Notes: generated by a model not told the origin, from the sequence alone. 64,000 bases of DNA from Nitrosopumilus sp. (GCA_965204345.1 OZ241981.1:608001-672000); one strand, 5' to 3'. Counted from the first letter of the stretch, positions 1 through 64,000 are shown. Numbers and translations are program-made.

Positions 1-939
1 GATAAGCTGTTTGACATCAACTTGAGAGGACTCTATCAAGTGTAATGCTTCTTTAGTATCAGCATCAGATGCAGCATAACTAGTTACCAGAGTAATTTCT
101 TTGGAATATATTTTACTCATATTCAAATCCAGTTTTGCACCTTTTGAAGGAACGCCAAACATCACCACAGAGCCGCCTTTTCGGACCATATCAAAGGCAT
201 CCTCTAATGCTTTGAGGCTGCTAGTAGCCACAATTGCCACATCCACACCCTGTCCATCAGTATTATCCAAAATCTTTTGTTTTCTGTTTTCATCCATAGA
301 GTTGATGGATTCAGTTATGTTGAAGCTTTTGGCAAATTCCAGTCTAAAATCATTAACATCAAAACAGAAGATTTTTGAGAATTTTTTAGCATGTGCCAAC
401 ATCACATGCATCATTCCAGTGGGACCAACCCCAAAAATGGCAGCAGAGTCATGTTCTTGGTAAGAGAATTTAGTCCAAGTTCGAACACAGCATGCCAATG
501 GTTCAATCATTGCAGCTTCCTCATAACTAAGGGAATCAGAAATTTTTAAGATGCCGCCATGAGAGACACTCCAAGAGGGAACAACATATTCTTCTGATAA
601 TCCGCAAGGATTTAGATTGGTTTGAGAATATTTTTGACACATTGTTTCGTTTCCATGGTTGCACAAATGACAATCATAGCAAGGAACATGATGGTGAGTA
701 AATACCCTATCGCCTTTTTTAAATTCAGTTACACCAGAACCCACGTCTAAAATAATTCCAGAAGGCTCATGGCCTAAACGCATTGATGATTTACCATATT
801 GACCAAAGACTTTTTCCAAATCAGAGCCACAGATTCCGCAAGCTTGCATCTGAACTAAAACATCACCTGCTTGCAGGGAGGGTTTGTCTGTTTCATCTAC
901 AGAAATTACAGATGGCCCTTTAACGGATGCGGTTTTCAT
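1..939 (-). CDS. Zn-dependent (MDR family) alcohol/threonine/sorbitol dehydrogenase-like protein, 3' end outside window
   Basis: Hand translation from ATG at 939 (MKTASVKGPS...): catalytic Zn motifs CGICGSD and GHE, structural Zn CYDCHLC...C, Rossmann FGVGPTG. Absent from the ORF track because it runs off the window. Confidence 0.9.
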   Translation of the reverse strand, partial: MKTASVKGPSVISVDETDKPSLQAGDVLVQMQACGICGSDLEKVFGQYGKSSMRLGHEPSGIILDVGSGVTEFKKGDRVFTHHHVPCYDCHLCNHGNETMCQKYSQTNLNPCGLSEEYVVPSWSVSHGGILKISDSLSYEEAAMIEPLACCVRTWTKFSYQEHDSAAIFGVGPTGMMHVMLAHAKKFSKIFCFDVNDFRLEFAKSFNITESINSMDENRKQKILDNTDGQGVDVAIVATSSLKALEDAFDMVRKGGSVVMFGVPSKGAKLDLNMSKIYSKEITLVTSYAASDADTKEALHLIESSQVDVKQLI

Positions 940-971
940 AGTACAGTATTACAAGTATGATTATAAGTAGA

Positions 972-1265
972 TTATACGCCGAGGATTTTCTTTAGCATGA
1001 CTCTGTAGTCAACCTCACTTTTTTCACTTCCGGCTGCTGGCAATGCAAATACCAGAGTAGATTTTTCAGCCCTTAGGGCAGTTAATTCATCATTGATAGA
1101 TTCGGTAATATCATCACTTACCAGGATCAGACCGACATCAGAATCATCAGTTAGTGTTTTAATTTCTTGTAAAGCATTTTGTGGATTCTCAGAGATTTTT
1201 CCAGGTATGCCAGCTAATTGAAAGCTAGTTACAAAGGATTTACTGCCAATAGTGAATATTTTCAC
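972..1265 (-). CDS. atpF: A/V-type ATP synthase subunit F
   Basis: KIFTIGSKSFVTSFQLAGI...DVGLILV...LP...KKILGV matches subunit F. Likely start is GTG at 1265 (track ORF starts at 1310). Confidence 0.85.
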   Translation of the reverse strand: MKIFTIGSKSFVTSFQLAGIPGKISENPQNALQEIKTLTDDSDVGLILVSDDITESINDELTALRAEKSTLVFALPAAGSEKSEVDYRVMLKKILGV

Positions 1266-1352
1266 AGTTATGAATTCTGATTGTTCTAATTTAACCCTTT
1301 TTGGAGGCATAAGATCAGGAAGGTTGATTTAGTTTAGAAAATCAGGTAACTT

Positions 1353-1652
1353 ATGGCAGAAATTGATATTCAGAGAGTTGTCTATTTGTTCCTACATGGA
1401 AAAATGGATCTTAAGGAAAAAGCAACAGACGCACTAGTTGCAAAAGGATTTGCAGCAGATAAGGTAATCATGGCCTCGCCAACCAAAGTTGGAAACGTGG
1501 GAGATTACATGGCAATGTTATGGATGCCTCCAAACCCGGATCACATAAAAATTCAGCAAATTACCAAAGTTGAAGAGGTAGAACCAGAAGGAATGATTGG
1601 TCTTTGGAAAGGGGTTTCAAAAGATGATATTGACACGGCACCATTGGAATGA
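1353..1652 (+). CDS. hypothetical protein (99 aa)
   Basis: Clean ATG-start ORF with protein-like composition; no family recognised. Confidence 0.7.
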   Translation: MAEIDIQRVVYLFLHGKMDLKEKATDALVAKGFAADKVIMASPTKVGNVGDYMAMLWMPPNPDHIKIQQITKVEEVEPEGMIGLWKGVSKDDIDTAPLE

Positions 1653-1653
1653 A

Positions 1654-1908
1654 TTAACTGAATCCGGCACCAAATTCGTTACCTTTTTCCAATACATCCC
1701 CAGAATCAGAATTTTTTAATTTTCTATACAGCAATGTTTCATAGACTAGCTTCATAGCTTCTTCATCATCATCAAGGGCACAATCTTCTTTGATCAGATC
1801 TTTGTATTTTTCTAACTTTGCAACATCCTGTTCGTCAGGAGAAATATTATCATGCAGCATTATGTTTGCAATTTTTTCTATTTCAAAATTTTGTTGGTCA
1901 TCATTCAT
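1654..1908 (-). CDS. small acidic hypothetical protein (84 aa)
   Basis: ATG-start ORF convergent with the previous gene; ends in FGAGFS. Confidence 0.65.
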   Translation of the reverse strand: MNDDQQNFEIEKIANIMLHDNISPDEQDVAKLEKYKDLIKEDCALDDDEEAMKLVYETLLYRKLKNSDSGDVLEKGNEFGAGFS

Positions 1909-2112
1909 AACTATTCATATAATTTCTAGTTATTAACACATTCTAATTAATAATTACAAGTCAGAGATCAGCCCAGAAAGAAACATTTGAAATTCATCAT
2001 CATTAAAAGTAATCGTTTCAAATTTATTTTCACTCCTAAAGGAAAATATCTTTCTAGTTTGATTAATCAGAAATGCCTGTAAAATAGCAAAGAATAACAA
2101 AAAAATAATAAT

Positions 2113-5100
2113 CTAGCCCAACGGAATCTCTACTGTCTGTGTCAGTGTTCCCTGCTCAACGCCGTTGGTGCTAACGCTGATTGCGTTGCCGCCCTGCTGG
2201 ATGCCTCTCAAGGAGTTGACCTGCTCATCAGTGTGTGTAAACTGTACAAAGACGTTCAGGTCATCATTGCTGTCTTCCCTGCCATACCTGTCTGGGAATG
2301 CTATGGTAGTCACGGTTTGTCCTGAGATTCCAAGTTCCTTTTCTGCAAACATGTCTGGTACTGACTGCAACACCATGTATTGCGTTAGTGTCTTACCGGT
2401 ATCCTCGTTTGTAAATTCAATGTTGGTATTTAGGAATTCTTTGAGCACGTCTGGCAGGTCAACCTGTGTTGATCTGTCGTTGATTTTCATGCCTGATTTT
2501 TGAGATACTGCCACGTTTGCATCCTCAGATGCAATTGCAATTTCAGCAGATGTTGGAACTATAGTCCTGCTTCCGTCTCCTGCAACAATCTCAATTGTGT
2601 CACCGCCCAAGAGAACGCCCCTCATGGAGTTGACCATATCATCAGAGGATGATATCTGCAAGAAGAGGTTTGCATTGTTGTTGCTCTCCTCTGAATCTGG
2701 CCTGTCAGTTAGTGCAACGGTGGTAACTGTCTGTCCGCTGACTCCCAGTACAACTAGGGCATATTTGTCAGGGTTTGATTGCAGTGTCTGGAAATCAGTG
2801 AGTTTCATACCAGTGTTATCATTTGTAATATCAGTAAAGTCAGCAAGGAACTTGCGGACTGGCTCAGGTGTTTGTACCGGGGCCAGGCCAGGTATCGGTA
2901 CTGTTGGGAGATCAGTCATGGTGTCAGTTGGCAAATCTGCTTTAGAAGAGGGCTGGTCAGGTGTTACAACTGCACTGCCACCGGCAATAACAGGTGAGGA
3001 TGACTCGTATGTTTTTACAGATACAGAGCCAGAACATTCGGTGATGTTAAGTGACTTTGAATCAGTGGATATTCCTCTTGATATAATATTTTCCACTTGT
3101 ACGTGTACAAATGACTCGTTTGGTGAGAGGTTTGCATCAAATGAAATTCTTCCAGGATAGGACTGGTCATCAGAGCGTTCTGCCGTGATTATGCCGGCGT
3201 TGGTTCTAAGTTTTACAAACAGATTGTCAGTTACAGGACCAGCTATGACATTGATTGTGTTTGCCTCGCAGACATCCCATTGTACGTCGTACAAAACAGC
3301 TCCAGAGACACTGCCTGCAATAGATGAGCTGCCAGATGGAAGGGAGGAGCTACCGCCGCCACCGCCACCGCCACCGCCACCGCCACCGCCACCGCCACCG
3401 CCACCGCGGCTACTAGAAGGTGTGGATGGTGTAGGGTCTACAGAACCTATAGAGAATGAGCCAAATGAGCTAAAGTGCGTGGTCCAGATGATCATATCAG
3501 AGCCGTCACGAACAAAACATGATTCCAGTGTAGTGCCAGCTTCAAGATTAGTATTGGCAGTAGCCTGATTGACAGGAACAAATGGACATACAACTAGTGG
3601 TCGTGACTCTACAACGCCATCAGCGTTTTCTCCTTGGAAGAAGGCACCATCACGGCTTGCTTGGTCAGGCAATAGTAGCCTGACTGCCTGATCAAATGTT
3701 AATCTAGTGTTGCCATCACCAACTGAGAATGCCAGTCCTATCTCATCATTTGAGGTTGGAGGAGTAGCAGCATTAGTAGAAAGAGATGGAACTGTAATGG
3801 TACCATCCCAGTCATCAGATGAGCCGCTTACAACTATACCTGCAGGATAAGTGACAGTTACTGTTTGAGAATCAGAGACAGCAGAAGTAACTTTAGCTGG
3901 AGAATCAGAGATTCTCACACTCTTTACTCCGTTTGCACTATCATCAGCAAATGTTGGAGCGGTATTAAATTTAAGCAGTTGTCCATCAGTGGCGATAATT
4001 GTTTCAGGTAATGTATCATATATTACATTGAGGGTGATCAAATTTGAAGATGGTATATAGGTTATTACGCCATCAACGCCTCCAAGAGGGATATCGGCCT
4101 CAATGGCATCTCCAGTAGTGTTGATGGTAACGGTAACTGAATTAGATGTCTCGTTGGGGTTGCCTGCTGAATCTGCTGCCACATTTGCATTTATTGATAC
4201 GGTCACTGTTCCGTCTGTAGAGCCCCGAGCCACATCAAAGGTGTATGTGCTGGCATCAACTGTTACAAAGTTGGTTGCTGCCGGAGCATCGCCGTTGGCA
4301 GTGCCAGTTACTGTAATGTCATCTAGGACAAAGTTTCTAACGTCCTCGCTAAAGGTTGCAGTAAATGTTACGGGATCATCACCGGTAGTGGTGCCATCGG
4401 GAGGCGTGATGGATACTGTTGGGTTTACCATGTCCACGGTAATAATATGTACAGCATCTGTGTTGTCCTCTACTACCGCACCCTCAGGTATGGTTACTGT
4501 CAGCTCACCCTCTGTGGCGATGCCGTGTGTTACTGTAAAGTCATATTGGGTACCACTAGTTCCAGTAAAAGTAGTTATCAGGCTATCAGATACTTCAGTT
4601 CCGTTAATTGTCACGACAATATCAGATTGCTCAAATCCTGTGACATCCTCGCTAAAGGTTGCAGTAAATGAGATGGCCTCAGAGTTGGTAGGATCAGATG
4701 CACCTGTGCTCAGGGATACGTATGGGACAGTGGTGTCTACGGTGACGGTAACTGGGGCAGATGCGGTGTTGGGGTTGCCTGCAAGATCTGTTGCTACGTC
4801 TGCTGCTATGGATGGAATTACGGTTCCGTCTGATGAGCCCCGAGCAACATCAAAGGTGTATGTGCGGGCATTAACTGTTGCAAAGTTGGATGCTATAGGA
4901 TTGGTGCCGTTTGCTGTGCCTGTTACTGTAATGTCTCCTAGTTCAAAGTTCTGAACATCCTTGCTAAATGTTACTGTAAATGGTACCGTATCAAGTCCGG
5001 TGCTGCTGCCAATAGATGAACTGACAGAGACAGTTGGGGCAATGGTGTCTATTGTAACGGTAATTTGAGCAGATGCCTCATTGGAGTTGCCTGCTGCATC

Positions 5101-8100
5101 TGTTGCCTTTAATGCATCTATGGATACGGTCACGGTTCCGTCTGTAGTGCCGCGGAGAACATCAAAGGTGTAGACACTGCCTGTTCCACCAAGGTTGGAT
5201 GCTACTGGAGTACCGCCGTTGGCAGTGCCAGTTACTGTAATGTCAGTTAGGTCAAAGTCCTCAACATCCTTGTTGAATGTTGCCGTAAATGGTATTGTAG
5301 CAAGGTTGGTGTTATCATCTGCAGTCGTAGCTACAGAGACTGTAAGGGGAACAGTGTCTATTGTGACGGTAACTGAATTAGATCCAGTGTTGAGGTTGCC
5401 TGCAAGGTCTGTTGTTACGTCTGCTGCAATGGATGAAATTACGGTTCCGTCTGTGGTGCCGCGAGCAACATCAAAGGTGTAGATACTTCCTTCACCATTA
5501 AGGTTGGTTACCTCAGGACTTCCGCCATTGGCAGTGCCAGTTACTGTAATGTCACCTAGCTCAAAGTTCTGGACATCCTCATTAAAGGTTGCCGTAAACG
5601 TTACTGGGTCATCGCTGGTGGTAGTACCATCGGCAGGTGTGATGGTTACAGTTGGGACTATTCTGTCTACTGTGAATGTAGTGGCAGTACTTGCTGTGTT
5701 ACCCTCTACTACCGCATTGGCAGGTATGGTTACTGCTAGCTGTCCTTCTGCGGTGATGCCGTGTGTTACTGTAAAGGTATAGTCAGCACCGCTTCCACCA
5801 AATTCAGATATCAGGCTGCCAGGTGTGGCGGGATTTCCGTCAATTGTCACTACAATGTCATCTGCGATAAATCCTGTGACATCACTGCCAAATGTTGCCG
5901 TAAATGGTATGGCCTCAGAGTTGGTAGGATCAGTTACATTAGTACTCAGGGATACGGTTGCAACATCCAGATAGTTTATTGTAAGATCTGCAGTCGTGTG
6001 CCTGTTTCCATCAGAGAAGGTTGCCTGTACTGTACATGTTGATGCACCAGCAAAAGCATTGATAGGCTCAAAGTCAAACTGTCCGTTTGGCAGGATGGCA
6101 GAGGTAAAGTCCGTACAATCACTAGATGTGGGGGCAGAGACTAGTGTCAGTGTCTGGGTATCTGTGTAATAATTGTTAATGTCAAGTGTAACCTTTCGGA
6201 GCTGGCTTGATAAGACATCAACTGTCAGCGGTGTTGTAGTACGTACTGGTGCAGCATCCAGTACGACAGATATGTTTACAGTGTAGGCACCGCCTGTGCT
6301 GGCACCAGTACCATCAGAGATGTCAAAGGAGAGCGTACATGTCTCAGCAGCTGAGGATACAAACCTGAACGTATCAGAGCCAGCTGGTGGCTGCTGCGTC
6401 AGGGTTCCAGTACAGTCATCTGATATATTGGTGTATGAAAGCGTATCATCGTCGGGGTCTGTAAAGTGATCATCTAGAGAGAATGTTGGAGGAGCTAATG
6501 TGGGGTGCTCTAGGGTTATAACGGGTTGTACTGCTGGAACCGGTGGCAAAGAGTTTGGAATAGTAGTGTCTATTGTGACGGTAACTGGGACAGATGCGGT
6601 GTTAGAGTTGTCTGCAAGATCTCTTGCCACATCTCCTGCAATTGATACGGTTACGGTTCCGTCTGTCGAGCCGCGAGCAACATCAAAGGTGTATACACTG
6701 CCGTCTCCAAGAAGGTTGGATGCTACTGGACTGCCGCCGTTGACAGTACCAGTTACTGTAATGTCAGCTAGGACAAAGTTCTCAACATCCTCACTAAAGG
6801 TTGCCGTAAATGTTACGGGGTCATCACCGGTGGTGGTACCATCGACAGGTGTGATGGTTACAGTTGGATCTATTCTGTCCACTGTAAGTGTATGAGTATT
6901 TGCTGTGTTGCCCTCTACTACCGCATCGTCAGGTATGGTTACTGTCAGCTGTCCTTCTGCGGCGATGCCGTGTGTTACTGTAAAGGTATAGTCAGCACCG
7001 CTTCCACTAAAGGCAGTTAACAGGCTATTAGCTGCTGGGGTTCCGTCAATTGCTACAACGATGTCAGATTGTACAAATCCTGTGACATCCTCGTCAAATG
7101 TTGCAGTAAATGAGATGGTCTCAGAGTTGGTAGGATCAGTAGCAGTTGTGTCCAAGGATACTGATGGGACAGTGCTGTCTACGGTGACAGTAACTGGGGC
7201 AGATGCGGTGTTGGAGTTGCCTGCAAGGTCTGTTGCCACATCTGCTGCAATGGATGCAATTACTGTTCCGTCAGAAGATATGCCTGCAACGTTAAAGGTG
7301 TATGTGCGGGCATCAACTGTTGCAAAGCCGGATGCTGTGAGGGTGCCGCCGTTTGCGGTACCAGTTACTGTAATGTCAGTTAGCTCAAAGTTCTCAACAT
7401 CCTCGCTAAATGTTGCCGTAAACGTTACTGGGTTATCGCTGGTGGTGGTGCCATCGACAGGCGTAATGGATACTGATGGTCTTATTCTGTCCACGGTAAG
7501 TGTACGAGTACTTGCCATGTTGCCCTCTGCTACCGCACCGTCAGGTATTGTTACTGTTAGTTCACCTTGTGTGGTGATGCCGTGTGTTACTGTAAAGGTA
7601 TAGTCAGCATCGCTTCCACTAAATCCAGATATCAGGCCAGATGTGTCAGTTCCGTTAATTGCCACGACAATGTCCTCCATGGTGAATTGTGTGACATCCT
7701 CGTCAAATGTTGCAGTAAATTCGATGGCCTCAGAGTTGGTAGGATCAGCAGCAGTTGTGTCCAGGGATACTGATAGGACAGTGGTGTCTATTGTAAATGT
7801 AGCAGTAAATGCCTCGTTGAAGTTGCCTGCAAGATCTCTTATTGTACCTGTATTTATTGACACGGTTACGATTCCGTCTGAGGAACCGCGAGCAACACTA
7901 AAGGTGTAGATACCCTCAGATATGCTAAAGTCGGATGCTACCGGATTGCCGCCGTTGGCAGAGCCTGTTACTGCAATGACATTTGGTATGCTAAAGACAT
8001 TGATCTCCTCGCTGAATGTTAAGGTAAATGGTATCGTGGCAGCAGTAGTGGTGGTGCCATCGGCAGGTACAAGTATTATGACTGGAGATATCCTGTCTAC

Positions 8101-11100
8101 TGTAAGTGCATAAACACTCTCTATGTTGTCCTCGTTGACCACGTTGGTAGGTATGGTTACTGTCAGCTGGCCTTCTGTGATTCCATGTGCGACTGTAAAG
8201 GTGTAGTCAGTACCACCACTGGTTCCCTCAAAGCCAGGTATCAATTCAGACGCAGTTGTGGTGATGGCGACTCCGTCAGCTGCCACAACGATGTCACCTC
8301 GGTCAAATCCGGTTACATCCTCGCTAAAGGTTACCGTAAATGGTATGACAGCAAGATTGGTGATTGGATTGGCAGTAGTACCTATAGATGCAGTCAGGCC
8401 AGGCAGATACTGTACGGTGACAGTAGTCTCAATCTGCCTGTTGCCATCGCTTATGGTAAATTGCACGGTACACTCATCTGTTGTGGAAAACTGATTCGTC
8501 GGGGTAAAGCTAAAGCTGTTTGGGGTAATGTCAGATATGATAGAAGTCGTGCAGTCAGAAGAGCTCTGGGTGTCACCTATAATTGACAAGACCTTGTTGT
8601 CATCATAAAAGTTATTGACGTCAATGTTTACCGTGCGGGATTCGTCTGGCTGTACCTGTATGGTCAGATCACCTAGAACGGGTGCCGGGTCTGCTACCAC
8701 ATTTAGGATTGCAGTGTATGGCCTGTCGGTGGTCGAATCCGTGCCGTCTGAGATGTCAAAGGAGAAAACACATTCTTCTGCTGTGACAGATCTAAAGAGG
8801 AGCATAGAGTCAAGGGACACCACAAAGATTCCCTGACAGGAGGTAATGATTTCTGTAAATGTCACCTCGTCTCCGTCTGGATCCACAAAGTGATCAGAGA
8901 GGAGGATAGGCTGATCCCTTAGTGCCGGATACTCCAGAGTTATGATGGGAGGTACAGCAGGAATCGTAGGCAGCAAGTTGGTGGAGGTACTGTCTATGGT
9001 GACAGTAACATGACGGGGCAATGCCTCGTTGGGGTTGCCAGCAAGGTCTGCTGCCACATCCTCATCTAATGATACGGTTACTGTTCCGTCTGAGGATATG
9101 TCTGCAACATCAAAGGTGTATGTGCTGGCATTAACTGTTGCAAAGTTGGATGCTGTCAGATTGGCGCCGTTTGCTGTGCCTGTTACTGTAATGTCTCCTA
9201 GTTCAAAGTTCTCAACGTCCTCGCTAAATGTTGCAGTAAATGGTATGGTGGCAAGGTTGGTGATGCTACCAGCAGTCGAGCCGACAAAGACTTGTGGGGC
9301 AATGAGGTCTATTGTGATGGTGGTAGGACTGGGGGATGCCGTGTTGCCCCCTTGTACCACACCGGCAGGTATGGATACTGTCAGCTGTCCTTCTGTGGTG
9401 ATGCCGTGTGTGACTGTAAAGTCGTATTGGGTACCACTAGTTTCAGTAAAGGCAGTTATCAGACTACCAGGTGTGGCGGTGTTTCCGTCAACTGTCACGA
9501 CAATGTCGCTTGCGATAAATCCTGTGACGTCACTGCTAAATGTTGCAGTAAATTGTATGGCCTCAGAGTTGGTAGGACCAGATGCAACTGTCCCCAGTGA
9601 TACTGATGGGATAGTAGCGTCTATGGTGACGGTAATTGGTGCAGATGCGGTGTTGAGGTTACCAACAAAGTCTGTTGCCACGCCTTCTCCAATTGATACG
9701 GTTACGGTTCCGTCTGAGGATATGTCTGCAACATCAAAGGTGTATGTGCTGGCATTAACTGTTACAAAATTGGATGCTGTGAGGGCGCCGCCGTTTGCGG
9801 TGCCTGCTACTGTAATGTCATCTAGGACAAAGTTCTCAACATCCTCGGTAAATCTTGCCGTAAATGGTACCGTATCAAGGTTGTTGATCATGTCTGCTGT
9901 TGTAGCTACAGAGACGATTGGGGCAGTGGTGTCTACTGTGACGGTAACTGGTGCAGATGCCGTGTTGAGGTTGCCTGCGGCATCTGTTGCCACATTTTCT
10001 GCAATTGACACGGTTACGGTTCCGTCTGAGGAACCGCGCACTACATCAAAGGTGTATTCAGCACCAGATCCAAGAAGGTTTGATGGTGCTGGTGTGCCGT
10101 CGTTGGCAGTACCCGTTACTGTAATGTCAGATAACACAAAGTCTGCAACTGCCTTGTTGAAGTTTACTGTAAATGGTATTGTAGTAAGATTGGTGTTGTC
10201 GTCTGTTGTTGTAGTTACAGATACTGTTAGGTCAGTGGTGTCTATGGTGACGGTAACTGGTGCAGATGCCGTGTTGAGGTTGCCTGCGGCATCTGTTGCT
10301 ACGTCTGCTGCAATTGATACAGTTACGGTTCCGTCTGAGGTTCCGCGTACTACATCAAAGGTGTATTGAGCACCAGATCCTGCAAGGTTGGATGCTGCTG
10401 GAGTGCCGTCGTTGGCAGTACCTTCTACGGTAATGTCAGATAGCTCAAAGTCTGCAACTGCCTTGTTGAAGTTTACTGTAAATGGTACCGTATCAAGGTT
10501 GGTGTTCTCGCCTGCAGTTGTAGTTACAGATACTGTTAGAGCTTCGGTGTCTATGGTGATGGTAATTGGTGTAGATGCGGTGTTGAGGTTGCCTGCGGCA
10601 TCTGTTGCCACATTTTCTGCAATTGATACGGTTACGGTTCCGTCTGAGGTTCCGCGTATTACATCAAAGGTATATTGGGTACCAGATCCAAGAAGGTTTG
10701 ATGCTGCTGGTGTGCCGTCGTTGGCAGTGCCAGTTACTGTAATGTCAGATAGCTCAAAGTCTGCAACTGCCTTGTTGAAGTTTACTGTAAATGGTATTGT
10801 AGTAAGATTGGTGTTGTCGTCTGCAGTTGTAGCTACAGATACTGTTAGGTCAGTGGTGTCTACTGTGACAGTAACTTGGGTAGATGCGGTGTTGGAGTTC
10901 TCTGCTGAGTCTACTGTTACACCTGCTGCAATTGATGTAATTACCGTTCCGTCAGAAGCTATGTCTGCAACATCAAAGGTGTATGTGCGAGAATCAACTG
11001 TCTGAATGTTGGTTACTGTGAGGATGCCGCCGTTGGCAGTACCTTCTACTGTAATGTCAGTTTCGGTAATTGCTTCAACATCCCTGCTAAAGGTTGCAGT

Positions 11101-14100
11101 AAATGTTATTGTATCAAAATTGGTGTTGGCACCTGCATTTGAACTCAGAGTGACTGTTGGGCGAACGGTGTCTATTGTGACGGTAACTGGTGCAGATGCC
11201 TCGTTGAGGTTGGCTGCAAGGTCTGTTGCCACGCCTGCTGCAATGGATGGAGATACGGTTCCGTCTGATGAGCCTCGAGCAACATTAAAGGTGTATGTGC
11301 GGGCATCAACTGCCACAAAGTCAGTTGCTGTGAGGGTGCCGTTGTTGGCAGTGCCTTCTACTGTAATGTCAGCTAGCACAAAGTTCTGGACATCCTCACT
11401 GAATGTTGCCCTAAACGTTACTGGGTCATCACTGATGACGGTGCCATCGGGAGGTGTAATGGTTACGGTTGGGGTAGTGATGTCTATTGTGACGATAACT
11501 GGTGCAGATGCCGTGTTGAGGTTACCTGCGGCATCTGTTGCCACATTTTCTGCAATTGATACTGTTACGGTTCCGTCTGAGGTTCCGCGTACTACATCAA
11601 AGGTGTATTCGGTACCAGATCCAAGAAGATTTGATGCTGCTGGGGCGCTACCGTTGACAGTACCCGTTACTGTAATGTCAGATAGCTCAAAGTCCTCAAC
11701 TGCCTTGTTGAAGGTTACTGTAAAGGGTACCGTAGCAAAGTTGGTGGTGTCGCCTGCAGTTGTAGCTACAGATACTGTTAGGTCAGTGGTGTCTATGGTG
11801 ACAGCGGCAGAACTTGGGGATGCAAGATTGGAGTTGCCTGCGGCATCTGTTGCCACACCTGCTGCAATTGATACGGTTACGGTGCCGTCTGAGGTTCCGC
11901 GCACTACATCAAAGGTGTATTCAGTACCAGATCCAAGAAGATTTGATGCTGCTGGAGCGCCGTCGTTGGCGGTGCCTTCTACGGTAATGTCAGATAGCAC
12001 AAAGTCCTCAACTGCCTTGTTGAAGGTTACTGTAAAGGGTACCGTAGCAAAGTTGGTGGTGTCGCCTGCAGTTGTAGCTACAGATACTGTTAGGTCAGTG
12101 GTGTCTATGGTGACAGCAGCAGAACTTGGGGATGCAAGATTGGAGTTGCCTGCGGCATCTGTTGCCACACCTGCTGCAATTGATACGGTTACGGTGCCGT
12201 CTGAGGTTCCGCGCACTACATCAAAGGTGTATTCAGTACCAGATCCAAGAAGATTTGATGCTGCTGGAGCGCCGTCGTTGGCGGTGCCTTCTACGGTAAT
12301 GTCAGATAGCACAAAGTCCTCAACTGCCTTGTTGAAGGTTACTGTAAATGGTATTGTATCAAGGTTAGTGTTATCGCCTGCAGTTGTAGCTACAGATACT
12401 GTTAGAGCTTCAGAGTCTACTGTAACGGTAACTTGTGCAGATGCCGTGTTGAGGTTGCCTGCGGCATCTGTTGCCACACCTGCTGCAATTGATACGGTTA
12501 CGGTGCCGTCTGAGGTTCCGCGCACTACATCAAAGGTGTATTCAGTACCAGATCCAAGAAGATTTGATGCTGCTGGAGCGCCGTCGTTGGCGGTGCCTTC
12601 TACGGTAATGTCAGATAGCACAAAGTCCTCAACTGCCTTGTTGAAGGTTACTGTAAATGGTATTGTATCAAGGTTAGTGTTATCGCCTGCAGTTGTAGCT
12701 ACAGATACTGTTAGAGCTTCAGAGTCTACTGTAACGGTAACTTGTGCAGATGCCGTGTTGAGGTTGCCTGCGGCATCTGTTGCCACATTTTCTGCAATTG
12801 ACACGGTTACGGTTCCGTCTGAGGAACCGCGTATTACATCAAAGGTGTATTCGGTACCAGATCCAAGAAGATTTGATGCTGCTGGAGCGCTACCGTTGAC
12901 AGTACCCGTTACTGTAATGTCAGATAGCACAAAGTCCTCAACTGCCTTGTTGAAGGTTACTGTAAAGGGTACCGTAGCAAGGTTAGTGTTGTCGCCTGCA
13001 GTTGTAGCTACAGATACTGTTAGGTCAGTGGTGTCTATGGTGACAGCAGCAGAACTTGGGGATGCAAGATTGGAGTTGCCTGCGGCATCTGTTGCCACAC
13101 CTGCTGCAATTGACACGGTTACGGTTCCGTCTGAGGTCCCGCGTATTACATCAAAGGTGTATTCGGTACCAGATCCTGCAAGGTTTGATGCTGCTGGAGT
13201 GCCGTCGTTGGCAGTGCCTTCTACGGTAATGTCAGATAGCTCAAAGTCCTCAACTGCCTTGTTGAAGGTTACTGTAAATGGTACCGTATCAAGGTTGGTG
13301 TTCTCGCCTGCAGTTGTATCTACAGATACTGTTAGAGCTTCAGAGTCTACTGTAACGGTAACTTGTGCAGATGCCGTGTTGAGGTTGCCTGCGGCATCTG
13401 TTGCCACATTTTCTGCAATTGATACGGTTACGGTTCCGTCTGAGGTCCCGCGCACTACATCAAAGGTATATTGGGTACCAGATCCTGCAAGGTTTGATGC
13501 TGCTGGAGTGCCGTCGTTGGCAGTGCCAGTTACTGTAATGTCAGATAACACAAAGTCTGCAACTGCCTTGTTGAAGTTTACTGTAAATGGTATTGTAGTA
13601 AGATTGGTGTTGTCGTCTGCAGTTGTAGCTACAGATACTGTTAGGTCAGTGGTGTCTACTGTGACAGTAACTTGGGTAGATGCGGTGTTGGAGTTCTCTG
13701 CTGAGTCTACTGTTACACCTGCTGCAATTGATGTAATTATCGTTCCGTCAGAAGCTATGTCTGCAACATCAAAGGTGTATGTGCGAGAATCAACTGTCTG
13801 AATGTTGGTTACTGTGAGGATGCCGCCGTTGGCAGTGCCTGTTACTGTAATGTCACCTTCTGTAATTGGATCAACGTCCCTGCTAAAGGTTGCAGTAAAT
13901 GTTATTGTATCAGAGTTGGTGCTGGCACCTGCATTTGAAGCCAGAGTGACTGTTGGGCGAACGGTGTCTATTGTGACAGTAACTGGAGCAGATGCCGTGT
14001 TGAGATTATCTGCAAGATCTTCTGCGACACCTGCTGCTATGGATGGAATTATGGTTCCATCTGATGAGCCGCGAGATACATCAAAGGTGTATGTGCGGGC

Positions 14101-17100
14101 ATTAACTGTTACAAAGTTGGCTGCTGTCGGATTGGTGCCGTTTGCGGTGCCTGTTACTGTAATGTCAGATAGGATAAAGTTCTGGACATCCTCACTGAAT
14201 GTTGCAGTAAATGTTACGGGGTCATCACTGGTGATGGTGCCATTGACAGGTGTGATGGTTACGGTTGGGACAGCAGTGTCTATTGTGACGGTAACTAAAT
14301 TAGATGCGGTGTTGGGGTTATTTGCAAGGTCTGCTGCCACGTCTGCTGCTATGGATGCAGTTACGGTTCCGTCTGTGGAGCCTCGAGATACATCAAAGGT
14401 GTATGTGCGGGCATTAACTGTTACAAAGTTGGCTGCTGTCGGATTGGTGCCGTTTGCGGTGCCTGTTACTGTAATGTCAGATAGGATAAAGTTCTGGACA
14501 TCCTCACTGAATGTTGCAGTAAACGTTACTGGGTCATCACTGGTGATGGTGCCATTGACAGGTGTGATGGTTACGGTTGGGACAGTGGTGTCTATTGTGA
14601 CGGTAACTAAATTAGATGCGGTGTTGGGGTTATTTGCAAGGTCTGCTGCCACGTCTGCTGCTATGGATGCAGTTACGGTTCCGTCTGTAGAGCCGCGAGC
14701 AACATCAAAGGTGTATGTGCGGGCATTAACTGTTACAAAGTTGGCTGCTGTCGGATTGGTGCCGTTTGCGGTGCCTGTTACTGTAATGTCAGATAGGATA
14801 AAGTTCTGGACATCCTCACTGAATGTTGCAGTAAACGTTACTGGGTCATCACTGGTGATGGTGCCATTGACAGGTGTGATGGTTACGGTTGGGACAGCAG
14901 TGTCTATTGTGACGGTAACTAAATTAGATGCGGTGTTGGGGTTATTTGCAAGGTCTGCTGCCACGTCTGCTGCTATGGATGCAGTTACGGTTCCGTCTGT
15001 GGAGCCTCGAGATACATCAAAGGTGTATGTGCGGGCATTAATGGTTACAAAGTTGGCTGCTGTCGGATTGGTGCCGTTTGCGCTGCCTGTTACTGTAATG
15101 TCAGATAGGATAAAGTTCTGGACATCCTCACTGAATGTTGCAGTAAACGTTACTGGGTCATCACTGGTGATGGTGCCATTGACAGGTTTGATGGTTACGG
15201 TTGGGACAGCAGTGTCTATTGTGACGGTAACTAAATTAGATGCGGTGTTGGGGTTATTTGCAAGATCTGCTGCCACGTCTGCTGCTATGGATGCAGTTAC
15301 GGTTCCGTCTGTAGAGCCTCGAGCAACATCAAAGGTGTATGTGCGGGCATCAATGGTTACAAAGTTGGCTGCTGTCGGATTGGTGCCGTTTGCGGTACCT
15401 GTTACTGTAATGTCAGATAGGATAAAGTTCTGGACATCCTCACTGAATGTTGCAGTAAATGTTACGGGGTCATCACTGGTGATGGTGCCATCGGCAGGTG
15501 TGATGGTTACGGTTGGATCTATTCTGTCCACTGTGAGTGTAGCGGCACTTGCTGTGTTGCCTCCTGCTACCACATCGGCAGGTATGGTTACTGTCAGTTG
15601 GCCTCCTGTGGCGATGCCGTGTGTTACTGTAAAGTCATATTGGGTACCACTAGTTCCAGTAAAGGCAGTTATCAGGCTATTAGATACTTCAGTTCCGTTA
15701 ATTGTCACGACAATATCAGATTGCTCAAATCCTGTGACATCCTCGTCAAAGGTTGCAGTAAAGTCGATGGTCTCAGAGTTAGTAGGATTAGATGCATCTG
15801 TGCTCAGTAATACGAATGGAACAGTAGTGTCTATTGTGACGGTAACTGGAGCAGATGCGGTGTTGGGGTTATTTGCAAGGTCTGCTGCCACGTCTGCTGC
15901 TATGGATGCAGTTACGGTTCCGTCTGTAGAGCCTCGAGCAACATCAAAGGTGTATGTGCGGGCATTAACTGTTACAAAGTTGGCTGCTGCAGGAGCGCCG
16001 CCGTTTGCGGTACCTGTTACTGTAATGTCAGATAGGATAAAGTTCTGGACATCCTCACTGAATGTTGCAGTAAATATTACTGGATCCTCGTCGGTGGTGG
16101 TACCATCGGCAGGTGTGATGGTTACGGTTGGGACAGTGGTGTCTATTGTGACGGTAACTGGAGCAGATGCGGTGTTGGGGTTATTTGCAAGGTCTGTTGC
16201 TACGTCTGCTGCAATGGATGGAATTACGGTTCCGTCTGTGGAGCCTCGAGATACATCAAAGGTGTATGTGCGGGCATCAACTGTTACAAAGTTGGCTGCT
16301 GTCGGATTGGTGCCGTTTGCGGTGCCTGTTACTGTAATGTCAGATAGGATAAAGTTCTGGACATCCTCACTGAATGTTGCAGTAAATGTTACGGGGTCAT
16401 CACTGGTGATGGTGCCATTGACAGGTGTGATGGTTACGGTTGGGACAGTGGTGTCTACGGTGACGGTAACTGGAGCAGATGCGGTGTTGGAGGTGCCTGC
16501 AAGGTTTGTTGCCACATCTGCTGCTATGGATGTAGTTACGGTTCCGTCTGTGGTGCCACGAGCAACATCAAAGGTGTATGTGCGGGCATCAACTGTTACA
16601 AAGTTGGATGCCACGGGACTGCCGCCGTTGGCAGTGCCAGTTACTGTAATGTCAGATAGGATAAAGTTCTGGACATCCTCACTGAATGTTGCAGTAAATG
16701 TTACCGTATCAGAGTTGGTGAAATCAATTGGAGTTGTAGTTACAGAGACTGATGGGACAGCAGTGTCTATTGTGACGGTAACTGGAGCAGATGCGGTGTT
16801 GGGGTTGCCTGCAAGGTCTGTTGCGACATTTGCAGTAATTGATGGAATTACGGTTCCGTCTGTAAAGCCGCGAGCAACATCAAAGGTATATGTGCGGGCA
16901 TCAACTGTTACAAAGTTGGCTGCTGCCGGATTGGTGCCGTTTGCAGTGCCAGTTATCGTAATGTCACCTAGTTCAAAGTTCTGGACATCCTCGCTAAATG
17001 TTGCAGTAAATGTTACTGGGTCATCACTAGTGATGGTGCCATCGGCAGGCGTAATGGATACTGTGGGGTTTGCCCTGTCCACCGTAATACGAGATCCATC

Positions 17101-20100
17101 ACTAGCACTGCCACCATCAGCTGCATCAACAGGTATGACTACTACTAGCAGGCTTTCTGTGAGGCCGTGTGTGACTGTAAAGGTGTATTGGGCTCCCTCT
17201 CCCGCAAAGGAAGTTATCAGGCCAGGTGTGGTGGTGGTTTCATCAATACGCACTATAATATCATCCTGGTCAAATCCCGTAACAGCTCTGCCAAATGTTA
17301 CCGTAAATTCGATGGCCTCAAGGTTGGTGAGATCGCCTACATCCGTAGTCAGAGATACGGATATACGATCCAGATAGTTTATTGTAAACTCTGCGGGTGT
17401 AAAGTAGTTTCCATCAGAGAAGGTTGTCTGTACTGTACATGTTAGCCCGCCAGTAGAGTCTTCTAAAACCTCAAATGTAAACACGCCACTGTCTGGTGAG
17501 GTAGATCTAAATGTACAGTCATCAGAGGTTATAGTATCAACTATTGACAGTGACTTGTCATCTGTGTAATAGTCGTTAATGTCAATTGTAACTGTCCTAG
17601 ACTGGTCTGATAGGACGTCAATTACCAGAGGCGTTGCAGTTCGTACGGGTGCGGGATTTTCTGTGACTACCAGCTCAAAAGAGTATGGCTGCCCCGTGCT
17701 TTGCGTCGTGCCGTCTGAAATGTCAAAGGATACCACACATGTAGTGCCGACATCATTTGCGACGGGATCAATTTGCATGTTATGATTGTCTAGTAGTGTA
17801 ACATCCAAGGTGACACCAGCAGCGCAGCTTGAGAAATTATTGAAAGACAGTGTTTCAAATTCAGGATCCACAAAGTGATCACGCAGTGAAATTTGCGGAA
17901 CAGTTCGGTTTGGATATTCGACTGTTGCAGATGGTACGGAGGCAGGTATTGGTGGCAGTAGGTTAGTTACGGTAGATAACACACGGTATGAGGATGTAAA
18001 CTGTTCTGTTGCAGAGCCGTCTGTCACATCAAAGGTAAAGCTACAGTCTTCAGGATATGTCACCGCGTTGTTTGGCGTTGCAGTAACGGTAAAGGCACCC
18101 GTCGGATTTACAGTTACGCTAGATGACTGGCATGCATTGTTATCTAGGGTATAGGACAGGGTATCACCGTCCGGATCTGCAATGTTGGTAGCTAGGTTGC
18201 CTGTGTGTGTCTCATCAATATTAAATGAAAAACTAGGTGGTACAGTTCCAGCAGGAACACGATTGACATCTGTGACAGTCAGTGTAAATGACCCAGTAGT
18301 GGTATCAGCACCATCATCTAGCTGATATTCTACCTGAATTTCAGTAGAGAGGTCAAAGTCATCCCTTATGCTGGTGCCAGTTGGGGGATGAGCCACTACA
18401 TCAAAAGGTATGTTGCCTGTGACTAGTCCATCCAAATTTATGTTCAGATAACTATGACCGGTACTTATGAAACCGACATCAGCGGGGAAAAAGTTAGCAG
18501 GTAATGATACCTGATGTGAAAGAGATTCACCCTCTGCAACAGTTACGGTTGGAAGGCTAAGATAGTTTATTGTAATCTCTGTATCTGTGTGCCTGTTTCC
18601 ATCAGAGAAGGTTGTCTGTACTGTACATGTTGATGCACTAGCAAAAGCACCTAGGGGTACAAATTCAAACTGTCCATTTGACCTAGTGATAGAGTTAAAA
18701 TCTGTACAGTCATCAGATGTGGGATCAGAGACCAGTGTCAGTGTCGTGGCATCAGTATAATAGTCGTTAATGTCAAGTATAACATTTCGGGGCTGGTCTG
18801 CTGGGACATCAACTGTCAGGGGTGTTGCAGTACGTACGGGTGCGGCATCCAGTATCACAGATATGTTTACAGTGTAGGTGCCGCCAGTGCTGGCAATAGT
18901 GCCATCAGAGATGTCAAAGGAGAGCGTACATGTCTCAGCAGCTGAGGATACAAACCTGAACGTATTAGAGCCAGCTGGTGGCTGCTGCGTCAGGGTTCCA
19001 GTACAGTCATCTGATGGATTGGTGTACGATAGCGTATCACCTTCGGGGTCTGTAAAGTGGTCATCAAGTGAGAACTCTTGGTGTGTAGCCAGTACAGGGT
19101 GCTGTAGGGTTATGCCAGGTGTTACAGCAGGAACTGGTGGCAGTGTGTTGGTAGTTATGGTAACTGTAACTGAATTAGATGCGGCGTTGGGGTTGCCTGC
19201 AAGGTCTGCTGCCACGCCTGCTGCTATTGATGCAGTTACGGTGCCGTCTGTCGAGCCTCGAGCTACATCAAAGGTGTATGTGCGGGCATCAACTGTTGCA
19301 AAGTTGGATGCTGCTGGAGCACCGCCGTTGGCAGAGCCTGTTATCGTAATGTCACCTAGTTCAAAGTTCTGGACATTCTCGCCAAATGTTGCAGTAAATG
19401 TTACTGAGTCATCACGAGTGGTGGTGCCATCGGCAGGTGTAATGGTTACAGAGGGGTTTATCCTGTCCACTGTCAGTGCAGCAGTGGCACTTGCTGTGTT
19501 GCCCTCTGCTACCACATTGGGAGGTATTCTTACTGTTAGCTGACCTTCTGTGGCGATTCCGTGTGTGACTGTAAAGTCGTATTGGGTACCACTAGTTCCA
19601 GTAAAGGCAGTTATCAGGCTATTAGGTGCTGAGGTTCCGTTAATTGCCACAACGATATCAGAGCGCTCAAATCCTGTGACATCCTCGTCAAAGGTTGCAG
19701 TAAAGTCGATGGTCTCAGAGTTGGTGGGATCAGTTGCATCTGTGCTCAGAGATACGGATCGGATGTCTATGGTGATGGTAACTGGAACAGATGCCATATT
19801 GGGGTTGCCTGCTGAATCTACTGCAACATTTGCTGCAATTGACACGATTACTGTTCCGTCTGTAGAGCCCCGAGCAACATCAAAGGTGTAGACACTGCCT
19901 TCTCCATTAAGGTTGGATGCTACCGGATTGCCGCCGTTTGCAGTGCCTGTTACTGTAATGTCTTCCAGCTCAAAGTCCTCAACATCCTCGGTAAATGTTG
20001 CCGTAAATGGTACCGTATCAAGTCCAGTGCTACTGCCTGCAGATGAACTGACAGAGACAGTTGGGGCAAGGGTTTCTATTATGACAATAGCGGAACTAGA

Positions 20101-23100
20101 TGATGCCTCGTTGGGGTTGCCTGCTGAATCTACTGCCACATCTGCTGCAATCGACACGATTACTGTTCCGTCTGTAAAGCCCCGAGCAACATCAAAGGTG
20201 TAGATACTGCCTTCTCCATCAAGGTTGGATGCTACCGGATTGCCGCCGTTTGCAGTGCCTGTTACTGTAATGTCTTCCAGCTCAAAGTTCTCAACGTCCT
20301 CGCTAAATGTTGCCGTAAATGGTATCGTATCAAGGTTGTTGAGAATGTCTGCTGTTGTAGTTACAGAGACGGTTGGGGCAATGGTTTCTATTGTGACGGT
20401 AACTGGGGCAGATGCGGCGTTGGGGTTGCCTGCAAGGTCTGCTGCCACGCCTGTTGCTATGGATGGAATTACGGTTCCGTCTGTGGTGCCGCGAGCAACA
20501 TCAAAGGTGTATGTGCGGGCATCAACTGTTACAAAGTTGTCTGCTGCAGGACTGCCGCCGTTTGCAGTGCCTGTTACTGTAATGTCAGATAGGATAAAGT
20601 TCTGGACATCCTCACTGAATGTTGCCGTAAATGTTACTGGGTCATCACTGGTGGCGGTGCCATCGGCAGGCGTAATGGATACGGATGGCCTTATCATGTC
20701 CACTGTAATAGTATGTACAGCATCTGTATTGCCCTCAATGGTTACACCATCAGGTATTGTTGCTGTTAGCTGACCTTCTGTAGTTATGCCGTGTGTGACT
20801 GTAAAGGTGTATTCGGCTCCATCTCCAGTAAAGGCAGTTATCAGATCAGATGTGGTGGTTCCGTTAATTGCCACGACAATATCTGATTGCTCAAATCCTG
20901 TGACATCCTCATCAAAAGTTGCTGTAAATTCGATAATCTCAGAGTTTGTGGGATCAGTTGCATCTGTGCTCAGAGATACAGACGGGATGCTAGGGTCTAT
21001 GGTGACGGTAGCTGGGATAGATGCCTCGTTGGGATTGCCTGCTGAATCTACTGCCACATCTGCTGCAATTGACACGATTACTGTTCCGTCTGTAGAGCCC
21101 CGAGCAACATCAAAGGTGTAGATACTGCCTTCTCCATCAAGGTTGGATGCTACCGGATTGCCGCCGTTTGCAGTGCCTGTTACTGTAATGTCTTCCAGCT
21201 CAAAGTCCTCAACATCCTCGGTAAATGTTGCCGTAAATGGTACCGTATCAGCGTTGGTGCTACTTCCTGCAGATGAACTGACAGAGACAGTTGGGGCAAG
21301 GGTGTCTATTGTGACAATAGCGGAACTAGATGATGCCTCGTTGGGATTGCCTGCTGAATCTACTGCCACATCTGCTGCAATTGACACGATTACTGTTCCG
21401 TCTGTAGAGCCCCGAGCAACATCAAAGGTGTAGATACTGCCTTCTCCATCAAGGTTGGATGCTACCGGATTGCCGCCGTTTGCAGTGCCTGTTACTGTAA
21501 TGTCTTCCAGCTCAAAGTCCTCAACGTCCTCGCTAAATGTTGCCGTAAATGGTACCGTATCAGCGTTGGTGCTACTTCCTGCAGATGAACTGACAGAGAC
21601 AGTTGGGGCAAGGGTGTCTATTGTGACAATAGCGGAACTAGATGATGCCTCGTTGGGATTGCCTGCTGAATCTACTGCCACATCTGCTGCAATTGACACG
21701 ATTACTGTTCCGTCTGTAGAGCCCCGAGCAACATCAAAGGTGTAGATACTGCCTTCTCCATCAAGGTTGGATGCTACCGGATTGCCGCCGTTTGCAGTGC
21801 CTGTTACTGTAATGTCTTCCAGCTCAAAGTTCTCAACGTCCTCGCTAAATGTTGCCGTAAATGGTATCGTATCAAGGTTGTTGAGAATGTCTGCTGTTGT
21901 AGTTACAGAGACGGTTGGGATAATGCTTTCTATTGTGACGGTAACTGGGGCAGATGCGGTGTTGGAGTTGCCTGCAAGGTCTGCTGCCACGCCTGTTGCT
22001 ATGGATGCAATTACGGTTCCGTCTGTAGTGCCACGAGCAACATCAAAGGTGTATGTGCGGGCATTAACTGTTACAAAGTTGTCTGCTGTTGGAGCACCGC
22101 CATTTGCAGTGCCTGTTACTGTAATGTCTTCCAAGCCAAAGTTCTCAACGTCCTCGTTAAATGTTGCAGTAAACGTTACTGGGTCATCACTAGTGATGGT
22201 GCCATCGACAGGCGTAATGGATACGGATGGCTTTATCCGGTCCACGGTGATAGTGACGGTATCCCCAGTGTTACCGCCGTCGACCACATCAGTAGGTATT
22301 GTTACTGTAAGCACACCTTCTGTGATGCCATGTATGACTGTAAAGGTGTAATCGGAGCCAGGTTGTCCATTAACGGTAGGTATAAGACCAAGTGGGGCGC
22401 GGACTCCGTCAATTGTCACGACAATATCAGACGAGACAAATCCTGTGACAACACTACTAAATATTGCCGTAAATGGTATGGCCTCAAGAGTGGTGAGATC
22501 TCCTGCAACTGTATCAAGGGATACGGATGGGGCGCTGCTGGTATCTATGGTGACAGTAATTGGAATAGATGCGTGGTTTGGGCTGCCAGCAAGGTCTGTT
22601 GCGACATTTGCTGCAATTGATACGGTCACTGTTCCGTCTGTAGAGCCCCGAGCAACATCAAAGGTGTAGACACTGCCTTCTCCATCAAAGTTGGATGCTA
22701 CCGGATTGCCGCCGTTGGCAGTGCCTGTTACTGTAATGTCTTCCAGTTCAAAGTTCTCAACGTCCTCGGTAAATGTTGCCGTAAATGGTATGGTAGAAAG
22801 AGAGGTACTATCAGATGCAATTGTACTCAGAGATACGCCTGGCAAACGGTTGTTTGTAATAAGTGTAACTGAATTAGATGCGGTGTTGGGGTTGCCAGCT
22901 GAATCTGCTGCCACATCTGCTGCAATTGACACAGTTAGGACCGTATCCAAATTTTCAGTCAGAACACTAAAGAAGTATGTGTGATCATCATGCACCTCAA
23001 AATTGATTACAGTTAGATTCTCGCTGTTGGTAGTACCTGTTACTGTAATATCTTCCAGCTCAAAGTTCTGGACATCCTCGCTAAAGATTACCGTAAATGG

Positions 23101-26100
23101 TATAGGGTTCGTGCTTGTAGGAGAGGAGACTAGGGGGTGTGTAATGTGTGGAAATGGGCCTGTACGATCTACTGTAACAGATACATCATTAGATTGCAAA
23201 TTAACGTTGCCTGCAAGGTCTGCTGCCACATCTGCTGCAATTGACACGGTTACTGTTCCGTCTGATGAGCCCCGAGCAACATCAAAGGTGTAGACACTGC
23301 CTTCTCCATCAAAGTTGGATGCTACCGGATTGCCGCCGTTGGCAGTTCCTGTTACTGTAATGTCTTCCAGTTCAAAGTTCTGGACATCTTCATCAAAAGT
23401 TACTGTAAATGGTACGGTCTCAGCGTTGGTAAGTGTGGATGCAGTAGTTGTGATGGTTGGAGTTGGGCGTATGAGGTCGACTCTAACAGTTACTTCAGAA
23501 GATCCAGTATTACCGTTATCTGCCGCATCAAATGCTACATTTTGCGGTAAGGAATCACTTAGAACACCACTAACCTCACTGTACATGATATCAAAGGCGT
23601 ATGTGCGGGCATCAATTTGTTGAATGTTGGTCGCCTGACTGCCGGCTAGTATAAAGGAAGTCTCACCGAATCTCTGGACATCCTCGCTAAATTCTACTGT
23701 AAATGTTATTGTATCAGTGTTGACAGTCTCGGGGGCGTGCAAGGTTGCCGTTGGTCTCTGAGTATCAATCTCAACTGTGATCTCGTTGGATGGATCAACG
23801 TCAGCACCACCAAAAAGGGTGCTTGGCTGTAGGGATGCAGTTACGGTTCCATCAGAGGATCCGCGTACAACATCAAAGGTAGCTGTGTGGTCATCAATTT
23901 CCGTATAGCCAGATAGTGCCGGACTGCCGTCATTGGCAGTGCCCGTTACGATAATATTATAATCAAATAAGTTATCTGCGATAGTGGCACCAACCTCCTC
24001 ATTAAATGTTATTGTAAATGGTATGGTGGTAAGTTTGGTGATTGGGTTGGCAGTTGTGCTCAGGGTTACTATTGGGATAGGTTCAGTGGTAGAAAATGAG
24101 CCAAATGAGCTAAAGTGTGTGGTCCAGATTATCATATCAGATCCTGCACGAGTAAAACAGGATTCCAGCGCGCTGCCAGCTGCAAGATTAGTATTTGCAG
24201 TAGCCTGATTGACAGGAACAAACGAGCACTCAGTTAGCGGTCGTGATACCACAAGTCCATCAGCATCTTCTCCTGAGAAAAAGGCACCATCCTGCCCTGC
24301 CTGGCCAGGCAACAGTAACCTGACTGCCTGATCAAATGTCAATCTAGTGGTGCCATCACCTACTGAGAATACAAGTCCTGTCACATCATTGTCCGGACTT
24401 GGTGGAGCAGCAGTAGAGACAGATGGAACAGTTATGGTGCCTGCCCAGTCATCAGATGAGCCGCTTACGATTATGCCGTCCGGATAACTAACAGATACTG
24501 TTGCAGAAGAGACATCAGAAGTGATATTTACAGCAGAATCAGAGACTCTCACGCTCTTGACTCCTCCCTGATCATCAAATGTTGGGGCACCATTAAAGTC
24601 AAGCATCTGGCCACCAATAGCGGTAATAGTGTCAGGTAGTGTGTTAGATATGACGTTGAGGATACTCAAATTAGAAGATGGTGTAAATGTTACTCCGCCA
24701 TCATCGCTTCCGACTGGGACATTGATCTCAACTCCGATTCCGGTAATCTCGTTGGTAAAGGTAGACGTGAATGTGGTAATATCATCAGGTGGTGATGATA
24801 CAGATGGCAAGATATCAATTTGAATGGTGTTATCCCCCTTTTTTAGCAGTCCAGAATTGACTTTGATATCGTAATTTGCTTTTACGTCCTGAGCAAGCGG
24901 GTCAGATGATGAGCTGTATCCATAACCATAAGGACCGGTGCCCAAACCGCCATAGCCGCCACTTAGCATATTGGTAATGCCATTAAAGTTCAATGCCACA
25001 ATTTTACCCTTAACGTCTGCTGTCTGTCCAAAGTTGGCAGCAAGGGCATTTGAGAGACGGTTGCCAAACAAATCAAAGAATGCAACGACCTCATCAGAGT
25101 CACCGGGGTTGAGGACCACTCTGAGGACGGAGGGATCATCAGGAGAGATTTCGGGATTGAATGCAGAGCCTGGCAGAACCAGGGATAGCTGGCCTGCACT
25201 GCCCATCACGGTGATGCGGTTGTTGTTGCTGCTGCCAACAAATAAATCATGAATGACAAAGCCGACATCATCTATTACAACAGTGACATCGCCAGATGGA
25301 GTTACTCTGGTAATTGATGAGCCGCCAGCTACGACATAGTCTCCGTTTGAGGCAATCTTGACGGCGAGAGGATCTGCATTATCATTAGTTATGCCAGTTG
25401 CAATAACAGTTACAGTACCACCTGCATCTACTTGGTACAGGGTGCCACCGGTTCCAGCATTAGAAACATAAACATAGCTGCCAGTTGCTGACTCTACAAC
25501 ATCAAATGCATTGCCCTGTGGTGTATTAGTATTAGAGTTAACTGTAACATAGTTGCCTGCACCATCAACTATCATATCAGTTATGCCAGTAGCAGTATCT
25601 TCAAGTTCAGTTACAGTGCCATCCGGACTTACCTGGGATATGACACCATCAGATGTTGCTACAACAAGATTGCCAGTACCGCCAGGCTGATTTGCAACTG
25701 CAATTATATTTGGAATATCTGCAATATCAGACTCTGTGCCGCTTGCACTTAGTCCAATCAGCTTGCCATTGCCATTATCAGCAATAACATAGTCTCCGTT
25801 TTGATCAACTGCAAAATCAGTGGCAGAGGAAATATTGGTAGATGTACCTACAAGACTTGTCAGAGTTGCAGGAGTGAGTGGCAAAGTCAGGCCATCATTG
25901 GTGGCAGGATCACTAATCCTAAGCTCTATTGACAGTATGTCATCAATATCGGCAAGCACACCGTTGGTAAAATCGACAAAAATTTCATTATCAGTAAGGG
26001 ATATGGTTACAGCATCAATTCCAGGATATGGCGAAAAGAGCACGGCAAATATGACTATCGCTACTGCTAGTGCTCCAAATTCCCGTTTAGACTTTGTCCT

Positions 26101-26124
26101 AATACTTGTAATACTAATAGCCAA
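2113..26124 (-). CDS. giant (8003 aa) secreted Ig-like-repeat surface protein / putative adhesin
   Basis: Uninterrupted 24-kb ORF (TTG start). Architecture: signal peptide (KSKREFGALAVAIVIFAVLFSP), NHL/beta-propeller-like head, roughly 55 ~104-aa Ig-like repeats (FSEDV.NF...DITV.G.ANGG...YTFDV.RG..DG.V..SI...VA.D.AGN.N.AS), Cys-containing cadherin-like inserts, two WTTHFSSF domains, poly-Gly linker, duplicated C-terminal domain. Confidence 0.9.
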   Translation of the reverse strand: MAISITSIRTKSKREFGALAVAIVIFAVLFSPYPGIDAVTISLTDNEIFVDFTNGVLADIDDILSIELRISDPATNDGLTLPLTPATLTSLVGTSTNISSATDFAVDQNGDYVIADNGNGKLIGLSASGTESDIADIPNIIAVANQPGGTGNLVVATSDGVISQVSPDGTVTELEDTATGITDMIVDGAGNYVTVNSNTNTPQGNAFDVVESATGSYVYVSNAGTGGTLYQVDAGGTVTVIATGITNDNADPLAVKIASNGDYVVAGGSSITRVTPSGDVTVVIDDVGFVIHDLFVGSSNNNRITVMGSAGQLSLVLPGSAFNPEISPDDPSVLRVVLNPGDSDEVVAFFDLFGNRLSNALAANFGQTADVKGKIVALNFNGITNMLSGGYGGLGTGPYGYGYSSSSDPLAQDVKANYDIKVNSGLLKKGDNTIQIDILPSVSSPPDDITTFTSTFTNEITGIGVEINVPVGSDDGGVTFTPSSNLSILNVISNTLPDTITAIGGQMLDFNGAPTFDDQGGVKSVRVSDSAVNITSDVSSATVSVSYPDGIIVSGSSDDWAGTITVPSVSTAAPPSPDNDVTGLVFSVGDGTTRLTFDQAVRLLLPGQAGQDGAFFSGEDADGLVVSRPLTECSFVPVNQATANTNLAAGSALESCFTRAGSDMIIWTTHFSSFGSFSTTEPIPIVTLSTTANPITKLTTIPFTITFNEEVGATIADNLFDYNIIVTGTANDGSPALSGYTEIDDHTATFDVVRGSSDGTVTASLQPSTLFGGADVDPSNEITVEIDTQRPTATLHAPETVNTDTITFTVEFSEDVQRFGETSFILAGSQATNIQQIDARTYAFDIMYSEVSGVLSDSLPQNVAFDAADNGNTGSSEVTVRVDLIRPTPTITTTASTLTNAETVPFTVTFDEDVQNFELEDITVTGTANGGNPVASNFDGEGSVYTFDVARGSSDGTVTVSIAADVAADLAGNVNLQSNDVSVTVDRTGPFPHITHPLVSSPTSTNPIPFTVIFSEDVQNFELEDITVTGTTNSENLTVINFEVHDDHTYFFSVLTENLDTVLTVSIAADVAADSAGNPNTASNSVTLITNNRLPGVSLSTIASDSTSLSTIPFTATFTEDVENFELEDITVTGTANGGNPVASNFDGEGSVYTFDVARGSTDGTVTVSIAANVATDLAGSPNHASIPITVTIDTSSAPSVSLDTVAGDLTTLEAIPFTAIFSSVVTGFVSSDIVVTIDGVRAPLGLIPTVNGQPGSDYTFTVIHGITEGVLTVTIPTDVVDGGNTGDTVTITVDRIKPSVSITPVDGTITSDDPVTFTATFNEDVENFGLEDITVTGTANGGAPTADNFVTVNARTYTFDVARGTTDGTVIASIATGVAADLAGNSNTASAPVTVTIESIIPTVSVTTTADILNNLDTIPFTATFSEDVENFELEDITVTGTANGGNPVASNLDGEGSIYTFDVARGSTDGTVIVSIAADVAVDSAGNPNEASSSSAIVTIDTLAPTVSVSSSAGSSTNADTVPFTATFSEDVEDFELEDITVTGTANGGNPVASNLDGEGSIYTFDVARGSTDGTVIVSIAADVAVDSAGNPNEASSSSAIVTIDTLAPTVSVSSSAGSSTNADTVPFTATFTEDVEDFELEDITVTGTANGGNPVASNLDGEGSIYTFDVARGSTDGTVIVSIAADVAVDSAGNPNEASIPATVTIDPSIPSVSLSTDATDPTNSEIIEFTATFDEDVTGFEQSDIVVAINGTTTSDLITAFTGDGAEYTFTVTHGITTEGQLTATIPDGVTIEGNTDAVHTITVDMIRPSVSITPADGTATSDDPVTFTATFSEDVQNFILSDITVTGTANGGSPAADNFVTVDARTYTFDVARGTTDGTVIPSIATGVAADLAGNPNAASAPVTVTIETIAPTVSVTTTADILNNLDTIPFTATFSEDVENFELEDITVTGTANGGNPVASNLDGEGSIYTFDVARGFTDGTVIVSIAADVAVDSAGNPNEASSSSAIVIIETLAPTVSVSSSAGSSTGLDTVPFTATFTEDVEDFELEDITVTGTANGGNPVASNLNGEGSVYTFDVARGSTDGTVIVSIAANVAVDSAGNPNMASVPVTITIDIRSVSLSTDATDPTNSETIDFTATFDEDVTGFERSDIVVAINGTSAPNSLITAFTGTSGTQYDFTVTHGIATEGQLTVRIPPNVVAEGNTASATAALTVDRINPSVTITPADGTTTRDDSVTFTATFGENVQNFELGDITITGSANGGAPAASNFATVDARTYTFDVARGSTDGTVTASIAAGVAADLAGNPNAASNSVTVTITTNTLPPVPAVTPGITLQHPVLATHQEFSLDDHFTDPEGDTLSYTNPSDDCTGTLTQQPPAGSNTFRFVSSAAETCTLSFDISDGTIASTGGTYTVNISVILDAAPVRTATPLTVDVPADQPRNVILDINDYYTDATTLTLVSDPTSDDCTDFNSITRSNGQFEFVPLGAFASASTCTVQTTFSDGNRHTDTEITINYLSLPTVTVAEGESLSHQVSLPANFFPADVGFISTGHSYLNINLDGLVTGNIPFDVVAHPPTGTSIRDDFDLSTEIQVEYQLDDGADTTTGSFTLTVTDVNRVPAGTVPPSFSFNIDETHTGNLATNIADPDGDTLSYTLDNNACQSSSVTVNPTGAFTVTATPNNAVTYPEDCSFTFDVTDGSATEQFTSSYRVLSTVTNLLPPIPASVPSATVEYPNRTVPQISLRDHFVDPEFETLSFNNFSSCAAGVTLDVTLLDNHNMQIDPVANDVGTTCVVSFDISDGTTQSTGQPYSFELVVTENPAPVRTATPLVIDVLSDQSRTVTIDINDYYTDDKSLSIVDTITSDDCTFRSTSPDSGVFTFEVLEDSTGGLTCTVQTTFSDGNYFTPAEFTINYLDRISVSLTTDVGDLTNLEAIEFTVTFGRAVTGFDQDDIIVRIDETTTTPGLITSFAGEGAQYTFTVTHGLTESLLVVVIPVDAADGGSASDGSRITVDRANPTVSITPADGTITSDDPVTFTATFSEDVQNFELGDITITGTANGTNPAAANFVTVDARTYTFDVARGFTDGTVIPSITANVATDLAGNPNTASAPVTVTIDTAVPSVSVTTTPIDFTNSDTVTFTATFSEDVQNFILSDITVTGTANGGSPVASNFVTVDARTYTFDVARGTTDGTVTTSIAADVATNLAGTSNTASAPVTVTVDTTVPTVTITPVNGTITSDDPVTFTATFSEDVQNFILSDITVTGTANGTNPTAANFVTVDARTYTFDVSRGSTDGTVIPSIAADVATDLANNPNTASAPVTVTIDTTVPTVTITPADGTTTDEDPVIFTATFSEDVQNFILSDITVTGTANGGAPAAANFVTVNARTYTFDVARGSTDGTVTASIAADVAADLANNPNTASAPVTVTIDTTVPFVLLSTDASNPTNSETIDFTATFDEDVTGFEQSDIVVTINGTEVSNSLITAFTGTSGTQYDFTVTHGIATGGQLTVTIPADVVAGGNTASAATLTVDRIDPTVTITPADGTITSDDPVTFTATFSEDVQNFILSDITVTGTANGTNPTAANFVTIDARTYTFDVARGSTDGTVTASIAADVAADLANNPNTASNLVTVTIDTAVPTVTIKPVNGTITSDDPVTFTATFSEDVQNFILSDITVTGSANGTNPTAANFVTINARTYTFDVSRGSTDGTVTASIAADVAADLANNPNTASNLVTVTIDTAVPTVTITPVNGTITSDDPVTFTATFSEDVQNFILSDITVTGTANGTNPTAANFVTVNARTYTFDVARGSTDGTVTASIAADVAADLANNPNTASNLVTVTIDTTVPTVTITPVNGTITSDDPVTFTATFSEDVQNFILSDITVTGTANGTNPTAANFVTVNARTYTFDVSRGSTDGTVTASIAADVAADLANNPNTASNLVTVTIDTAVPTVTITPVNGTITSDDPVTFTATFSEDVQNFILSDITVTGTANGTNPTAANFVTVNARTYTFDVSRGSSDGTIIPSIAAGVAEDLADNLNTASAPVTVTIDTVRPTVTLASNAGASTNSDTITFTATFSRDVDPITEGDITVTGTANGGILTVTNIQTVDSRTYTFDVADIASDGTIITSIAAGVTVDSAENSNTASTQVTVTVDTTDLTVSVATTADDNTNLTTIPFTVNFNKAVADFVLSDITVTGTANDGTPAASNLAGSGTQYTFDVVRGTSDGTVTVSIAENVATDAAGNLNTASAQVTVTVDSEALTVSVDTTAGENTNLDTVPFTVTFNKAVEDFELSDITVEGTANDGTPAASNLAGSGTEYTFDVIRGTSDGTVTVSIAAGVATDAAGNSNLASPSSAAVTIDTTDLTVSVATTAGDNTNLATVPFTVTFNKAVEDFVLSDITVTGTVNGSAPAASNLLGSGTEYTFDVIRGSSDGTVTVSIAENVATDAAGNLNTASAQVTVTVDSEALTVSVATTAGDNTNLDTIPFTVTFNKAVEDFVLSDITVEGTANDGAPAASNLLGSGTEYTFDVVRGTSDGTVTVSIAAGVATDAAGNLNTASAQVTVTVDSEALTVSVATTAGDNTNLDTIPFTVTFNKAVEDFVLSDITVEGTANDGAPAASNLLGSGTEYTFDVVRGTSDGTVTVSIAAGVATDAAGNSNLASPSSAAVTIDTTDLTVSVATTAGDTTNFATVPFTVTFNKAVEDFVLSDITVEGTANDGAPAASNLLGSGTEYTFDVVRGTSDGTVTVSIAAGVATDAAGNSNLASPSSAAVTIDTTDLTVSVATTAGDTTNFATVPFTVTFNKAVEDFELSDITVTGTVNGSAPAASNLLGSGTEYTFDVVRGTSDGTVTVSIAENVATDAAGNLNTASAPVIVTIDITTPTVTITPPDGTVISDDPVTFRATFSEDVQNFVLADITVEGTANNGTLTATDFVAVDARTYTFNVARGSSDGTVSPSIAAGVATDLAANLNEASAPVTVTIDTVRPTVTLSSNAGANTNFDTITFTATFSRDVEAITETDITVEGTANGGILTVTNIQTVDSRTYTFDVADIASDGTVITSIAAGVTVDSAENSNTASTQVTVTVDTTDLTVSVATTADDNTNLTTIPFTVNFNKAVADFELSDITVTGTANDGTPAASNLLGSGTQYTFDVIRGTSDGTVTVSIAENVATDAAGNLNTASTPITITIDTEALTVSVTTTAGENTNLDTVPFTVNFNKAVADFELSDITVEGTANDGTPAASNLAGSGAQYTFDVVRGTSDGTVTVSIAADVATDAAGNLNTASAPVTVTIDTTDLTVSVTTTTDDNTNLTTIPFTVNFNKAVADFVLSDITVTGTANDGTPAPSNLLGSGAEYTFDVVRGSSDGTVTVSIAENVATDAAGNLNTASAPVTVTVDTTAPIVSVATTADMINNLDTVPFTARFTEDVENFVLDDITVAGTANGGALTASNFVTVNASTYTFDVADISSDGTVTVSIGEGVATDFVGNLNTASAPITVTIDATIPSVSLGTVASGPTNSEAIQFTATFSSDVTGFIASDIVVTVDGNTATPGSLITAFTETSGTQYDFTVTHGITTEGQLTVSIPAGVVQGGNTASPSPTTITIDLIAPQVFVGSTAGSITNLATIPFTATFSEDVENFELGDITVTGTANGANLTASNFATVNASTYTFDVADISSDGTVTVSLDEDVAADLAGNPNEALPRHVTVTIDSTSTNLLPTIPAVPPIITLEYPALRDQPILLSDHFVDPDGDEVTFTEIITSCQGIFVVSLDSMLLFRSVTAEECVFSFDISDGTDSTTDRPYTAILNVVADPAPVLGDLTIQVQPDESRTVNIDVNNFYDDNKVLSIIGDTQSSSDCTTSIISDITPNSFSFTPTNQFSTTDECTVQFTISDGNRQIETTVTVQYLPGLTASIGTTANPITNLAVIPFTVTFSEDVTGFDRGDIVVAADGVAITTTASELIPGFEGTSGGTDYTFTVAHGITEGQLTVTIPTNVVNEDNIESVYALTVDRISPVIILVPADGTTTTAATIPFTLTFSEEINVFSIPNVIAVTGSANGGNPVASDFSISEGIYTFSVARGSSDGIVTVSINTGTIRDLAGNFNEAFTATFTIDTTVLSVSLDTTAADPTNSEAIEFTATFDEDVTQFTMEDIVVAINGTDTSGLISGFSGSDADYTFTVTHGITTQGELTVTIPDGAVAEGNMASTRTLTVDRIRPSVSITPVDGTTTSDNPVTFTATFSEDVENFELTDITVTGTANGGTLTASGFATVDARTYTFNVAGISSDGTVIASIAADVATDLAGNSNTASAPVTVTVDSTVPSVSLDTTATDPTNSETISFTATFDEDVTGFVQSDIVVAIDGTPAANSLLTAFSGSGADYTFTVTHGIAAEGQLTVTIPDDAVVEGNTANTHTLTVDRIDPTVTITPVDGTTTGDDPVTFTATFSEDVENFVLADITVTGTVNGGSPVASNLLGDGSVYTFDVARGSTDGTVTVSIAGDVARDLADNSNTASVPVTVTIDTTIPNSLPPVPAVQPVITLEHPTLAPPTFSLDDHFTDPDDDTLSYTNISDDCTGTLTQQPPAGSDTFRFVSSAAETCTLSFDISDGTGASTGGAYTVNISVVLDAAPVRTTTPLTVDVLSSQLRKVTLDINNYYTDTQTLTLVSAPTSSDCTDFTSAILPNGQFDFEPINAFAGASTCTVQATFSDGNRHTTADLTINYLDVATVSLSTNVTDPTNSEAIPFTATFGSDVTGFIADDIVVTIDGNPATPGSLISEFGGSGADYTFTVTHGITAEGQLAVTIPANAVVEGNTASTATTFTVDRIVPTVTITPADGTTTSDDPVTFTATFNEDVQNFELGDITVTGTANGGSPEVTNLNGEGSIYTFDVARGTTDGTVISSIAADVTTDLAGNLNTGSNSVTVTIDTVPLTVSVATTADDNTNLATIPFTATFNKDVEDFDLTDITVTGTANGGTPVASNLGGTGSVYTFDVLRGTTDGTVTVSIDALKATDAAGNSNEASAQITVTIDTIAPTVSVSSSIGSSTGLDTVPFTVTFSKDVQNFELGDITVTGTANGTNPIASNFATVNARTYTFDVARGSSDGTVIPSIAADVATDLAGNPNTASAPVTVTVDTTVPYVSLSTGASDPTNSEAISFTATFSEDVTGFEQSDIVVTINGTEVSDSLITTFTGTSGTQYDFTVTHGIATEGELTVTIPEGAVVEDNTDAVHIITVDMVNPTVSITPPDGTTTGDDPVTFTATFSEDVRNFVLDDITVTGTANGDAPAATNFVTVDASTYTFDVARGSTDGTVTVSINANVAADSAGNPNETSNSVTVTINTTGDAIEADIPLGGVDGVITYIPSSNLITLNVIYDTLPETIIATDGQLLKFNTAPTFADDSANGVKSVRISDSPAKVTSAVSDSQTVTVTYPAGIVVSGSSDDWDGTITVPSLSTNAATPPTSNDEIGLAFSVGDGNTRLTFDQAVRLLLPDQASRDGAFFQGENADGVVESRPLVVCPFVPVNQATANTNLEAGTTLESCFVRDGSDMIIWTTHFSSFGSFSIGSVDPTPSTPSSSRGGGGGGGGGGGGGGGGGGSSSLPSGSSSIAGSVSGAVLYDVQWDVCEANTINVIAGPVTDNLFVKLRTNAGIITAERSDDQSYPGRISFDANLSPNESFVHVQVENIISRGISTDSKSLNITECSGSVSVKTYESSSPVIAGGSAVVTPDQPSSKADLPTDTMTDLPTVPIPGLAPVQTPEPVRKFLADFTDITNDNTGMKLTDFQTLQSNPDKYALVVLGVSGQTVTTVALTDRPDSEESNNNANLFLQISSSDDMVNSMRGVLLGGDTIEIVAGDGSRTIVPTSAEIAIASEDANVAVSQKSGMKINDRSTQVDLPDVLKEFLNTNIEFTNEDTGKTLTQYMVLQSVPDMFAEKELGISGQTVTTIAFPDRYGREDSNDDLNVFVQFTHTDEQVNSLRGIQQGGNAISVSTNGVEQGTLTQTVEIPLG
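3352..3405 (-). repeat. (GGTGGC)n microsatellite encoding about 18 Gly
   Basis: accgcc hexamer run read directly in the sequence. Confidence 0.9.
4110..24070 (-). repeat. tandem ~309-312-nt Ig-like domain repeats within the giant gene
   Basis: Near-identical text recurs at 14281/14593/14905/15217 (312-nt period) and at 21143/21455/21767. Confidence 0.9.
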
Positions 26125-26180
26125 TCTAAATTTACAATAAAATTCAAGTTAATAAATGAATAAAATTGACGATGTTGCAA

Positions 26181-29100
26181 TTATTCGTATTTGTCGTAGG
26201 GTTCTATTGGTTCCTTTGTGGTTTTGTTGTCCCTAAGCCATTCTAATGTCTTTACAAAGGAATCGGCCAATTCAATAGTAGTCAGCACCGGAATTCCCAA
26301 TTCAAGGGATTTTCGCCTGATCTGATATTCGTCATCAAGCATTCCAACATATTTTTCCAAGGTCGAGGTACTTGGAATGTTTATGATAAAATCAATTTTA
26401 CGCTCATAGAGCAGGTCAGAGATGTTGGGCTTTCTGTCAGGCTCAGAAATTTTGTGCACGATCTCAACTTTGCCAATCCTTTCTTCAAAAAATTCAGCAG
26501 TATGCTCTGTTGCTAAAATCTTAAATTCCAAATGCTTGAGTTTGGCAATTGTTGATATCAGTTTTTCCTTATTTTGTGCGCCGCCTACGGTAACTAGGGC
26601 GGAGCCCTTCTCTGGCAGATTATATCCGACTGATGTCAATCCCTTTGATAGCGCATCATAGAAACTGTTTCCAAAACAGGCAGCCTCGCCAGTAGATTGC
26701 ATTTCAACACCCAAGGCAATATCTGCGCCTTCTAACTGCATAAAAGAAAATTGGGGAACCTTGATTCCATAATTATGAATTTTTTGCCACTTGTTTTCGG
26801 GAATTTTGGGCAGAGGCTTCTCCAAGATGGCCCGGGATGCAAGTGAGATCAGGTTTGTTTTGACGAGTTTGGAGACAAACGGCATAGAACGGGATGCGCG
26901 TATGTTTAATTCGATTACATAGACATGGTCATCATGAACCAAAAACTGAAGATTAAATGGTCCTTTGACGTTAAATGTCAGTGCAATCTTTTTTGTATAC
27001 TCGTTAATTGTCTCAATGATCTTGTTACTCAGACGCCACGGGGGGATAACCATCATTGCATCACCGGAATGAACGCCGGCACTGTCAATATGCTCAACTA
27101 TTGCGCCAATTACAACTTGCCTGCCGTTGCTAATTCCATCTACATCAACCTCAAGGGAGTTTAGCATGAATTTTGAAATTACAACGGGGTGATCAGGCGA
27201 TACGTCGGTAGCTTCTTGCACGTATGTCTTTAATTCATCCTGAGACCATACAACCTTCATGGCTGCACCAGACAAGACGTATGATGGCCTTACAATTACG
27301 GGGAACTGGACCTCTTGGGCAAAAGACTTTGCCTCACCAATATTTGAAAAGGCCTGCCAGCGCGGCTGTTGTATGTGAAGCTTGTCAAGTTCTGCGCTGA
27401 ATTTGGAACGATCCTCGGCCCTATCAACATCATGTGCGCCGGTTCCAAGAATGTTTATGCCATGCCGGGCAAGTCCGGGAGTCAGATTGTTTGCAGTCTG
27501 TCCACCAACGCATGTAATAATTCCTTGCGGGTTTTCAAATTCGGTGATATCAAGGATTCTCTCCTGGGTTAATTCTTCAAAATACAACCTAGTGCAAATA
27601 TCATAGTCAGTTGAAACGGTTTCAGGATTACAGTTAACTATTGAAACATGTTTCTGGCCGTTTTCCTGAAGGCCCCATACCATGTTGACAGTTCCCCAAT
27701 CAAACTCGACACTGCTGCCAATTCTATAGGGTCCCGCACCAAGAACAACAATTCCTTTTTGATCCTTGGGCACGGCAATATCATTAGAATGTCCGCCGTA
27801 CGTCAGATAGAGATAGTTTGTTACCGCAGGCCATTCGGCAGCCAGGGTATCAATCTGCTTTACACAAGGAATTACGCCTAATTTCTTCCTCAAATCACGT
27901 ATTTCATCAGGACCGCAGTCTTTGGCACGGGCAATCTGTTTATCTCCAAAGCCTGCCTTTTTTGCCTCCCAAAGAAGCGACTCGTCTAACTCTGAATCTT
28001 TTAGTTTTTTCTCAACATTTACAATATTTTGAATTTTTTCAACAAACCAGGGGTCTATAGCAGATAGTTTGTAGATTCTCTTAACAGAGATGTTCATCTT
28101 TAATGCAACAGCAACATGATACAGGACCTCATCGTCGTGATGTGATAGCTTGTACTCAATTTCTTCCTCAGTGTAGGTTTTGCCACTTGAGCGATTCAAA
28201 ACTAGTCCATCATTGCCAATATCTAGCATTCGAATTGCCTTTTGGAATGATTCCTCAAAGGTCCTGCCAACTGCCATGACCTCACCTACAGACTTCATGG
28301 TGGGACCAAGTCTTCTATTAACCAGCTCAAATTTTCCAAAATCCCATCGAGGATGCTTGCATACAATATAGTCCAGTGAGGGCTCAAAACAGGCAGTAGT
28401 GCTCTTTGTAATTCTATTGACAAGCTCAGACAGGTTATAGCCCAATCCAATCTTTGCAGACATGTATGCCAAGGGATACCCGGTAGCCTTGCTTGCAAGT
28501 GCAGAAGAGCGGGAAAGCCTAGGATTGATTTCAATTGCAACATATCTGTCAGAGTCAGGGGCAAGCGCATATTGGATATTGCACTCACCTACAATCCCAA
28601 CATGTTTTGTTGCACGCAATGCCGCAGAGCGCAGCATGTGGTATTCATGGTTATTGATAGTTTGAGACGGGGCAACTACAATGTTATCTCCGGTGTGAGC
28701 CTTCATTGAAAGGATGTTTTCCATGTTACAAACAATTACGTTATTTCCATCATAGTCTTGCATGACTTCATACTCAATCTGCTTCCAGTGTCCAATGTAT
28801 TCCTCAACTAGGACCTGCTTTACCAGACTAGCCCTAAGGCCGCGCTCTACAATTTCATGCAGCTCAATCTCATTATGTGCAATTCCCCCGCCTCTGCCTC
28901 CAAGGGTATATGCGACTCGAATGATTACAGGGTAATTGAGCATTTTGGCTGCCTTTTTTGCATCCTCAAAATTATTGACAGTCTTGCTCTTCAAGACAGG
29001 CACGTCACATTCCTTCATGGCATCCTTGAAGAGCTGCCTATCTTCGGTTCTCTGAATGCCTTTGACCTGGGTTCCAAGTACGCTAATATCGTATTTCTTA

Positions 29101-29423
29101 AGAACCCCAGACTCCTCAAGATTCACTCCGCAGTTTAGGGCAGTCTGTCCGCCGTATGCCAGCATGATGCCGTCTGGTCTCTCTTTTTCAATTACGGATT
29201 CAACATACTCGGCATTGACAGGCAAGAGATAGACTTGATCTGCAAACCGGGTATCAGTTTGAATGGTAGCGACGTTTGGATTAATCAGTACGCTGTTTAG
29301 CCCATCCTCATGAATTGCCTTAAGGCACTGACTTCCAGAATAATCAAACTCGCCGGCCTCGCCAATCTTGATTGCGCCGCTGCCAAGCACCAGGATTTTT
29401 TTTAGGGATTCGTGTTTTGGCAA
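26181..29423 (-). CDS. carB: carbamoyl-phosphate synthase large subunit
   Basis: LGSGAIKIGEAGEFDYSG, two ATP-grasp halves, NPRLSRSSALASKATG, C-terminal MGS domain; 1080 aa. Confidence 0.97.
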   Translation of the reverse strand: MPKHESLKKILVLGSGAIKIGEAGEFDYSGSQCLKAIHEDGLNSVLINPNVATIQTDTRFADQVYLLPVNAEYVESVIEKERPDGIMLAYGGQTALNCGVNLEESGVLKKYDISVLGTQVKGIQRTEDRQLFKDAMKECDVPVLKSKTVNNFEDAKKAAKMLNYPVIIRVAYTLGGRGGGIAHNEIELHEIVERGLRASLVKQVLVEEYIGHWKQIEYEVMQDYDGNNVIVCNMENILSMKAHTGDNIVVAPSQTINNHEYHMLRSAALRATKHVGIVGECNIQYALAPDSDRYVAIEINPRLSRSSALASKATGYPLAYMSAKIGLGYNLSELVNRITKSTTACFEPSLDYIVCKHPRWDFGKFELVNRRLGPTMKSVGEVMAVGRTFEESFQKAIRMLDIGNDGLVLNRSSGKTYTEEEIEYKLSHHDDEVLYHVAVALKMNISVKRIYKLSAIDPWFVEKIQNIVNVEKKLKDSELDESLLWEAKKAGFGDKQIARAKDCGPDEIRDLRKKLGVIPCVKQIDTLAAEWPAVTNYLYLTYGGHSNDIAVPKDQKGIVVLGAGPYRIGSSVEFDWGTVNMVWGLQENGQKHVSIVNCNPETVSTDYDICTRLYFEELTQERILDITEFENPQGIITCVGGQTANNLTPGLARHGINILGTGAHDVDRAEDRSKFSAELDKLHIQQPRWQAFSNIGEAKSFAQEVQFPVIVRPSYVLSGAAMKVVWSQDELKTYVQEATDVSPDHPVVISKFMLNSLEVDVDGISNGRQVVIGAIVEHIDSAGVHSGDAMMVIPPWRLSNKIIETINEYTKKIALTFNVKGPFNLQFLVHDDHVYVIELNIRASRSMPFVSKLVKTNLISLASRAILEKPLPKIPENKWQKIHNYGIKVPQFSFMQLEGADIALGVEMQSTGEAACFGNSFYDALSKGLTSVGYNLPEKGSALVTVGGAQNKEKLISTIAKLKHLEFKILATEHTAEFFEERIGKVEIVHKISEPDRKPNISDLLYERKIDFIINIPSTSTLEKYVGMLDDEYQIRRKSLELGIPVLTTIELADSFVKTLEWLRDNKTTKEPIEPYDKYE

Positions 29424-30566
29424 TTATTTGCTCTCCATAAGATTTCGTAATTCCTCAAAGACAAATTTGCAATCAAAGGGGCCAGGAGAGGCTTCGGGGT
29501 GAAACTGTACTGCAATACAGTTTTGTTTTTTGTGTTTTATTCCCTCAACTGTACCATCATCTGCATTTTTAAACCACAGTGTGAAATCAGACTTTTCAAT
29601 GGACTCGGGGGTTATTCCATACCCGTGATTTTGGCTTGTAACGTATACCTGGTTGTCCTCCAGATTAATACAAGGCTTGTTTTGTCCACGGTGGCCATAC
29701 TTTAGTTTGTAGGTTTGGGTATTTCCTGCAATGCCAATTATCTGTGCACCAAGACAGATTCCCAATGTAGGAACATTGTTTTGAATCAATTTTTTAGCAG
29801 TATCAACGGTATCAGGGCAGCTTTGCGGGTCTCCAGGACCGCTGCTTAGTACAACACCGTCAGGATTGTAAGACATTATTTTCTCATAGGGAGTATCCCA
29901 TGGAACCAAAATTGCTTTGTATCCTAACTGGCGAACATTTCTTAAAATTGCATATTTTGCGCCAGTGTCAATTACAACAACAGATTTTTCCTCATTGCCA
30001 AATACCTGCTCTTCTTTTGTAGATACGACATTCATGAACTGCTCAGAATCATAGTGTTTTGCAGATGCAAGCTGCTGCCTTGCAGATTCGACGTCAATTT
30101 CAGCATCAGAGACGACAAGGGCAGCCATCATGACGCCGCTAGTGCGTAATTTTTTAGTCAGTTCACGGGTATCAATTCCGGAGATTCCGGGAATTTTCTC
30201 ATTATTCATCCATTCATCCAGGGTCATTGCCAGATTCCAATGACTTGCAGTCAGGGACAATTCATGAACAACCAGGCCGCGGATTTGCATTTTATCGGAC
30301 TCGAAGAATTTTGGAATTCCATCATCATCCCTAATTGACGGATCGGGTACCCCATAATTTCCAACTAGCGGATATGTCAGGGTAAGGATTTGGCCATTGT
30401 ATGACGGATCAGTTAGGGCCTCAGTATAGCCAACCATCCCGGTGTTAAAGACAATTTCACCAAAAACAGTCGTGGAATAGCCAAAACCCTCACCGTCAAG
30501 AACAGTTCCATCATCAAAAATCAGCTTTCCAAACTTTTTTGCGTGTCTTGATTTCCTTGTAGTAAT
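29424..30566 (-). CDS. carA: carbamoyl-phosphate synthase small subunit (start uncertain; conserved N-terminus lies upstream of the first ATG at 30437)
   Basis: GKLIFDDGTVLDGEGFG...GEIVFNTGMVGYTEALTDPSY, GATase LGICLG, QNHG, QFHPEASPGP. Confidence 0.95.
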   Translation of the reverse strand: MTTRKSRHAKKFGKLIFDDGTVLDGEGFGYSTTVFGEIVFNTGMVGYTEALTDPSYNGQILTLTYPLVGNYGVPDPSIRDDDGIPKFFESDKMQIRGLVVHELSLTASHWNLAMTLDEWMNNEKIPGISGIDTRELTKKLRTSGVMMAALVVSDAEIDVESARQQLASAKHYDSEQFMNVVSTKEEQVFGNEEKSVVVIDTGAKYAILRNVRQLGYKAILVPWDTPYEKIMSYNPDGVVLSSGPGDPQSCPDTVDTAKKLIQNNVPTLGICLGAQIIGIAGNTQTYKLKYGHRGQNKPCINLEDNQVYVTSQNHGYGITPESIEKSDFTLWFKNADDGTVEGIKHKKQNCIAVQFHPEASPGPFDCKFVFEELRNLMESK

Positions 30567-30653
30567 TGTGACCCTCGTAAAGTCCGAGTTATTATGAATT
30601 TAAGTTTTATGCGTAGTAAAGATCCAAAAAGCTGATCGCAGAAGATAAAACGA

Positions 30654-31847
30654 TCAGAGGGCCTGAAATTCCTCGCTCCACTTGTGATAGGCGCGAATCA
30701 TTTCAGTTGAGACGCTTGGCTTTCTTCGCTTCATGATATTTTTAAAGTCAGATGTTGTTAGTTCCCGTGGCTGGACTGGCTCCTCGCCCTCGACTGGCTC
30801 GTGATAGTCAGGAGAATTAAAGATTTCATGGACCGTTTTGATTTGTGCTGCCTGACAGACATCCTTGATGTCACTTGCACTGTAACCGTCAAATATTTTT
30901 GCCAGATCAGTATTGTTGACACTCATGTTCTTGTTTAACTTTGCAGTGTACTGCTCAAAGAGATTCTCTCTTGCGGCCTGCGTTGGCAGAGACACATAGA
31001 TCCTTTTCTGAAATCTTCTAAGAAATGGCCAATCAAGACTCCAGGGCTTGTTTGTGGCTCCAATTACATACAGCATCAAATGTTTTCCCTTACTGTTGAC
31101 ACCGTCCATCTCTGTGAGAAATTGGTTTTTGGTTCTAACCTCTCCGCCAACCTCGCTGTTTCTAGAGCCTAAAAGGGAATCGACTTCATCTACAAACAAG
31201 ATGACAGGCTTGCCTTCCTTCTCAGCATACTGCCTTGCCATGGCAAACAACTTTGAAACATTCTTTTCGGCCTCACCCAGCCACTTGCTCATCATGGAGG
31301 ATGCATCCACATTTATGAAATAGCCGTCCATCTCATTTGCAGTTGCAGCTGCAAGCATGGTCTTGCCGGTTCCAGGTGGACCGTACAGCAGCATGCCTTT
31401 TGGCCAACCAAGGGGAAACAGATCAGGTCTTTTAGTGGGATATACAATGGATTCACGCAAGGCACTTTTAGCATCATCCAGACCGATTACCTGATCCCAT
31501 GTAACGTCAGGTTTTTCTTTCATTACTAGTTCTTCAAAATCATTTTCATTTTCCTGTCTTTGAACAGATTTTTTTTGATCTGCATCAGAGGCCTTTGGAT
31601 CAACTGCAGGCTCTACACCGTGAGACTGTTGCAATGCAGTGATTCTTCCATGATAAGAATTACACCGTTCCTTGTAAATTTGGTTTAGCTTGCTGTTGGG
31701 ATAAAGCTGTAATAGTTTCATAAGTGAATCAATGGCATGCTGATAGTGAGTGATTGCCATGCCACGAGCGCCCTGAGAATCAAATTTGATGGCCTCAGAG
31801 GCATACTTGCTTGCTGTATTTTCTAATTCTTGTGGGGCCAGACTCAT
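30654..31847 (-). CDS. cdvC: Vps4-like AAA ATPase CdvC (MIT + AAA)
   Basis: N-terminal MIT-like helices (A..A...D..G....A...Y..A), Walker A GPPGTGKT, SKWLGEAEK, Walker B FVDEVD, ATNKPWSLD. Confidence 0.9.
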   Translation of the reverse strand: MSLAPQELENTASKYASEAIKFDSQGARGMAITHYQHAIDSLMKLLQLYPNSKLNQIYKERCNSYHGRITALQQSHGVEPAVDPKASDADQKKSVQRQENENDFEELVMKEKPDVTWDQVIGLDDAKSALRESIVYPTKRPDLFPLGWPKGMLLYGPPGTGKTMLAAATANEMDGYFINVDASSMMSKWLGEAEKNVSKLFAMARQYAEKEGKPVILFVDEVDSLLGSRNSEVGGEVRTKNQFLTEMDGVNSKGKHLMLYVIGATNKPWSLDWPFLRRFQKRIYVSLPTQAARENLFEQYTAKLNKNMSVNNTDLAKIFDGYSASDIKDVCQAAQIKTVHEIFNSPDYHEPVEGEEPVQPRELTTSDFKNIMKRRKPSVSTEMIRAYHKWSEEFQAL

Positions 31848-31855
31848 TTTATTAC

Positions 31856-32341
31856 CTACGTATTATCACCTTGAAAATTTTGTTGGTATCCTACGGTGTG
31901 AATCTCTGTCGCAAAAGTGGTTAAATTAATTGCACTTGTTTCATGCTCGTCATAGTCAGGTCCGTGACGGTATTTTTTCTTAAAATCAGACTTTGCAGAG
32001 ATATTGGCATGCATGTCTTTGACCTTGCCCATAAAATTCTCAGCAGACACTATTAATTCGGAGACTTCATCATCCAAATCCCTTAGGGAATCAGCAGTTT
32101 CAGAAATTATAGAGGTAAAGTGGCGTAAGATTGAGCGCATCTCTTTTTTATCAGCATATTTGCACATCATAAAATCGGCAATTCCAACGATTTTATCCAG
32201 ATCCTGCAACTCCTCAAGAGTTAGCCGGTCAATTTTAGAGTCATCTGGGGATTTTACTTTGGATAGTCTTTTATCAATTTTAGAGGAGACTGATCTGATG
32301 CGCCCTAGATCCTTTGAAAAATTTCGCTTTGTGCTTAGCAT
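31856..32341 (-). CDS. helical hypothetical protein between the cdvB-like gene and cdvC
   Basis: ATG at 32341 sits 1 nt after the upstream stop; heptad-rich sequence. Confidence 0.65.
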   Translation of the reverse strand: MLSTKRNFSKDLGRIRSVSSKIDKRLSKVKSPDDSKIDRLTLEELQDLDKIVGIADFMMCKYADKKEMRSILRHFTSIISETADSLRDLDDEVSELIVSAENFMGKVKDMHANISAKSDFKKKYRHGPDYDEHETSAINLTTFATEIHTVGYQQNFQGDNT

Positions 32342-32342
32342 T

Positions 32343-32906
32343 TCAAGTGTTGCATAGTTTGAAAAAATCAAGATTAGGATACTGCTTATTTAATTTAGAG
32401 TCCACCATCAATTTTACTTCATCAAGCAGGGATGAAGACTCTGCATTTGATTGGCCAAAGTCAAAACTTGCAGTAGTTAAAGACGCAGAATCAAGGGCAA
32501 TACTGCCCAAATGAACTGATATTTCAGACAGCTTTTGACTGCAGTCAGGAAGAATCTCAAATAATTGTGCACTGACAGTCCTAATCATGGGAATGGATAC
32601 AGGTAAAATTTCAGGTATGCTGCCCACATCAGATATTCTTCTTATACTGCTTTTTACCCGGAGAAGTATTTCCAAAGAATATGCAACAAGATGCTCTAGT
32701 TTCAATGCATCAACGTGAGACTTTTCAGACTCGTCAAAGTCAAAAGACAGATCACTGTTTGATTTTTTTAAATCATCTAGTCTCTGAGAAAGAATCCCAA
32801 CAATATAGTCTAACAAATTTACAGAATAGTCCAGTCTGGGAACTAGGGTTACAGAGTGGGAAATGTTTTCAGCCTCCAGCGAATTAACATTGCATTTTAC
32901 CAACAT
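32343..32906 (-). CDS. divergent ESCRT-III/Snf7-like protein (CdvB3-like)
   Basis: LEILLRVKSSIRRISDVGSI...LP...IRTV...L..ILPD....LSEI...LGSI...ES..LLDEV..MVD.KL..QYPNL parallels the CdvB core; lies two genes upstream of cdvC. Confidence 0.6.
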   Translation of the reverse strand: MLVKCNVNSLEAENISHSVTLVPRLDYSVNLLDYIVGILSQRLDDLKKSNSDLSFDFDESEKSHVDALKLEHLVAYSLEILLRVKSSIRRISDVGSIPEILPVSIPMIRTVSAQLFEILPDCSQKLSEISVHLGSIALDSASLTTASFDFGQSNAESSSLLDEVKLMVDSKLNKQYPNLDFFKLCNT

Positions 32907-33066
32907 GCCAAGAGTTGCTTCTATATTTTGTATTTGAGGAACGGTGTAACAGGTAATTTAGTAACCACAGTTACATCCATCAGCAGATACAGTTTTGATT
33001 TTTTTTGAGTATTTGTGTAAAGGAATTTAGCTCTTGATTTTACCTAATAACAAATCAAGGAAAAAC

Positions 33067-34227
33067 ATGGTAAACGAGCATGTCTTAACAGTTAGCTTGG
33101 AGGAATTTGGATTAAGCAAGTACGAGGCACAGGCATATGTGGCCCTTATTGCAAAGGGCACAGTTTCAGCAAGCGAATTGGCATACTATTCGGAAATTCC
33201 GCGGACCAAGATTTACCCGACTCTGTTAAAATTGGAAAACAAGAAACTGGTTATTATCTCAAAAAGTAAGCCGATTATGTGTACTGCAACTGCGCCTGAA
33301 GATGCATTTGACGGAATAATCCAGGAGCAGATTAACAAGGTTAATGCGATGAACTCGTTGATTTCAAACTTGAAGAAAGCAAGCGAGGAAAGTAGAAAAT
33401 CAAGGGGATCAGAAGAAAAAAGGTATTCCCATCTGAGTGCAAACAATGTGTTGGCTCAGCTTCAGACAATGATAGACGGATCAAAGTCATCAATTAAGAT
33501 AATGGCAGACCAGTGGGGTTTTGGGCTATTAGGAGAGTGCAAGGAACAGCTATTGTCAGTTTCACGCCGCAATTTGGATGTCAAGATTCTTGTGTCACCT
33601 GCACAAATTTGTTCAGAGGTATACAGAAAGATGCCAGACGGGATTGAGGTTAGGGCCTCAGAGACGACCCAGAACTGCTTTATTTTTGATGAAACAGAAC
33701 TGCTGCTAATCAATAACAACAATGGAAGGGGCGCAGTCTTTTCATCTACGGAAATTTTAGGAGTAAATCAGGAGAAAATATTTTCAAATATTTGGAAAAA
33801 TGCAGTTAAGACAAAGGCTCTTGCAGACATGACAAAAACAGAGGCACTAGAGATTTACAAAATAATCAAGACAACAAACGAGGCAGGGCTAATGCACCTT
33901 CTAAGTTCTCCAGCCACATCAAAAAAGCCAGAATCAGAGATGAACAAGCTTTTAGAAAAGAACGGAATATCGCTGAAAACCAAGACATTTGAGGACGTAA
34001 TTGAGATAATGGATGCAGTGATGCAAATTACATGCTCAGGACACGTTAATTTTGAGGCAAATACCAGAAACATCACAGTAGAATCAAAGTTAAACAGCGG
34101 GCACTCATTGCCATGGGTGTCTATTTTGAACGGGTGTCTTCAAAAGCAGGGATACAAGACACGAACAGCATATCAAAGCAATTCCAATAAGGGTGAAAAA
34201 GTACACATCAAAATAAGCAAAAGTTAG
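33067..34227 (+). CDS. TrmB-family transcriptional regulator
   Basis: LEEFGLSKYEAQAYVALI...ASELA..SEIPRTKIY..L..LE.K.LV wHTH followed by an effector-binding-like domain; ATG at 33067. Confidence 0.88.
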   Translation: MVNEHVLTVSLEEFGLSKYEAQAYVALIAKGTVSASELAYYSEIPRTKIYPTLLKLENKKLVIISKSKPIMCTATAPEDAFDGIIQEQINKVNAMNSLISNLKKASEESRKSRGSEEKRYSHLSANNVLAQLQTMIDGSKSSIKIMADQWGFGLLGECKEQLLSVSRRNLDVKILVSPAQICSEVYRKMPDGIEVRASETTQNCFIFDETELLLINNNNGRGAVFSSTEILGVNQEKIFSNIWKNAVKTKALADMTKTEALEIYKIIKTTNEAGLMHLLSSPATSKKPESEMNKLLEKNGISLKTKTFEDVIEIMDAVMQITCSGHVNFEANTRNITVESKLNSGHSLPWVSILNGCLQKQGYKTRTAYQSNSNKGEKVHIKISKS

Positions 34228-34376
34228 ATTTCTAAAACAGAATGTCATGCTAAAATGGCATACATGCACTCATTGCAATACTAGGGGAAAAAAGTACCAA
34301 ATGCTTGCAAAAAAGCGGCAGATTTGCAGTCTGGTACATGCACCTATAATAAATAATTCAAAGCAATCAAGAGTAC

Positions 34377-34982
34377 ATGCAAACGGTTTCAATAAACTAT
34401 ATTCTAGAATGCATGAATGATCAAAGAAATTACTTTGGAGACATGTGGGAAACATGCCTTGATAACAAAAAGAGATTCAGCAGGGCCAAACTAAAGGAGA
34501 TACTAAAAAAGATGGAAATACTGGGACACATTGAAAAACACGGTTACAAAAACGATACTTACTATATCAAACACCATCATCACTCATTAGAGGAAAATGT
34601 CGGATTCATTAACAACGTAACTTTTAGTTACGAGTCTAAAATAACATCACTGTCAAAAAAACTAGAAAACAAAAAAATATTTTTAGACATATCAAAAGAT
34701 CTAAATTCGCACAAGCTGAGCAATCATGCAAAAACAGACTATGAATCATTGCTACTGGCAATGACTGGCATGTTTGAATTGGCATCATCAGTCGTGTGGA
34801 CCAGGGAAAATACCAAAGACAGGAATTTGAAAAAGGAATTAAAAAGATGCGTCAAGCAGATTCACGAATTCACAGAGAAGACAAATCAAAGACTGCTAAA
34901 CGGGAGAAAGACAAAAGAAAGGATAATACTGCAAAGGGATTTTAGCAGCAAAATTCCAAAAGCAGGATATCTCAAACTCTAG
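34377..34982 (+). CDS. hypothetical protein, possible N-terminal winged helix
   Basis: 201-aa ORF; FSRAKLKEILKKME..G.IEK pattern. Confidence 0.55.
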   Translation: MQTVSINYILECMNDQRNYFGDMWETCLDNKKRFSRAKLKEILKKMEILGHIEKHGYKNDTYYIKHHHHSLEENVGFINNVTFSYESKITSLSKKLENKKIFLDISKDLNSHKLSNHAKTDYESLLLAMTGMFELASSVVWTRENTKDRNLKKELKRCVKQIHEFTEKTNQRLLNGRKTKERIILQRDFSSKIPKAGYLKL

Positions 34983-35162
34983 GATCACAAATGCTGCTAC
35001 TGCCAAAGTATAGCATGTACCGGATCCTATCACAAGTGCTACTAGAAGCACAACAGATCACATTTTTGCACCATACAGGATTTCAGTTGCTTCAGACACA
35101 ATAAAATGAGAAAGCCATCAGTGTAAAAACTAAAATCAGACAAAAATTTAGCAACAGTCGTC

Positions 35163-35618
35163 TTGATTGAAGAAAAACTTGAAGCCCTGGGAATTAGGCT
35201 GCCAAATCCGCCCACTCCTGCAGGATCATATGTTCCAGCAATAAAAACAGGGAACTTGTTATTCATTTCAGGACAGATTCCAATGGAGGATGGAAAGGTG
35301 ATATTTACAGGCAAGGTTTCAAACGAGAATCTGGAGACTGCCCAAAAATCAGCAAAAATGTGCGCAATTAACATCTTGGCGCAGATAAAAAGGGAATTGG
35401 GAGATCTGAACAAAGTTGCCAGAATAGTAAAAGTTTCGGGATTTGTAAATTCAATGCCGGAATTCTCTGAACACCCAAGAGTTATCAACCCAGCTTCGGA
35501 TTTATTCTTTGAGTTGTTTGGCAAAAAAGGAAAACATGCCAGAATCGCAGTAGGGGTTGCATGCCTTCCACTAGACTCTATGACTGAGATTGATGCAATA
35601 GTTGAGTTCTCACAATAA
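35163..35618 (+). CDS. RidA/YjgF/UK114 family protein
   Basis: LGIRLPNPPTPAGSYVP...FISGQIP...GFVNS...HP.VIN.ASD...G.HARIAVGV..LP...EIDAI. Confidence 0.9.
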   Translation: MIEEKLEALGIRLPNPPTPAGSYVPAIKTGNLLFISGQIPMEDGKVIFTGKVSNENLETAQKSAKMCAINILAQIKRELGDLNKVARIVKVSGFVNSMPEFSEHPRVINPASDLFFELFGKKGKHARIAVGVACLPLDSMTEIDAIVEFSQ

Positions 35619-35666
35619 GGAATTTGTCTTAAATAGATTTTTGGAGCTAAAACATCCACGGTACAA

Positions 35667-35858
35667 ATGTGCAAGGGGCTGTGTGAACGCCTAAAATCAA
35701 CATCGTTTACAAGTAATCTGCGATACAAGATTGGACAGAAATGGTGCTCACTGTGTACACTGTTCTTTTTTACAAAAGAAAACACGTGTCCATGTTGTAA
35801 AACCAGATTAAGAACAAAATCAAGAGGAGGCAGTAAGCGTGAACTGCCCAGAATGTAA
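35667..35858 (+). CDS. small Cys-rich zinc-ribbon protein
   Basis: CKGLC...RY..GQKWCSLC...CPCC..RLRTK, a pattern recalled from small thaumarchaeal proteins. Confidence 0.7.
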   Translation: MCKGLCERLKSTSFTSNLRYKIGQKWCSLCTLFFFTKENTCPCCKTRLRTKSRGGSKRELPRM

Positions 35859-36066
35859 CCATGAAAATGGGGGGGGAGGTTGCCAGTGTCTTTGTTGCTG
35901 CTGTTTGATTTCACAGATAGGATGCATGTATTGTATTCTTCCAGTTCTAGGGTACAGAGAAGTTAAAAAAATGCAAAGAAAAAGAAAAAAGCAGACATGG
36001 AATCAGGGATTAAGGGCCCATCCAATTAGAGAGATAATTCATATATCTCTACAAACAAGAGAAAAC

Positions 36067-36891
36067 ATGCCAAGGATTTTACTGCCAATGGTAATGATGA
36101 TTGCAGTTTCAATGATCTCAGCATCGGCATTTGCAGAATCGACAATGGAGTTAAAAGCATCCAGCGAGAACATAAAGGCACTAGACTCTGTAATAATTAC
36201 AGGCAAGATTACAGACGTGTCAAACTTTAAACCAGTAAAACTATCAGTAATGGCCCCAGACGGTGCCATTGTATATACCCCGCTAGTCACAATTGACGGA
36301 AATGGGGAATTTAAAAAAGTACTACATCCAACTCTTCCAAGTTTTAAATCCGGAACATACATCGTCACTGCAAGTCATGAAGATACGGAAGTTACAGCAC
36401 AGGCAGAATTTACAGTGACGTCTCAAGAAATACCAAGAAACCCAGCAAGCCAGCCAATACAGGAAAAACCAGTCAAAAGAGTAATCCCAGCAATTACAAG
36501 CAGCATCACAATGGCAGCAGATGCAATAAATGGATCAGACACAATAACAGTAACAGGAAATACGAGTTTTAGAGGAACAGACATTACATTGATTGTAAAC
36601 TCGCCGATTGGAAATGTCATTACAATTGCACAGGTAGCTCCTGATATCGACGGGGATTTTGAGTTGGAGGTTAACGTTGGAGGACCGTTATGGAAAGAAG
36701 ACGGGCTGTACACAATCACTGCAAACCAGGGCTCCTCATCAGAGCACAGAACGTCAATTCAAGTAGAAGTAAAAGACGGGCTAGTCGTACCGGAATTTGG
36801 AGTCATAGCATCACTGATTTTAGCAGTATCAGTCATCTCAATCATCATAGCATCAACAAAATCAAGGCTTGCAATACTGCCCAGATACTAG
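36067..36891 (+). CDS. PEFG-CTERM sorting-domain surface protein
   Basis: Signal peptide from ATG 36067, two Ig-like domains, C-terminal VPEFG + TM helix + basic tail. The ORF is open upstream to GTG 35839. Confidence 0.88.
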   Translation: MPRILLPMVMMIAVSMISASAFAESTMELKASSENIKALDSVIITGKITDVSNFKPVKLSVMAPDGAIVYTPLVTIDGNGEFKKVLHPTLPSFKSGTYIVTASHEDTEVTAQAEFTVTSQEIPRNPASQPIQEKPVKRVIPAITSSITMAADAINGSDTITVTGNTSFRGTDITLIVNSPIGNVITIAQVAPDIDGDFELEVNVGGPLWKEDGLYTITANQGSSSEHRTSIQVEVKDGLVVPEFGVIASLILAVSVISIIIASTKSRLAILPRY

Positions 36892-36903
36892 ACTTGGAAG
36901 AGT

Positions 36904-37278
36904 ATGACCGGGTCTAGCCTAGACAGTATAAAATCAGAAAAATACATCTTGCTTGAAACATACAGAAAAAACAGCCAAGCAGTCAAGACACCAGTATGGT
37001 TTGTAATAAGAGACGGCAGGATTCTAATTGTAACAAGAGAACATACAGGAAAAATAAAACGGCTTCAAAACAACCGTCAGGTCAGAATCGCAGCATGTTC
37101 AATCAGAGGAAAAGTTTCAGGCTCGTGGATATCAGGCACAGCAGAAATTTTGGCAGGCACAGATACGGCAAAAGCTGTAAAACTAAGAGATGAAAAATAC
37201 GGATTTTTATCCAAAATTGCCAAGTTGCTAACCAAGTCCAAAGGCAATCTAGTGGCAGTTTCAGTCAAGATAGATTAA
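36904..37278 (+). CDS. PPOX-class F420-dependent oxidoreductase
   Basis: YILLETYRKN..AVKTPVWF...GKIKRL.NN..V.IA.C..RG. Confidence 0.85.
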   Translation: MTGSSLDSIKSEKYILLETYRKNSQAVKTPVWFVIRDGRILIVTREHTGKIKRLQNNRQVRIAACSIRGKVSGSWISGTAEILAGTDTAKAVKLRDEKYGFLSKIAKLLTKSKGNLVAVSVKID

Positions 37279-37753
37279 GAGACTTTTGCAGGCTTTGCTC
37301 CTGCCTTAGTTTTAAGGCAGTCAATCCAGAAAATCCAAAAATAATTACCAAGCCAACATAGGCCAGGGCTTGGCTGTGCTCTATTAGTACTGCTGAAACA
37401 CCTGTCCCAACCACGCTTGGCAGCAAAGACAGTGCGTATAGCCACCAGCCGCAGCATCCCAGGGGAACCAGTGAAAAAAACGAAAAAAACGAGGTAGCAG
37501 CAGTGCTGCCACCATTTGCCCCAAGCGCCTTTTTCTTTACGTCAAGCTTACATCCTAGCACCTTGCTTTTTTCAGACAGAAACACTTGCAATCCAATTCC
37601 TGCCCCCATTCCGACAATTACAACAGAATTTAGCTGAAATGCAGCACTGACTGCATCTAGGGGTTCCAGTGCAGGAGTGGTAAGTACGACAACCAAAAGA
37701 TAAAGAATGACAGTAGTAATTCCAGCAAAAATCGCTTTTCTAAGAGGCCTCAT
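37265..37753 (-). CDS. 4-TM membrane protein with GCC motif
   Basis: Four hydrophobic segments, VPLGCCGWW; start overlaps the stop of the DUF3179 gene. Confidence 0.65.
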   Translation of the reverse strand: MRPLRKAIFAGITTVILYLLVVVLTTPALEPLDAVSAAFQLNSVVIVGMGAGIGLQVFLSEKSKVLGCKLDVKKKALGANGGSTAATSFFSFFSLVPLGCCGWWLYALSLLPSVVGTGVSAVLIEHSQALAYVGLVIIFGFSGLTALKLRQEQSLQKSLNLS

Positions 37754-38865
37754 TATTTATCACCATAAAGCAGTGTGTCAGGGTGAAAAGCTACCCATTC
37801 AAACCAAAATCCGGGCTCAATGGGCATTCTGTTTAGCTGCTTTCCGGCAAGGTCCCCAGAGACAGACAGGCCGTCATAGTTCCATTCAGAACCAGTCTGA
37901 ACATCAAAAATTTTATCATCTGCAAAGACAAAATCCAAAATTTCATCATCATCTACTATTCGCTCAAAAGAACGGGAATTTTGTGCAAACAAGGAAACAA
38001 GCAATATTGGCACATCGCCAACATAGTCGTTAATCAGGGTGCTTGATTCAATATCAGCCTGCGTATATGCCTTGTAAATGCCGTTTTGATTAAAGCCAAT
38101 GATTATCTCCTTGGGGTGTAGCCTATCATCACTGTGCTCTACAGGGAAGATGATTCTAGGTTCGGTATAATAATTGCCGTAGGGATCAGTTGCATATGAG
38201 CGGATATGGCCTGTGTCAGTGGTGAGGACAACAGTATCAGGATGAAGGGATTTCCAGTCGCCCCATGTGATTACATCAAATGGAACCAAGTTTAACTGAT
38301 ATCCGCTTAGTTTGCCCTTAACTGCCATGCCAAGTGCCTGACTCCAGTATGACTCTGTAAATCTATCATACATTAACAGATTACTATTGTATAACTTTCC
38401 AGAAGTTCCAAACTCTACCTCCCGGCCGTCAATTACGCGCTCAAAGACCTGATTGGTATAACACAGTGGACAGTAGGTCACAGAGACTGGGATTCCGCCG
38501 ACATGATCATTGACAATTTCATGCCAGACTAAGATGAAGATGGGATAGGCCTTTGCCTGACCGTTTATCTCCAATCCAATAACAACATCAGAGTCGGACA
38601 TAAAATCAGAATCAGAGACACTTGCAAACACAGGGTTATCAATGGAGGGAATGCCGTCTTTTGGGGGACCGCCGCCCCTTATTTTGTCAAGGGGAATCAG
38701 GTGTTTAACCCCATTAGTCTCCATCAGAGACAGTGCAGCAGATGTTGGAACAAGAGCATCAGAGTCAGATGCAGAGATATCAGCTGAGGGTTCCTGGTAT
38801 TGAAGCACAACAAATATTGTAAGCATAACAAATCCAATCACAGGTATGAGCAACTTTAGATTCAA
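37753..38865 (-). CDS. DUF3179 family exported protein
   Basis: GGPPKDGIPSIDNP, AKAYP..IL.WHEIVND, VTYCPLC, FGTSGKLYNSNLLMYDR.TES.WSQ, FWFEW.AFHPDT. Confidence 0.85.
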   Translation of the reverse strand: MNLKLLIPVIGFVMLTIFVVLQYQEPSADISASDSDALVPTSAALSLMETNGVKHLIPLDKIRGGGPPKDGIPSIDNPVFASVSDSDFMSDSDVVIGLEINGQAKAYPIFILVWHEIVNDHVGGIPVSVTYCPLCYTNQVFERVIDGREVEFGTSGKLYNSNLLMYDRFTESYWSQALGMAVKGKLSGYQLNLVPFDVITWGDWKSLHPDTVVLTTDTGHIRSYATDPYGNYYTEPRIIFPVEHSDDRLHPKEIIIGFNQNGIYKAYTQADIESSTLINDYVGDVPILLVSLFAQNSRSFERIVDDDEILDFVFADDKIFDVQTGSEWNYDGLSVSGDLAGKQLNRMPIEPGFWFEWVAFHPDTLLYGDK

Positions 38866-38962
38866 TTTTTAAATAATTTTCATTCACAAAATATTAAAAA
38901 ATTGTGCCAACTTGATTTTAATTTGGATAAATCCTTTTAATGAATCTCAAAATCGTTTAGCC

Positions 38963-39388
38963 ATGAAAAGTAGCGCAAGCCTGCTAAAAGAAAATGTGCT
39001 GCATGATATTACCCACTGGGGGATAAGCGCATCAGTTGGTGCAATATTCATAGTACACAGTCTGAAAAAATTTGACCCCAGTTGGCAGGAATGGCTAGTG
39101 AGCATAGGGATTCCACCAGAGTTGCAGTTGCCCATTGCACTAGCAGAGCTCATAGGGGGAATACTGCTAGTCGTGGGAGTACTAACTAGAATAACAGGCT
39201 CAATCCTTGCCATAATACTGCTGGGAGCAATATTTCACATTAGATGGGAAAACGGATTTTTTGTATCCAAAGGAGGATGGGAATGGGATCTGGTGATGCT
39301 AGCTGCAGTTCTTGCAATTATTGCAGCAGGTCCAGGCAGAATATCAATTTCACACATTGCAAAGAGGATTCCCAGGTTCCTGCAGTAA
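38963..39388 (+). CDS. DoxX family membrane protein
   Basis: FIVHS.KKF...AELIGGILLVVGVLTR...GAIF.I.W..G......GWE..L......GPG.IS; ATG at 38963. Confidence 0.85.
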   Translation: MKSSASLLKENVLHDITHWGISASVGAIFIVHSLKKFDPSWQEWLVSIGIPPELQLPIALAELIGGILLVVGVLTRITGSILAIILLGAIFHIRWENGFFVSKGGWEWDLVMLAAVLAIIAAGPGRISISHIAKRIPRFLQ

Positions 39389-40537
39389 CTATCTTATTTT
39401 TTTGTTTAGTTCTGTAATGAATTTTTTTATTTTTGGTTTGGGAACTACGGCCCCGCATGCTTTATCATGGCCGCCACCAGAACCGCCAAGACTGGTTGCC
39501 AAGACATTTACAATTTTGCCCAGGTGAACTTTGCAATTTTTGGAACCTCGGACTGAGACGGCATAGATGCCATGATCAACGCGCTCTTTGTAGGCCACGC
39601 CAACATCTTTTCCGGAGAGACCCATTACAAAATTGACAGCGCCGCTTGCACCAGAATCCAGAATCTCCATATGGCCAAGATTTGACATGGTCTTCATTCC
39701 TTTCTTTACTTTGGCAATCATCTGAGATAGTTTTTCCACTTGAATTTGCGCAAACTCAAAAGTATTTGGAATGTCATGAGGGAACTTTGAATCGGCCAGT
39801 TCTTCAACCAGATACTGCAAATAATCAGGCTCCCTTTGGCGTCCTACAATATTATAAGTCATGACAGTTGCACTAATCAAAGCAAATTGACGGTCATAGA
39901 TTTGAAGCAGTTTTGAACCAAGTGGGCTATCCTCCATATAGTCAGTGATTGCAGCACATGTTGCAACAAAAGAGGCGTGATCTTCAAGTCTGGACGAATA
40001 GGCATGGTAAACCTGGACAGTGGTACACTCGTGAATATCATGAATTACCTTGACCTTGATTTTTTCTAGGGATTTTACAACGGCCGGATCAATATCATGA
40101 TGATCAATATAAGTAACTGAAACCTTGTTTTTTCTCAGGGCAGTCAGAATATCAACGAATTCATCCTGGGTCTTTTTACTTAATCCCAAGTCACATATGA
40201 ACAATGACTTTAATTTTTCATCTAAAGCTACCTGGTTTAATGCCTCCATTTGCCCAGGATAGTCAACGAGGATTGCATCACCGCCAAACGCTTGTCGGAT
40301 TAATGCAGCAGAACTGATTCCGTCACAGTCCTCCTTGTGGGAAATGCAGATAACCTTTGTCCGCTGCGTTTTAGAAGCTTTTTTGGTTACTTTTTTTGTT
40401 GTAGGCTTGCCAGTTGTTTTTTTAGCGGCAGTTTTTTTGGCTGCCTTTTTGGCCGCAGGCTTGATGGCTGTTTTTTTAGGCCTTGGGCTAGCAGCCTTTT
40501 TTTTGACAGGTTTCTTGGGTTTGGATACGGCAGCCAA
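39389..40537 (-). CDS. DHH/DHHA1 family phosphoesterase with Lys/Ala-rich N-terminal tail
   Basis: H.EDCDG, CDLG, IDHH, C-terminal SVRG...GGSGGGH.KACG. Confidence 0.85.
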   Translation of the reverse strand: MAAVSKPKKPVKKKAASPRPKKTAIKPAAKKAAKKTAAKKTTGKPTTKKVTKKASKTQRTKVICISHKEDCDGISSAALIRQAFGGDAILVDYPGQMEALNQVALDEKLKSLFICDLGLSKKTQDEFVDILTALRKNKVSVTYIDHHDIDPAVVKSLEKIKVKVIHDIHECTTVQVYHAYSSRLEDHASFVATCAAITDYMEDSPLGSKLLQIYDRQFALISATVMTYNIVGRQREPDYLQYLVEELADSKFPHDIPNTFEFAQIQVEKLSQMIAKVKKGMKTMSNLGHMEILDSGASGAVNFVMGLSGKDVGVAYKERVDHGIYAVSVRGSKNCKVHLGKIVNVLATSLGGSGGGHDKACGAVVPKPKIKKFITELNKKIR

Positions 40538-40583
40538 TACAGATTAAAAAATCACGAGCCCTCATTTAAATGAAGAATAAAAA

Positions 40584-40775
40584 TCAGGACTTTCTAAAAG
40601 GCTTCTTGATGCTTTGGTTAATCAAGGAACTTGAATCAATGTATACATCACAAAATGACAGCCCGTCCATCTGGGTTTGCTGATCAACTTCTTGAATTTC
40701 TTTTAATTTCTCAGGTGATGCGCCAAGCACCATCTCATCTAGTTTTTTTAGATGTTCACGCTCTTTGGGGGTCAT
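40584..40775 (-). CDS. small hypothetical protein, similar to 42060..42266
   Basis: 63-aa ORF; shares the DE.V...PE...I..D......G..F pattern with the ORF on the other side of citrate synthase. Confidence 0.55.
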   Translation of the reverse strand: MTPKEREHLKKLDEMVLGASPEKLKEIQEVDQQTQMDGLSFCDVYIDSSSLINQSIKKPFRKS

Positions 40776-40893
40776 TTAATTTTTGATTAAAAATTCTCAT
40801 TTATTACCAAAAGTTGTCATATTAGACTAAATGCTAAATTCATAGACACGATTTTAGCAAAAACATAATAGAAGATTTTCACATAGGCTCAGC

Positions 40894-42057
40894 ATGGAGA
40901 CAAAAAATATCGGTCTGCGCGGCATTGAGGTAGCCGATACCAAAATTTCAAACATCGACGGAGAAAAAGGCAAGCTCATCTACAGGGGATTTGACATTTT
41001 AGATCTTACAAAAAATTCAACGTTTGAGGAAACAGCGTACCTGTTACTATATGACAACCTTCCAACAAAGCAGGAATTAGACGAATTTAATGCAAAATTA
41101 GTGGATGCAAGGTACATTCCAAAGCAAATGCAAAAAAACATGGGAAACTGGAGAAAGGATGCAGATCCAATGGACATGCTTCAGGCATTCGTATCTGCAC
41201 TTGCAGGGTATTATGATGAAGAATTTTCAAACAAGGATGCCAGCTATGAGAAGGCGATAAATCTTATTGCCAAAGTTCCGACCATCATTGCAAGCTGGCA
41301 GAGAATACGAAACGGGTTAGAGCCAGTAGAACCTGACGGATCCCTAAATCATGCGGCAAACTTTCTGTACATGATGTCAGGAGTAAAGCCGGATTCGGAG
41401 GTTGAGAAGATATTTGACGTGTGTCTGATTCTTCATGCAGATCACACTTTTAATGCATCGACTTTTACGGCAAGGCAGGTTGCATCAACGAGGGCCCACA
41501 TGTATTCAGCAGCCAGTGCAGCAATAGGCGCACTCAGTGGAGAACTGCACGGAGGAGCAAATACCGAAGTCATGAAGATGCTTTTGGAAATTGAAAGCAT
41601 GGACAAAGTAGAGGAATGGATCAAAAAAAGCATGAGCGCAGGAAACAGAATTATGGGAATGGGCCATGCAGTGTACAGAACATATGATCCAAGGGCCCAA
41701 GTGCTAAAAGAACTATCAAGGAAACTTGCAGAAAAAACCAAAGAGCCATGGTTTGCAATTACAGAAAAAATAGAGACTGCTACCATTTCAGAAATGAAAT
41801 CCCAAAAGGGCAAAGAGATTTATCCAAATGTGGATTTGTACAGTGCATCAATTTACTATATGCTAAAAATTCCAGTGGATCTTAACACGCCAATATTTGC
41901 AATTTCCAGGGTTGCAGGCTGGGCAGCCCACATCATTGAAGAAAAGTTTGCAGAGGCCGCGCCAAAACCGGCACTGTACAGACCCAAGGCAGTCTATGTT
42001 GGAAAATATTGCGGACCGCAGGGTTGCGAATACAAAACGCTAGACTTGAGAAAGTAG
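40894..42057 (+). CDS. gltA: citrate synthase
   Basis: GLRGI....T.IS.IDG..G.L.YRG, LHADH.FNAST, LHGGAN, MGMGHAVYRTYDPRA, PNVDLYS, RVAGW.AH. Confidence 0.95.
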   Translation: METKNIGLRGIEVADTKISNIDGEKGKLIYRGFDILDLTKNSTFEETAYLLLYDNLPTKQELDEFNAKLVDARYIPKQMQKNMGNWRKDADPMDMLQAFVSALAGYYDEEFSNKDASYEKAINLIAKVPTIIASWQRIRNGLEPVEPDGSLNHAANFLYMMSGVKPDSEVEKIFDVCLILHADHTFNASTFTARQVASTRAHMYSAASAAIGALSGELHGGANTEVMKMLLEIESMDKVEEWIKKSMSAGNRIMGMGHAVYRTYDPRAQVLKELSRKLAEKTKEPWFAITEKIETATISEMKSQKGKEIYPNVDLYSASIYYMLKIPVDLNTPIFAISRVAGWAAHIIEEKFAEAAPKPALYRPKAVYVGKYCGPQGCEYKTLDLRK

Positions 42058-42059
42058 TT

Positions 42060-42266
42060 TTAATTTCTTGTACTAAGCCAATCTTTTGCCGTAGAGTCTA
42101 CATTGTGTTTGTACAGTACCTCAAAGATCATTTCATAAAAGGTAATGCCCTTTTTGCGTGCCTCATGATCTAGCCATTTTATCCCATTGGCTAATTCAGG
42201 ATCATATTCTGAGGACTCTACTAGTTCATCTACCACCTTTGAGAAGAAGGAGTGGGACTCAAGCAT
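42060..42266 (-). CDS. small hypothetical protein
   Basis: DPELANGIKWLD..A.KKGITFYEM.FEVLYKH; likely ATG at 42266 (track start 42320). Confidence 0.6.
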   Translation of the reverse strand: MLESHSFFSKVVDELVESSEYDPELANGIKWLDHEARKKGITFYEMIFEVLYKHNVDSTAKDWLSTRN

Positions 42267-43049
42267 GTCTAGACTTTTCAAACTATGATCATAAGGAGGG
42301 TATTCAAAATATATAGACAAAAAACCCCTTTTTGGTTGACAATTGCGCCATGTTTTTTATTCGGACTGCAATTCAGAGAAAATCTCTTTGATTATTCAAA
42401 CAAATCGATCAATTGTTGATCAAAATCAGGTACACATAGAGATTTACAGAAATAAAGTGACAGATCTGCAATCAAAGCATACAGCACACCACACAGGATT
42501 GTTCTGTGGCATAGGGTATTCATAATCAAAAATGAAGATGGGATCAAAATAAAAACAGACACAAATGAAATGTTTGATCAATTTACAACAAATGTGGAGA
42601 TTAAAAGATGAACTTGGCAAAAAACAAAAAGCGTTCATTAGCCAGTTAATCGTTTAAAGAAAACCAAGTGTCAGATTGGAGATAATTAATTTGCAAGGAA
42701 ATTTAGCTGTAGGAAGAACATCTAATGCAAAAGAGATTAAGACCAAAAACGATTAGTTATTTGGTGAGATCTCATTTGCAGTTTGTAATTTAGCTACATA
42801 CAAGAATGATAAAAAAAAAGTTCGTTGAACATAATTGACAACACTGAATGTTCAATTAAAGCGATCATGTAGAATTTTCAAAAAATTATTAAAAAACTGA
42901 TAAAAACTTCAATAATATTACAAAATCAATGTTTTGAAAATTAAATTACGAAAATATCATATTTCAGAGAAATTATTTGTAAAAATTAGCACAATATACG
43001 ATTTAAAACGATTAGATTTATTTAGCATGTATCAAGTCATGGATCAATT

Positions 43050-43769
43050 ATGGCAAGTATAGACAAAGCAGCAATAGTATTCTCAATTGCAATTACACTA
43101 GTCGGTGTAGGAATTGCAGTTATGGGAGCTTCTGCTGATAATTCGTCAACAAGTTCGATTCCAAGAGAATCTAGCATGATGGAAGAATCTAGCATGATGG
43201 AAGAATCTAGCATGATGGAAGAATCTAGCATGATGGAAGAATCTAGCATGATGGAAGAATCTAGCATGATGGAAGAATCTAGCATGATGGAAGAATCTAG
43301 CATGATGGAAGAATCTAGCATGATGGAAGAATCTAGCATGATGGAAGAATCTAGCATGATGGAAGAATCTAGCATGATGGAAGAATCTAGCATGATGGAA
43401 GAATCTAGCATGATGGAAGAATCTAGCATGATGGAAGAAGAAGTCATGATGGAAGAGCCAGCAGGACCAACAACACACATTGTTGATATTCCAGTAGGAA
43501 CTTCATTTGTAGGATGTGAAGAGAATAATGCATGCTACATTCCAGAAGATATCACAATTAATGCTGGAGATACAGTAGAATGGATTAATCTTGACACAGC
43601 AGTGCACACAGTGACAGGCGGAAATCCGGCTGATGGTCCATCTGGTGCATTTGATAGTAGTCTGGTCATGGTAGATGAAAATTATTCATTTACATTTGAT
43701 GAACCAGGCAGCTTCGATTACTTCTGTATGGTTCATCCATGGATGATTGGCAGTGTTACAGTGAACTGA
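43050..43769 (+). CDS. membrane-anchored blue-copper (plastocyanin/azurin-like) protein with Met-rich repeat linker
   Basis: N-terminal TM helix; GDTVEW.N.D..VHTV and YFCMVHPWM supply the type-1 Cu ligands H/C/H/M. Confidence 0.9.
   Translation: MASIDKAAIVFSIAITLVGVGIAVMGASADNSSTSSIPRESSMMEESSMMEESSMMEESSMMEESSMMEESSMMEESSMMEESSMMEESSMMEESSMMEESSMMEESSMMEESSMMEESSMMEESSMMEEEVMMEEPAGPTTHIVDIPVGTSFVGCEENNACYIPEDITINAGDTVEWINLDTAVHTVTGGNPADGPSGAFDSSLVMVDENYSFTFDEPGSFDYFCMVHPWMIGSVTVN
43164..43433 (+). repeat. 18-nt tandem repeat x15 (gaagaatctagcatgatg; EESSMM)
   Basis: 270 nt counted directly; only the first unit differs (starts AGA). Confidence 0.95.
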
Positions 43770-43795
43770 CCAAAATTTTTCCTTTTTTCTTATTT

Positions 43796-45382
43796 TTATC
43801 TTATCTTGTTTTTCCTTATTGTTCGATTATATGCCACACCAAATCTATGGGTTTCATCCCGGGCATACTGCAGAATCTTCAAAGAGGAATTGTATTTTGG
43901 AATGACTATGGGATTTTTATTTTTAGGTACATAGACTTGCTCGTTTTCTTTTGCCAAAGAGATACAGGGCAGATCCAAGCCAAGGGATTCTAAAGCACTA
44001 ACAGCCGAACTGAGTTGTCCCTTACCGCCATCAATTACAATCAAATCAGGAAGCTCAGACTTTTCCTCCAGTAACCTAAAGTAACGTCTTTTTATAACTT
44101 CATTAATCATTCCAAAATCATCTCGCCCAGAGATAGTTTTGATTTTAAATTTACGATATCCGGATTTGTTTGGAACCCCGCCAACAAATCTAGACATTGA
44201 TCCTACGGCAAAATCAGCACCGTGGTTAGAGATATCAAAACACTCAATGACATTTGGAATTGCAGGCAGACTAAGAACTTCTTTTAGTTCAACTAGCCCG
44301 GGATCCCCACCTTTTGAATGGATTAATTGGATATTCTTTAAAATCAGATTAATAATGTCCTTTTTCTTGCCCCTAATCGGGGATAGTATTTGTACATTAA
44401 AGCCGGATTGCTCAGAGAATAAGGATTCTAGCAACTTGTGATTTTCAGGCAATTCACTAACAAAGATGAATTTGGGAATTTTATGGGTTGAATAATACTG
44501 GTATAGAAAATTTGAAAAAGAATTATCACCTACCAGATCAAAAAAGAATTTATCGCTGTCCCTAATCACGCCATTAATCATCCTAAAATTCATCACAGAT
44601 GCGGACTGTTCTTGGATGCCTATCCCAAAGTATTCCTCATCAGAATTTTCAACGTATTCCATTTTTTGCCTAGTTTGCAGGCTTCCAAGTCTAATCAGAG
44701 TATCGCGAATGTCTTTTGCACGCTCAAACTGTTGTGATTTTGCTGCCTGTTGCATCTCTTCCTCTAATTTTTTGGTAAAAATCCGGGTTTGGTTTTTTCC
44801 CTTAAGAACATCCTCCAATGCAGAAACATGCTTGGGATACCTGTCTTGAGCGTCCTCAAACTCGCAGGGACCCTCACAGTTTCCCAAGTGATATTCCAGA
44901 CAAACCTTTTTTGGAAGTGTTTTGCAGATTCGTATTTGAAATGCCTTTCTTAATGTGCCAATAGTCAGTAATTTGGAGCTGCCTTGCGTGAAAGGCCCAA
45001 AAGTTTTTCCCTTGGCTAAAAATTTTCCATCCCTGGTGCGTCTTGCAACCAATAGTCGGGGAAATTTTTCATCAGAGATTCTAAGATACGTATACCTTTG
45101 CTGGTCCTTTAGCTCAATATTGAATCTGGGCCGATACTTTTTGATCATGTTTGACTCTAAAAGAAAAGCCTCGCTTTCATTATCAGTTAAGACAAACTCA
45201 ATCTCAGAGATGTGCTCGACTAGTTTTTGCGTCTTGTAATTTTGATTCTTGTTAAAATAAGACCGAACCCTGTTTTTCAAGTTCTTTGCTTTGCCAATGT
45301 AGATTATTTTATCATCAGAGTCCCTCATCAGATAAATTCCGGGATCTGTCGGGATTGTAACTTTAGAGATATCAAAGGTCAT
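43796..45382 (-). CDS. uvrC: excinuclease ABC subunit C
   Basis: GIY-YIG (PGIYLM...IYIGKAKNLKNRV), Cys cluster, UVR motif, ECFDISN, VIDGGKGQL, RDETHRF. Confidence 0.95.
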   Translation of the reverse strand: MTFDISKVTIPTDPGIYLMRDSDDKIIYIGKAKNLKNRVRSYFNKNQNYKTQKLVEHISEIEFVLTDNESEAFLLESNMIKKYRPRFNIELKDQQRYTYLRISDEKFPRLLVARRTRDGKFLAKGKTFGPFTQGSSKLLTIGTLRKAFQIRICKTLPKKVCLEYHLGNCEGPCEFEDAQDRYPKHVSALEDVLKGKNQTRIFTKKLEEEMQQAAKSQQFERAKDIRDTLIRLGSLQTRQKMEYVENSDEEYFGIGIQEQSASVMNFRMINGVIRDSDKFFFDLVGDNSFSNFLYQYYSTHKIPKFIFVSELPENHKLLESLFSEQSGFNVQILSPIRGKKKDIINLILKNIQLIHSKGGDPGLVELKEVLSLPAIPNVIECFDISNHGADFAVGSMSRFVGGVPNKSGYRKFKIKTISGRDDFGMINEVIKRRYFRLLEEKSELPDLIVIDGGKGQLSSAVSALESLGLDLPCISLAKENEQVYVPKNKNPIVIPKYNSSLKILQYARDETHRFGVAYNRTIRKNKIR

Positions 45383-48204
45383 TTTTTTAACAATTTCTTG
45401 AGATATTTTCCAGTATAGCTTCCGGGGGCCTTTACAATGTCCCTTGGAGTGCCAGTAGCAACAATTTTGCCACCCTCATCACCGCCCTCAGGCCCAAGAT
45501 CAACTATCCAGTCAGAATTTTTTATCACATCCATATTATGCTCTATAACAACGACTGTGTTGCCAAGATTAACAAGGCGGTTAAGAACGTCAAGCAGTTT
45601 TTGAACGTCTGCAAAGTGCAATCCCGTGGTAGGCTCATCTAAAACATACAGGGTTTTTCCGGTTCCGCGCTTGGATAGTTCAGATGCAAGTTTTACCCTT
45701 TGGGCTTCGCCTCCAGACAGGGTGGTAGAGGACTGTCCAAGTTTGATATATCCCAATCCAACATCATAAACTGTCTGTAGCTTGCGTTGAATTGCGGGAA
45801 TATTTTCAAAGAAATTGAGCGCCTCATAGACTGTCATGTCCAAAATATCTGAAATGTTTTTGCCCTTGTACAGCACAGACAGTGTTTCAGTGTTGTATCG
45901 CTTTCCTTTACACTCATCACACTTTACATAGACATCAGAGAGAAATTGCATTTCAATTTGCTTTACGCCGTCTCCATCACAGGCAAAGCATCTGCCATCA
46001 GGGACATTAAATGAAAATTGCCCTGGTGCATATCCGCGCTCTTTGGATAATGCAGTGTGCGCATAAAGTTCACGGATGGGGGTAAAGGCGCCAATGTAGG
46101 TTGCAGGGTTTGAACGGGGAGTTCGTCCGATGGGGGACTGGTCAATGGCAATTACTTTGTCAATATTTTCCAGACCCGTAATGCTCTTGTGCATTCCAGG
46201 CCGGACAGTGGATTTGTAAAAATGATTTTCCAGTGATTTTAGCAAGATATCATTGATTAAAGTTGATTTTCCAGAACCTGAAACGCCGGTAATAGAAACA
46301 AAAAGACCCAAGGGAATTTCAACGTCAATCTCTTTTAGATTGTTTTCAGAGGCCTTCCTTATAGTCAGGGACCCGGAGGGACTGCGAGTCTTCTCATCTA
46401 GGCTTATCAGGGAATTGTTTTTCAGATACTTGCCAGTTACGGATTTTGCGTCTTTAAGAATTTGCTGTACGGTGCCCTCAAAGACAACACTGCCTCCATG
46501 GATGCCAGCACCAGGGCCCAGGTCAACCATCCAGTCTGAGTTTCGTATGACCTCTTCGTCATGCTCTACAACTATGACTGTATTTCCCAAATTTCGCAGC
46601 TTGTTTAGCGTTTTTATGAGCCGGGTATTGTCTCGCTGATGCAATCCAATGGTGGGCTCATCAAGAACATAAAGCACCCCGGTCAGATTCGAGCCAATCT
46701 GAGTTGCCAGCCGAATTCTTTGGGATTCGCCGCCAGACAGCGTGGAGCTTAGCCTGTTTAGGGTAAGATAGTTTAGTCCAACGTTCATTAAAAACTCAAG
46801 GCGTTCTCTGATCTCTTTTAGGACATCCCTTGCAATATGTTGCTCGTTTGCAGTTAGTCTCAGTGAGGAGAAAAAGTCAAAGCAGTGATCAATGGACATG
46901 TTGCATACCTCCATTATTCCCTTTTCATTAATCTTGACGGCAAGGGATTCGGGTTTTAGCTTCTTGCCATCACATGCAATACACGGAGTGTCCCGCATGA
47001 ACTGCTTTAGCCACTCTCGCTTGGACTCAGAGTCTGTTTCCATAAATGTGCGCTGTAAATTAGACAAGACACCCTCAAAACTGTTAGTTGACTGCCAGGA
47101 GGAATCGCCAGACTTTGAGCGATACGTAAAATCAATCAGATCGTCGGTCCCGTGTAAAATAATTTGGAGATGCTTGGACTTTATTTTATCAAAAGGCGTC
47201 ATTAAATCAAAGCCATACTTTTTTCCGACTGCCCGCAATGACTGTCGCCTAAATGCAGAGAATCTTCCGCTCCATGGGACAATGGCCCCATCCAAAATGG
47301 ATTTGGTTTTATCAGGAACAACCAAATCAGCGTCAAATTCCATTTTTACGCCCAATCCATTACAAGTCTTGCACATGCCAAACGGAGAGTTAAAGGAAAA
47401 TGAGCGGGGTTCTAGCTCCCCTACAGTCAGACCGCAATAGGGGCATGCGTTGTTTTGCGAAAAGATTTTTTCAGACTTGTCAGTTGCAATCATCACGTCT
47501 CCCTTTGATGCCTTGATGGCAGTCTGTATGGCCTCAAAAAGCCTCGATCTCTCTGATTTTTCAGTGGTGATCCTGTCAACTGCTATCTCAATATTGTGCC
47601 ATTTTTGCCTATCAAGGAGAGGAATCTCATCATCGCCATCTAGGCTCAAAATTTCACCGTTTAGACGGATTCTGGAATATCCGTCCTTTTTGATCTGCTC
47701 AAATAATTTTTCATATGTGCCCTTTTTTCTCTGAACAATGGGGGCCAAAATGAGAATTTTTTTACCTGAAAAGTCCTTGAGTACAGAATCACAGATTCTC
47801 TCTATGGACTGGGTTGATACCTTGCGTCCACAGTTGGTACAGTAGGGAATGCCAATCCTTGCAAACAATAGCCGCATATAGTCATATATTTCAGTAGTGG
47901 TTCCAACAGTGGAACGGGGATTTTTGCTGGTAGTTTTTTGCTGAATGGAAATTGCAGGAGAAAGACCATCTATTGAATCAACATCAGGCTTGTCCATCAT
48001 CTCTAAAAACTGGCGGGCATAAGCCGAAAGTGACTCAACGTATCGTCTCTGGCCCTCGGCATAAATGGTATCAAAAGCTAGGGTGGATTTTCCAGAACCA
48101 GACAGCCCGCTAATTACAACCAACCTGTTTTTTGGAATATCAATGTCCAAATTCTTTAGGTTGTGATGTCTTGCTCCGCGAATTTTTAGTTTATTTTCGG
48201 TCAT
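45379..48204 (-). CDS. uvrA: excinuclease ABC subunit A
   Basis: [29 protein letters not shown], two ABC cassettes, Zn fingers; ATG at 48204. Confidence 0.97.
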
Positions 48205-50146
48205 TTTTAAACTCAATCTCCTTTTTTATCCGCTCAATTTTATCCCTGCACTCAATGGCACGCTCAAAGTCCAATTCAGCGGAGGATTTTGTCATTTGTG
48301 CCTCCAAGTCAATCATTTCAGTGTTGAGGTCATGCATTGATTTTAACTTTGAATCATCTAGGGCAACCTCCTGAGAAGGGACAGACTTTGTAATAGTCCT
48401 TGGAACAATATTGTGCCTTTTGTTATACTGCATCTGTTTTTCCCTACGGCGTTTGGTTTCATTGATGGCATTTTTCATGGACTGTGTAGTGCTATCAGCA
48501 TACATGATTACGGTTCCATTTGCATTTCTTGCAGCACGCCCGCAGGTCTGAATCAGGCTAGTAAAATTTCTCAAAAAACCCTCCTTGTCAGCATCTAAAA
48601 TTGCAACCAGTGAGACTTCGGGAATATCAAGGCCTTCCCTAAGAAGGTTAATTCCCACCAAGACATCAAATTCCCCCAAGCGCAACTGCCGAATTATCTC
48701 AGTTCTCTGCAGTCCCTCTATCTCCGAGTGCATGTATCTGACTCTGACCTGTTTTTTTGACAGGTATTCGGCCAGGTCTTCTGCCATGCGTTTGGTCAGG
48801 GTGGTCACCAGGACACGCTCAGAATTGGCAGATCTTTTGTTGATTTCTCTTATTAAATCATCCATTTGATCCCTGGTGGGCCTGACCTCAACTAAGGGAT
48901 CAAGCAGTCCAGTCGGCCTTACAAGCTGTTCGGCAATCTGGGATGAAATTTTTTTTTCATATTCTGCAGGAGTGGCAGATACAAAGATGGTATTTTGGAT
49001 GTATTCTTCAAACTCTTCAAATTTTAGTGGACGGTTATCAAATGCGCTTGGAAGCCTAAACCCATATGTGACCAGCTCATTTTTTCTGGAATGATCACCC
49101 TTGTACATTCCATGAAGCTGTGGCAGCGTAACATGGGATTCGTCAATTACCAAGAGATAGTCATCCCCAAAAAAATCCATAAGACAGAATGCCTTTTCTC
49201 CAGCTTTTCGTCCATCAAAATGCCTTGAATAGTTTTCAATGCCAGAGCAATATCCCAGCTCTTCAATCATCTCTAGATCATATTTTGTCCTCATCTCCAG
49301 TCTCTGCCTTTCTAGTTCGTTTAGTTTAGGCAGGCGGGATTTTAACTCAGATTTGATTGATTGGACTGCCTTTTTGCGGATATCTTTTGCAATGAGATAA
49401 TGTTTTGCAGGATAAATCTTCATTTGGGAAATTTTACGTTTTTCTTTTAATGAGACGTGGTCTAGCAGGGCAATCTTTTCTATTTCATCCCCGAACATGG
49501 AAATTCTGACTAAATCCTCAGAGTATGCAGGAGTTACAGTAATGGTATCCCCCTTTACCCTGAAATTTCCAGGAGCTACTTCAGTATCATTTCTTTCATA
49601 TCTGGCATCTATGAACTTTCTAATGATGTCACTTCTCTTTATTTGATCACCGGAATTAAGGGTAATTGCCAGGTCTTCCCAGTCTTTAGGGTTGCCAAGA
49701 GAATAGATACAGGATACGGTAGAGACGATGATTGTCGGCTCCCCAGAGAGCAGCATGGCAGTTGCCTCTAATCTTAATTTTTCAATTTGCTCATTGATTT
49801 GGGTATCCTTTTCAATATAGGTATCTGTTTGAGGCAGATAGCTTTCAGGCTGATAATAGTCGTAATAAGATACAAAATAGCCAACGTTATTTTTTGGAAA
49901 AAATTGTTTTAGTTCAGAATAAAGCTGTGCTGCAAGCGTCTTGTTGTGAGAGATTACCAGGGTATTTTTCCCGGTTCGTGCAATCACGTTTGCCACAGAA
50001 AAAGTCTTTCCGCTCCCAGTCACACCAAGCAAAGTCTGAACGGTTCCCTTCTTCACGCCAGAAACCAAGGCATCAATGGCCTGAGGCTGATCCCCGGTCG
50101 GGGAATAGCCAGACGTTAGCTCAAAGGCAGTAATCTGTTCCAACAA
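48191..50146 (-). CDS. uvrB: excinuclease ABC subunit B
   Basis: PTGDQP.AI, GVTGSGKT, FVSYYDYYQPE, DESH, GINLLREGLD, C-terminal UVR motif. Confidence 0.97.
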   Translation of the reverse strand: MLEQITAFELTSGYSPTGDQPQAIDALVSGVKKGTVQTLLGVTGSGKTFSVANVIARTGKNTLVISHNKTLAAQLYSELKQFFPKNNVGYFVSYYDYYQPESYLPQTDTYIEKDTQINEQIEKLRLEATAMLLSGEPTIIVSTVSCIYSLGNPKDWEDLAITLNSGDQIKRSDIIRKFIDARYERNDTEVAPGNFRVKGDTITVTPAYSEDLVRISMFGDEIEKIALLDHVSLKEKRKISQMKIYPAKHYLIAKDIRKKAVQSIKSELKSRLPKLNELERQRLEMRTKYDLEMIEELGYCSGIENYSRHFDGRKAGEKAFCLMDFFGDDYLLVIDESHVTLPQLHGMYKGDHSRKNELVTYGFRLPSAFDNRPLKFEEFEEYIQNTIFVSATPAEYEKKISSQIAEQLVRPTGLLDPLVEVRPTRDQMDDLIREINKRSANSERVLVTTLTKRMAEDLAEYLSKKQVRVRYMHSEIEGLQRTEIIRQLRLGEFDVLVGINLLREGLDIPEVSLVAILDADKEGFLRNFTSLIQTCGRAARNANGTVIMYADSTTQSMKNAINETKRRREKQMQYNKRHNIVPRTITKSVPSQEVALDDSKLKSMHDLNTEMIDLEAQMTKSSAELDFERAIECRDKIERIKKEIEFKNDRK

Positions 50147-50196
50147 AGTAAATCCCTAAAAACTGAATTTAAAGCAATGGTGATATCAAAAAAAGA

Positions 50197-50829
50197 TCAC
50201 CAGACGGGCTCATCAACCATATTTAGTCCTGTATCAGTTACCTCAAATCCCATAATTTTCAGAGTCTCTGATGCAGATGGGGAATTTCGCTTGAGGATCT
50301 TCTGAGCCAAGCGCAGTCGATCATCTGATCCTAGGTGCTGGCCAATCTTATATTTTCCATGAAGGGTTTTAGGAGTGATTTTGATCACAGATACGGCATC
50401 CAGGACGCGCATGTGGGATTCAAGTGGGTCATACTGTCCTTCAGGCTGATATTTCTCCATCAAGGCATTTAGTGCAAGGGTCTTTTCTTCTCTGTCAGAT
50501 ACAAGGGAGGATATGCCCTTGATTACAACGCTGATGTACAAGGTATCAGCCAGCGATGCATTATGGGGATCCTCAAAATAAGAGGGCAAGAACTCCAATT
50601 CTTTGTCGACTTCAAATCCCACCTTGTTGTCTCGGGAAATATTATCGAGTTTTTCTCCCCTTACATGAGAATGCATATAGACTGTATCATTAAGAAATAC
50701 AAAGTTCATGGGTATGATTTGGGGAAACCCGTTTTCATCTATGCTAGAGATGCGGCCAACGTGTTCCTGGTGTAAAAATTCCTTTACCTTCTCATGGGAT
50801 TTGATTTGAAGAATTCCGGTTAGCTGCAC
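50197..50829 (-). CDS. pyridoxamine 5'-phosphate oxidase-like (NimA-like) flavin-binding protein
   Basis: VGRIS....P.I.PMNFV....Y.HS...GEKLDNI....VGFEV...YISVVI.G. Confidence 0.8.
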   Translation of the reverse strand: MQLTGILQIKSHEKVKEFLHQEHVGRISSIDENGFPQIIPMNFVFLNDTVYMHSHVRGEKLDNISRDNKVGFEVDKELEFLPSYFEDPHNASLADTLYISVVIKGISSLVSDREEKTLALNALMEKYQPEGQYDPLESHMRVLDAVSVIKITPKTLHGKYKIGQHLGSDDRLRLAQKILKRNSPSASETLKIMGFEVTDTGLNMVDEPVW

Positions 50830-50906
50830 ACACTAGAGCAGGTAAAATAATATTATAAACCCTGATCAAAGAAACCTCTAAAACACACATCAGCCAAAAA
50901 AAATTT

Positions 50907-51131
50907 ATGGACGACCCATATCTTGACGAATTGCAAAAAGATTTCAAGGCATACTCTGATCAACTAAAGAAACTAAAAAAAAAGTTACTAAAAACAAGAT
51001 CAGGGGAGATGCAGGCAAAAATAATCAAGCAGGTTGACTCAATAGCAAAGAAGATGGAAAGGAATCAAAGACAGTCAGTCAAAGTGACAAAATCCAGAAT
51101 CAAACAAAGAAGAACAAGATCAAAGAAATAG
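50907..51131 (+). CDS. small basic coiled-coil hypothetical protein
   Basis: 74-aa Lys-rich ORF with ATG start. Confidence 0.55.
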   Translation: MDDPYLDELQKDFKAYSDQLKKLKKKLLKTRSGEMQAKIIKQVDSIAKKMERNQRQSVKVTKSRIKQRRTRSKK

Positions 51132-51343
51132 ACTGCTACTCTTCCTCATCTAGTTCTTTGGCCATTGCCTTAATTTCCAGAATTCGGCATTCTAATTCAT
51201 TGCATTTGGTTTTAAATTTATTGCCCATAAAACGACATTGCAAGAATAATCAAAAACAGGCAACATTCTAAAACTTGACTCTTATCATTCAAATTCTTCA
51301 TTAATGTAAATTGCTAAATTTAGGACCGTTCAAATGCAAAGAA

Positions 51344-51757
51344 ATGAGTAAATGTGATGAAGAGCGGGAGACGGCAACAAAGAAAATGCTTGATATTTTA
51401 GAAGAATGGGGATCAGAATCAAGATTCATCTGGTTTCGGGAACTGCACAGAATTACAGACATTGACAAAGGATTATTGCGAAACATTCTCAACGAACTAA
51501 AAAAATCAAAGGAAGTCAAAGAAATGCATGGGACAAACAACAGAATATTTTTTTGCCTAAGGAGGTACTATATCAAATGCAGGGACGTTGAATTTAGGTT
51601 CAAAGGAAAGGAGATCATGCTAAAGGATGGAAGCAAGACAAAGATTATTCAGGGCTCAACTAATGCAACAGAACGGACAAGAAAAAGACTGGAAAAACAA
51701 AAGAAAAAGCGCAGGGCCAAATCATTTACAAAGAACAAAAGGCCGCATAAATCATAG
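51344..51757 (+). CDS. hypothetical basic protein, winged-helix-like
   Basis: WFRELHRIT.IDKG.L..IL.EL....V.......Y/F pattern; ATG at 51344. Confidence 0.5.
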   Translation: MSKCDEERETATKKMLDILEEWGSESRFIWFRELHRITDIDKGLLRNILNELKKSKEVKEMHGTNNRIFFCLRRYYIKCRDVEFRFKGKEIMLKDGSKTKIIQGSTNATERTRKRLEKQKKKRRAKSFTKNKRPHKS

Positions 51758-51982
51758 AGAATTTTCAGCTTGTCTTCTAGTAAAATTAGACTCTGCACGT
51801 CTGAGTTTTGCAGAATCTGCAACATCTTCGGCCATATCATATAGGCTGTAAAGTTCCATGTCAGGAGTCAGCTCGTCTTCCTTTTGATCATCCAAATCAG
51901 ATTCAAAACCAGCTAAAACCTCAAGGTTTTCTTCTAAAAGATCAAGACATTTTTTTACAAGTTCGGAAAGATCTTCATCCAT
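51752..51982 (-). CDS. small acidic hypothetical protein
   Basis: 76-aa D/E-rich ORF with ATG start. Confidence 0.5.
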   Translation of the reverse strand: MDEDLSELVKKCLDLLEENLEVLAGFESDLDDQKEDELTPDMELYSLYDMAEDVADSAKLRRAESNFTRRQAENSL

Positions 51983-52039
51983 GATGACATGTAAAACAAG
52001 GCAAACTAAATTACTTGCTGTGCGTGATAGAAAACAACA

Positions 52040-53140
52040 TTATTGCCTGGCTTTTTCACGCAGCACAGGCATCACATGACTTGCAAATTTATCAATAGAG
52101 CCAAAGTAATTCTTGCCCCAGAATCTAATTACAAAGTGATTTACACCAGCATCCATGAATCTCTCAAATGTGGGAATTATATCCTCAGGTGTACCAACGG
52201 CAGTAGATGAGCGTGCTATTGCATCAGGAATTTTGGTTGCAGCCTCTCTCATCTTTACAATCCAACTTTGATCAGACATTGAATACTCTGTAAAGTACTT
52301 TACAAAATCAAACCCTTCAATTTCTTTTAGTCCATGAACCCTCAGAATTTCAGGCTTGAACAGACTTACTTTGACTGCTTCTTTCATTTTGGCCCAAGAG
52401 GCCTCTGCATCTTCGGAGAAATAAACATCAATATCTAATGCAAATTGGAAATTGTCCTTGTCTTCTTGGGTCCTGTTGTTTGCATCCATTGAAACTTCAA
52501 TCTGCTTTTTGTGATCTTCAAATAGCTCAGGGGTGTAACCTATTGGCAGCCACCCATCTCCAAGCTTGCCAGTCAGTGCAAGGGTACGCTTGCCGCCAGA
52601 TGCCATGTATGTGGGAGGATGCGGCTTTCTAATCGGAGGTGCCTGCAGACATGCGCCTTCAAGTTGATAGTATTTTCCCTTGTAATCCACAGTGTTATCA
52701 GGGTTGGATTTGTATAGCGTATGAATGGTTTCGATTTGCTCTGCCCATTTTGAAACGGGTTTTTCAAACGGAATGCAAAATTCTTTCAAGTTTTGAGCCT
52801 CGCCTGCACCAATTCCAAGTATGGCTCTTCCCTTAGAAACCCTATCAAGGGTAATTGCAGCCAATGCAATGTTTGAAGGATGTCTTCGGATTGCATCAGT
52901 GACACATGTTCCCAACTCGACATTGTTTGTTACAGCTGCAATTGCAGATAGCATAACCCAAGGATCAAGGACGGTTGCATTTTTCCATTGGGGGACATTT
53001 GTGTGATCCATATAAAAGATAGAATCATAGCCGGTTTTATCGGCAAGCATGCAGGCAGTTAGGATTTGATCCTCAGTATAGCCTGCCCTTGCAACGTTAA
53101 GACCGTTTTGAATACCAAATTTCAGCTTGTTTTGAGTCAA
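52040..53140 (-). CDS. LLM-class (luciferase-like, probably F420-dependent) oxidoreductase
   Basis: GYDSIF..DH, LDPW..LSAIA..T..VELGT.VT..RRHP, LDRVSKGR.ILGIGAG, GDGWLP. Confidence 0.9.
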   Translation of the reverse strand: MTQNKLKFGIQNGLNVARAGYTEDQILTACMLADKTGYDSIFYMDHTNVPQWKNATVLDPWVMLSAIAAVTNNVELGTCVTDAIRRHPSNIALAAITLDRVSKGRAILGIGAGEAQNLKEFCIPFEKPVSKWAEQIETIHTLYKSNPDNTVDYKGKYYQLEGACLQAPPIRKPHPPTYMASGGKRTLALTGKLGDGWLPIGYTPELFEDHKKQIEVSMDANNRTQEDKDNFQFALDIDVYFSEDAEASWAKMKEAVKVSLFKPEILRVHGLKEIEGFDFVKYFTEYSMSDQSWIVKMREAATKIPDAIARSSTAVGTPEDIIPTFERFMDAGVNHFVIRFWGKNYFGSIDKFASHVMPVLREKARQ

Positions 53141-53243
53141 GTATACTTACAACAAAGAGTAAGAGTAAATAAGTTTTCAAAACAGATGGTATACAGGCAA
53201 ACAGATAAACGAATTTCGTTAAAGGCGTGTAAAATTTTAAAAA

Positions 53244-54323
53244 TTAAACAACAAGAATGCCATTTTCAACTAGATATTTAATTCCGCTTACAAAAGAGTC
53301 ATCATCAATCTGCTCATCTGCCCACCAACCCGCATTATGTCGTATCCAGTCAGGGATTTTGGCATCAGAGACAGAATCCAAGCCCACAGCCATCTCAATA
53401 GTAGAATCTGGGAAATGACTGTCAAACCATTCTTTGTATGAGGGCTCATTGTAGTATCGATCAAGATAGTGTTGTGGTCCTTTAGAGACATCGACAAAAG
53501 AAAAGACACTGTCAGGGGAATATTCAGGCAGATCAGGAATTTCAACAAGACCGGCATCCATGCAATATTTTATTGCAGCAATAAACGTGGAATCATCAAT
53601 TAGGCCATCAGCCCAAAAACCGGCATTATCTTTTACCCAGGCAGGCAAATTTAGTTCGGAATTTTTTTGAAAAGATACCAATCCTGGAGAAGGGGGGTCC
53701 GAATCAATCTCTAGTGCGTTTTGAAAATAATTAGTCCAAGCAGAGCGATTATGATCCCACATGTTTACCACAATGGGACTTGCATCAAAATCAGAAGTAG
53801 GAGTAAAGCTAAATGTGAGTGCAATTACTTTTTCAGTTACAGGATCTCCATCAACAAAAGAGGTAACACTGACATCAGAGATTAGTTCTGAGCCATCAGA
53901 TACATAAAATGATTCAGTGCCATCAAGGGTCTGTTCCCAAACAATTTGAACATCAGAAACGGGTATTAGCTGTCCGCCAACGAATTCTTCATTCTGGCCA
54001 AGCATCAATTTTACTGTAGACAGATAAAATGCGCCAGAGTTTTCATAAATGTTTAGAGTGATTTGAAGAGGTTGGCCTATTGCCGCACTTTGTGTAGGAA
54101 TTTGTTGTGTATAATGATCAACAGTAAAAGATTCGTCATTGATTATTAGCCCATCAGATACACCCTGAACATAGTTTTCAATCAGTCCCATAGAAGGTGG
54201 AATGCAATCTCCAGAACAGCCTCCGCCCCTACCTCCTCCGCTACTGCCATGATCAGCAAAGACAGGTGTGGCATATATCAAAAATGACATTGAAAATAAG
54301 ATTACAATATAAGATAATTTCAT
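53244..54323 (-). CDS. secreted thaumarchaeal surface protein (CSGDC.PP domain plus two PxW...NAGxWA repeats)
   Basis: Signal peptide MKLSYIVILFSMSFLIYATPVFA; GGCSGDCIPPSMG; LPAWVKDNAGFWA and IPDWIRHNAGWWA; ATGA overlap with the upstream gene. Confidence 0.8.
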   Translation of the reverse strand: MKLSYIVILFSMSFLIYATPVFADHGSSGGGRGGGCSGDCIPPSMGLIENYVQGVSDGLIINDESFTVDHYTQQIPTQSAAIGQPLQITLNIYENSGAFYLSTVKLMLGQNEEFVGGQLIPVSDVQIVWEQTLDGTESFYVSDGSELISDVSVTSFVDGDPVTEKVIALTFSFTPTSDFDASPIVVNMWDHNRSAWTNYFQNALEIDSDPPSPGLVSFQKNSELNLPAWVKDNAGFWADGLIDDSTFIAAIKYCMDAGLVEIPDLPEYSPDSVFSFVDVSKGPQHYLDRYYNEPSYKEWFDSHFPDSTIEMAVGLDSVSDAKIPDWIRHNAGWWADEQIDDDSFVSGIKYLVENGILVV

Positions 54324-57300
54324 GATACAAACCAACTCAAAAGTTGTTCCAACAAGCCAACTGGCTTTTTCTCAATATTTAATTCTGCATCATCATTTAC
54401 AGTGACTTTGCAGTATCCATCAACTAATACTGTGCCAACCCCACAGGTGGGGGCAGGTTCAGGGGACTTGGATGCGTCGGATTTAAGAGTTGCAGCAACT
54501 TGACAGTATCCATCAACTAATACTGTGCCAACCCCACAGGTGGGGGCAGGTTCAGATGACTTGGATGCGTCGGATTTAGGAGTTGCAGCAACTTGACAGT
54601 ATCCATCAACTAATACTGTGCCAACCCCACAGGTGGGGGCAGGACCGGATGACTCAGATGCGTCGGATTTCAAAGCAGATTCTGGTACAGGTGGTTCAGA
54701 AGTCACGATGTTGGATTCTGGTACAGGTGGTTCAGAAGTCACGATGTTGGATTCTGGTACAGGTGGTTCAGAAGTCACGATGTTGGATTCTGGTACAGGT
54801 GGTTCAGAAGTCACGATGTTGGATTCTGGTACAGGTGGTTTTGGTTCCATAGATACAGATTCATGTACAAAGGGTTCAACCAAAGCGACAGATTCATCAT
54901 GCATTAAGGATTCCACGTTATGCAAAGACGTAGAAATTTCAAGAGGCTCAAATGGTTTAAGATATTGAGCATCATCTCTTAATGGAAATGGTTCATTAGA
55001 GCCAAAACAAGCGTTTTTGGGGATCTTTACCAAATGAGCAGTATAGAATCCCATATCAGATTTATCATATACAGTAACCCAAAACTTGTCAACGTCAAAA
55101 GGAATTATTGCATCAAATACACGATAGGTAAATCCTGCAGAAGCCACACTATCAATATAATTAAGATATGAAACATCCTCAGTTACATCAATTGTACGAA
55201 TAAGGTTGTTATCAGCATGAATATTGGTAAGAATTTCACCACGGGAAATAGAGGAAGAAGTGATAATCCTTGCGACGCCATCAGAATTGGCATCACATGT
55301 ATTGTACAAAATCAGACTGGGATTCAGCAAAGCACTCAGTCCACCACGGCCACCGCCACTATTACTACCGCCACTAAAAGGAGTGCTGCTAGGATTATCA
55401 ACCCAACTTCCAAACTGAGACAGGTGAGAAGTCCAAATGACTAGGGCATCATTAGCATAATCGTCAAAATGGCATTCTCTATTTGGACCAGTATTAGCAA
55501 TCACTACACCGTTAACATTAGGCGTGTTTGCATCATCGCATTCGGCGGCAATTTCAATTCGTTGTGCACCATTGCTATAGAATGCACGATTTCCAGCATC
55601 GCCCACAAGATTAATTTTTACGGGAATGTTTAGATCTAAAGCAATTCCAGGCACACCTAGTTCTATGCAGCTTATAGAATTCTCCCCGGCGTTAAAGCTA
55701 GTGGTACAGGAAGATGTAGATGAGGAAGGCAAGGTTAAGAGTCCATCAAAATCTATGGAATTTCCAGTAACTTGAAGGCCAGCCGGAAGTTCTACAGATA
55801 CTTTATCATCAGTATTGTTTGCAGATAAAACAGTTAATGCATTAGACAGAGTGATTCTTGTTTTTCCAACTTGGGGATTAGTAATAGTGGAACTAAGATC
55901 TAATTTAGATTCAACATCATCAGGAATTACAAGATCAGATAATTGAGAATCAGCAGTAATAGAGACCGTAGAAGATGTGGGTGAAACTTGTAGCGGAACA
56001 TTGCCTAGTGCATTGTCAACAGTGATACGGCTAGGTCCATCATAGGCAATTCCAAGCAAATCATGAATGCCAGAAAGAACCAAAGTTCCAGTAGAATTTA
56101 CGTTTGTCAAAGATAAAGCAGGCAGGTTAATTGTTACAAGCCCGTTTCCTAAGGGATCAACAGATGTGACATTAGATGTGATTGCTATTTGGGTACCAAC
56201 AGGCATTTCCAACATTGTGAAAGGAGCATTCGTAGAATAACTCAATGCTTTGTCAAACAAAAGCAAGATTTTGGTGTCAGAAACAGCTCTGGCAGATAAC
56301 AGCGAAGGGGGATCACAAACAGCATTATCATGACCATTAACCTCAATCTGTCCGCGAATCATCCTTTGATCAACACCAGCAGAAGCATTATGAATTTGAA
56401 AGTACAGATCACCATTACACAGTTCAGAATAGTAATCACTCAAAGTGTCACCAGCAGTTGGGCCAAGACTTACTGCATCAGATGCATCATCACCCCAAAT
56501 ACCAGAAACGACACGAGTTCCATTATTAATTATAACATCAGGATCATCAGATGGGAACAGTATGTTAAACGCATGATTTCCTGAAACATCCAAGTCAGTA
56601 CCGTTATGGACGTGGATTTTGTGTAAATCATCAGAAGTATTGTTCAAGGTTTGTTGTTTAGTAGTATCAACTCCGGTAAATTGTAATTCATAGTAAAGTT
56701 GATCATAGGCATCATTAAACCACATGCTTACTTTAGCCTCAGGATTAATACCTGAACCACCATGACGGTGGGTGTCTGCATTGTCATCGTGGGTGTCTGG
56801 TTCATCGTCGTGACCGTGGGTGTCTGGTTCATCGCCGTGACCGTGGGTGTCTGGTTCATCGTCGTGGTCGTGACCGGCAGGCTCATCATCGTGACCGTGG
56901 GTGTCTGGTTCATCGTCGTGACCGTGACCGGCAGGTTCATCGTCGTGGTCGTGGGTGTCTGGTTCATCGTCGTGACCGTGACCGGCAGGTTCATCGTCGT
57001 GGTCGTGGGTGTCTGGTTCATCGTCGTGACCGTGACCGGCAGGTTCATCATCGTGACCGTGGGTGTCTGGTTCATCGTCGTGACCATGGGTGTCTGGTTC
57101 ATCGTCGTGGTCGTGACCGGCAGGTTCATCGTCGTGGTCGTGACCGGCAGGTTCATCGTCGTGGTCGTGACCGGCAGGCTCATCGTCGTGGTCGTGACCG
57201 GCAGGCTCATCGTCGTGGTCGTGACCGGCAGGCTCATCGTCGTGGCAAGTATGGCTTGCACCCACAACAGCTCGAATTTGATAACATTCGTTTAATGTCG

Positions 57301-59053
57301 CTGTAAAATCAGGGACTTGATCTGTTCTAAAGTCACATAATACGTTTTCAGGAGTTTTTAGAATTTGACCCCTAATTTCGCCATTTGTAAATCCTACGGT
57401 ACTGACATGAATGTAGACCTCATCTGAACACAAGGCATCTATGCTTGAAGTTAATCTCTTGGTTCTTTCATTTTCATTTGGAATAGATCCCTCATCGCCA
57501 TCATCCCATATTCCAAAAATAGTTCCGTTTCCAGGTTGCAAAATATAATCATTGTCAGAAAATTCAGGAACGCCAAAAATATTCAACAAATGAACGGGAC
57601 CACTGACACCTACAGGAGCATTACGAAAATGAACTGCATGTAAATCATCAGCAGTTGTTGCTAATGTTTGTACATCATCAGCATCCAATCCGTTAAGATA
57701 GATGTCATATTGCAACTCGTCCCCATGATAGCTGAATCTAAAATCAGCAGAACCTGTTGCAGCACTTCTGGTACCGCCACCTGCAATTTGATCTTCAGTT
57801 ATAAAAGATACAAAGTCACTGTGATTTGGATCAAAATCACACAAGTCATGATTGTCTAGCTCAATTTGGCCACGAATATTGCCATCACCAAAATGGGCCT
57901 GGAAATAAGATCTGTCATTACACAAATCACCTATATGATCAGATATTTTTTTGGAACGGGAATGATCAGTCGTGCCAGTACCCAAAGTTCTATCAGAATC
58001 ATCCCAAACACCAGAGATGCTATTATCAGATAAATTTACTTTCATTTGCGCATCATCGCAGGGATCAGTAATCGGGTCAGGCAGACCAGATACAAAACAG
58101 GGGGAGCCAAATACGTTTAGCAAATGATCGCCTTCTTCATCATATGCACCCTGATGGATATGCAATTTTTCAAGTGCGTTGCCGGCAATGCCTCCGGTAC
58201 CATCCAGATTAACATTATCTGAAAAAGTGATTCTGTAAAATAACGCACTTTGTGTGTGGTCAAAGTGTGCCTCGGCTCTTGCAGTTACAGCATCACCGGT
58301 CTTTGCAGTATCAGCACCAGCTAAAATTACCTTGCCAGCAGTAAGTGTGGATGAAAACTCGCTTTGTCCCAAATTAAAATCACACAATTCTGAGCGAGGC
58401 TCTATTTGGCCCCTAATTGCACCAGCAGGATTCCAGTTAGTGTGAATCTGAAAGTATAATTGGCCATCACATAATTTTTCTCTCATATCAGATAACTGTC
58501 TGCTACGGGCAGTATCAGAGGTCAAGCTGCCAGTGTCAATTTCGCCCCAGACCCCATGAACCTCATTATCATCAAGATGAATTCTCATTTCATCATCATC
58601 TTCTGCCGGTTCACCAAAAATATTCAAAGCATGAGGCCCGGTAGCACCTGCTGCACCCTGATGAATGTGAATTTTGGTTACAGCCTCCAATGCACTGCTG
58701 CCAGCACTAGTATCCACAGAAATGCCGGTTAATTCAATGTTATATCGTAAACGTTCTTGGTTTTCACTCCACAGCAAATGCACATGTCCAGAACCGGTAC
58801 TGTTAGTGATACCGCCTGCACTGGTAATTGCAAGTGCAGTTAAATCTGCCTCAAAGTCCTCGCCGCTTCCAGGAAAAGGATCACTTGATGCCTCATCAAC
58901 TACAGGCAACAAGGTGTCATCATCAATTCCATCCCCATCCCCATCATGGGCATAAACAAGACTAGAGATTGCAGAATTGTCATGAATCGACAAGGCAGCA
59001 AAGGATACACTGATGGCCAAAAATACCATTAGCCCATATCCAATTCTGCCCAT
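54320..59053 (-). CDS. secreted multi-domain protein: 4x CHRD, His/Asp repeat, Ig-like, WTSHLSQF domain, Pro/Ser and Cys repeats (~1577 aa)
   Basis: Four H[IVF][HR]...LN[IV][FL]...LC....Y..[IAV][HS]...IRGQI units (CHRD signature); ATG 59053 precedes a signal peptide. Confidence 0.85.
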   Translation of the reverse strand: MGRIGYGLMVFLAISVSFAALSIHDNSAISSLVYAHDGDGDGIDDDTLLPVVDEASSDPFPGSGEDFEADLTALAITSAGGITNSTGSGHVHLLWSENQERLRYNIELTGISVDTSAGSSALEAVTKIHIHQGAAGATGPHALNIFGEPAEDDDEMRIHLDDNEVHGVWGEIDTGSLTSDTARSRQLSDMREKLCDGQLYFQIHTNWNPAGAIRGQIEPRSELCDFNLGQSEFSSTLTAGKVILAGADTAKTGDAVTARAEAHFDHTQSALFYRITFSDNVNLDGTGGIAGNALEKLHIHQGAYDEEGDHLLNVFGSPCFVSGLPDPITDPCDDAQMKVNLSDNSISGVWDDSDRTLGTGTTDHSRSKKISDHIGDLCNDRSYFQAHFGDGNIRGQIELDNHDLCDFDPNHSDFVSFITEDQIAGGGTRSAATGSADFRFSYHGDELQYDIYLNGLDADDVQTLATTADDLHAVHFRNAPVGVSGPVHLLNIFGVPEFSDNDYILQPGNGTIFGIWDDGDEGSIPNENERTKRLTSSIDALCSDEVYIHVSTVGFTNGEIRGQILKTPENVLCDFRTDQVPDFTATLNECYQIRAVVGASHTCHDDEPAGHDHDDEPAGHDHDDEPAGHDHDDEPAGHDHDDEPAGHDHDDEPDTHGHDDEPDTHGHDDEPAGHGHDDEPDTHDHDDEPAGHGHDDEPDTHDHDDEPAGHGHDDEPDTHGHDDEPAGHDHDDEPDTHGHGDEPDTHGHDDEPDTHDDNADTHRHGGSGINPEAKVSMWFNDAYDQLYYELQFTGVDTTKQQTLNNTSDDLHKIHVHNGTDLDVSGNHAFNILFPSDDPDVIINNGTRVVSGIWGDDASDAVSLGPTAGDTLSDYYSELCNGDLYFQIHNASAGVDQRMIRGQIEVNGHDNAVCDPPSLLSARAVSDTKILLLFDKALSYSTNAPFTMLEMPVGTQIAITSNVTSVDPLGNGLVTINLPALSLTNVNSTGTLVLSGIHDLLGIAYDGPSRITVDNALGNVPLQVSPTSSTVSITADSQLSDLVIPDDVESKLDLSSTITNPQVGKTRITLSNALTVLSANNTDDKVSVELPAGLQVTGNSIDFDGLLTLPSSSTSSCTTSFNAGENSISCIELGVPGIALDLNIPVKINLVGDAGNRAFYSNGAQRIEIAAECDDANTPNVNGVVIANTGPNRECHFDDYANDALVIWTSHLSQFGSWVDNPSSTPFSGGSNSGGGRGGLSALLNPSLILYNTCDANSDGVARIITSSSISRGEILTNIHADNNLIRTIDVTEDVSYLNYIDSVASAGFTYRVFDAIIPFDVDKFWVTVYDKSDMGFYTAHLVKIPKNACFGSNEPFPLRDDAQYLKPFEPLEISTSLHNVESLMHDESVALVEPFVHESVSMEPKPPVPESNIVTSEPPVPESNIVTSEPPVPESNIVTSEPPVPESNIVTSEPPVPESALKSDASESSGPAPTCGVGTVLVDGYCQVAATPKSDASKSSEPAPTCGVGTVLVDGYCQVAATLKSDASKSPEPAPTCGVGTVLVDGYCKVTVNDDAELNIEKKPVGLLEQLLSWFVS
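54405..54670 (-). repeat. 78-nt repeat x3 (…PAPTCGVGTVLVDGYC…)
   Basis: Seen in DNA and protein. Confidence 0.85.
54680..54840 (-). repeat. 36-nt repeat x4.5 (PPVPESNIVTSE)
   Basis: Perfect copies of ttctggtacaggtggttcagaagtcacgatgttgga. Confidence 0.9.
56762..57245 (-). repeat. 27-nt repeat x~17 (H[D/G]HDDEP[AG/DT])
   Basis: Counted from the translation. Confidence 0.9.
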
Positions 59054-59134
59054 TAAGAATAAAAAAATAAAATTACAATATAAAAAAAATGGTACATTTG
59101 ATAGTTGTACCAACAAAAAAAAGTAGAAAAAAGA

Positions 59135-60079
59135 TTAAAGATTGCCTGCTTTGATGTCTTCAAGACATTTTATGACGTCATCTTTTGATATCGGGACTGG
59201 GTTTGGATCCAAATGCCCTTTATCAGTCATGACAGTGTCTGCAGCTTCTGAAACATCAGCCTTGAGTTCTAATTTATCAAACCCAAGTTTTGTCATTGCC
59301 TCTTTGAATCTATCATAGAAGATTGACTTGTTATGCTTGTGTGCAACGGTAGTACAGGAGGATAACGAATATCCATGAGGTACACCTTCATTTGAGAACA
59401 CGTATGACAATGCATGCCCAAGTGTCGTAGAGCAGTTACCAAAGCCCATTCCAGACAGCATTGATCCGTATGGATAGTTTTCTGGTTTGTCATTGATAAT
59501 TGCATCATACAAAATATCAAATGCCTGCTTACATAGGGTTCTTGTCAAGTCATTACCGAGCTTACTGTCATAACCCTCAGTAGCTTGAGCACATGCATCA
59601 CAGACAGAATTTTTCAAGACCTGTTCTGGAGTCCCATCCATAAAGTATGAGTCAACTACAGCCATGTCTGCTAAAAATTTGTCTTCGCGTAACAGTTTCT
59701 TTTTGCCATCAAATTTCAGAACGCAATATGTAGTCATTTCAGCTCCGGTTCCAAAGGTCGTTGGGATTAGGATTTTTTCTTTTTTCATCTCAGGTGCAGC
59801 ATATTTTACTACATCCATGGAACTTCCACCACCAAGCCCGATCAGGCAGGATGGATCCTTGTCTTTGAATTGTGAAATAACAGTATTGACATCCTCAATG
59901 GATGGCTCTGGCTTTACCTGGTCATACAGCATGTAATCCTGGATACCCATCTTTGCTAACCATTTGTCAGACAATGCCGGTGGAACGGTTGTGACAACTA
60001 GAGCATTTTTTGGATACTCTGTTTGACCAAGTGCATCTTCTCCAAAATTGATAACTTTTGGAATGCGTACTGTTTGCAT
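59135..60079 (-). CDS. iron-containing alcohol dehydrogenase; probable malonic semialdehyde reductase of the 3HP/4HB cycle
   Basis: GLGGGSSMD..K, IPTTFGTGAE, GHALS...HG; closely matches my recollection of the Nitrosopumilus enzyme (unverified). Confidence 0.8.
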   Translation of the reverse strand: MQTVRIPKVINFGEDALGQTEYPKNALVVTTVPPALSDKWLAKMGIQDYMLYDQVKPEPSIEDVNTVISQFKDKDPSCLIGLGGGSSMDVVKYAAPEMKKEKILIPTTFGTGAEMTTYCVLKFDGKKKLLREDKFLADMAVVDSYFMDGTPEQVLKNSVCDACAQATEGYDSKLGNDLTRTLCKQAFDILYDAIINDKPENYPYGSMLSGMGFGNCSTTLGHALSYVFSNEGVPHGYSLSSCTTVAHKHNKSIFYDRFKEAMTKLGFDKLELKADVSEAADTVMTDKGHLDPNPVPISKDDVIKCLEDIKAGNL

Positions 60080-60131
60080 AAGTCAAAGCCATCATTAATT
60101 GTTATTATATCTTGCATTAGTGAGAAACAGC

Positions 60132-61409
60132 GTGATTATTCAAAATTTTGATGATTTGGCAACAACAGAGAAGAGAAGAGACTGCTTGGAAATTTTAGAG
60201 TCAGGATTGCAAGCGGCAAACCCTGAGAACATTATTCCGAAATTTGTAACCCCAAAAAAAATCAAGGTTGAGGGCAAAACACTTGATATTTCAGGATATT
60301 CAAGCATCTATTCAGTAGCATTTGGAAAGGCAGGGGACACCATGACTAGGGCAGTAAATGCCATAGTTCCAATAAAGAGCGGAATCATAGTAATCCCCAA
60401 AGGCTCAAGATCAAAAATTAGGGGTAAGAAATTTCAGATTTTCAACTCCAGACATCCAAAGCCGGATCAAACCAGCGTCAAAGCAGCTAAAGAGATTATA
60501 AAGTTTGTGCAAAACAAGCGGAGTGATGAATTGGTAATTTTTCTAGTGTCAGGTGGCGGGTCGTCACTTTTGGCACTGCCAGACAGCATTACCTTGGAAG
60601 ACAAGATTCATGCTACAGATGTCCTGCTAAAATCAGGGGCGGTAATCCAAGAAATCAACTGTGTAAGAAAGCATCTCTCAAAGATCAAGGGAGGAAAACT
60701 AGTTGAGAATCTAAAGTGCCATGGAATAAGTCTGGTAATGTCAGATGTTCAAGGGGATGATTTGTCATCTATTGCATCAGGTACAACATACATGGATGAC
60801 ACCACATATTCGGATGCCTTGGAAATTATAGACAGGTACAAGATCAGATGGAAGATGCCTGATGAGGTTCTAGCGCTTTTGGAGGAAGGAAGTAAAAAGG
60901 AGAATCCAAATGCGCCAAAAAAATCAAGAATTGAAAATTACGTTATTGCAAACAATGACAACTGTCTGGAGGCCATGCAAAACAGGGCCAAAGAGAAGGG
61001 ATACACGGTCAGCAGGATGTCACTTTTTGGGGACATTAAAGAGGCAGTGATCAAAGTTCTCAAAGAAATTTCAGAAAACGAAAAGACATGCATAATTTTT
61101 GGAGGGGAAACTACAGTCAGAGTACTTGGAAAGGGAATGGGGGGAAGAAACCAGGAACTGGTTTTGCGGCTGTTAAAAAATACCCAAAAATTAAAAAAAA
61201 TGGTCATTGCATCGGCAGGTACTGATGGAATTGATGGAAATTCTGTTTTTGCAGGAGCAATAACGGAGAATGCAAAAATGGATTTGAGTATAATGAAGGA
61301 ATTTCTCAAAAACAATGACTCGGGAAGGTTTTTTCAAAAGCAAAAGGGAAATATCATAACCAAGCCTACCCACACAAATCTAATGGATATTGGAGTCATT
61401 TTAAGATAA
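60132..61409 (+). CDS. glycerate 2-kinase (DUF4147 + MOFRL)
   Basis: FGKA, HPKPD, LVSGGGSSL, RKHLS.IKGG.L, SDV.GDD...IASG, GGETTV, GGRNQE, GTDGIDG, THTNLMD; GTG at 60132. Confidence 0.9.
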   Translation: MIIQNFDDLATTEKRRDCLEILESGLQAANPENIIPKFVTPKKIKVEGKTLDISGYSSIYSVAFGKAGDTMTRAVNAIVPIKSGIIVIPKGSRSKIRGKKFQIFNSRHPKPDQTSVKAAKEIIKFVQNKRSDELVIFLVSGGGSSLLALPDSITLEDKIHATDVLLKSGAVIQEINCVRKHLSKIKGGKLVENLKCHGISLVMSDVQGDDLSSIASGTTYMDDTTYSDALEIIDRYKIRWKMPDEVLALLEEGSKKENPNAPKKSRIENYVIANNDNCLEAMQNRAKEKGYTVSRMSLFGDIKEAVIKVLKEISENEKTCIIFGGETTVRVLGKGMGGRNQELVLRLLKNTQKLKKMVIASAGTDGIDGNSVFAGAITENAKMDLSIMKEFLKNNDSGRFFQKQKGNIITKPTHTNLMDIGVILR

Positions 61410-61667
61410 ACTATAGAGTTTGAATTCAAAAAGAATCTACTTGCCTGTTTTTTATTTTGCCTTTTGAATATTTTTAGCAACTTTTAGTTTTAGTTTTTAA
61501 ATCCAATAACAGCTATTGTGTATCCTCACGAACTTTTTTTTCAAATCATTAGTCATCACAGATTAGATGGGTTTGATAAATTTTGATCAGTTGAGTGCCG
61601 GAATTTGCCAGTAAATTCTCAGAGATAATTTTCTTAGAGTATCTAATCATCAAAAAAACTCAAAGAA

Positions 61668-61724
61668 GTGCAATTCCAAGACTTATATTTGTAATTTATG
61701 GCATGAGACACCGGAATTTGCCAG
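61668..61724. repeat. left copy of ~56-bp dispersed direct repeat (14-bp core ccggaatttgccag also at 61598-61611)
   Basis: Aligns with 62891-62946 at 44 of 55 positions. Confidence 0.75.
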
Positions 61725-61811
61725 ACATAATAACTTGAAGTGGTGTTGTTTTCACGATCCATTATTCCAAAGAGAGTTGTATTTTTGTATGAAACAGGAA
61801 TCCGATACGCA

Positions 61812-62318
61812 TTATGGGGGATTTATGGTTGCATAGACAAACAAATGGGTATCACCAATTTGCGGTTCCCAAGATGTGGATTCCTCTGGATATACACTCA
61901 TGCTATGACTTATTCTGATAATTCTACATTCAGGAGGTGGTTGGTACGTAGGAGAAAAAGAGGTGTGGGGACGTATGTGACTTATGATCTCACTTTCCAT
62001 GCCAGGATAGTAACCGCAATTACCAGATTTACGTTCAGGTACATCCCATACAAGGATCCCATTATTGGAACCGCCTTCTTTTAACGAGTACGGTGACTTG
62101 TTGAGTACAGTTATCTTGATTGGCTCTCCATGAGAATATACGGCTTTATCGAGGCTTAGACGAACAAAAGAGTTCTCTGCAATATGCGGAGTGTAGTTTG
62201 AATACAAAGTCAAAATCATAGCTTGTGGCAATGTAGGATAATATTGGAATACAAGGACAGTGCCAGCAGAAATAATAATTATTATAACAGCAACTGCTAT
62301 CAGAGTCTTCTTTCTCAT
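61812..62318 (-). CDS. membrane-anchored/secreted hypothetical protein, Ig-like
   Basis: MRKK + hydrophobic helix; LSLDKAVY..GEPIKITV.N. Confidence 0.65.
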   Translation of the reverse strand: MRKKTLIAVAVIIIIISAGTVLVFQYYPTLPQAMILTLYSNYTPHIAENSFVRLSLDKAVYSHGEPIKITVLNKSPYSLKEGGSNNGILVWDVPERKSGNCGYYPGMESEIISHIRPHTSFSPTYQPPPECRIIRISHSMSVYPEESTSWEPQIGDTHLFVYATINPP

Positions 62319-62459
62319 GGTATGATTACCGCATAGGATTTATTATAATTATCCACATCAGATACTGTAACCCAAAAGACATGAGTTACTGAGAGCAGAA
62401 ATATGATTATCAGTAGGTGTATCAAATACATCATTACTTGCAAAAACATACAAGCCACA

Positions 62460-62641
62460 TCCAGCTTTTGTATAAACATCAGAATACTGTTCATCAGAAC
62501 CATACAGTTTTGTTGAGGGTCTCTCTATCTACTGCTGAACTAATCAAACCTTCCTTCTGTAATCCCTTTAACATTAAAGGAAATTTTTTTTTCTAATTCA
62601 ACATGAATGAGTTTTACGTCTTCTTCAGAAAGGTCATTCAC
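62460..62641 (-). pseudogene. frameshifted, truncated Doc (Fic-family) toxin fragment
   Basis: Removing one A from the A9 run (62584-62592) and a TAGA duplication (62524-62531) gives MNDLSEEDVKLIHVELEKKFPLMLKGLQKEGLISSAVERPSTKLYGSDEQYSDVYTKAG, a Doc N-terminal pattern. No HPFxDGNKR follows. Confidence 0.7.
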
Positions 62642-62824
62642 CTAACACTTGTCTAAAGCTTTAAAGACAATCATATTTTGATCAATAGTTTTACTTATAA
62701 GTTGACTCAGTTCTTTTCTCTCTACTTCACTTCTTCTTTTTCTCTCTACTTTACTTCCTCTTTCTCTGTCAACTCCACTTCCTCTTTTTCTCACTACTCC
62801 ACTTCCTCTTTTTCTCTTAATCAT
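62642..62824 (-). CDS. small basic protein, putative antitoxin upstream of the doc fragment; contains 24-nt repeats
   Basis: Stop abuts the doc GTG; (x)RKRGSGV-type repeats x4; C-terminal ELSQLISKTIDQNMIVFKALDK helix. Confidence 0.5.
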   Translation of the reverse strand: MIKRKRGSGVVRKRGSGVDRERGSKVERKRRSEVERKELSQLISKTIDQNMIVFKALDKC

Positions 62825-62890
62825 TCAAAACACCTGTAGTATGAATTCCTGCTCATATATTAAAAATATTTGTATTTTATGATAGTCAAG

Positions 62891-62946
62891 GTGCAGTTTC
62901 GAGACTTGCATTTGTGATTTATGGCATGGAATACCAGATTTGCCGA
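62891..62946. repeat. right copy of ~56-bp dispersed direct repeat
   Basis: See 61668-61724. Confidence 0.75.
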
Positions 62947-62971
62947 ATTCAAAACAATGTGTAACTACAGT

Positions 62972-64000
62972 TTACGGATCAGATATCCTTCCCATAAACA
63001 AAATTGTACCACTCTCATCATCCTGAATTATAAACAAAAACGGATGATCTGCAATAAATTGTGGAGGTGGAGGAGGTTGACTGTATGGTGTACCAGTAGA
63101 GATAGTTGTTACGGCAGTCGCTTCTGTCCCTTCTTCATTTACGTCTATAAACGTGTCCTGCGCTGCAGCAGTCACGTATAGATTTTTTATAGAAATATCT
63201 GCAATTCCTCCAAGATCGGCATTATCTGAATCAAACACATCTGATATTCCAAGATTCATCAGTGGCCCGTTAAGATCATATCTTTCAGTTATTTGGAACT
63301 TTGGAATTGATACTAGAACTTCTTGTTGATTATACAAGTTCTGTGTCCATTGTCTAATCTGTTCATGTGATATAGAGTCCTCAACCTGTTTTAGGCCATC
63401 TGTATCGTCTGGCAGAATTACCAACATCGATAGCCTGTCGCCCTCATAGGGCATTTTTAGCATTCTAGCATCATCTAATAATCCAAAGTCGAATCTGCCT
63501 TGCACCGTCATAAAATCTACATCTACAGAATCCTCGCTATTCTTCCAAAAGGCGGACTCTGTGGTATCTTCCTCGGGGAACTGTGTTACCCATGTGCCCT
63601 TAAAGTATATGGCGTTGTTGATTACCATTGCAGTAAATTCGTCTACATCCGTTGGAGTGATTATTTTTTCAATCTTGCCGTTTGTGTTATCAGAGGCCCA
63701 CTGGTTTATCTTGTTTATGCCGTCATCTGCATCCAAAAAATCTACCTTTTCTGCGGTAGAGAGATATGTCTCTCGTGCCACAGAGATATAGGAATCATAA
63801 GATTCAAACCAGTCTGCAATCCAAAGTGCGTTTGCAGTATTCAGTTCTATGTGCGGATCATCTCGGTTTATCGAGGATATAAAATGTGACGTAGAGTTCT
63901 GACGCACATCTCTGTCTGGTTCAAATCCAAAGACATCCTGCATTTCTTGTGCAGTGTTTTCTCCGGCACCCTCATACAGTATTGAAAATGCCACATACAT
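62972..64000 (-). CDS. serpin (serine protease inhibitor), 5' end outside window
   Basis: IN.W....TNGKI, NAIYFKG.W...F, L.MPY....SML.ILP, IPKF, VNEEGTEA, F.ADHPFLF.I......ILFMGR. Confidence 0.95.
   Translation of the reverse strand: MYVAFSILYEGAGENTAQEMQDVFGFEPDRDVRQNSTSHFISSINRDDPHIELNTANALWIADWFESYDSYISVARETYLSTAEKVDFLDADDGINKINQWASDNTNGKIEKIITPTDVDEFTAMVINNAIYFKGTWVTQFPEEDTTESAFWKNSEDSVDVDFMTVQGRFDFGLLDDARMLKMPYEGDRLSMLVILPDDTDGLKQVEDSISHEQIRQWTQNLYNQQEVLVSIPKFQITERYDLNGPLMNLGISDVFDSDNADLGGIADISIKNLYVTAAAQDTFIDVNEEGTEATAVTTISTGTPYSQPPPPPQFIADHPFLFIIQDDESGTILFMGRISDP

What the first reader, a model, noticed from the sequence alone, without database searches (positions are those of the whole stretch)
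3450..4110. Second copy of the same domain brackets the ~6,900-aa stalk
Seen: a clearly homologous domain (SGSSDDW.GTITVPS, RLTFDQAVRLLLP, FVPVNQATANTNL, DMIIWTTHFSSFGSFS; H7550-F7551-S7552, nt 3477-3469) closes the repeat region just before the poly-Gly linker. Inference: two cuts would give head (1-671), stalk (672-7551) and base (7552-8003), a three-part filament with two break points for shedding or detachment.
Basis: partly seen in the sequence, partly recalled or inferred. Interest (0 to 1): 0.8.

Follow-up and report, generated by a model that had tools for sequence, protein, structure and literature searches.

The report
Second self-cleaving joint in giant archaeal protein
The flagged stretch is the second of two copies of a self-cleaving, GAIN/ZU5-like "breakaway" domain in an 8,003-residue surface protein of an ammonia-oxidising archaeon; the domain type was described in 2026, but putting one at each end of a giant stalk is an unusual layout.

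Summary
Window 3451-4080 (-) encodes aa 7349-7558 of an 8,003-aa ORF. It is 69% identical to aa 470-678 of the same protein, and both copies end in IIWTTHFSSFGSFS.

The domain hits no Pfam or NCBIfam model but has 820 relatives. All 152 domain matches examined that reach the domain end keep H-x-S/T. An AlphaFold2 model (pLDDT 89) resembles ZU5, GAIN and FIIND autoproteolytic beta-sandwiches. It places F7551|S7552 at the turn before the last strand. That is where cleaved latrophilin GAIN and NLRP1 N-terminal chains end.

This fits the "MAIN" (microbial GAIN) domain of a May 2026 preprint, shown to self-cleave at HF|S while the fragments stay bound. Cleavage of this protein is inferred, not shown.

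- Residues 1-38 look like a signal peptide.
- The cuts would leave the pieces joined non-covalently.
- Which end is anchored is unknown.

New here:
- Four paralogues in this genome carry two joints each.
- 13 ORFs hold 17 copies (about 7.7% of the genome).
- The family was nearly absent from the 60 relatives searched.

Verdict: a new variant of a known kind, of moderate interest.

The parts
2113..26124 (-). Giant ORF, 8,003 aa, TTG start, stop codon at 2113-2115
   Evidence: Paralogues start with ATG at the equivalent position.
26011..26124 (-). aa 1-38: basic n-region, 15-residue hydrophobic core, then SPYPGIDA|VT. Probably a Sec signal peptide; an uncleaved signal anchor is not excluded
   Evidence: Read from the sequence. 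It is the only hydrophobic 19-mer in the whole protein. No signal-peptide predictor was run.
24718..26010 (-). Head, aa 39-469: an NHL/SGL-like beta-propeller region (about aa 80-320) plus a ~150-aa module that precedes every N-type joint
   Evidence: Weak Pfam NHL (E 0.004) and SGL (E 0.0016), both below cut-off. The head is 95% identical to that of paralogue B00. Only aa ~320-470 are shared with B04, B05, B37, P0152 and P0004.
24091..24717 (-). MAIN/GAIN-like domain, copy 1 (N-type), aa ~470-678
24109..24117 (-). H670-F671-S672, the predicted scissile bond F671|S672
4081..24090 (-). Stalk, aa 679-7348: Big_12 Ig-like repeats with interspersed cadherin-like and other Ig modules
   Evidence: Big_12 with 10 + 20 + 7 stretches passing on their own in the three thirds; weak Cadherin_5, Big_5 and Big_9 hits
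3451..4080 (-). MAIN/GAIN-like domain, copy 2 (C-type), aa 7349-7558. This is the finding
   Evidence: 820 relatives. AF2 model with pLDDT 89.3. ZU5/GAIN/FIIND fold matches. The Cys7513/Cys7536 pair co-varies across relatives.
3469..3477 (-). H7550-F7551-S7552, the predicted scissile bond F7551|S7552, at the turn between the last two strands (model strands 206-214 and 216-220)
3352..3450 (-). Linker, aa 7559-7591: a Pro/Ser/Thr stretch followed by a run of 18 Gly (nt 3352-3405)
   Evidence: A run of at least 5 Gly lies within 40 aa downstream in 42 of 150 relatives and after all 11 closely related C-type copies in this genome.
2116..3351 (-). Base, aa 7592-8003: a conserved C-terminal region ending in EIPLG, with no hydrophobic segment and no family match
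   Evidence: 80-93% identical in 8 paralogues, 72% in P0152 and 46% in P0004. No Pfam or NCBIfam hit. The Atlas gave nothing usable.

Best explanation
Window 3451-4080 encodes the C-proximal of two MAIN-type domains in a secreted 8,003-aa Big_12-repeat protein of an ammonia-oxidising archaeon. MAIN domains are microbial GAIN_B/ZU5-like autoproteolysis-inducing domains.

Inferred mechanism:
1. Each domain folds as a beta-sandwich whose last two strands are joined by a tight turn carrying W-T-x-H-F-S.
2. The His activates the Ser hydroxyl. The Ser attacks the F-S peptide bond (N-to-O acyl shift), and the resulting ester is hydrolysed.
3. The chain is thus cut at F671|S672 and at F7551|S7552.
4. 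The strand that follows each cut (SSFGSFS) stays hydrogen-bonded inside the sandwich. The three chains (39-671, 672-7551, 7552-8003) therefore remain one filament until tension pulls a strand out.

The C-type joint, the poly-Gly linker and the conserved C-terminal base follow the canonical order 'ectodomain - MAIN - linker - anchor'. The N-type joint adds a second latent break point directly under the head.

Shown here: the duplication, the fold likeness, conservation of the motif and its position, and the paralogue family. Inferred: the cleavage itself, the non-covalent holding, release by force, and which end is fixed to the cell.
For: - Two copies: 69% identical, dS 0.53, dN/dS 0.38.
- Family size: 820 relatives at E<=1e-3, of which the best 150 were listed and examined.
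- Motif: of 153 domain matches in those 150, 152 reach the domain end, and all 152 have H-x-S/T. These are HFT 134, HFS 16, HAS 1 and HMT 1.
- In the 63-row alignment, W210, T211 and H213 are invariant, F214 is kept in 62/63, and position 215 is T 54 / S 9. This is the most conserved stretch of the domain.
- Cys7513 and Cys7536 are both present in 53/63 rows, both absent in 7/63, and one only in 3/63. This suggests a disulfide.
- AF2 with this alignment gave pLDDT 89.3 and pTM 0.87, with strands at 206-214 and 216-220.
- Foldseek's best hit is the BAI3 GAIN domain 4dlo_B (E 7e-3), followed by ankyrin ZU5 and CD97 GAIN.
- In the second look, the top 15 rows are all ZU5 or GAIN.
- Chains that are the N-terminal fragments of cleaved proteins end opposite model residue 214 (= F7551). 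These are 4dlq_A latrophilin-1 609..837, NLRP1 6x6c_E 1082..1212, and Gpr126, GPR110, GPR56, GPR97 and LPHN3.
- The NLRP1 nucleophile is Ser-1213 (PMC3210808, passages).
- Preprint 10.64898/2026.05.12.724683 (abstract and the Results, Discussion, Bioinformatics Analysis and Supplemental Table Legends sections read). B. subtilis YfkN MAIN is cut between F and S of HFS (Edman). S-to-A abolishes cutting and S-to-T restores it. The fragments co-purify. Domains from several other species also cleave, including a Thr-type one (a T770A construct). The domain is reported in archaea.
- All 16 close copies in this genome keep WTTHFSSFGSF. N-type copies are 82-96% identical to each other but only 64-73% to C-type copies. 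Position-specific copies have therefore been maintained through the paralogue expansion.
Against: - There is no direct evidence of cleavage for this protein.
- No sequence-level link was found to Pfam ZU5/GPS, to any solved GAIN/ZU5 chain, or to YfkN itself.
- Only the best 150 of 820 relatives were examined, and these are the ones most like the query.
- No recognised anchor was found in the base. The canonical 'MAIN then anchor' reading of the C-type copy is therefore an assumption.
- Two joints in series bear the same load, so it is not obvious what a second one adds.
Confidence: 0.72

Rival explanations
1. The domains are non-cleaving structural or binding modules of the ZU5 type, as in ankyrin or UNC5. 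They cap the two ends of the repeat array, and HFS is conserved for folding only.
Against: His and Ser/Thr, not only Phe, are kept in 152 of 152 matches that reach the end. Position 215 is only ever S or T. Bacterial domains of this kind cut in every mutant-tested case reported in the preprint.
Confidence: 0.12
2. The two copies do different jobs. The C-type copy is the release joint above the anchor. The N-type copy is a maturation cut that frees the filament from an uncleaved N-terminal signal anchor or a pro-domain-like head. Polarity would then be reversed at that end, with the N-terminal fragment staying on the cell.
For: The only hydrophobic segment in the protein is N-terminal. N-type and C-type copies form separate, long-maintained groups. 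B37, P0004 and P0152 carry the same pre-joint module in front of a single joint.
Against: SPYPGIDA|VT reads as an ordinary signal-peptidase site. Single-joint paralogues have classical AHA|A signal peptides and only the C-type joint. No signal-peptide predictor was run.
Confidence: 0.12
3. The bracketing is an artefact of assembling a repetitive gene, or a very recent recombination with no function.
For: The gene is highly repetitive, and its paralogues are up to 99% identical in places.
Against: The copies differ at 23% of nucleotides, with dS 0.53. Four separate ORFs on a 2.04-Mb contig have the same layout. P0003, from another source, carries the N-type copy followed by Big_12.
Confidence: 0.02

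Closest known systems
MAIN (Microbial Autoproteolysis INducing) domain, prototype B. subtilis YfkN (Brogan & Rudner, bioRxiv 10.64898/2026.05.12.724683, May 2026)
   Same: Both are extracytoplasmic GAIN_B-like beta-sandwiches with H-hydrophobic-S/T at the turn before the last strand. Both sit at the C-terminal end of a large adhesion-type ectodomain, in proteins with a signal peptide. The family is reported in archaea. The proposed role is a cut that leaves the fragments bound until force releases the ectodomain.
   Different: Here there are two domains per protein, about 6,900 aa apart. The preprint describes one layout: signal peptide, ectodomains, MAIN, anchor. There is no sortase signal, SLH or other known anchor here. 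A poly-Gly linker follows the domain. A direct sequence link to YfkN was not tested.
GAIN domain / GPS motif of adhesion GPCRs (latrophilin-1 4DLQ, BAI3 4DLO, CD97, GPR56)
   Different: There is no helical GAIN_A subdomain, no 7TM receptor after it, no Pfam GPS/GAIN hit, and 4-12% identity in the structural alignments.
ZU5 domains of PIDD, and the FIIND of NLRP1 and CARD8
   Same: The superfamily fold and the HFS or SFS cut are shared. PIDD has two ZU5 domains and is cut at two sites, Ser-446 and Ser-588 (PMC3210808 passage; PMC3482391 passages). PIDD is thus the precedent for two self-cuts in one chain.
   Different: Those proteins are cytosolic signalling proteins of animals. Their domains are adjacent rather than bracketing a stalk, and no mechanical role is proposed for them.
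Bacterial ZU5-superfamily autopeptidases in polymorphic toxins and large surface proteins (Zhang et al. 2012, PMC3482391)
   Same: That paper predicted, on sequence grounds, ZU5/GPS-like self-processing as a general feature of large bacterial surface proteins with adhesion modules (passages).
   Different: The prediction was bacterial and chiefly about RHS toxins with an N-terminal domain. The active site was described there as a CxH thiol motif, not H-x-S/T.
SEA (mucins) and SEAL (RsgI) domains
   Same: They use the same logic: a self-cut in a turn between two strands, fragments held by the sheet, and separation by pulling (preprint Discussion).
   Different: The fold and the motif are unrelated.

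Membership tests
MAIN domain (microbial GAIN-like) | GAIN_B/ZU5-like beta-sandwich fold | tested here: met
MAIN domain (microbial GAIN-like) | H-X(hydrophobic)-S/T at the turn before the last beta-strand | tested here: met
   HFS at 670-672 and 7550-7552. Model strands are 206-214 and 216-220, with F214|S215 between them. Cleaved GAIN and NLRP1 N-terminal chains end opposite residue 214.
MAIN domain (microbial GAIN-like) | Secreted protein with a signal peptide | tested here: inconclusive
   An N-terminal basic and hydrophobic segment with an IDA|V site was read by eye and by a hydropathy window. No dedicated predictor was run.
MAIN domain (microbial GAIN-like) | Lies between the ectodomain and a cell-surface anchor | tested here: inconclusive
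   The C-type copy is followed by poly-Gly and a conserved 412-aa base with no known anchor family. The N-type copy is followed by the stalk, not by an anchor.
MAIN domain (microbial GAIN-like) | Recovered by PSI-BLAST from the YfkN MAIN domain (the preprint's operational definition) | not tested
The bacterial relatives found here are large SLH-, cadherin-like-, LRR- and Ig-bearing proteins, as the preprint describes (20 of the 150 relatives scanned, 8 with SLH).
MAIN domain (microbial GAIN-like) | Autoproteolysis with the fragments staying associated | not testable with these tools
   Needs protein work.
Adhesion-GPCR GAIN domain (Pfam GPS/GAIN) | Match to the Pfam GPS or GAIN model | tested here: not met
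   No Pfam family at E<=0.1 covers either copy.
Adhesion-GPCR GAIN domain (Pfam GPS/GAIN) | Helical GAIN_A subdomain in front and a 7TM receptor behind | tested here: not met
   The model is all-beta apart from one 7-residue helix. There is no hydrophobic segment after aa 38.
ZU5 (Pfam PF00791) | Match to the family model | tested here: not met
   No hit on either copy. The nearest named Atlas cluster is ZU5, at a score of only 0.86. The fold is alike.
Big_12 repeat protein (the stalk) | Match to Pfam PF19078 above its cut-off | tested here: met
   E 8e-63 to 1e-113 in the three thirds, with 37 stretches passing on their own.

The most novel reading that the evidence does not exclude
The protein is a three-piece filament assembled without covalent links. 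It has two force-gated joints in series, so the cell can let go in stages: the head alone, or the head plus the 6,880-aa stalk. Thirteen such sheddable tethers, about 7.7% of the genome, would be central to how this archaeon holds on to and leaves a host matrix or particles. Near-identical DNA lies in runs labelled sponge metagenome. A bolder extension is that heads, stalks and bases of different paralogues could in principle be exchanged, because all 16 close copies share the same inserted strand SSFGSF(S/T).
Probability: 0.25. Interest if true: 0.7.

Novelty: new variant of a known kind. Interest (0 to 1): 0.5.

Why it matters
Self-cutting GAIN-like joints were only recently recognised outside animals, and they have been tested only in bacterial proteins with one joint next to a wall anchor.

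This case offers three things:
- An archaeal protein with two joints. It would show whether the mechanism works in archaea.
- A natural system in which two identical mechanical fuses act in series on a very long Ig-repeat stalk.
- A genome that has multiplied the design 13-fold while its sampled relatives lack it. That points to a lineage-specific way of attaching and detaching.

It is directly testable with short recombinant constructs and with metaproteomics.

Tried and rejected
- AF2 without an alignment gave pLDDT 32.9 and was not used.
- Pfam and NCBIfam gave nothing on either copy or on the base.
- phmmer of the domain against PDB sequences gave only a chance VP4 hit at E 0.19.
- A 25-row domain-only profile (A2) against PDB gave histone and ice-binding chance hits at E>=0.05, and no GAIN or ZU5.
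- The search for homologous proteins with A2 ('longer') returned only 6 proteins and no source names. It therefore gave no link to YfkN or other named MAIN proteins.
- The ESM Atlas on the base had a best score of 0.75, which is not usable. On the domain, the best clusters were unnamed, and a ZU5 cluster scored 0.86, which is a lead only.
- RNA evidence is weak. Contigs of three RNA-library runs from one study lie on 25-27 of 30 bins of window 2113-4200. Two X9 contigs have one mismatch each (3928-4200 and 2113-2235). Contigs cannot show transcription, DNA may be present in such libraries, and the 77-99% identical paralogues confound the placement. I draw no conclusion on expression, and none from the uncovered poly-Gly bins.
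- The function of the base is unresolved. It is shared by 9 ORFs in this genome, but only partial, weak matches occur in 3 of 40 congeners.
- Two literature searches for a prior description of two such domains in one archaeal giant protein found none: one search found only the MAIN preprint and nothing relevant.

Full report
WHAT IS THERE

The window carries an 8,003-aa ORF on the minus strand (2113..26124). Its G+C is 0.45-0.49, against 0.35-0.44 in the flanks.

The triplet HFS occurs exactly twice in the protein, at aa 670-672 and 7550-7552. The regions ending at these triplets align with a BLOSUM62 score of 776. Over 229 ungapped codons they are 69% identical in protein and 77% in DNA, with dS 0.53 and dN/dS 0.38. 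They are an old duplicate pair kept under selection.

H7550-F7551-S7552 is nt 3477-3469. The 18-Gly run is aa 7574-7591.

The layout of the protein, from N to C terminus:
- A probable signal peptide (aa 1-38). This is the only hydrophobic segment in the protein.
- A head (aa 39-469) with weak NHL/SGL propeller signals.
- Copy 1 of the domain (aa ~470-678).
- A stalk of Big_12 repeats. Thirty-seven stretches pass on their own, and some cadherin-like and other Ig modules are interspersed.
- Copy 2 of the domain (aa 7349-7558).
- A Pro/Ser/Thr and poly-Gly linker.
- A 412-aa base ending in EIPLG.

WHAT THE DOMAIN IS

Neither copy matches Pfam or NCBIfam. No solved chain matches by sequence.

An exhaustive phmmer search found 820 relatives at E<=1e-3. 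Of these, 52 are at E<=1e-10, and the best 150 were listed. Most of the 20 I scanned are large bacterial surface proteins with SLH (8 of 20), cadherin-like, LRR, Ig or beta-helix domains.

Re-searching the 150 locally gave 153 domain matches. Of these, 152 reach the domain end, and all 152 carry H-x-S/T there: HFT 134, HFS 16, HAS 1 (P0005) and HMT 1 (P0065). The 153rd match (P0151) is cut short.

In a 63-row alignment, W210, T211 and H213 are invariant, F214 is kept in 62/63, and position 215 is T 54 / S 9. Two cysteines, aa 7513 and 7536, are present together in 53 rows, absent together in 7, and unpaired in 3 of 63. This is the pattern of a disulfide.

The caveat is that these are the 150 relatives most like the query.

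FOLD

AlphaFold2 failed without an alignment (pLDDT 32.9). With the 63-row alignment it gave pLDDT 89.3 and pTM 0.87. The model is an all-beta sandwich whose last two strands are residues 206-214 and 216-220. The F214|S215 bond therefore sits in the turn between them.

Foldseek found nothing at E<=1e-3. Its best rows were BAI3 GAIN (E 7e-3), ankyrin ZU5 and CD97 GAIN.

One detail adds to this. Chains that are the N-terminal fragments of cleaved proteins end opposite model residue 214. These are 4dlq_A (609..837), NLRP1 6x6c_E (1082..1212), Gpr126, GPR110, GPR56, GPR97 and LPHN3. The NLRP1 nucleophile is Ser-1213 (PMC3210808, passages). That latrophilin-1 is cut after Leu-837 is recalled, not checked here.

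COMPARISON WITH WHAT IS KNOWN

A preprint of May 2026 names such domains MAIN (10.64898/2026.05.12.724683). I read its abstract and its Results, Discussion, Bioinformatics Analysis and Supplemental Table Legends sections. It reports the following:
- MAIN domains occur in bacteria and archaea.
- B. subtilis YfkN is cut between F and S of HFS (Edman).
- S-to-A abolishes cutting, and S-to-T restores it.
- The fragments co-purify and co-elute.
- Denaturants release the ectodomain from cells.
- Domains from several other species also cut, including one whose catalytic mutant is T770A.
- It describes one layout: signal peptide, ectodomains, MAIN, anchor.
- Its main text contains no 'two MAIN', 'multiple MAIN', 'tandem', 'glycine' or 'Nitroso'.

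Zhang et al. 2012 (PMC3482391, passages) had already joined ZU5, GPS and Nup98 into one superfamily. They predicted self-processing in large bacterial surface proteins, and noted that PIDD has two ZU5 domains.

I file the domain as MAIN-type on fold, motif, motif position and protein context. The preprint's operational definition, PSI-BLAST from YfkN, was not tested. The domain is not a member of the Pfam GPS/GAIN or ZU5 families (no hits; no GAIN_A subdomain; no 7TM), although it probably works like them.

THE BRACKETING IS A FAMILY TRAIT OF THIS GENOME

The window's genome is 2.12 Mb in 9 contigs and 99.7% complete, and it has archaeal amoA. It holds 17 copies of the domain in 13 ORFs.
- Four ORFs have two copies each, one after the head and one before poly-Gly. 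Their stop-to-stop lengths are 8,450, 8,011 (this gene), 5,823 and 5,329 aa.
- Seven have only the C-type copy (6,168, 6,055, 2,694, 2,690, 2,559, 2,273 and 2,046 aa).
- One mini-form (1,039 aa) has an N-type copy, one Big_12 repeat, poly-Gly and the base.
- The CHRD-domain ORF inside this window has a 21-25% identical copy with HLS.

Together these ORFs make 54,741 aa, about 7.7% of the genome.

All 16 close copies keep WTTHFSSFGSF. The four N-type copies of the two-joint ORFs are 82-96% identical to each other and 64-73% identical to the C-type copies. The mini-form's copy is intermediate, at 72-76% to both types. The 11 C-type copies form a clade with 88/94 support. The two positions therefore diverged before the paralogues multiplied, and both were kept.

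Among 60 other genomes of the same genus and order, only 3 had any match at E<=1e-5, at 26-34% identity.

Outside this genome, 3 of the 150 representatives (P0014, P0035, P0079) also carry two full copies. The double layout is therefore rare but not unique.

P0004 (864 aa) and P0152 (1,027 aa) show a minimal form: pre-joint module, joint, poly-Gly, base.

HOW IT MOST LIKELY WORKS

Each domain cuts its own chain at F|S by an N-to-O acyl shift, driven by the conserved His and Ser. The following strand, SSFGSFS, stays inserted in the sandwich. Tension along the filament pulls a strand out and the filament parts.

The C-type copy with its flexible Gly linker and conserved base matches the canonical 'joint above the anchor'. 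A run of at least 5 Gly follows the domain in 42 of 150 relatives, and a low-complexity tail follows in 80 of 150. The N-type copy adds a second joint under the head.

All of this is inference from homology. I put about 0.9 on the domain being of the MAIN/GAIN/ZU5 kind, about 0.7 on both copies actually cutting, and about 0.5 on release by force being the purpose.

Which end is fixed to the cell is open. The base has no hydrophobic segment and no known anchor family. A reading in which the N-terminal segment is a signal anchor is not excluded.

CONTEXT

Near-identical DNA is held by runs from several studies, three of them labelled sponge metagenome (X1 was laid). This fits an attached way of life, but I did not pursue the source. 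RNA-library contigs cover much of the base and the joint, but they cannot show transcription or distinguish the paralogues.

VERDICT

The domain type is already described. The double-joint layout around a giant stalk, in an archaeon and multiplied within one genome, is a new variant of that kind. Interest is moderate (0.5).

Noticed in passing
window 54320-59116 (-), domain about 55403-56008, HLS at 55418-55426: The 1,598-aa CHRD-domain ORF in the same window has a divergent copy of the same domain. It is 21-25% identical to the other copies and scores hmmsearch E 1e-28 against the family profile. It ends in VIWTSHLSQFGSW and is followed by a Gly-rich stretch.
   Followed up: partly
G000:C1, 13 ORFs: 17 copies of the domain lie in 13 ORFs totalling 54,741 aa, about 7.7% of a 2.12-Mb genome. 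Only 3 of 60 related genomes searched had any match, and those were weak.
   Followed up: yes
C-termini of G000 ORFs at C1:382971-401474, 1894613-1912777, 14290-30210 and 1704573-1711391; similar in window 54320-59116: There is a second kind of C-terminal end: a Cys-x-Cys loop (CGPGTQL..GECVP) followed by an amphipathic, hydrophobic tail (GFFAAIQDFFSSLFGFA). It may be an alternative anchor or sorting signal. The 5,307-aa ORF that has it carries no detectable joint domain.
   Followed up: no
G000:C1:1445808-1448924 (+): A 1,039-aa mini-paralogue has a signal peptide, the pre-joint module, an N-type joint, one Big_12 repeat, poly-Gly and the base. It resembles P0004 and P0152 from other sources and may be close to the ancestral form.
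   Followed up: partly
relatives P0007, P0017, P0021, P0036, P0072, P0076, P0094 and others: 20 of the 150 relatives match the pattern H[FL][TS]x[FY][AQ][VIL] (typically HFTKFAV). In many Bacillota SLH proteins this second motif lies about 145 aa after the first joint, just before the SLH domains. In P0017 the region before that motif gives a weak Pfam ZU5 hit (E 6e-4). It may be a second, more divergent self-cutting domain.
   Followed up: no
window 3352-3405, and relatives: A poly-Gly or Gly/Ser-rich linker directly after the joint recurs across the family. A run of at least 5 Gly occurs in 42 of 150 relatives and a low-complexity tail in 80 of 150. The word 'glycine' does not occur in the main text of the MAIN preprint.
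   Followed up: partly
window 9029-17377 (+): Long open frames antisense to the giant gene (446, 205, 931 and 1,191 aa) are most likely by-products of its skewed, repetitive composition, not genes.
   Followed up: no
window 3445-4113 in public runs: Eight runs from three studies hold at least half of the sampled words. Three of those runs are labelled sponge metagenome. Five RNA-library runs hold smaller shares.
   Followed up: partly
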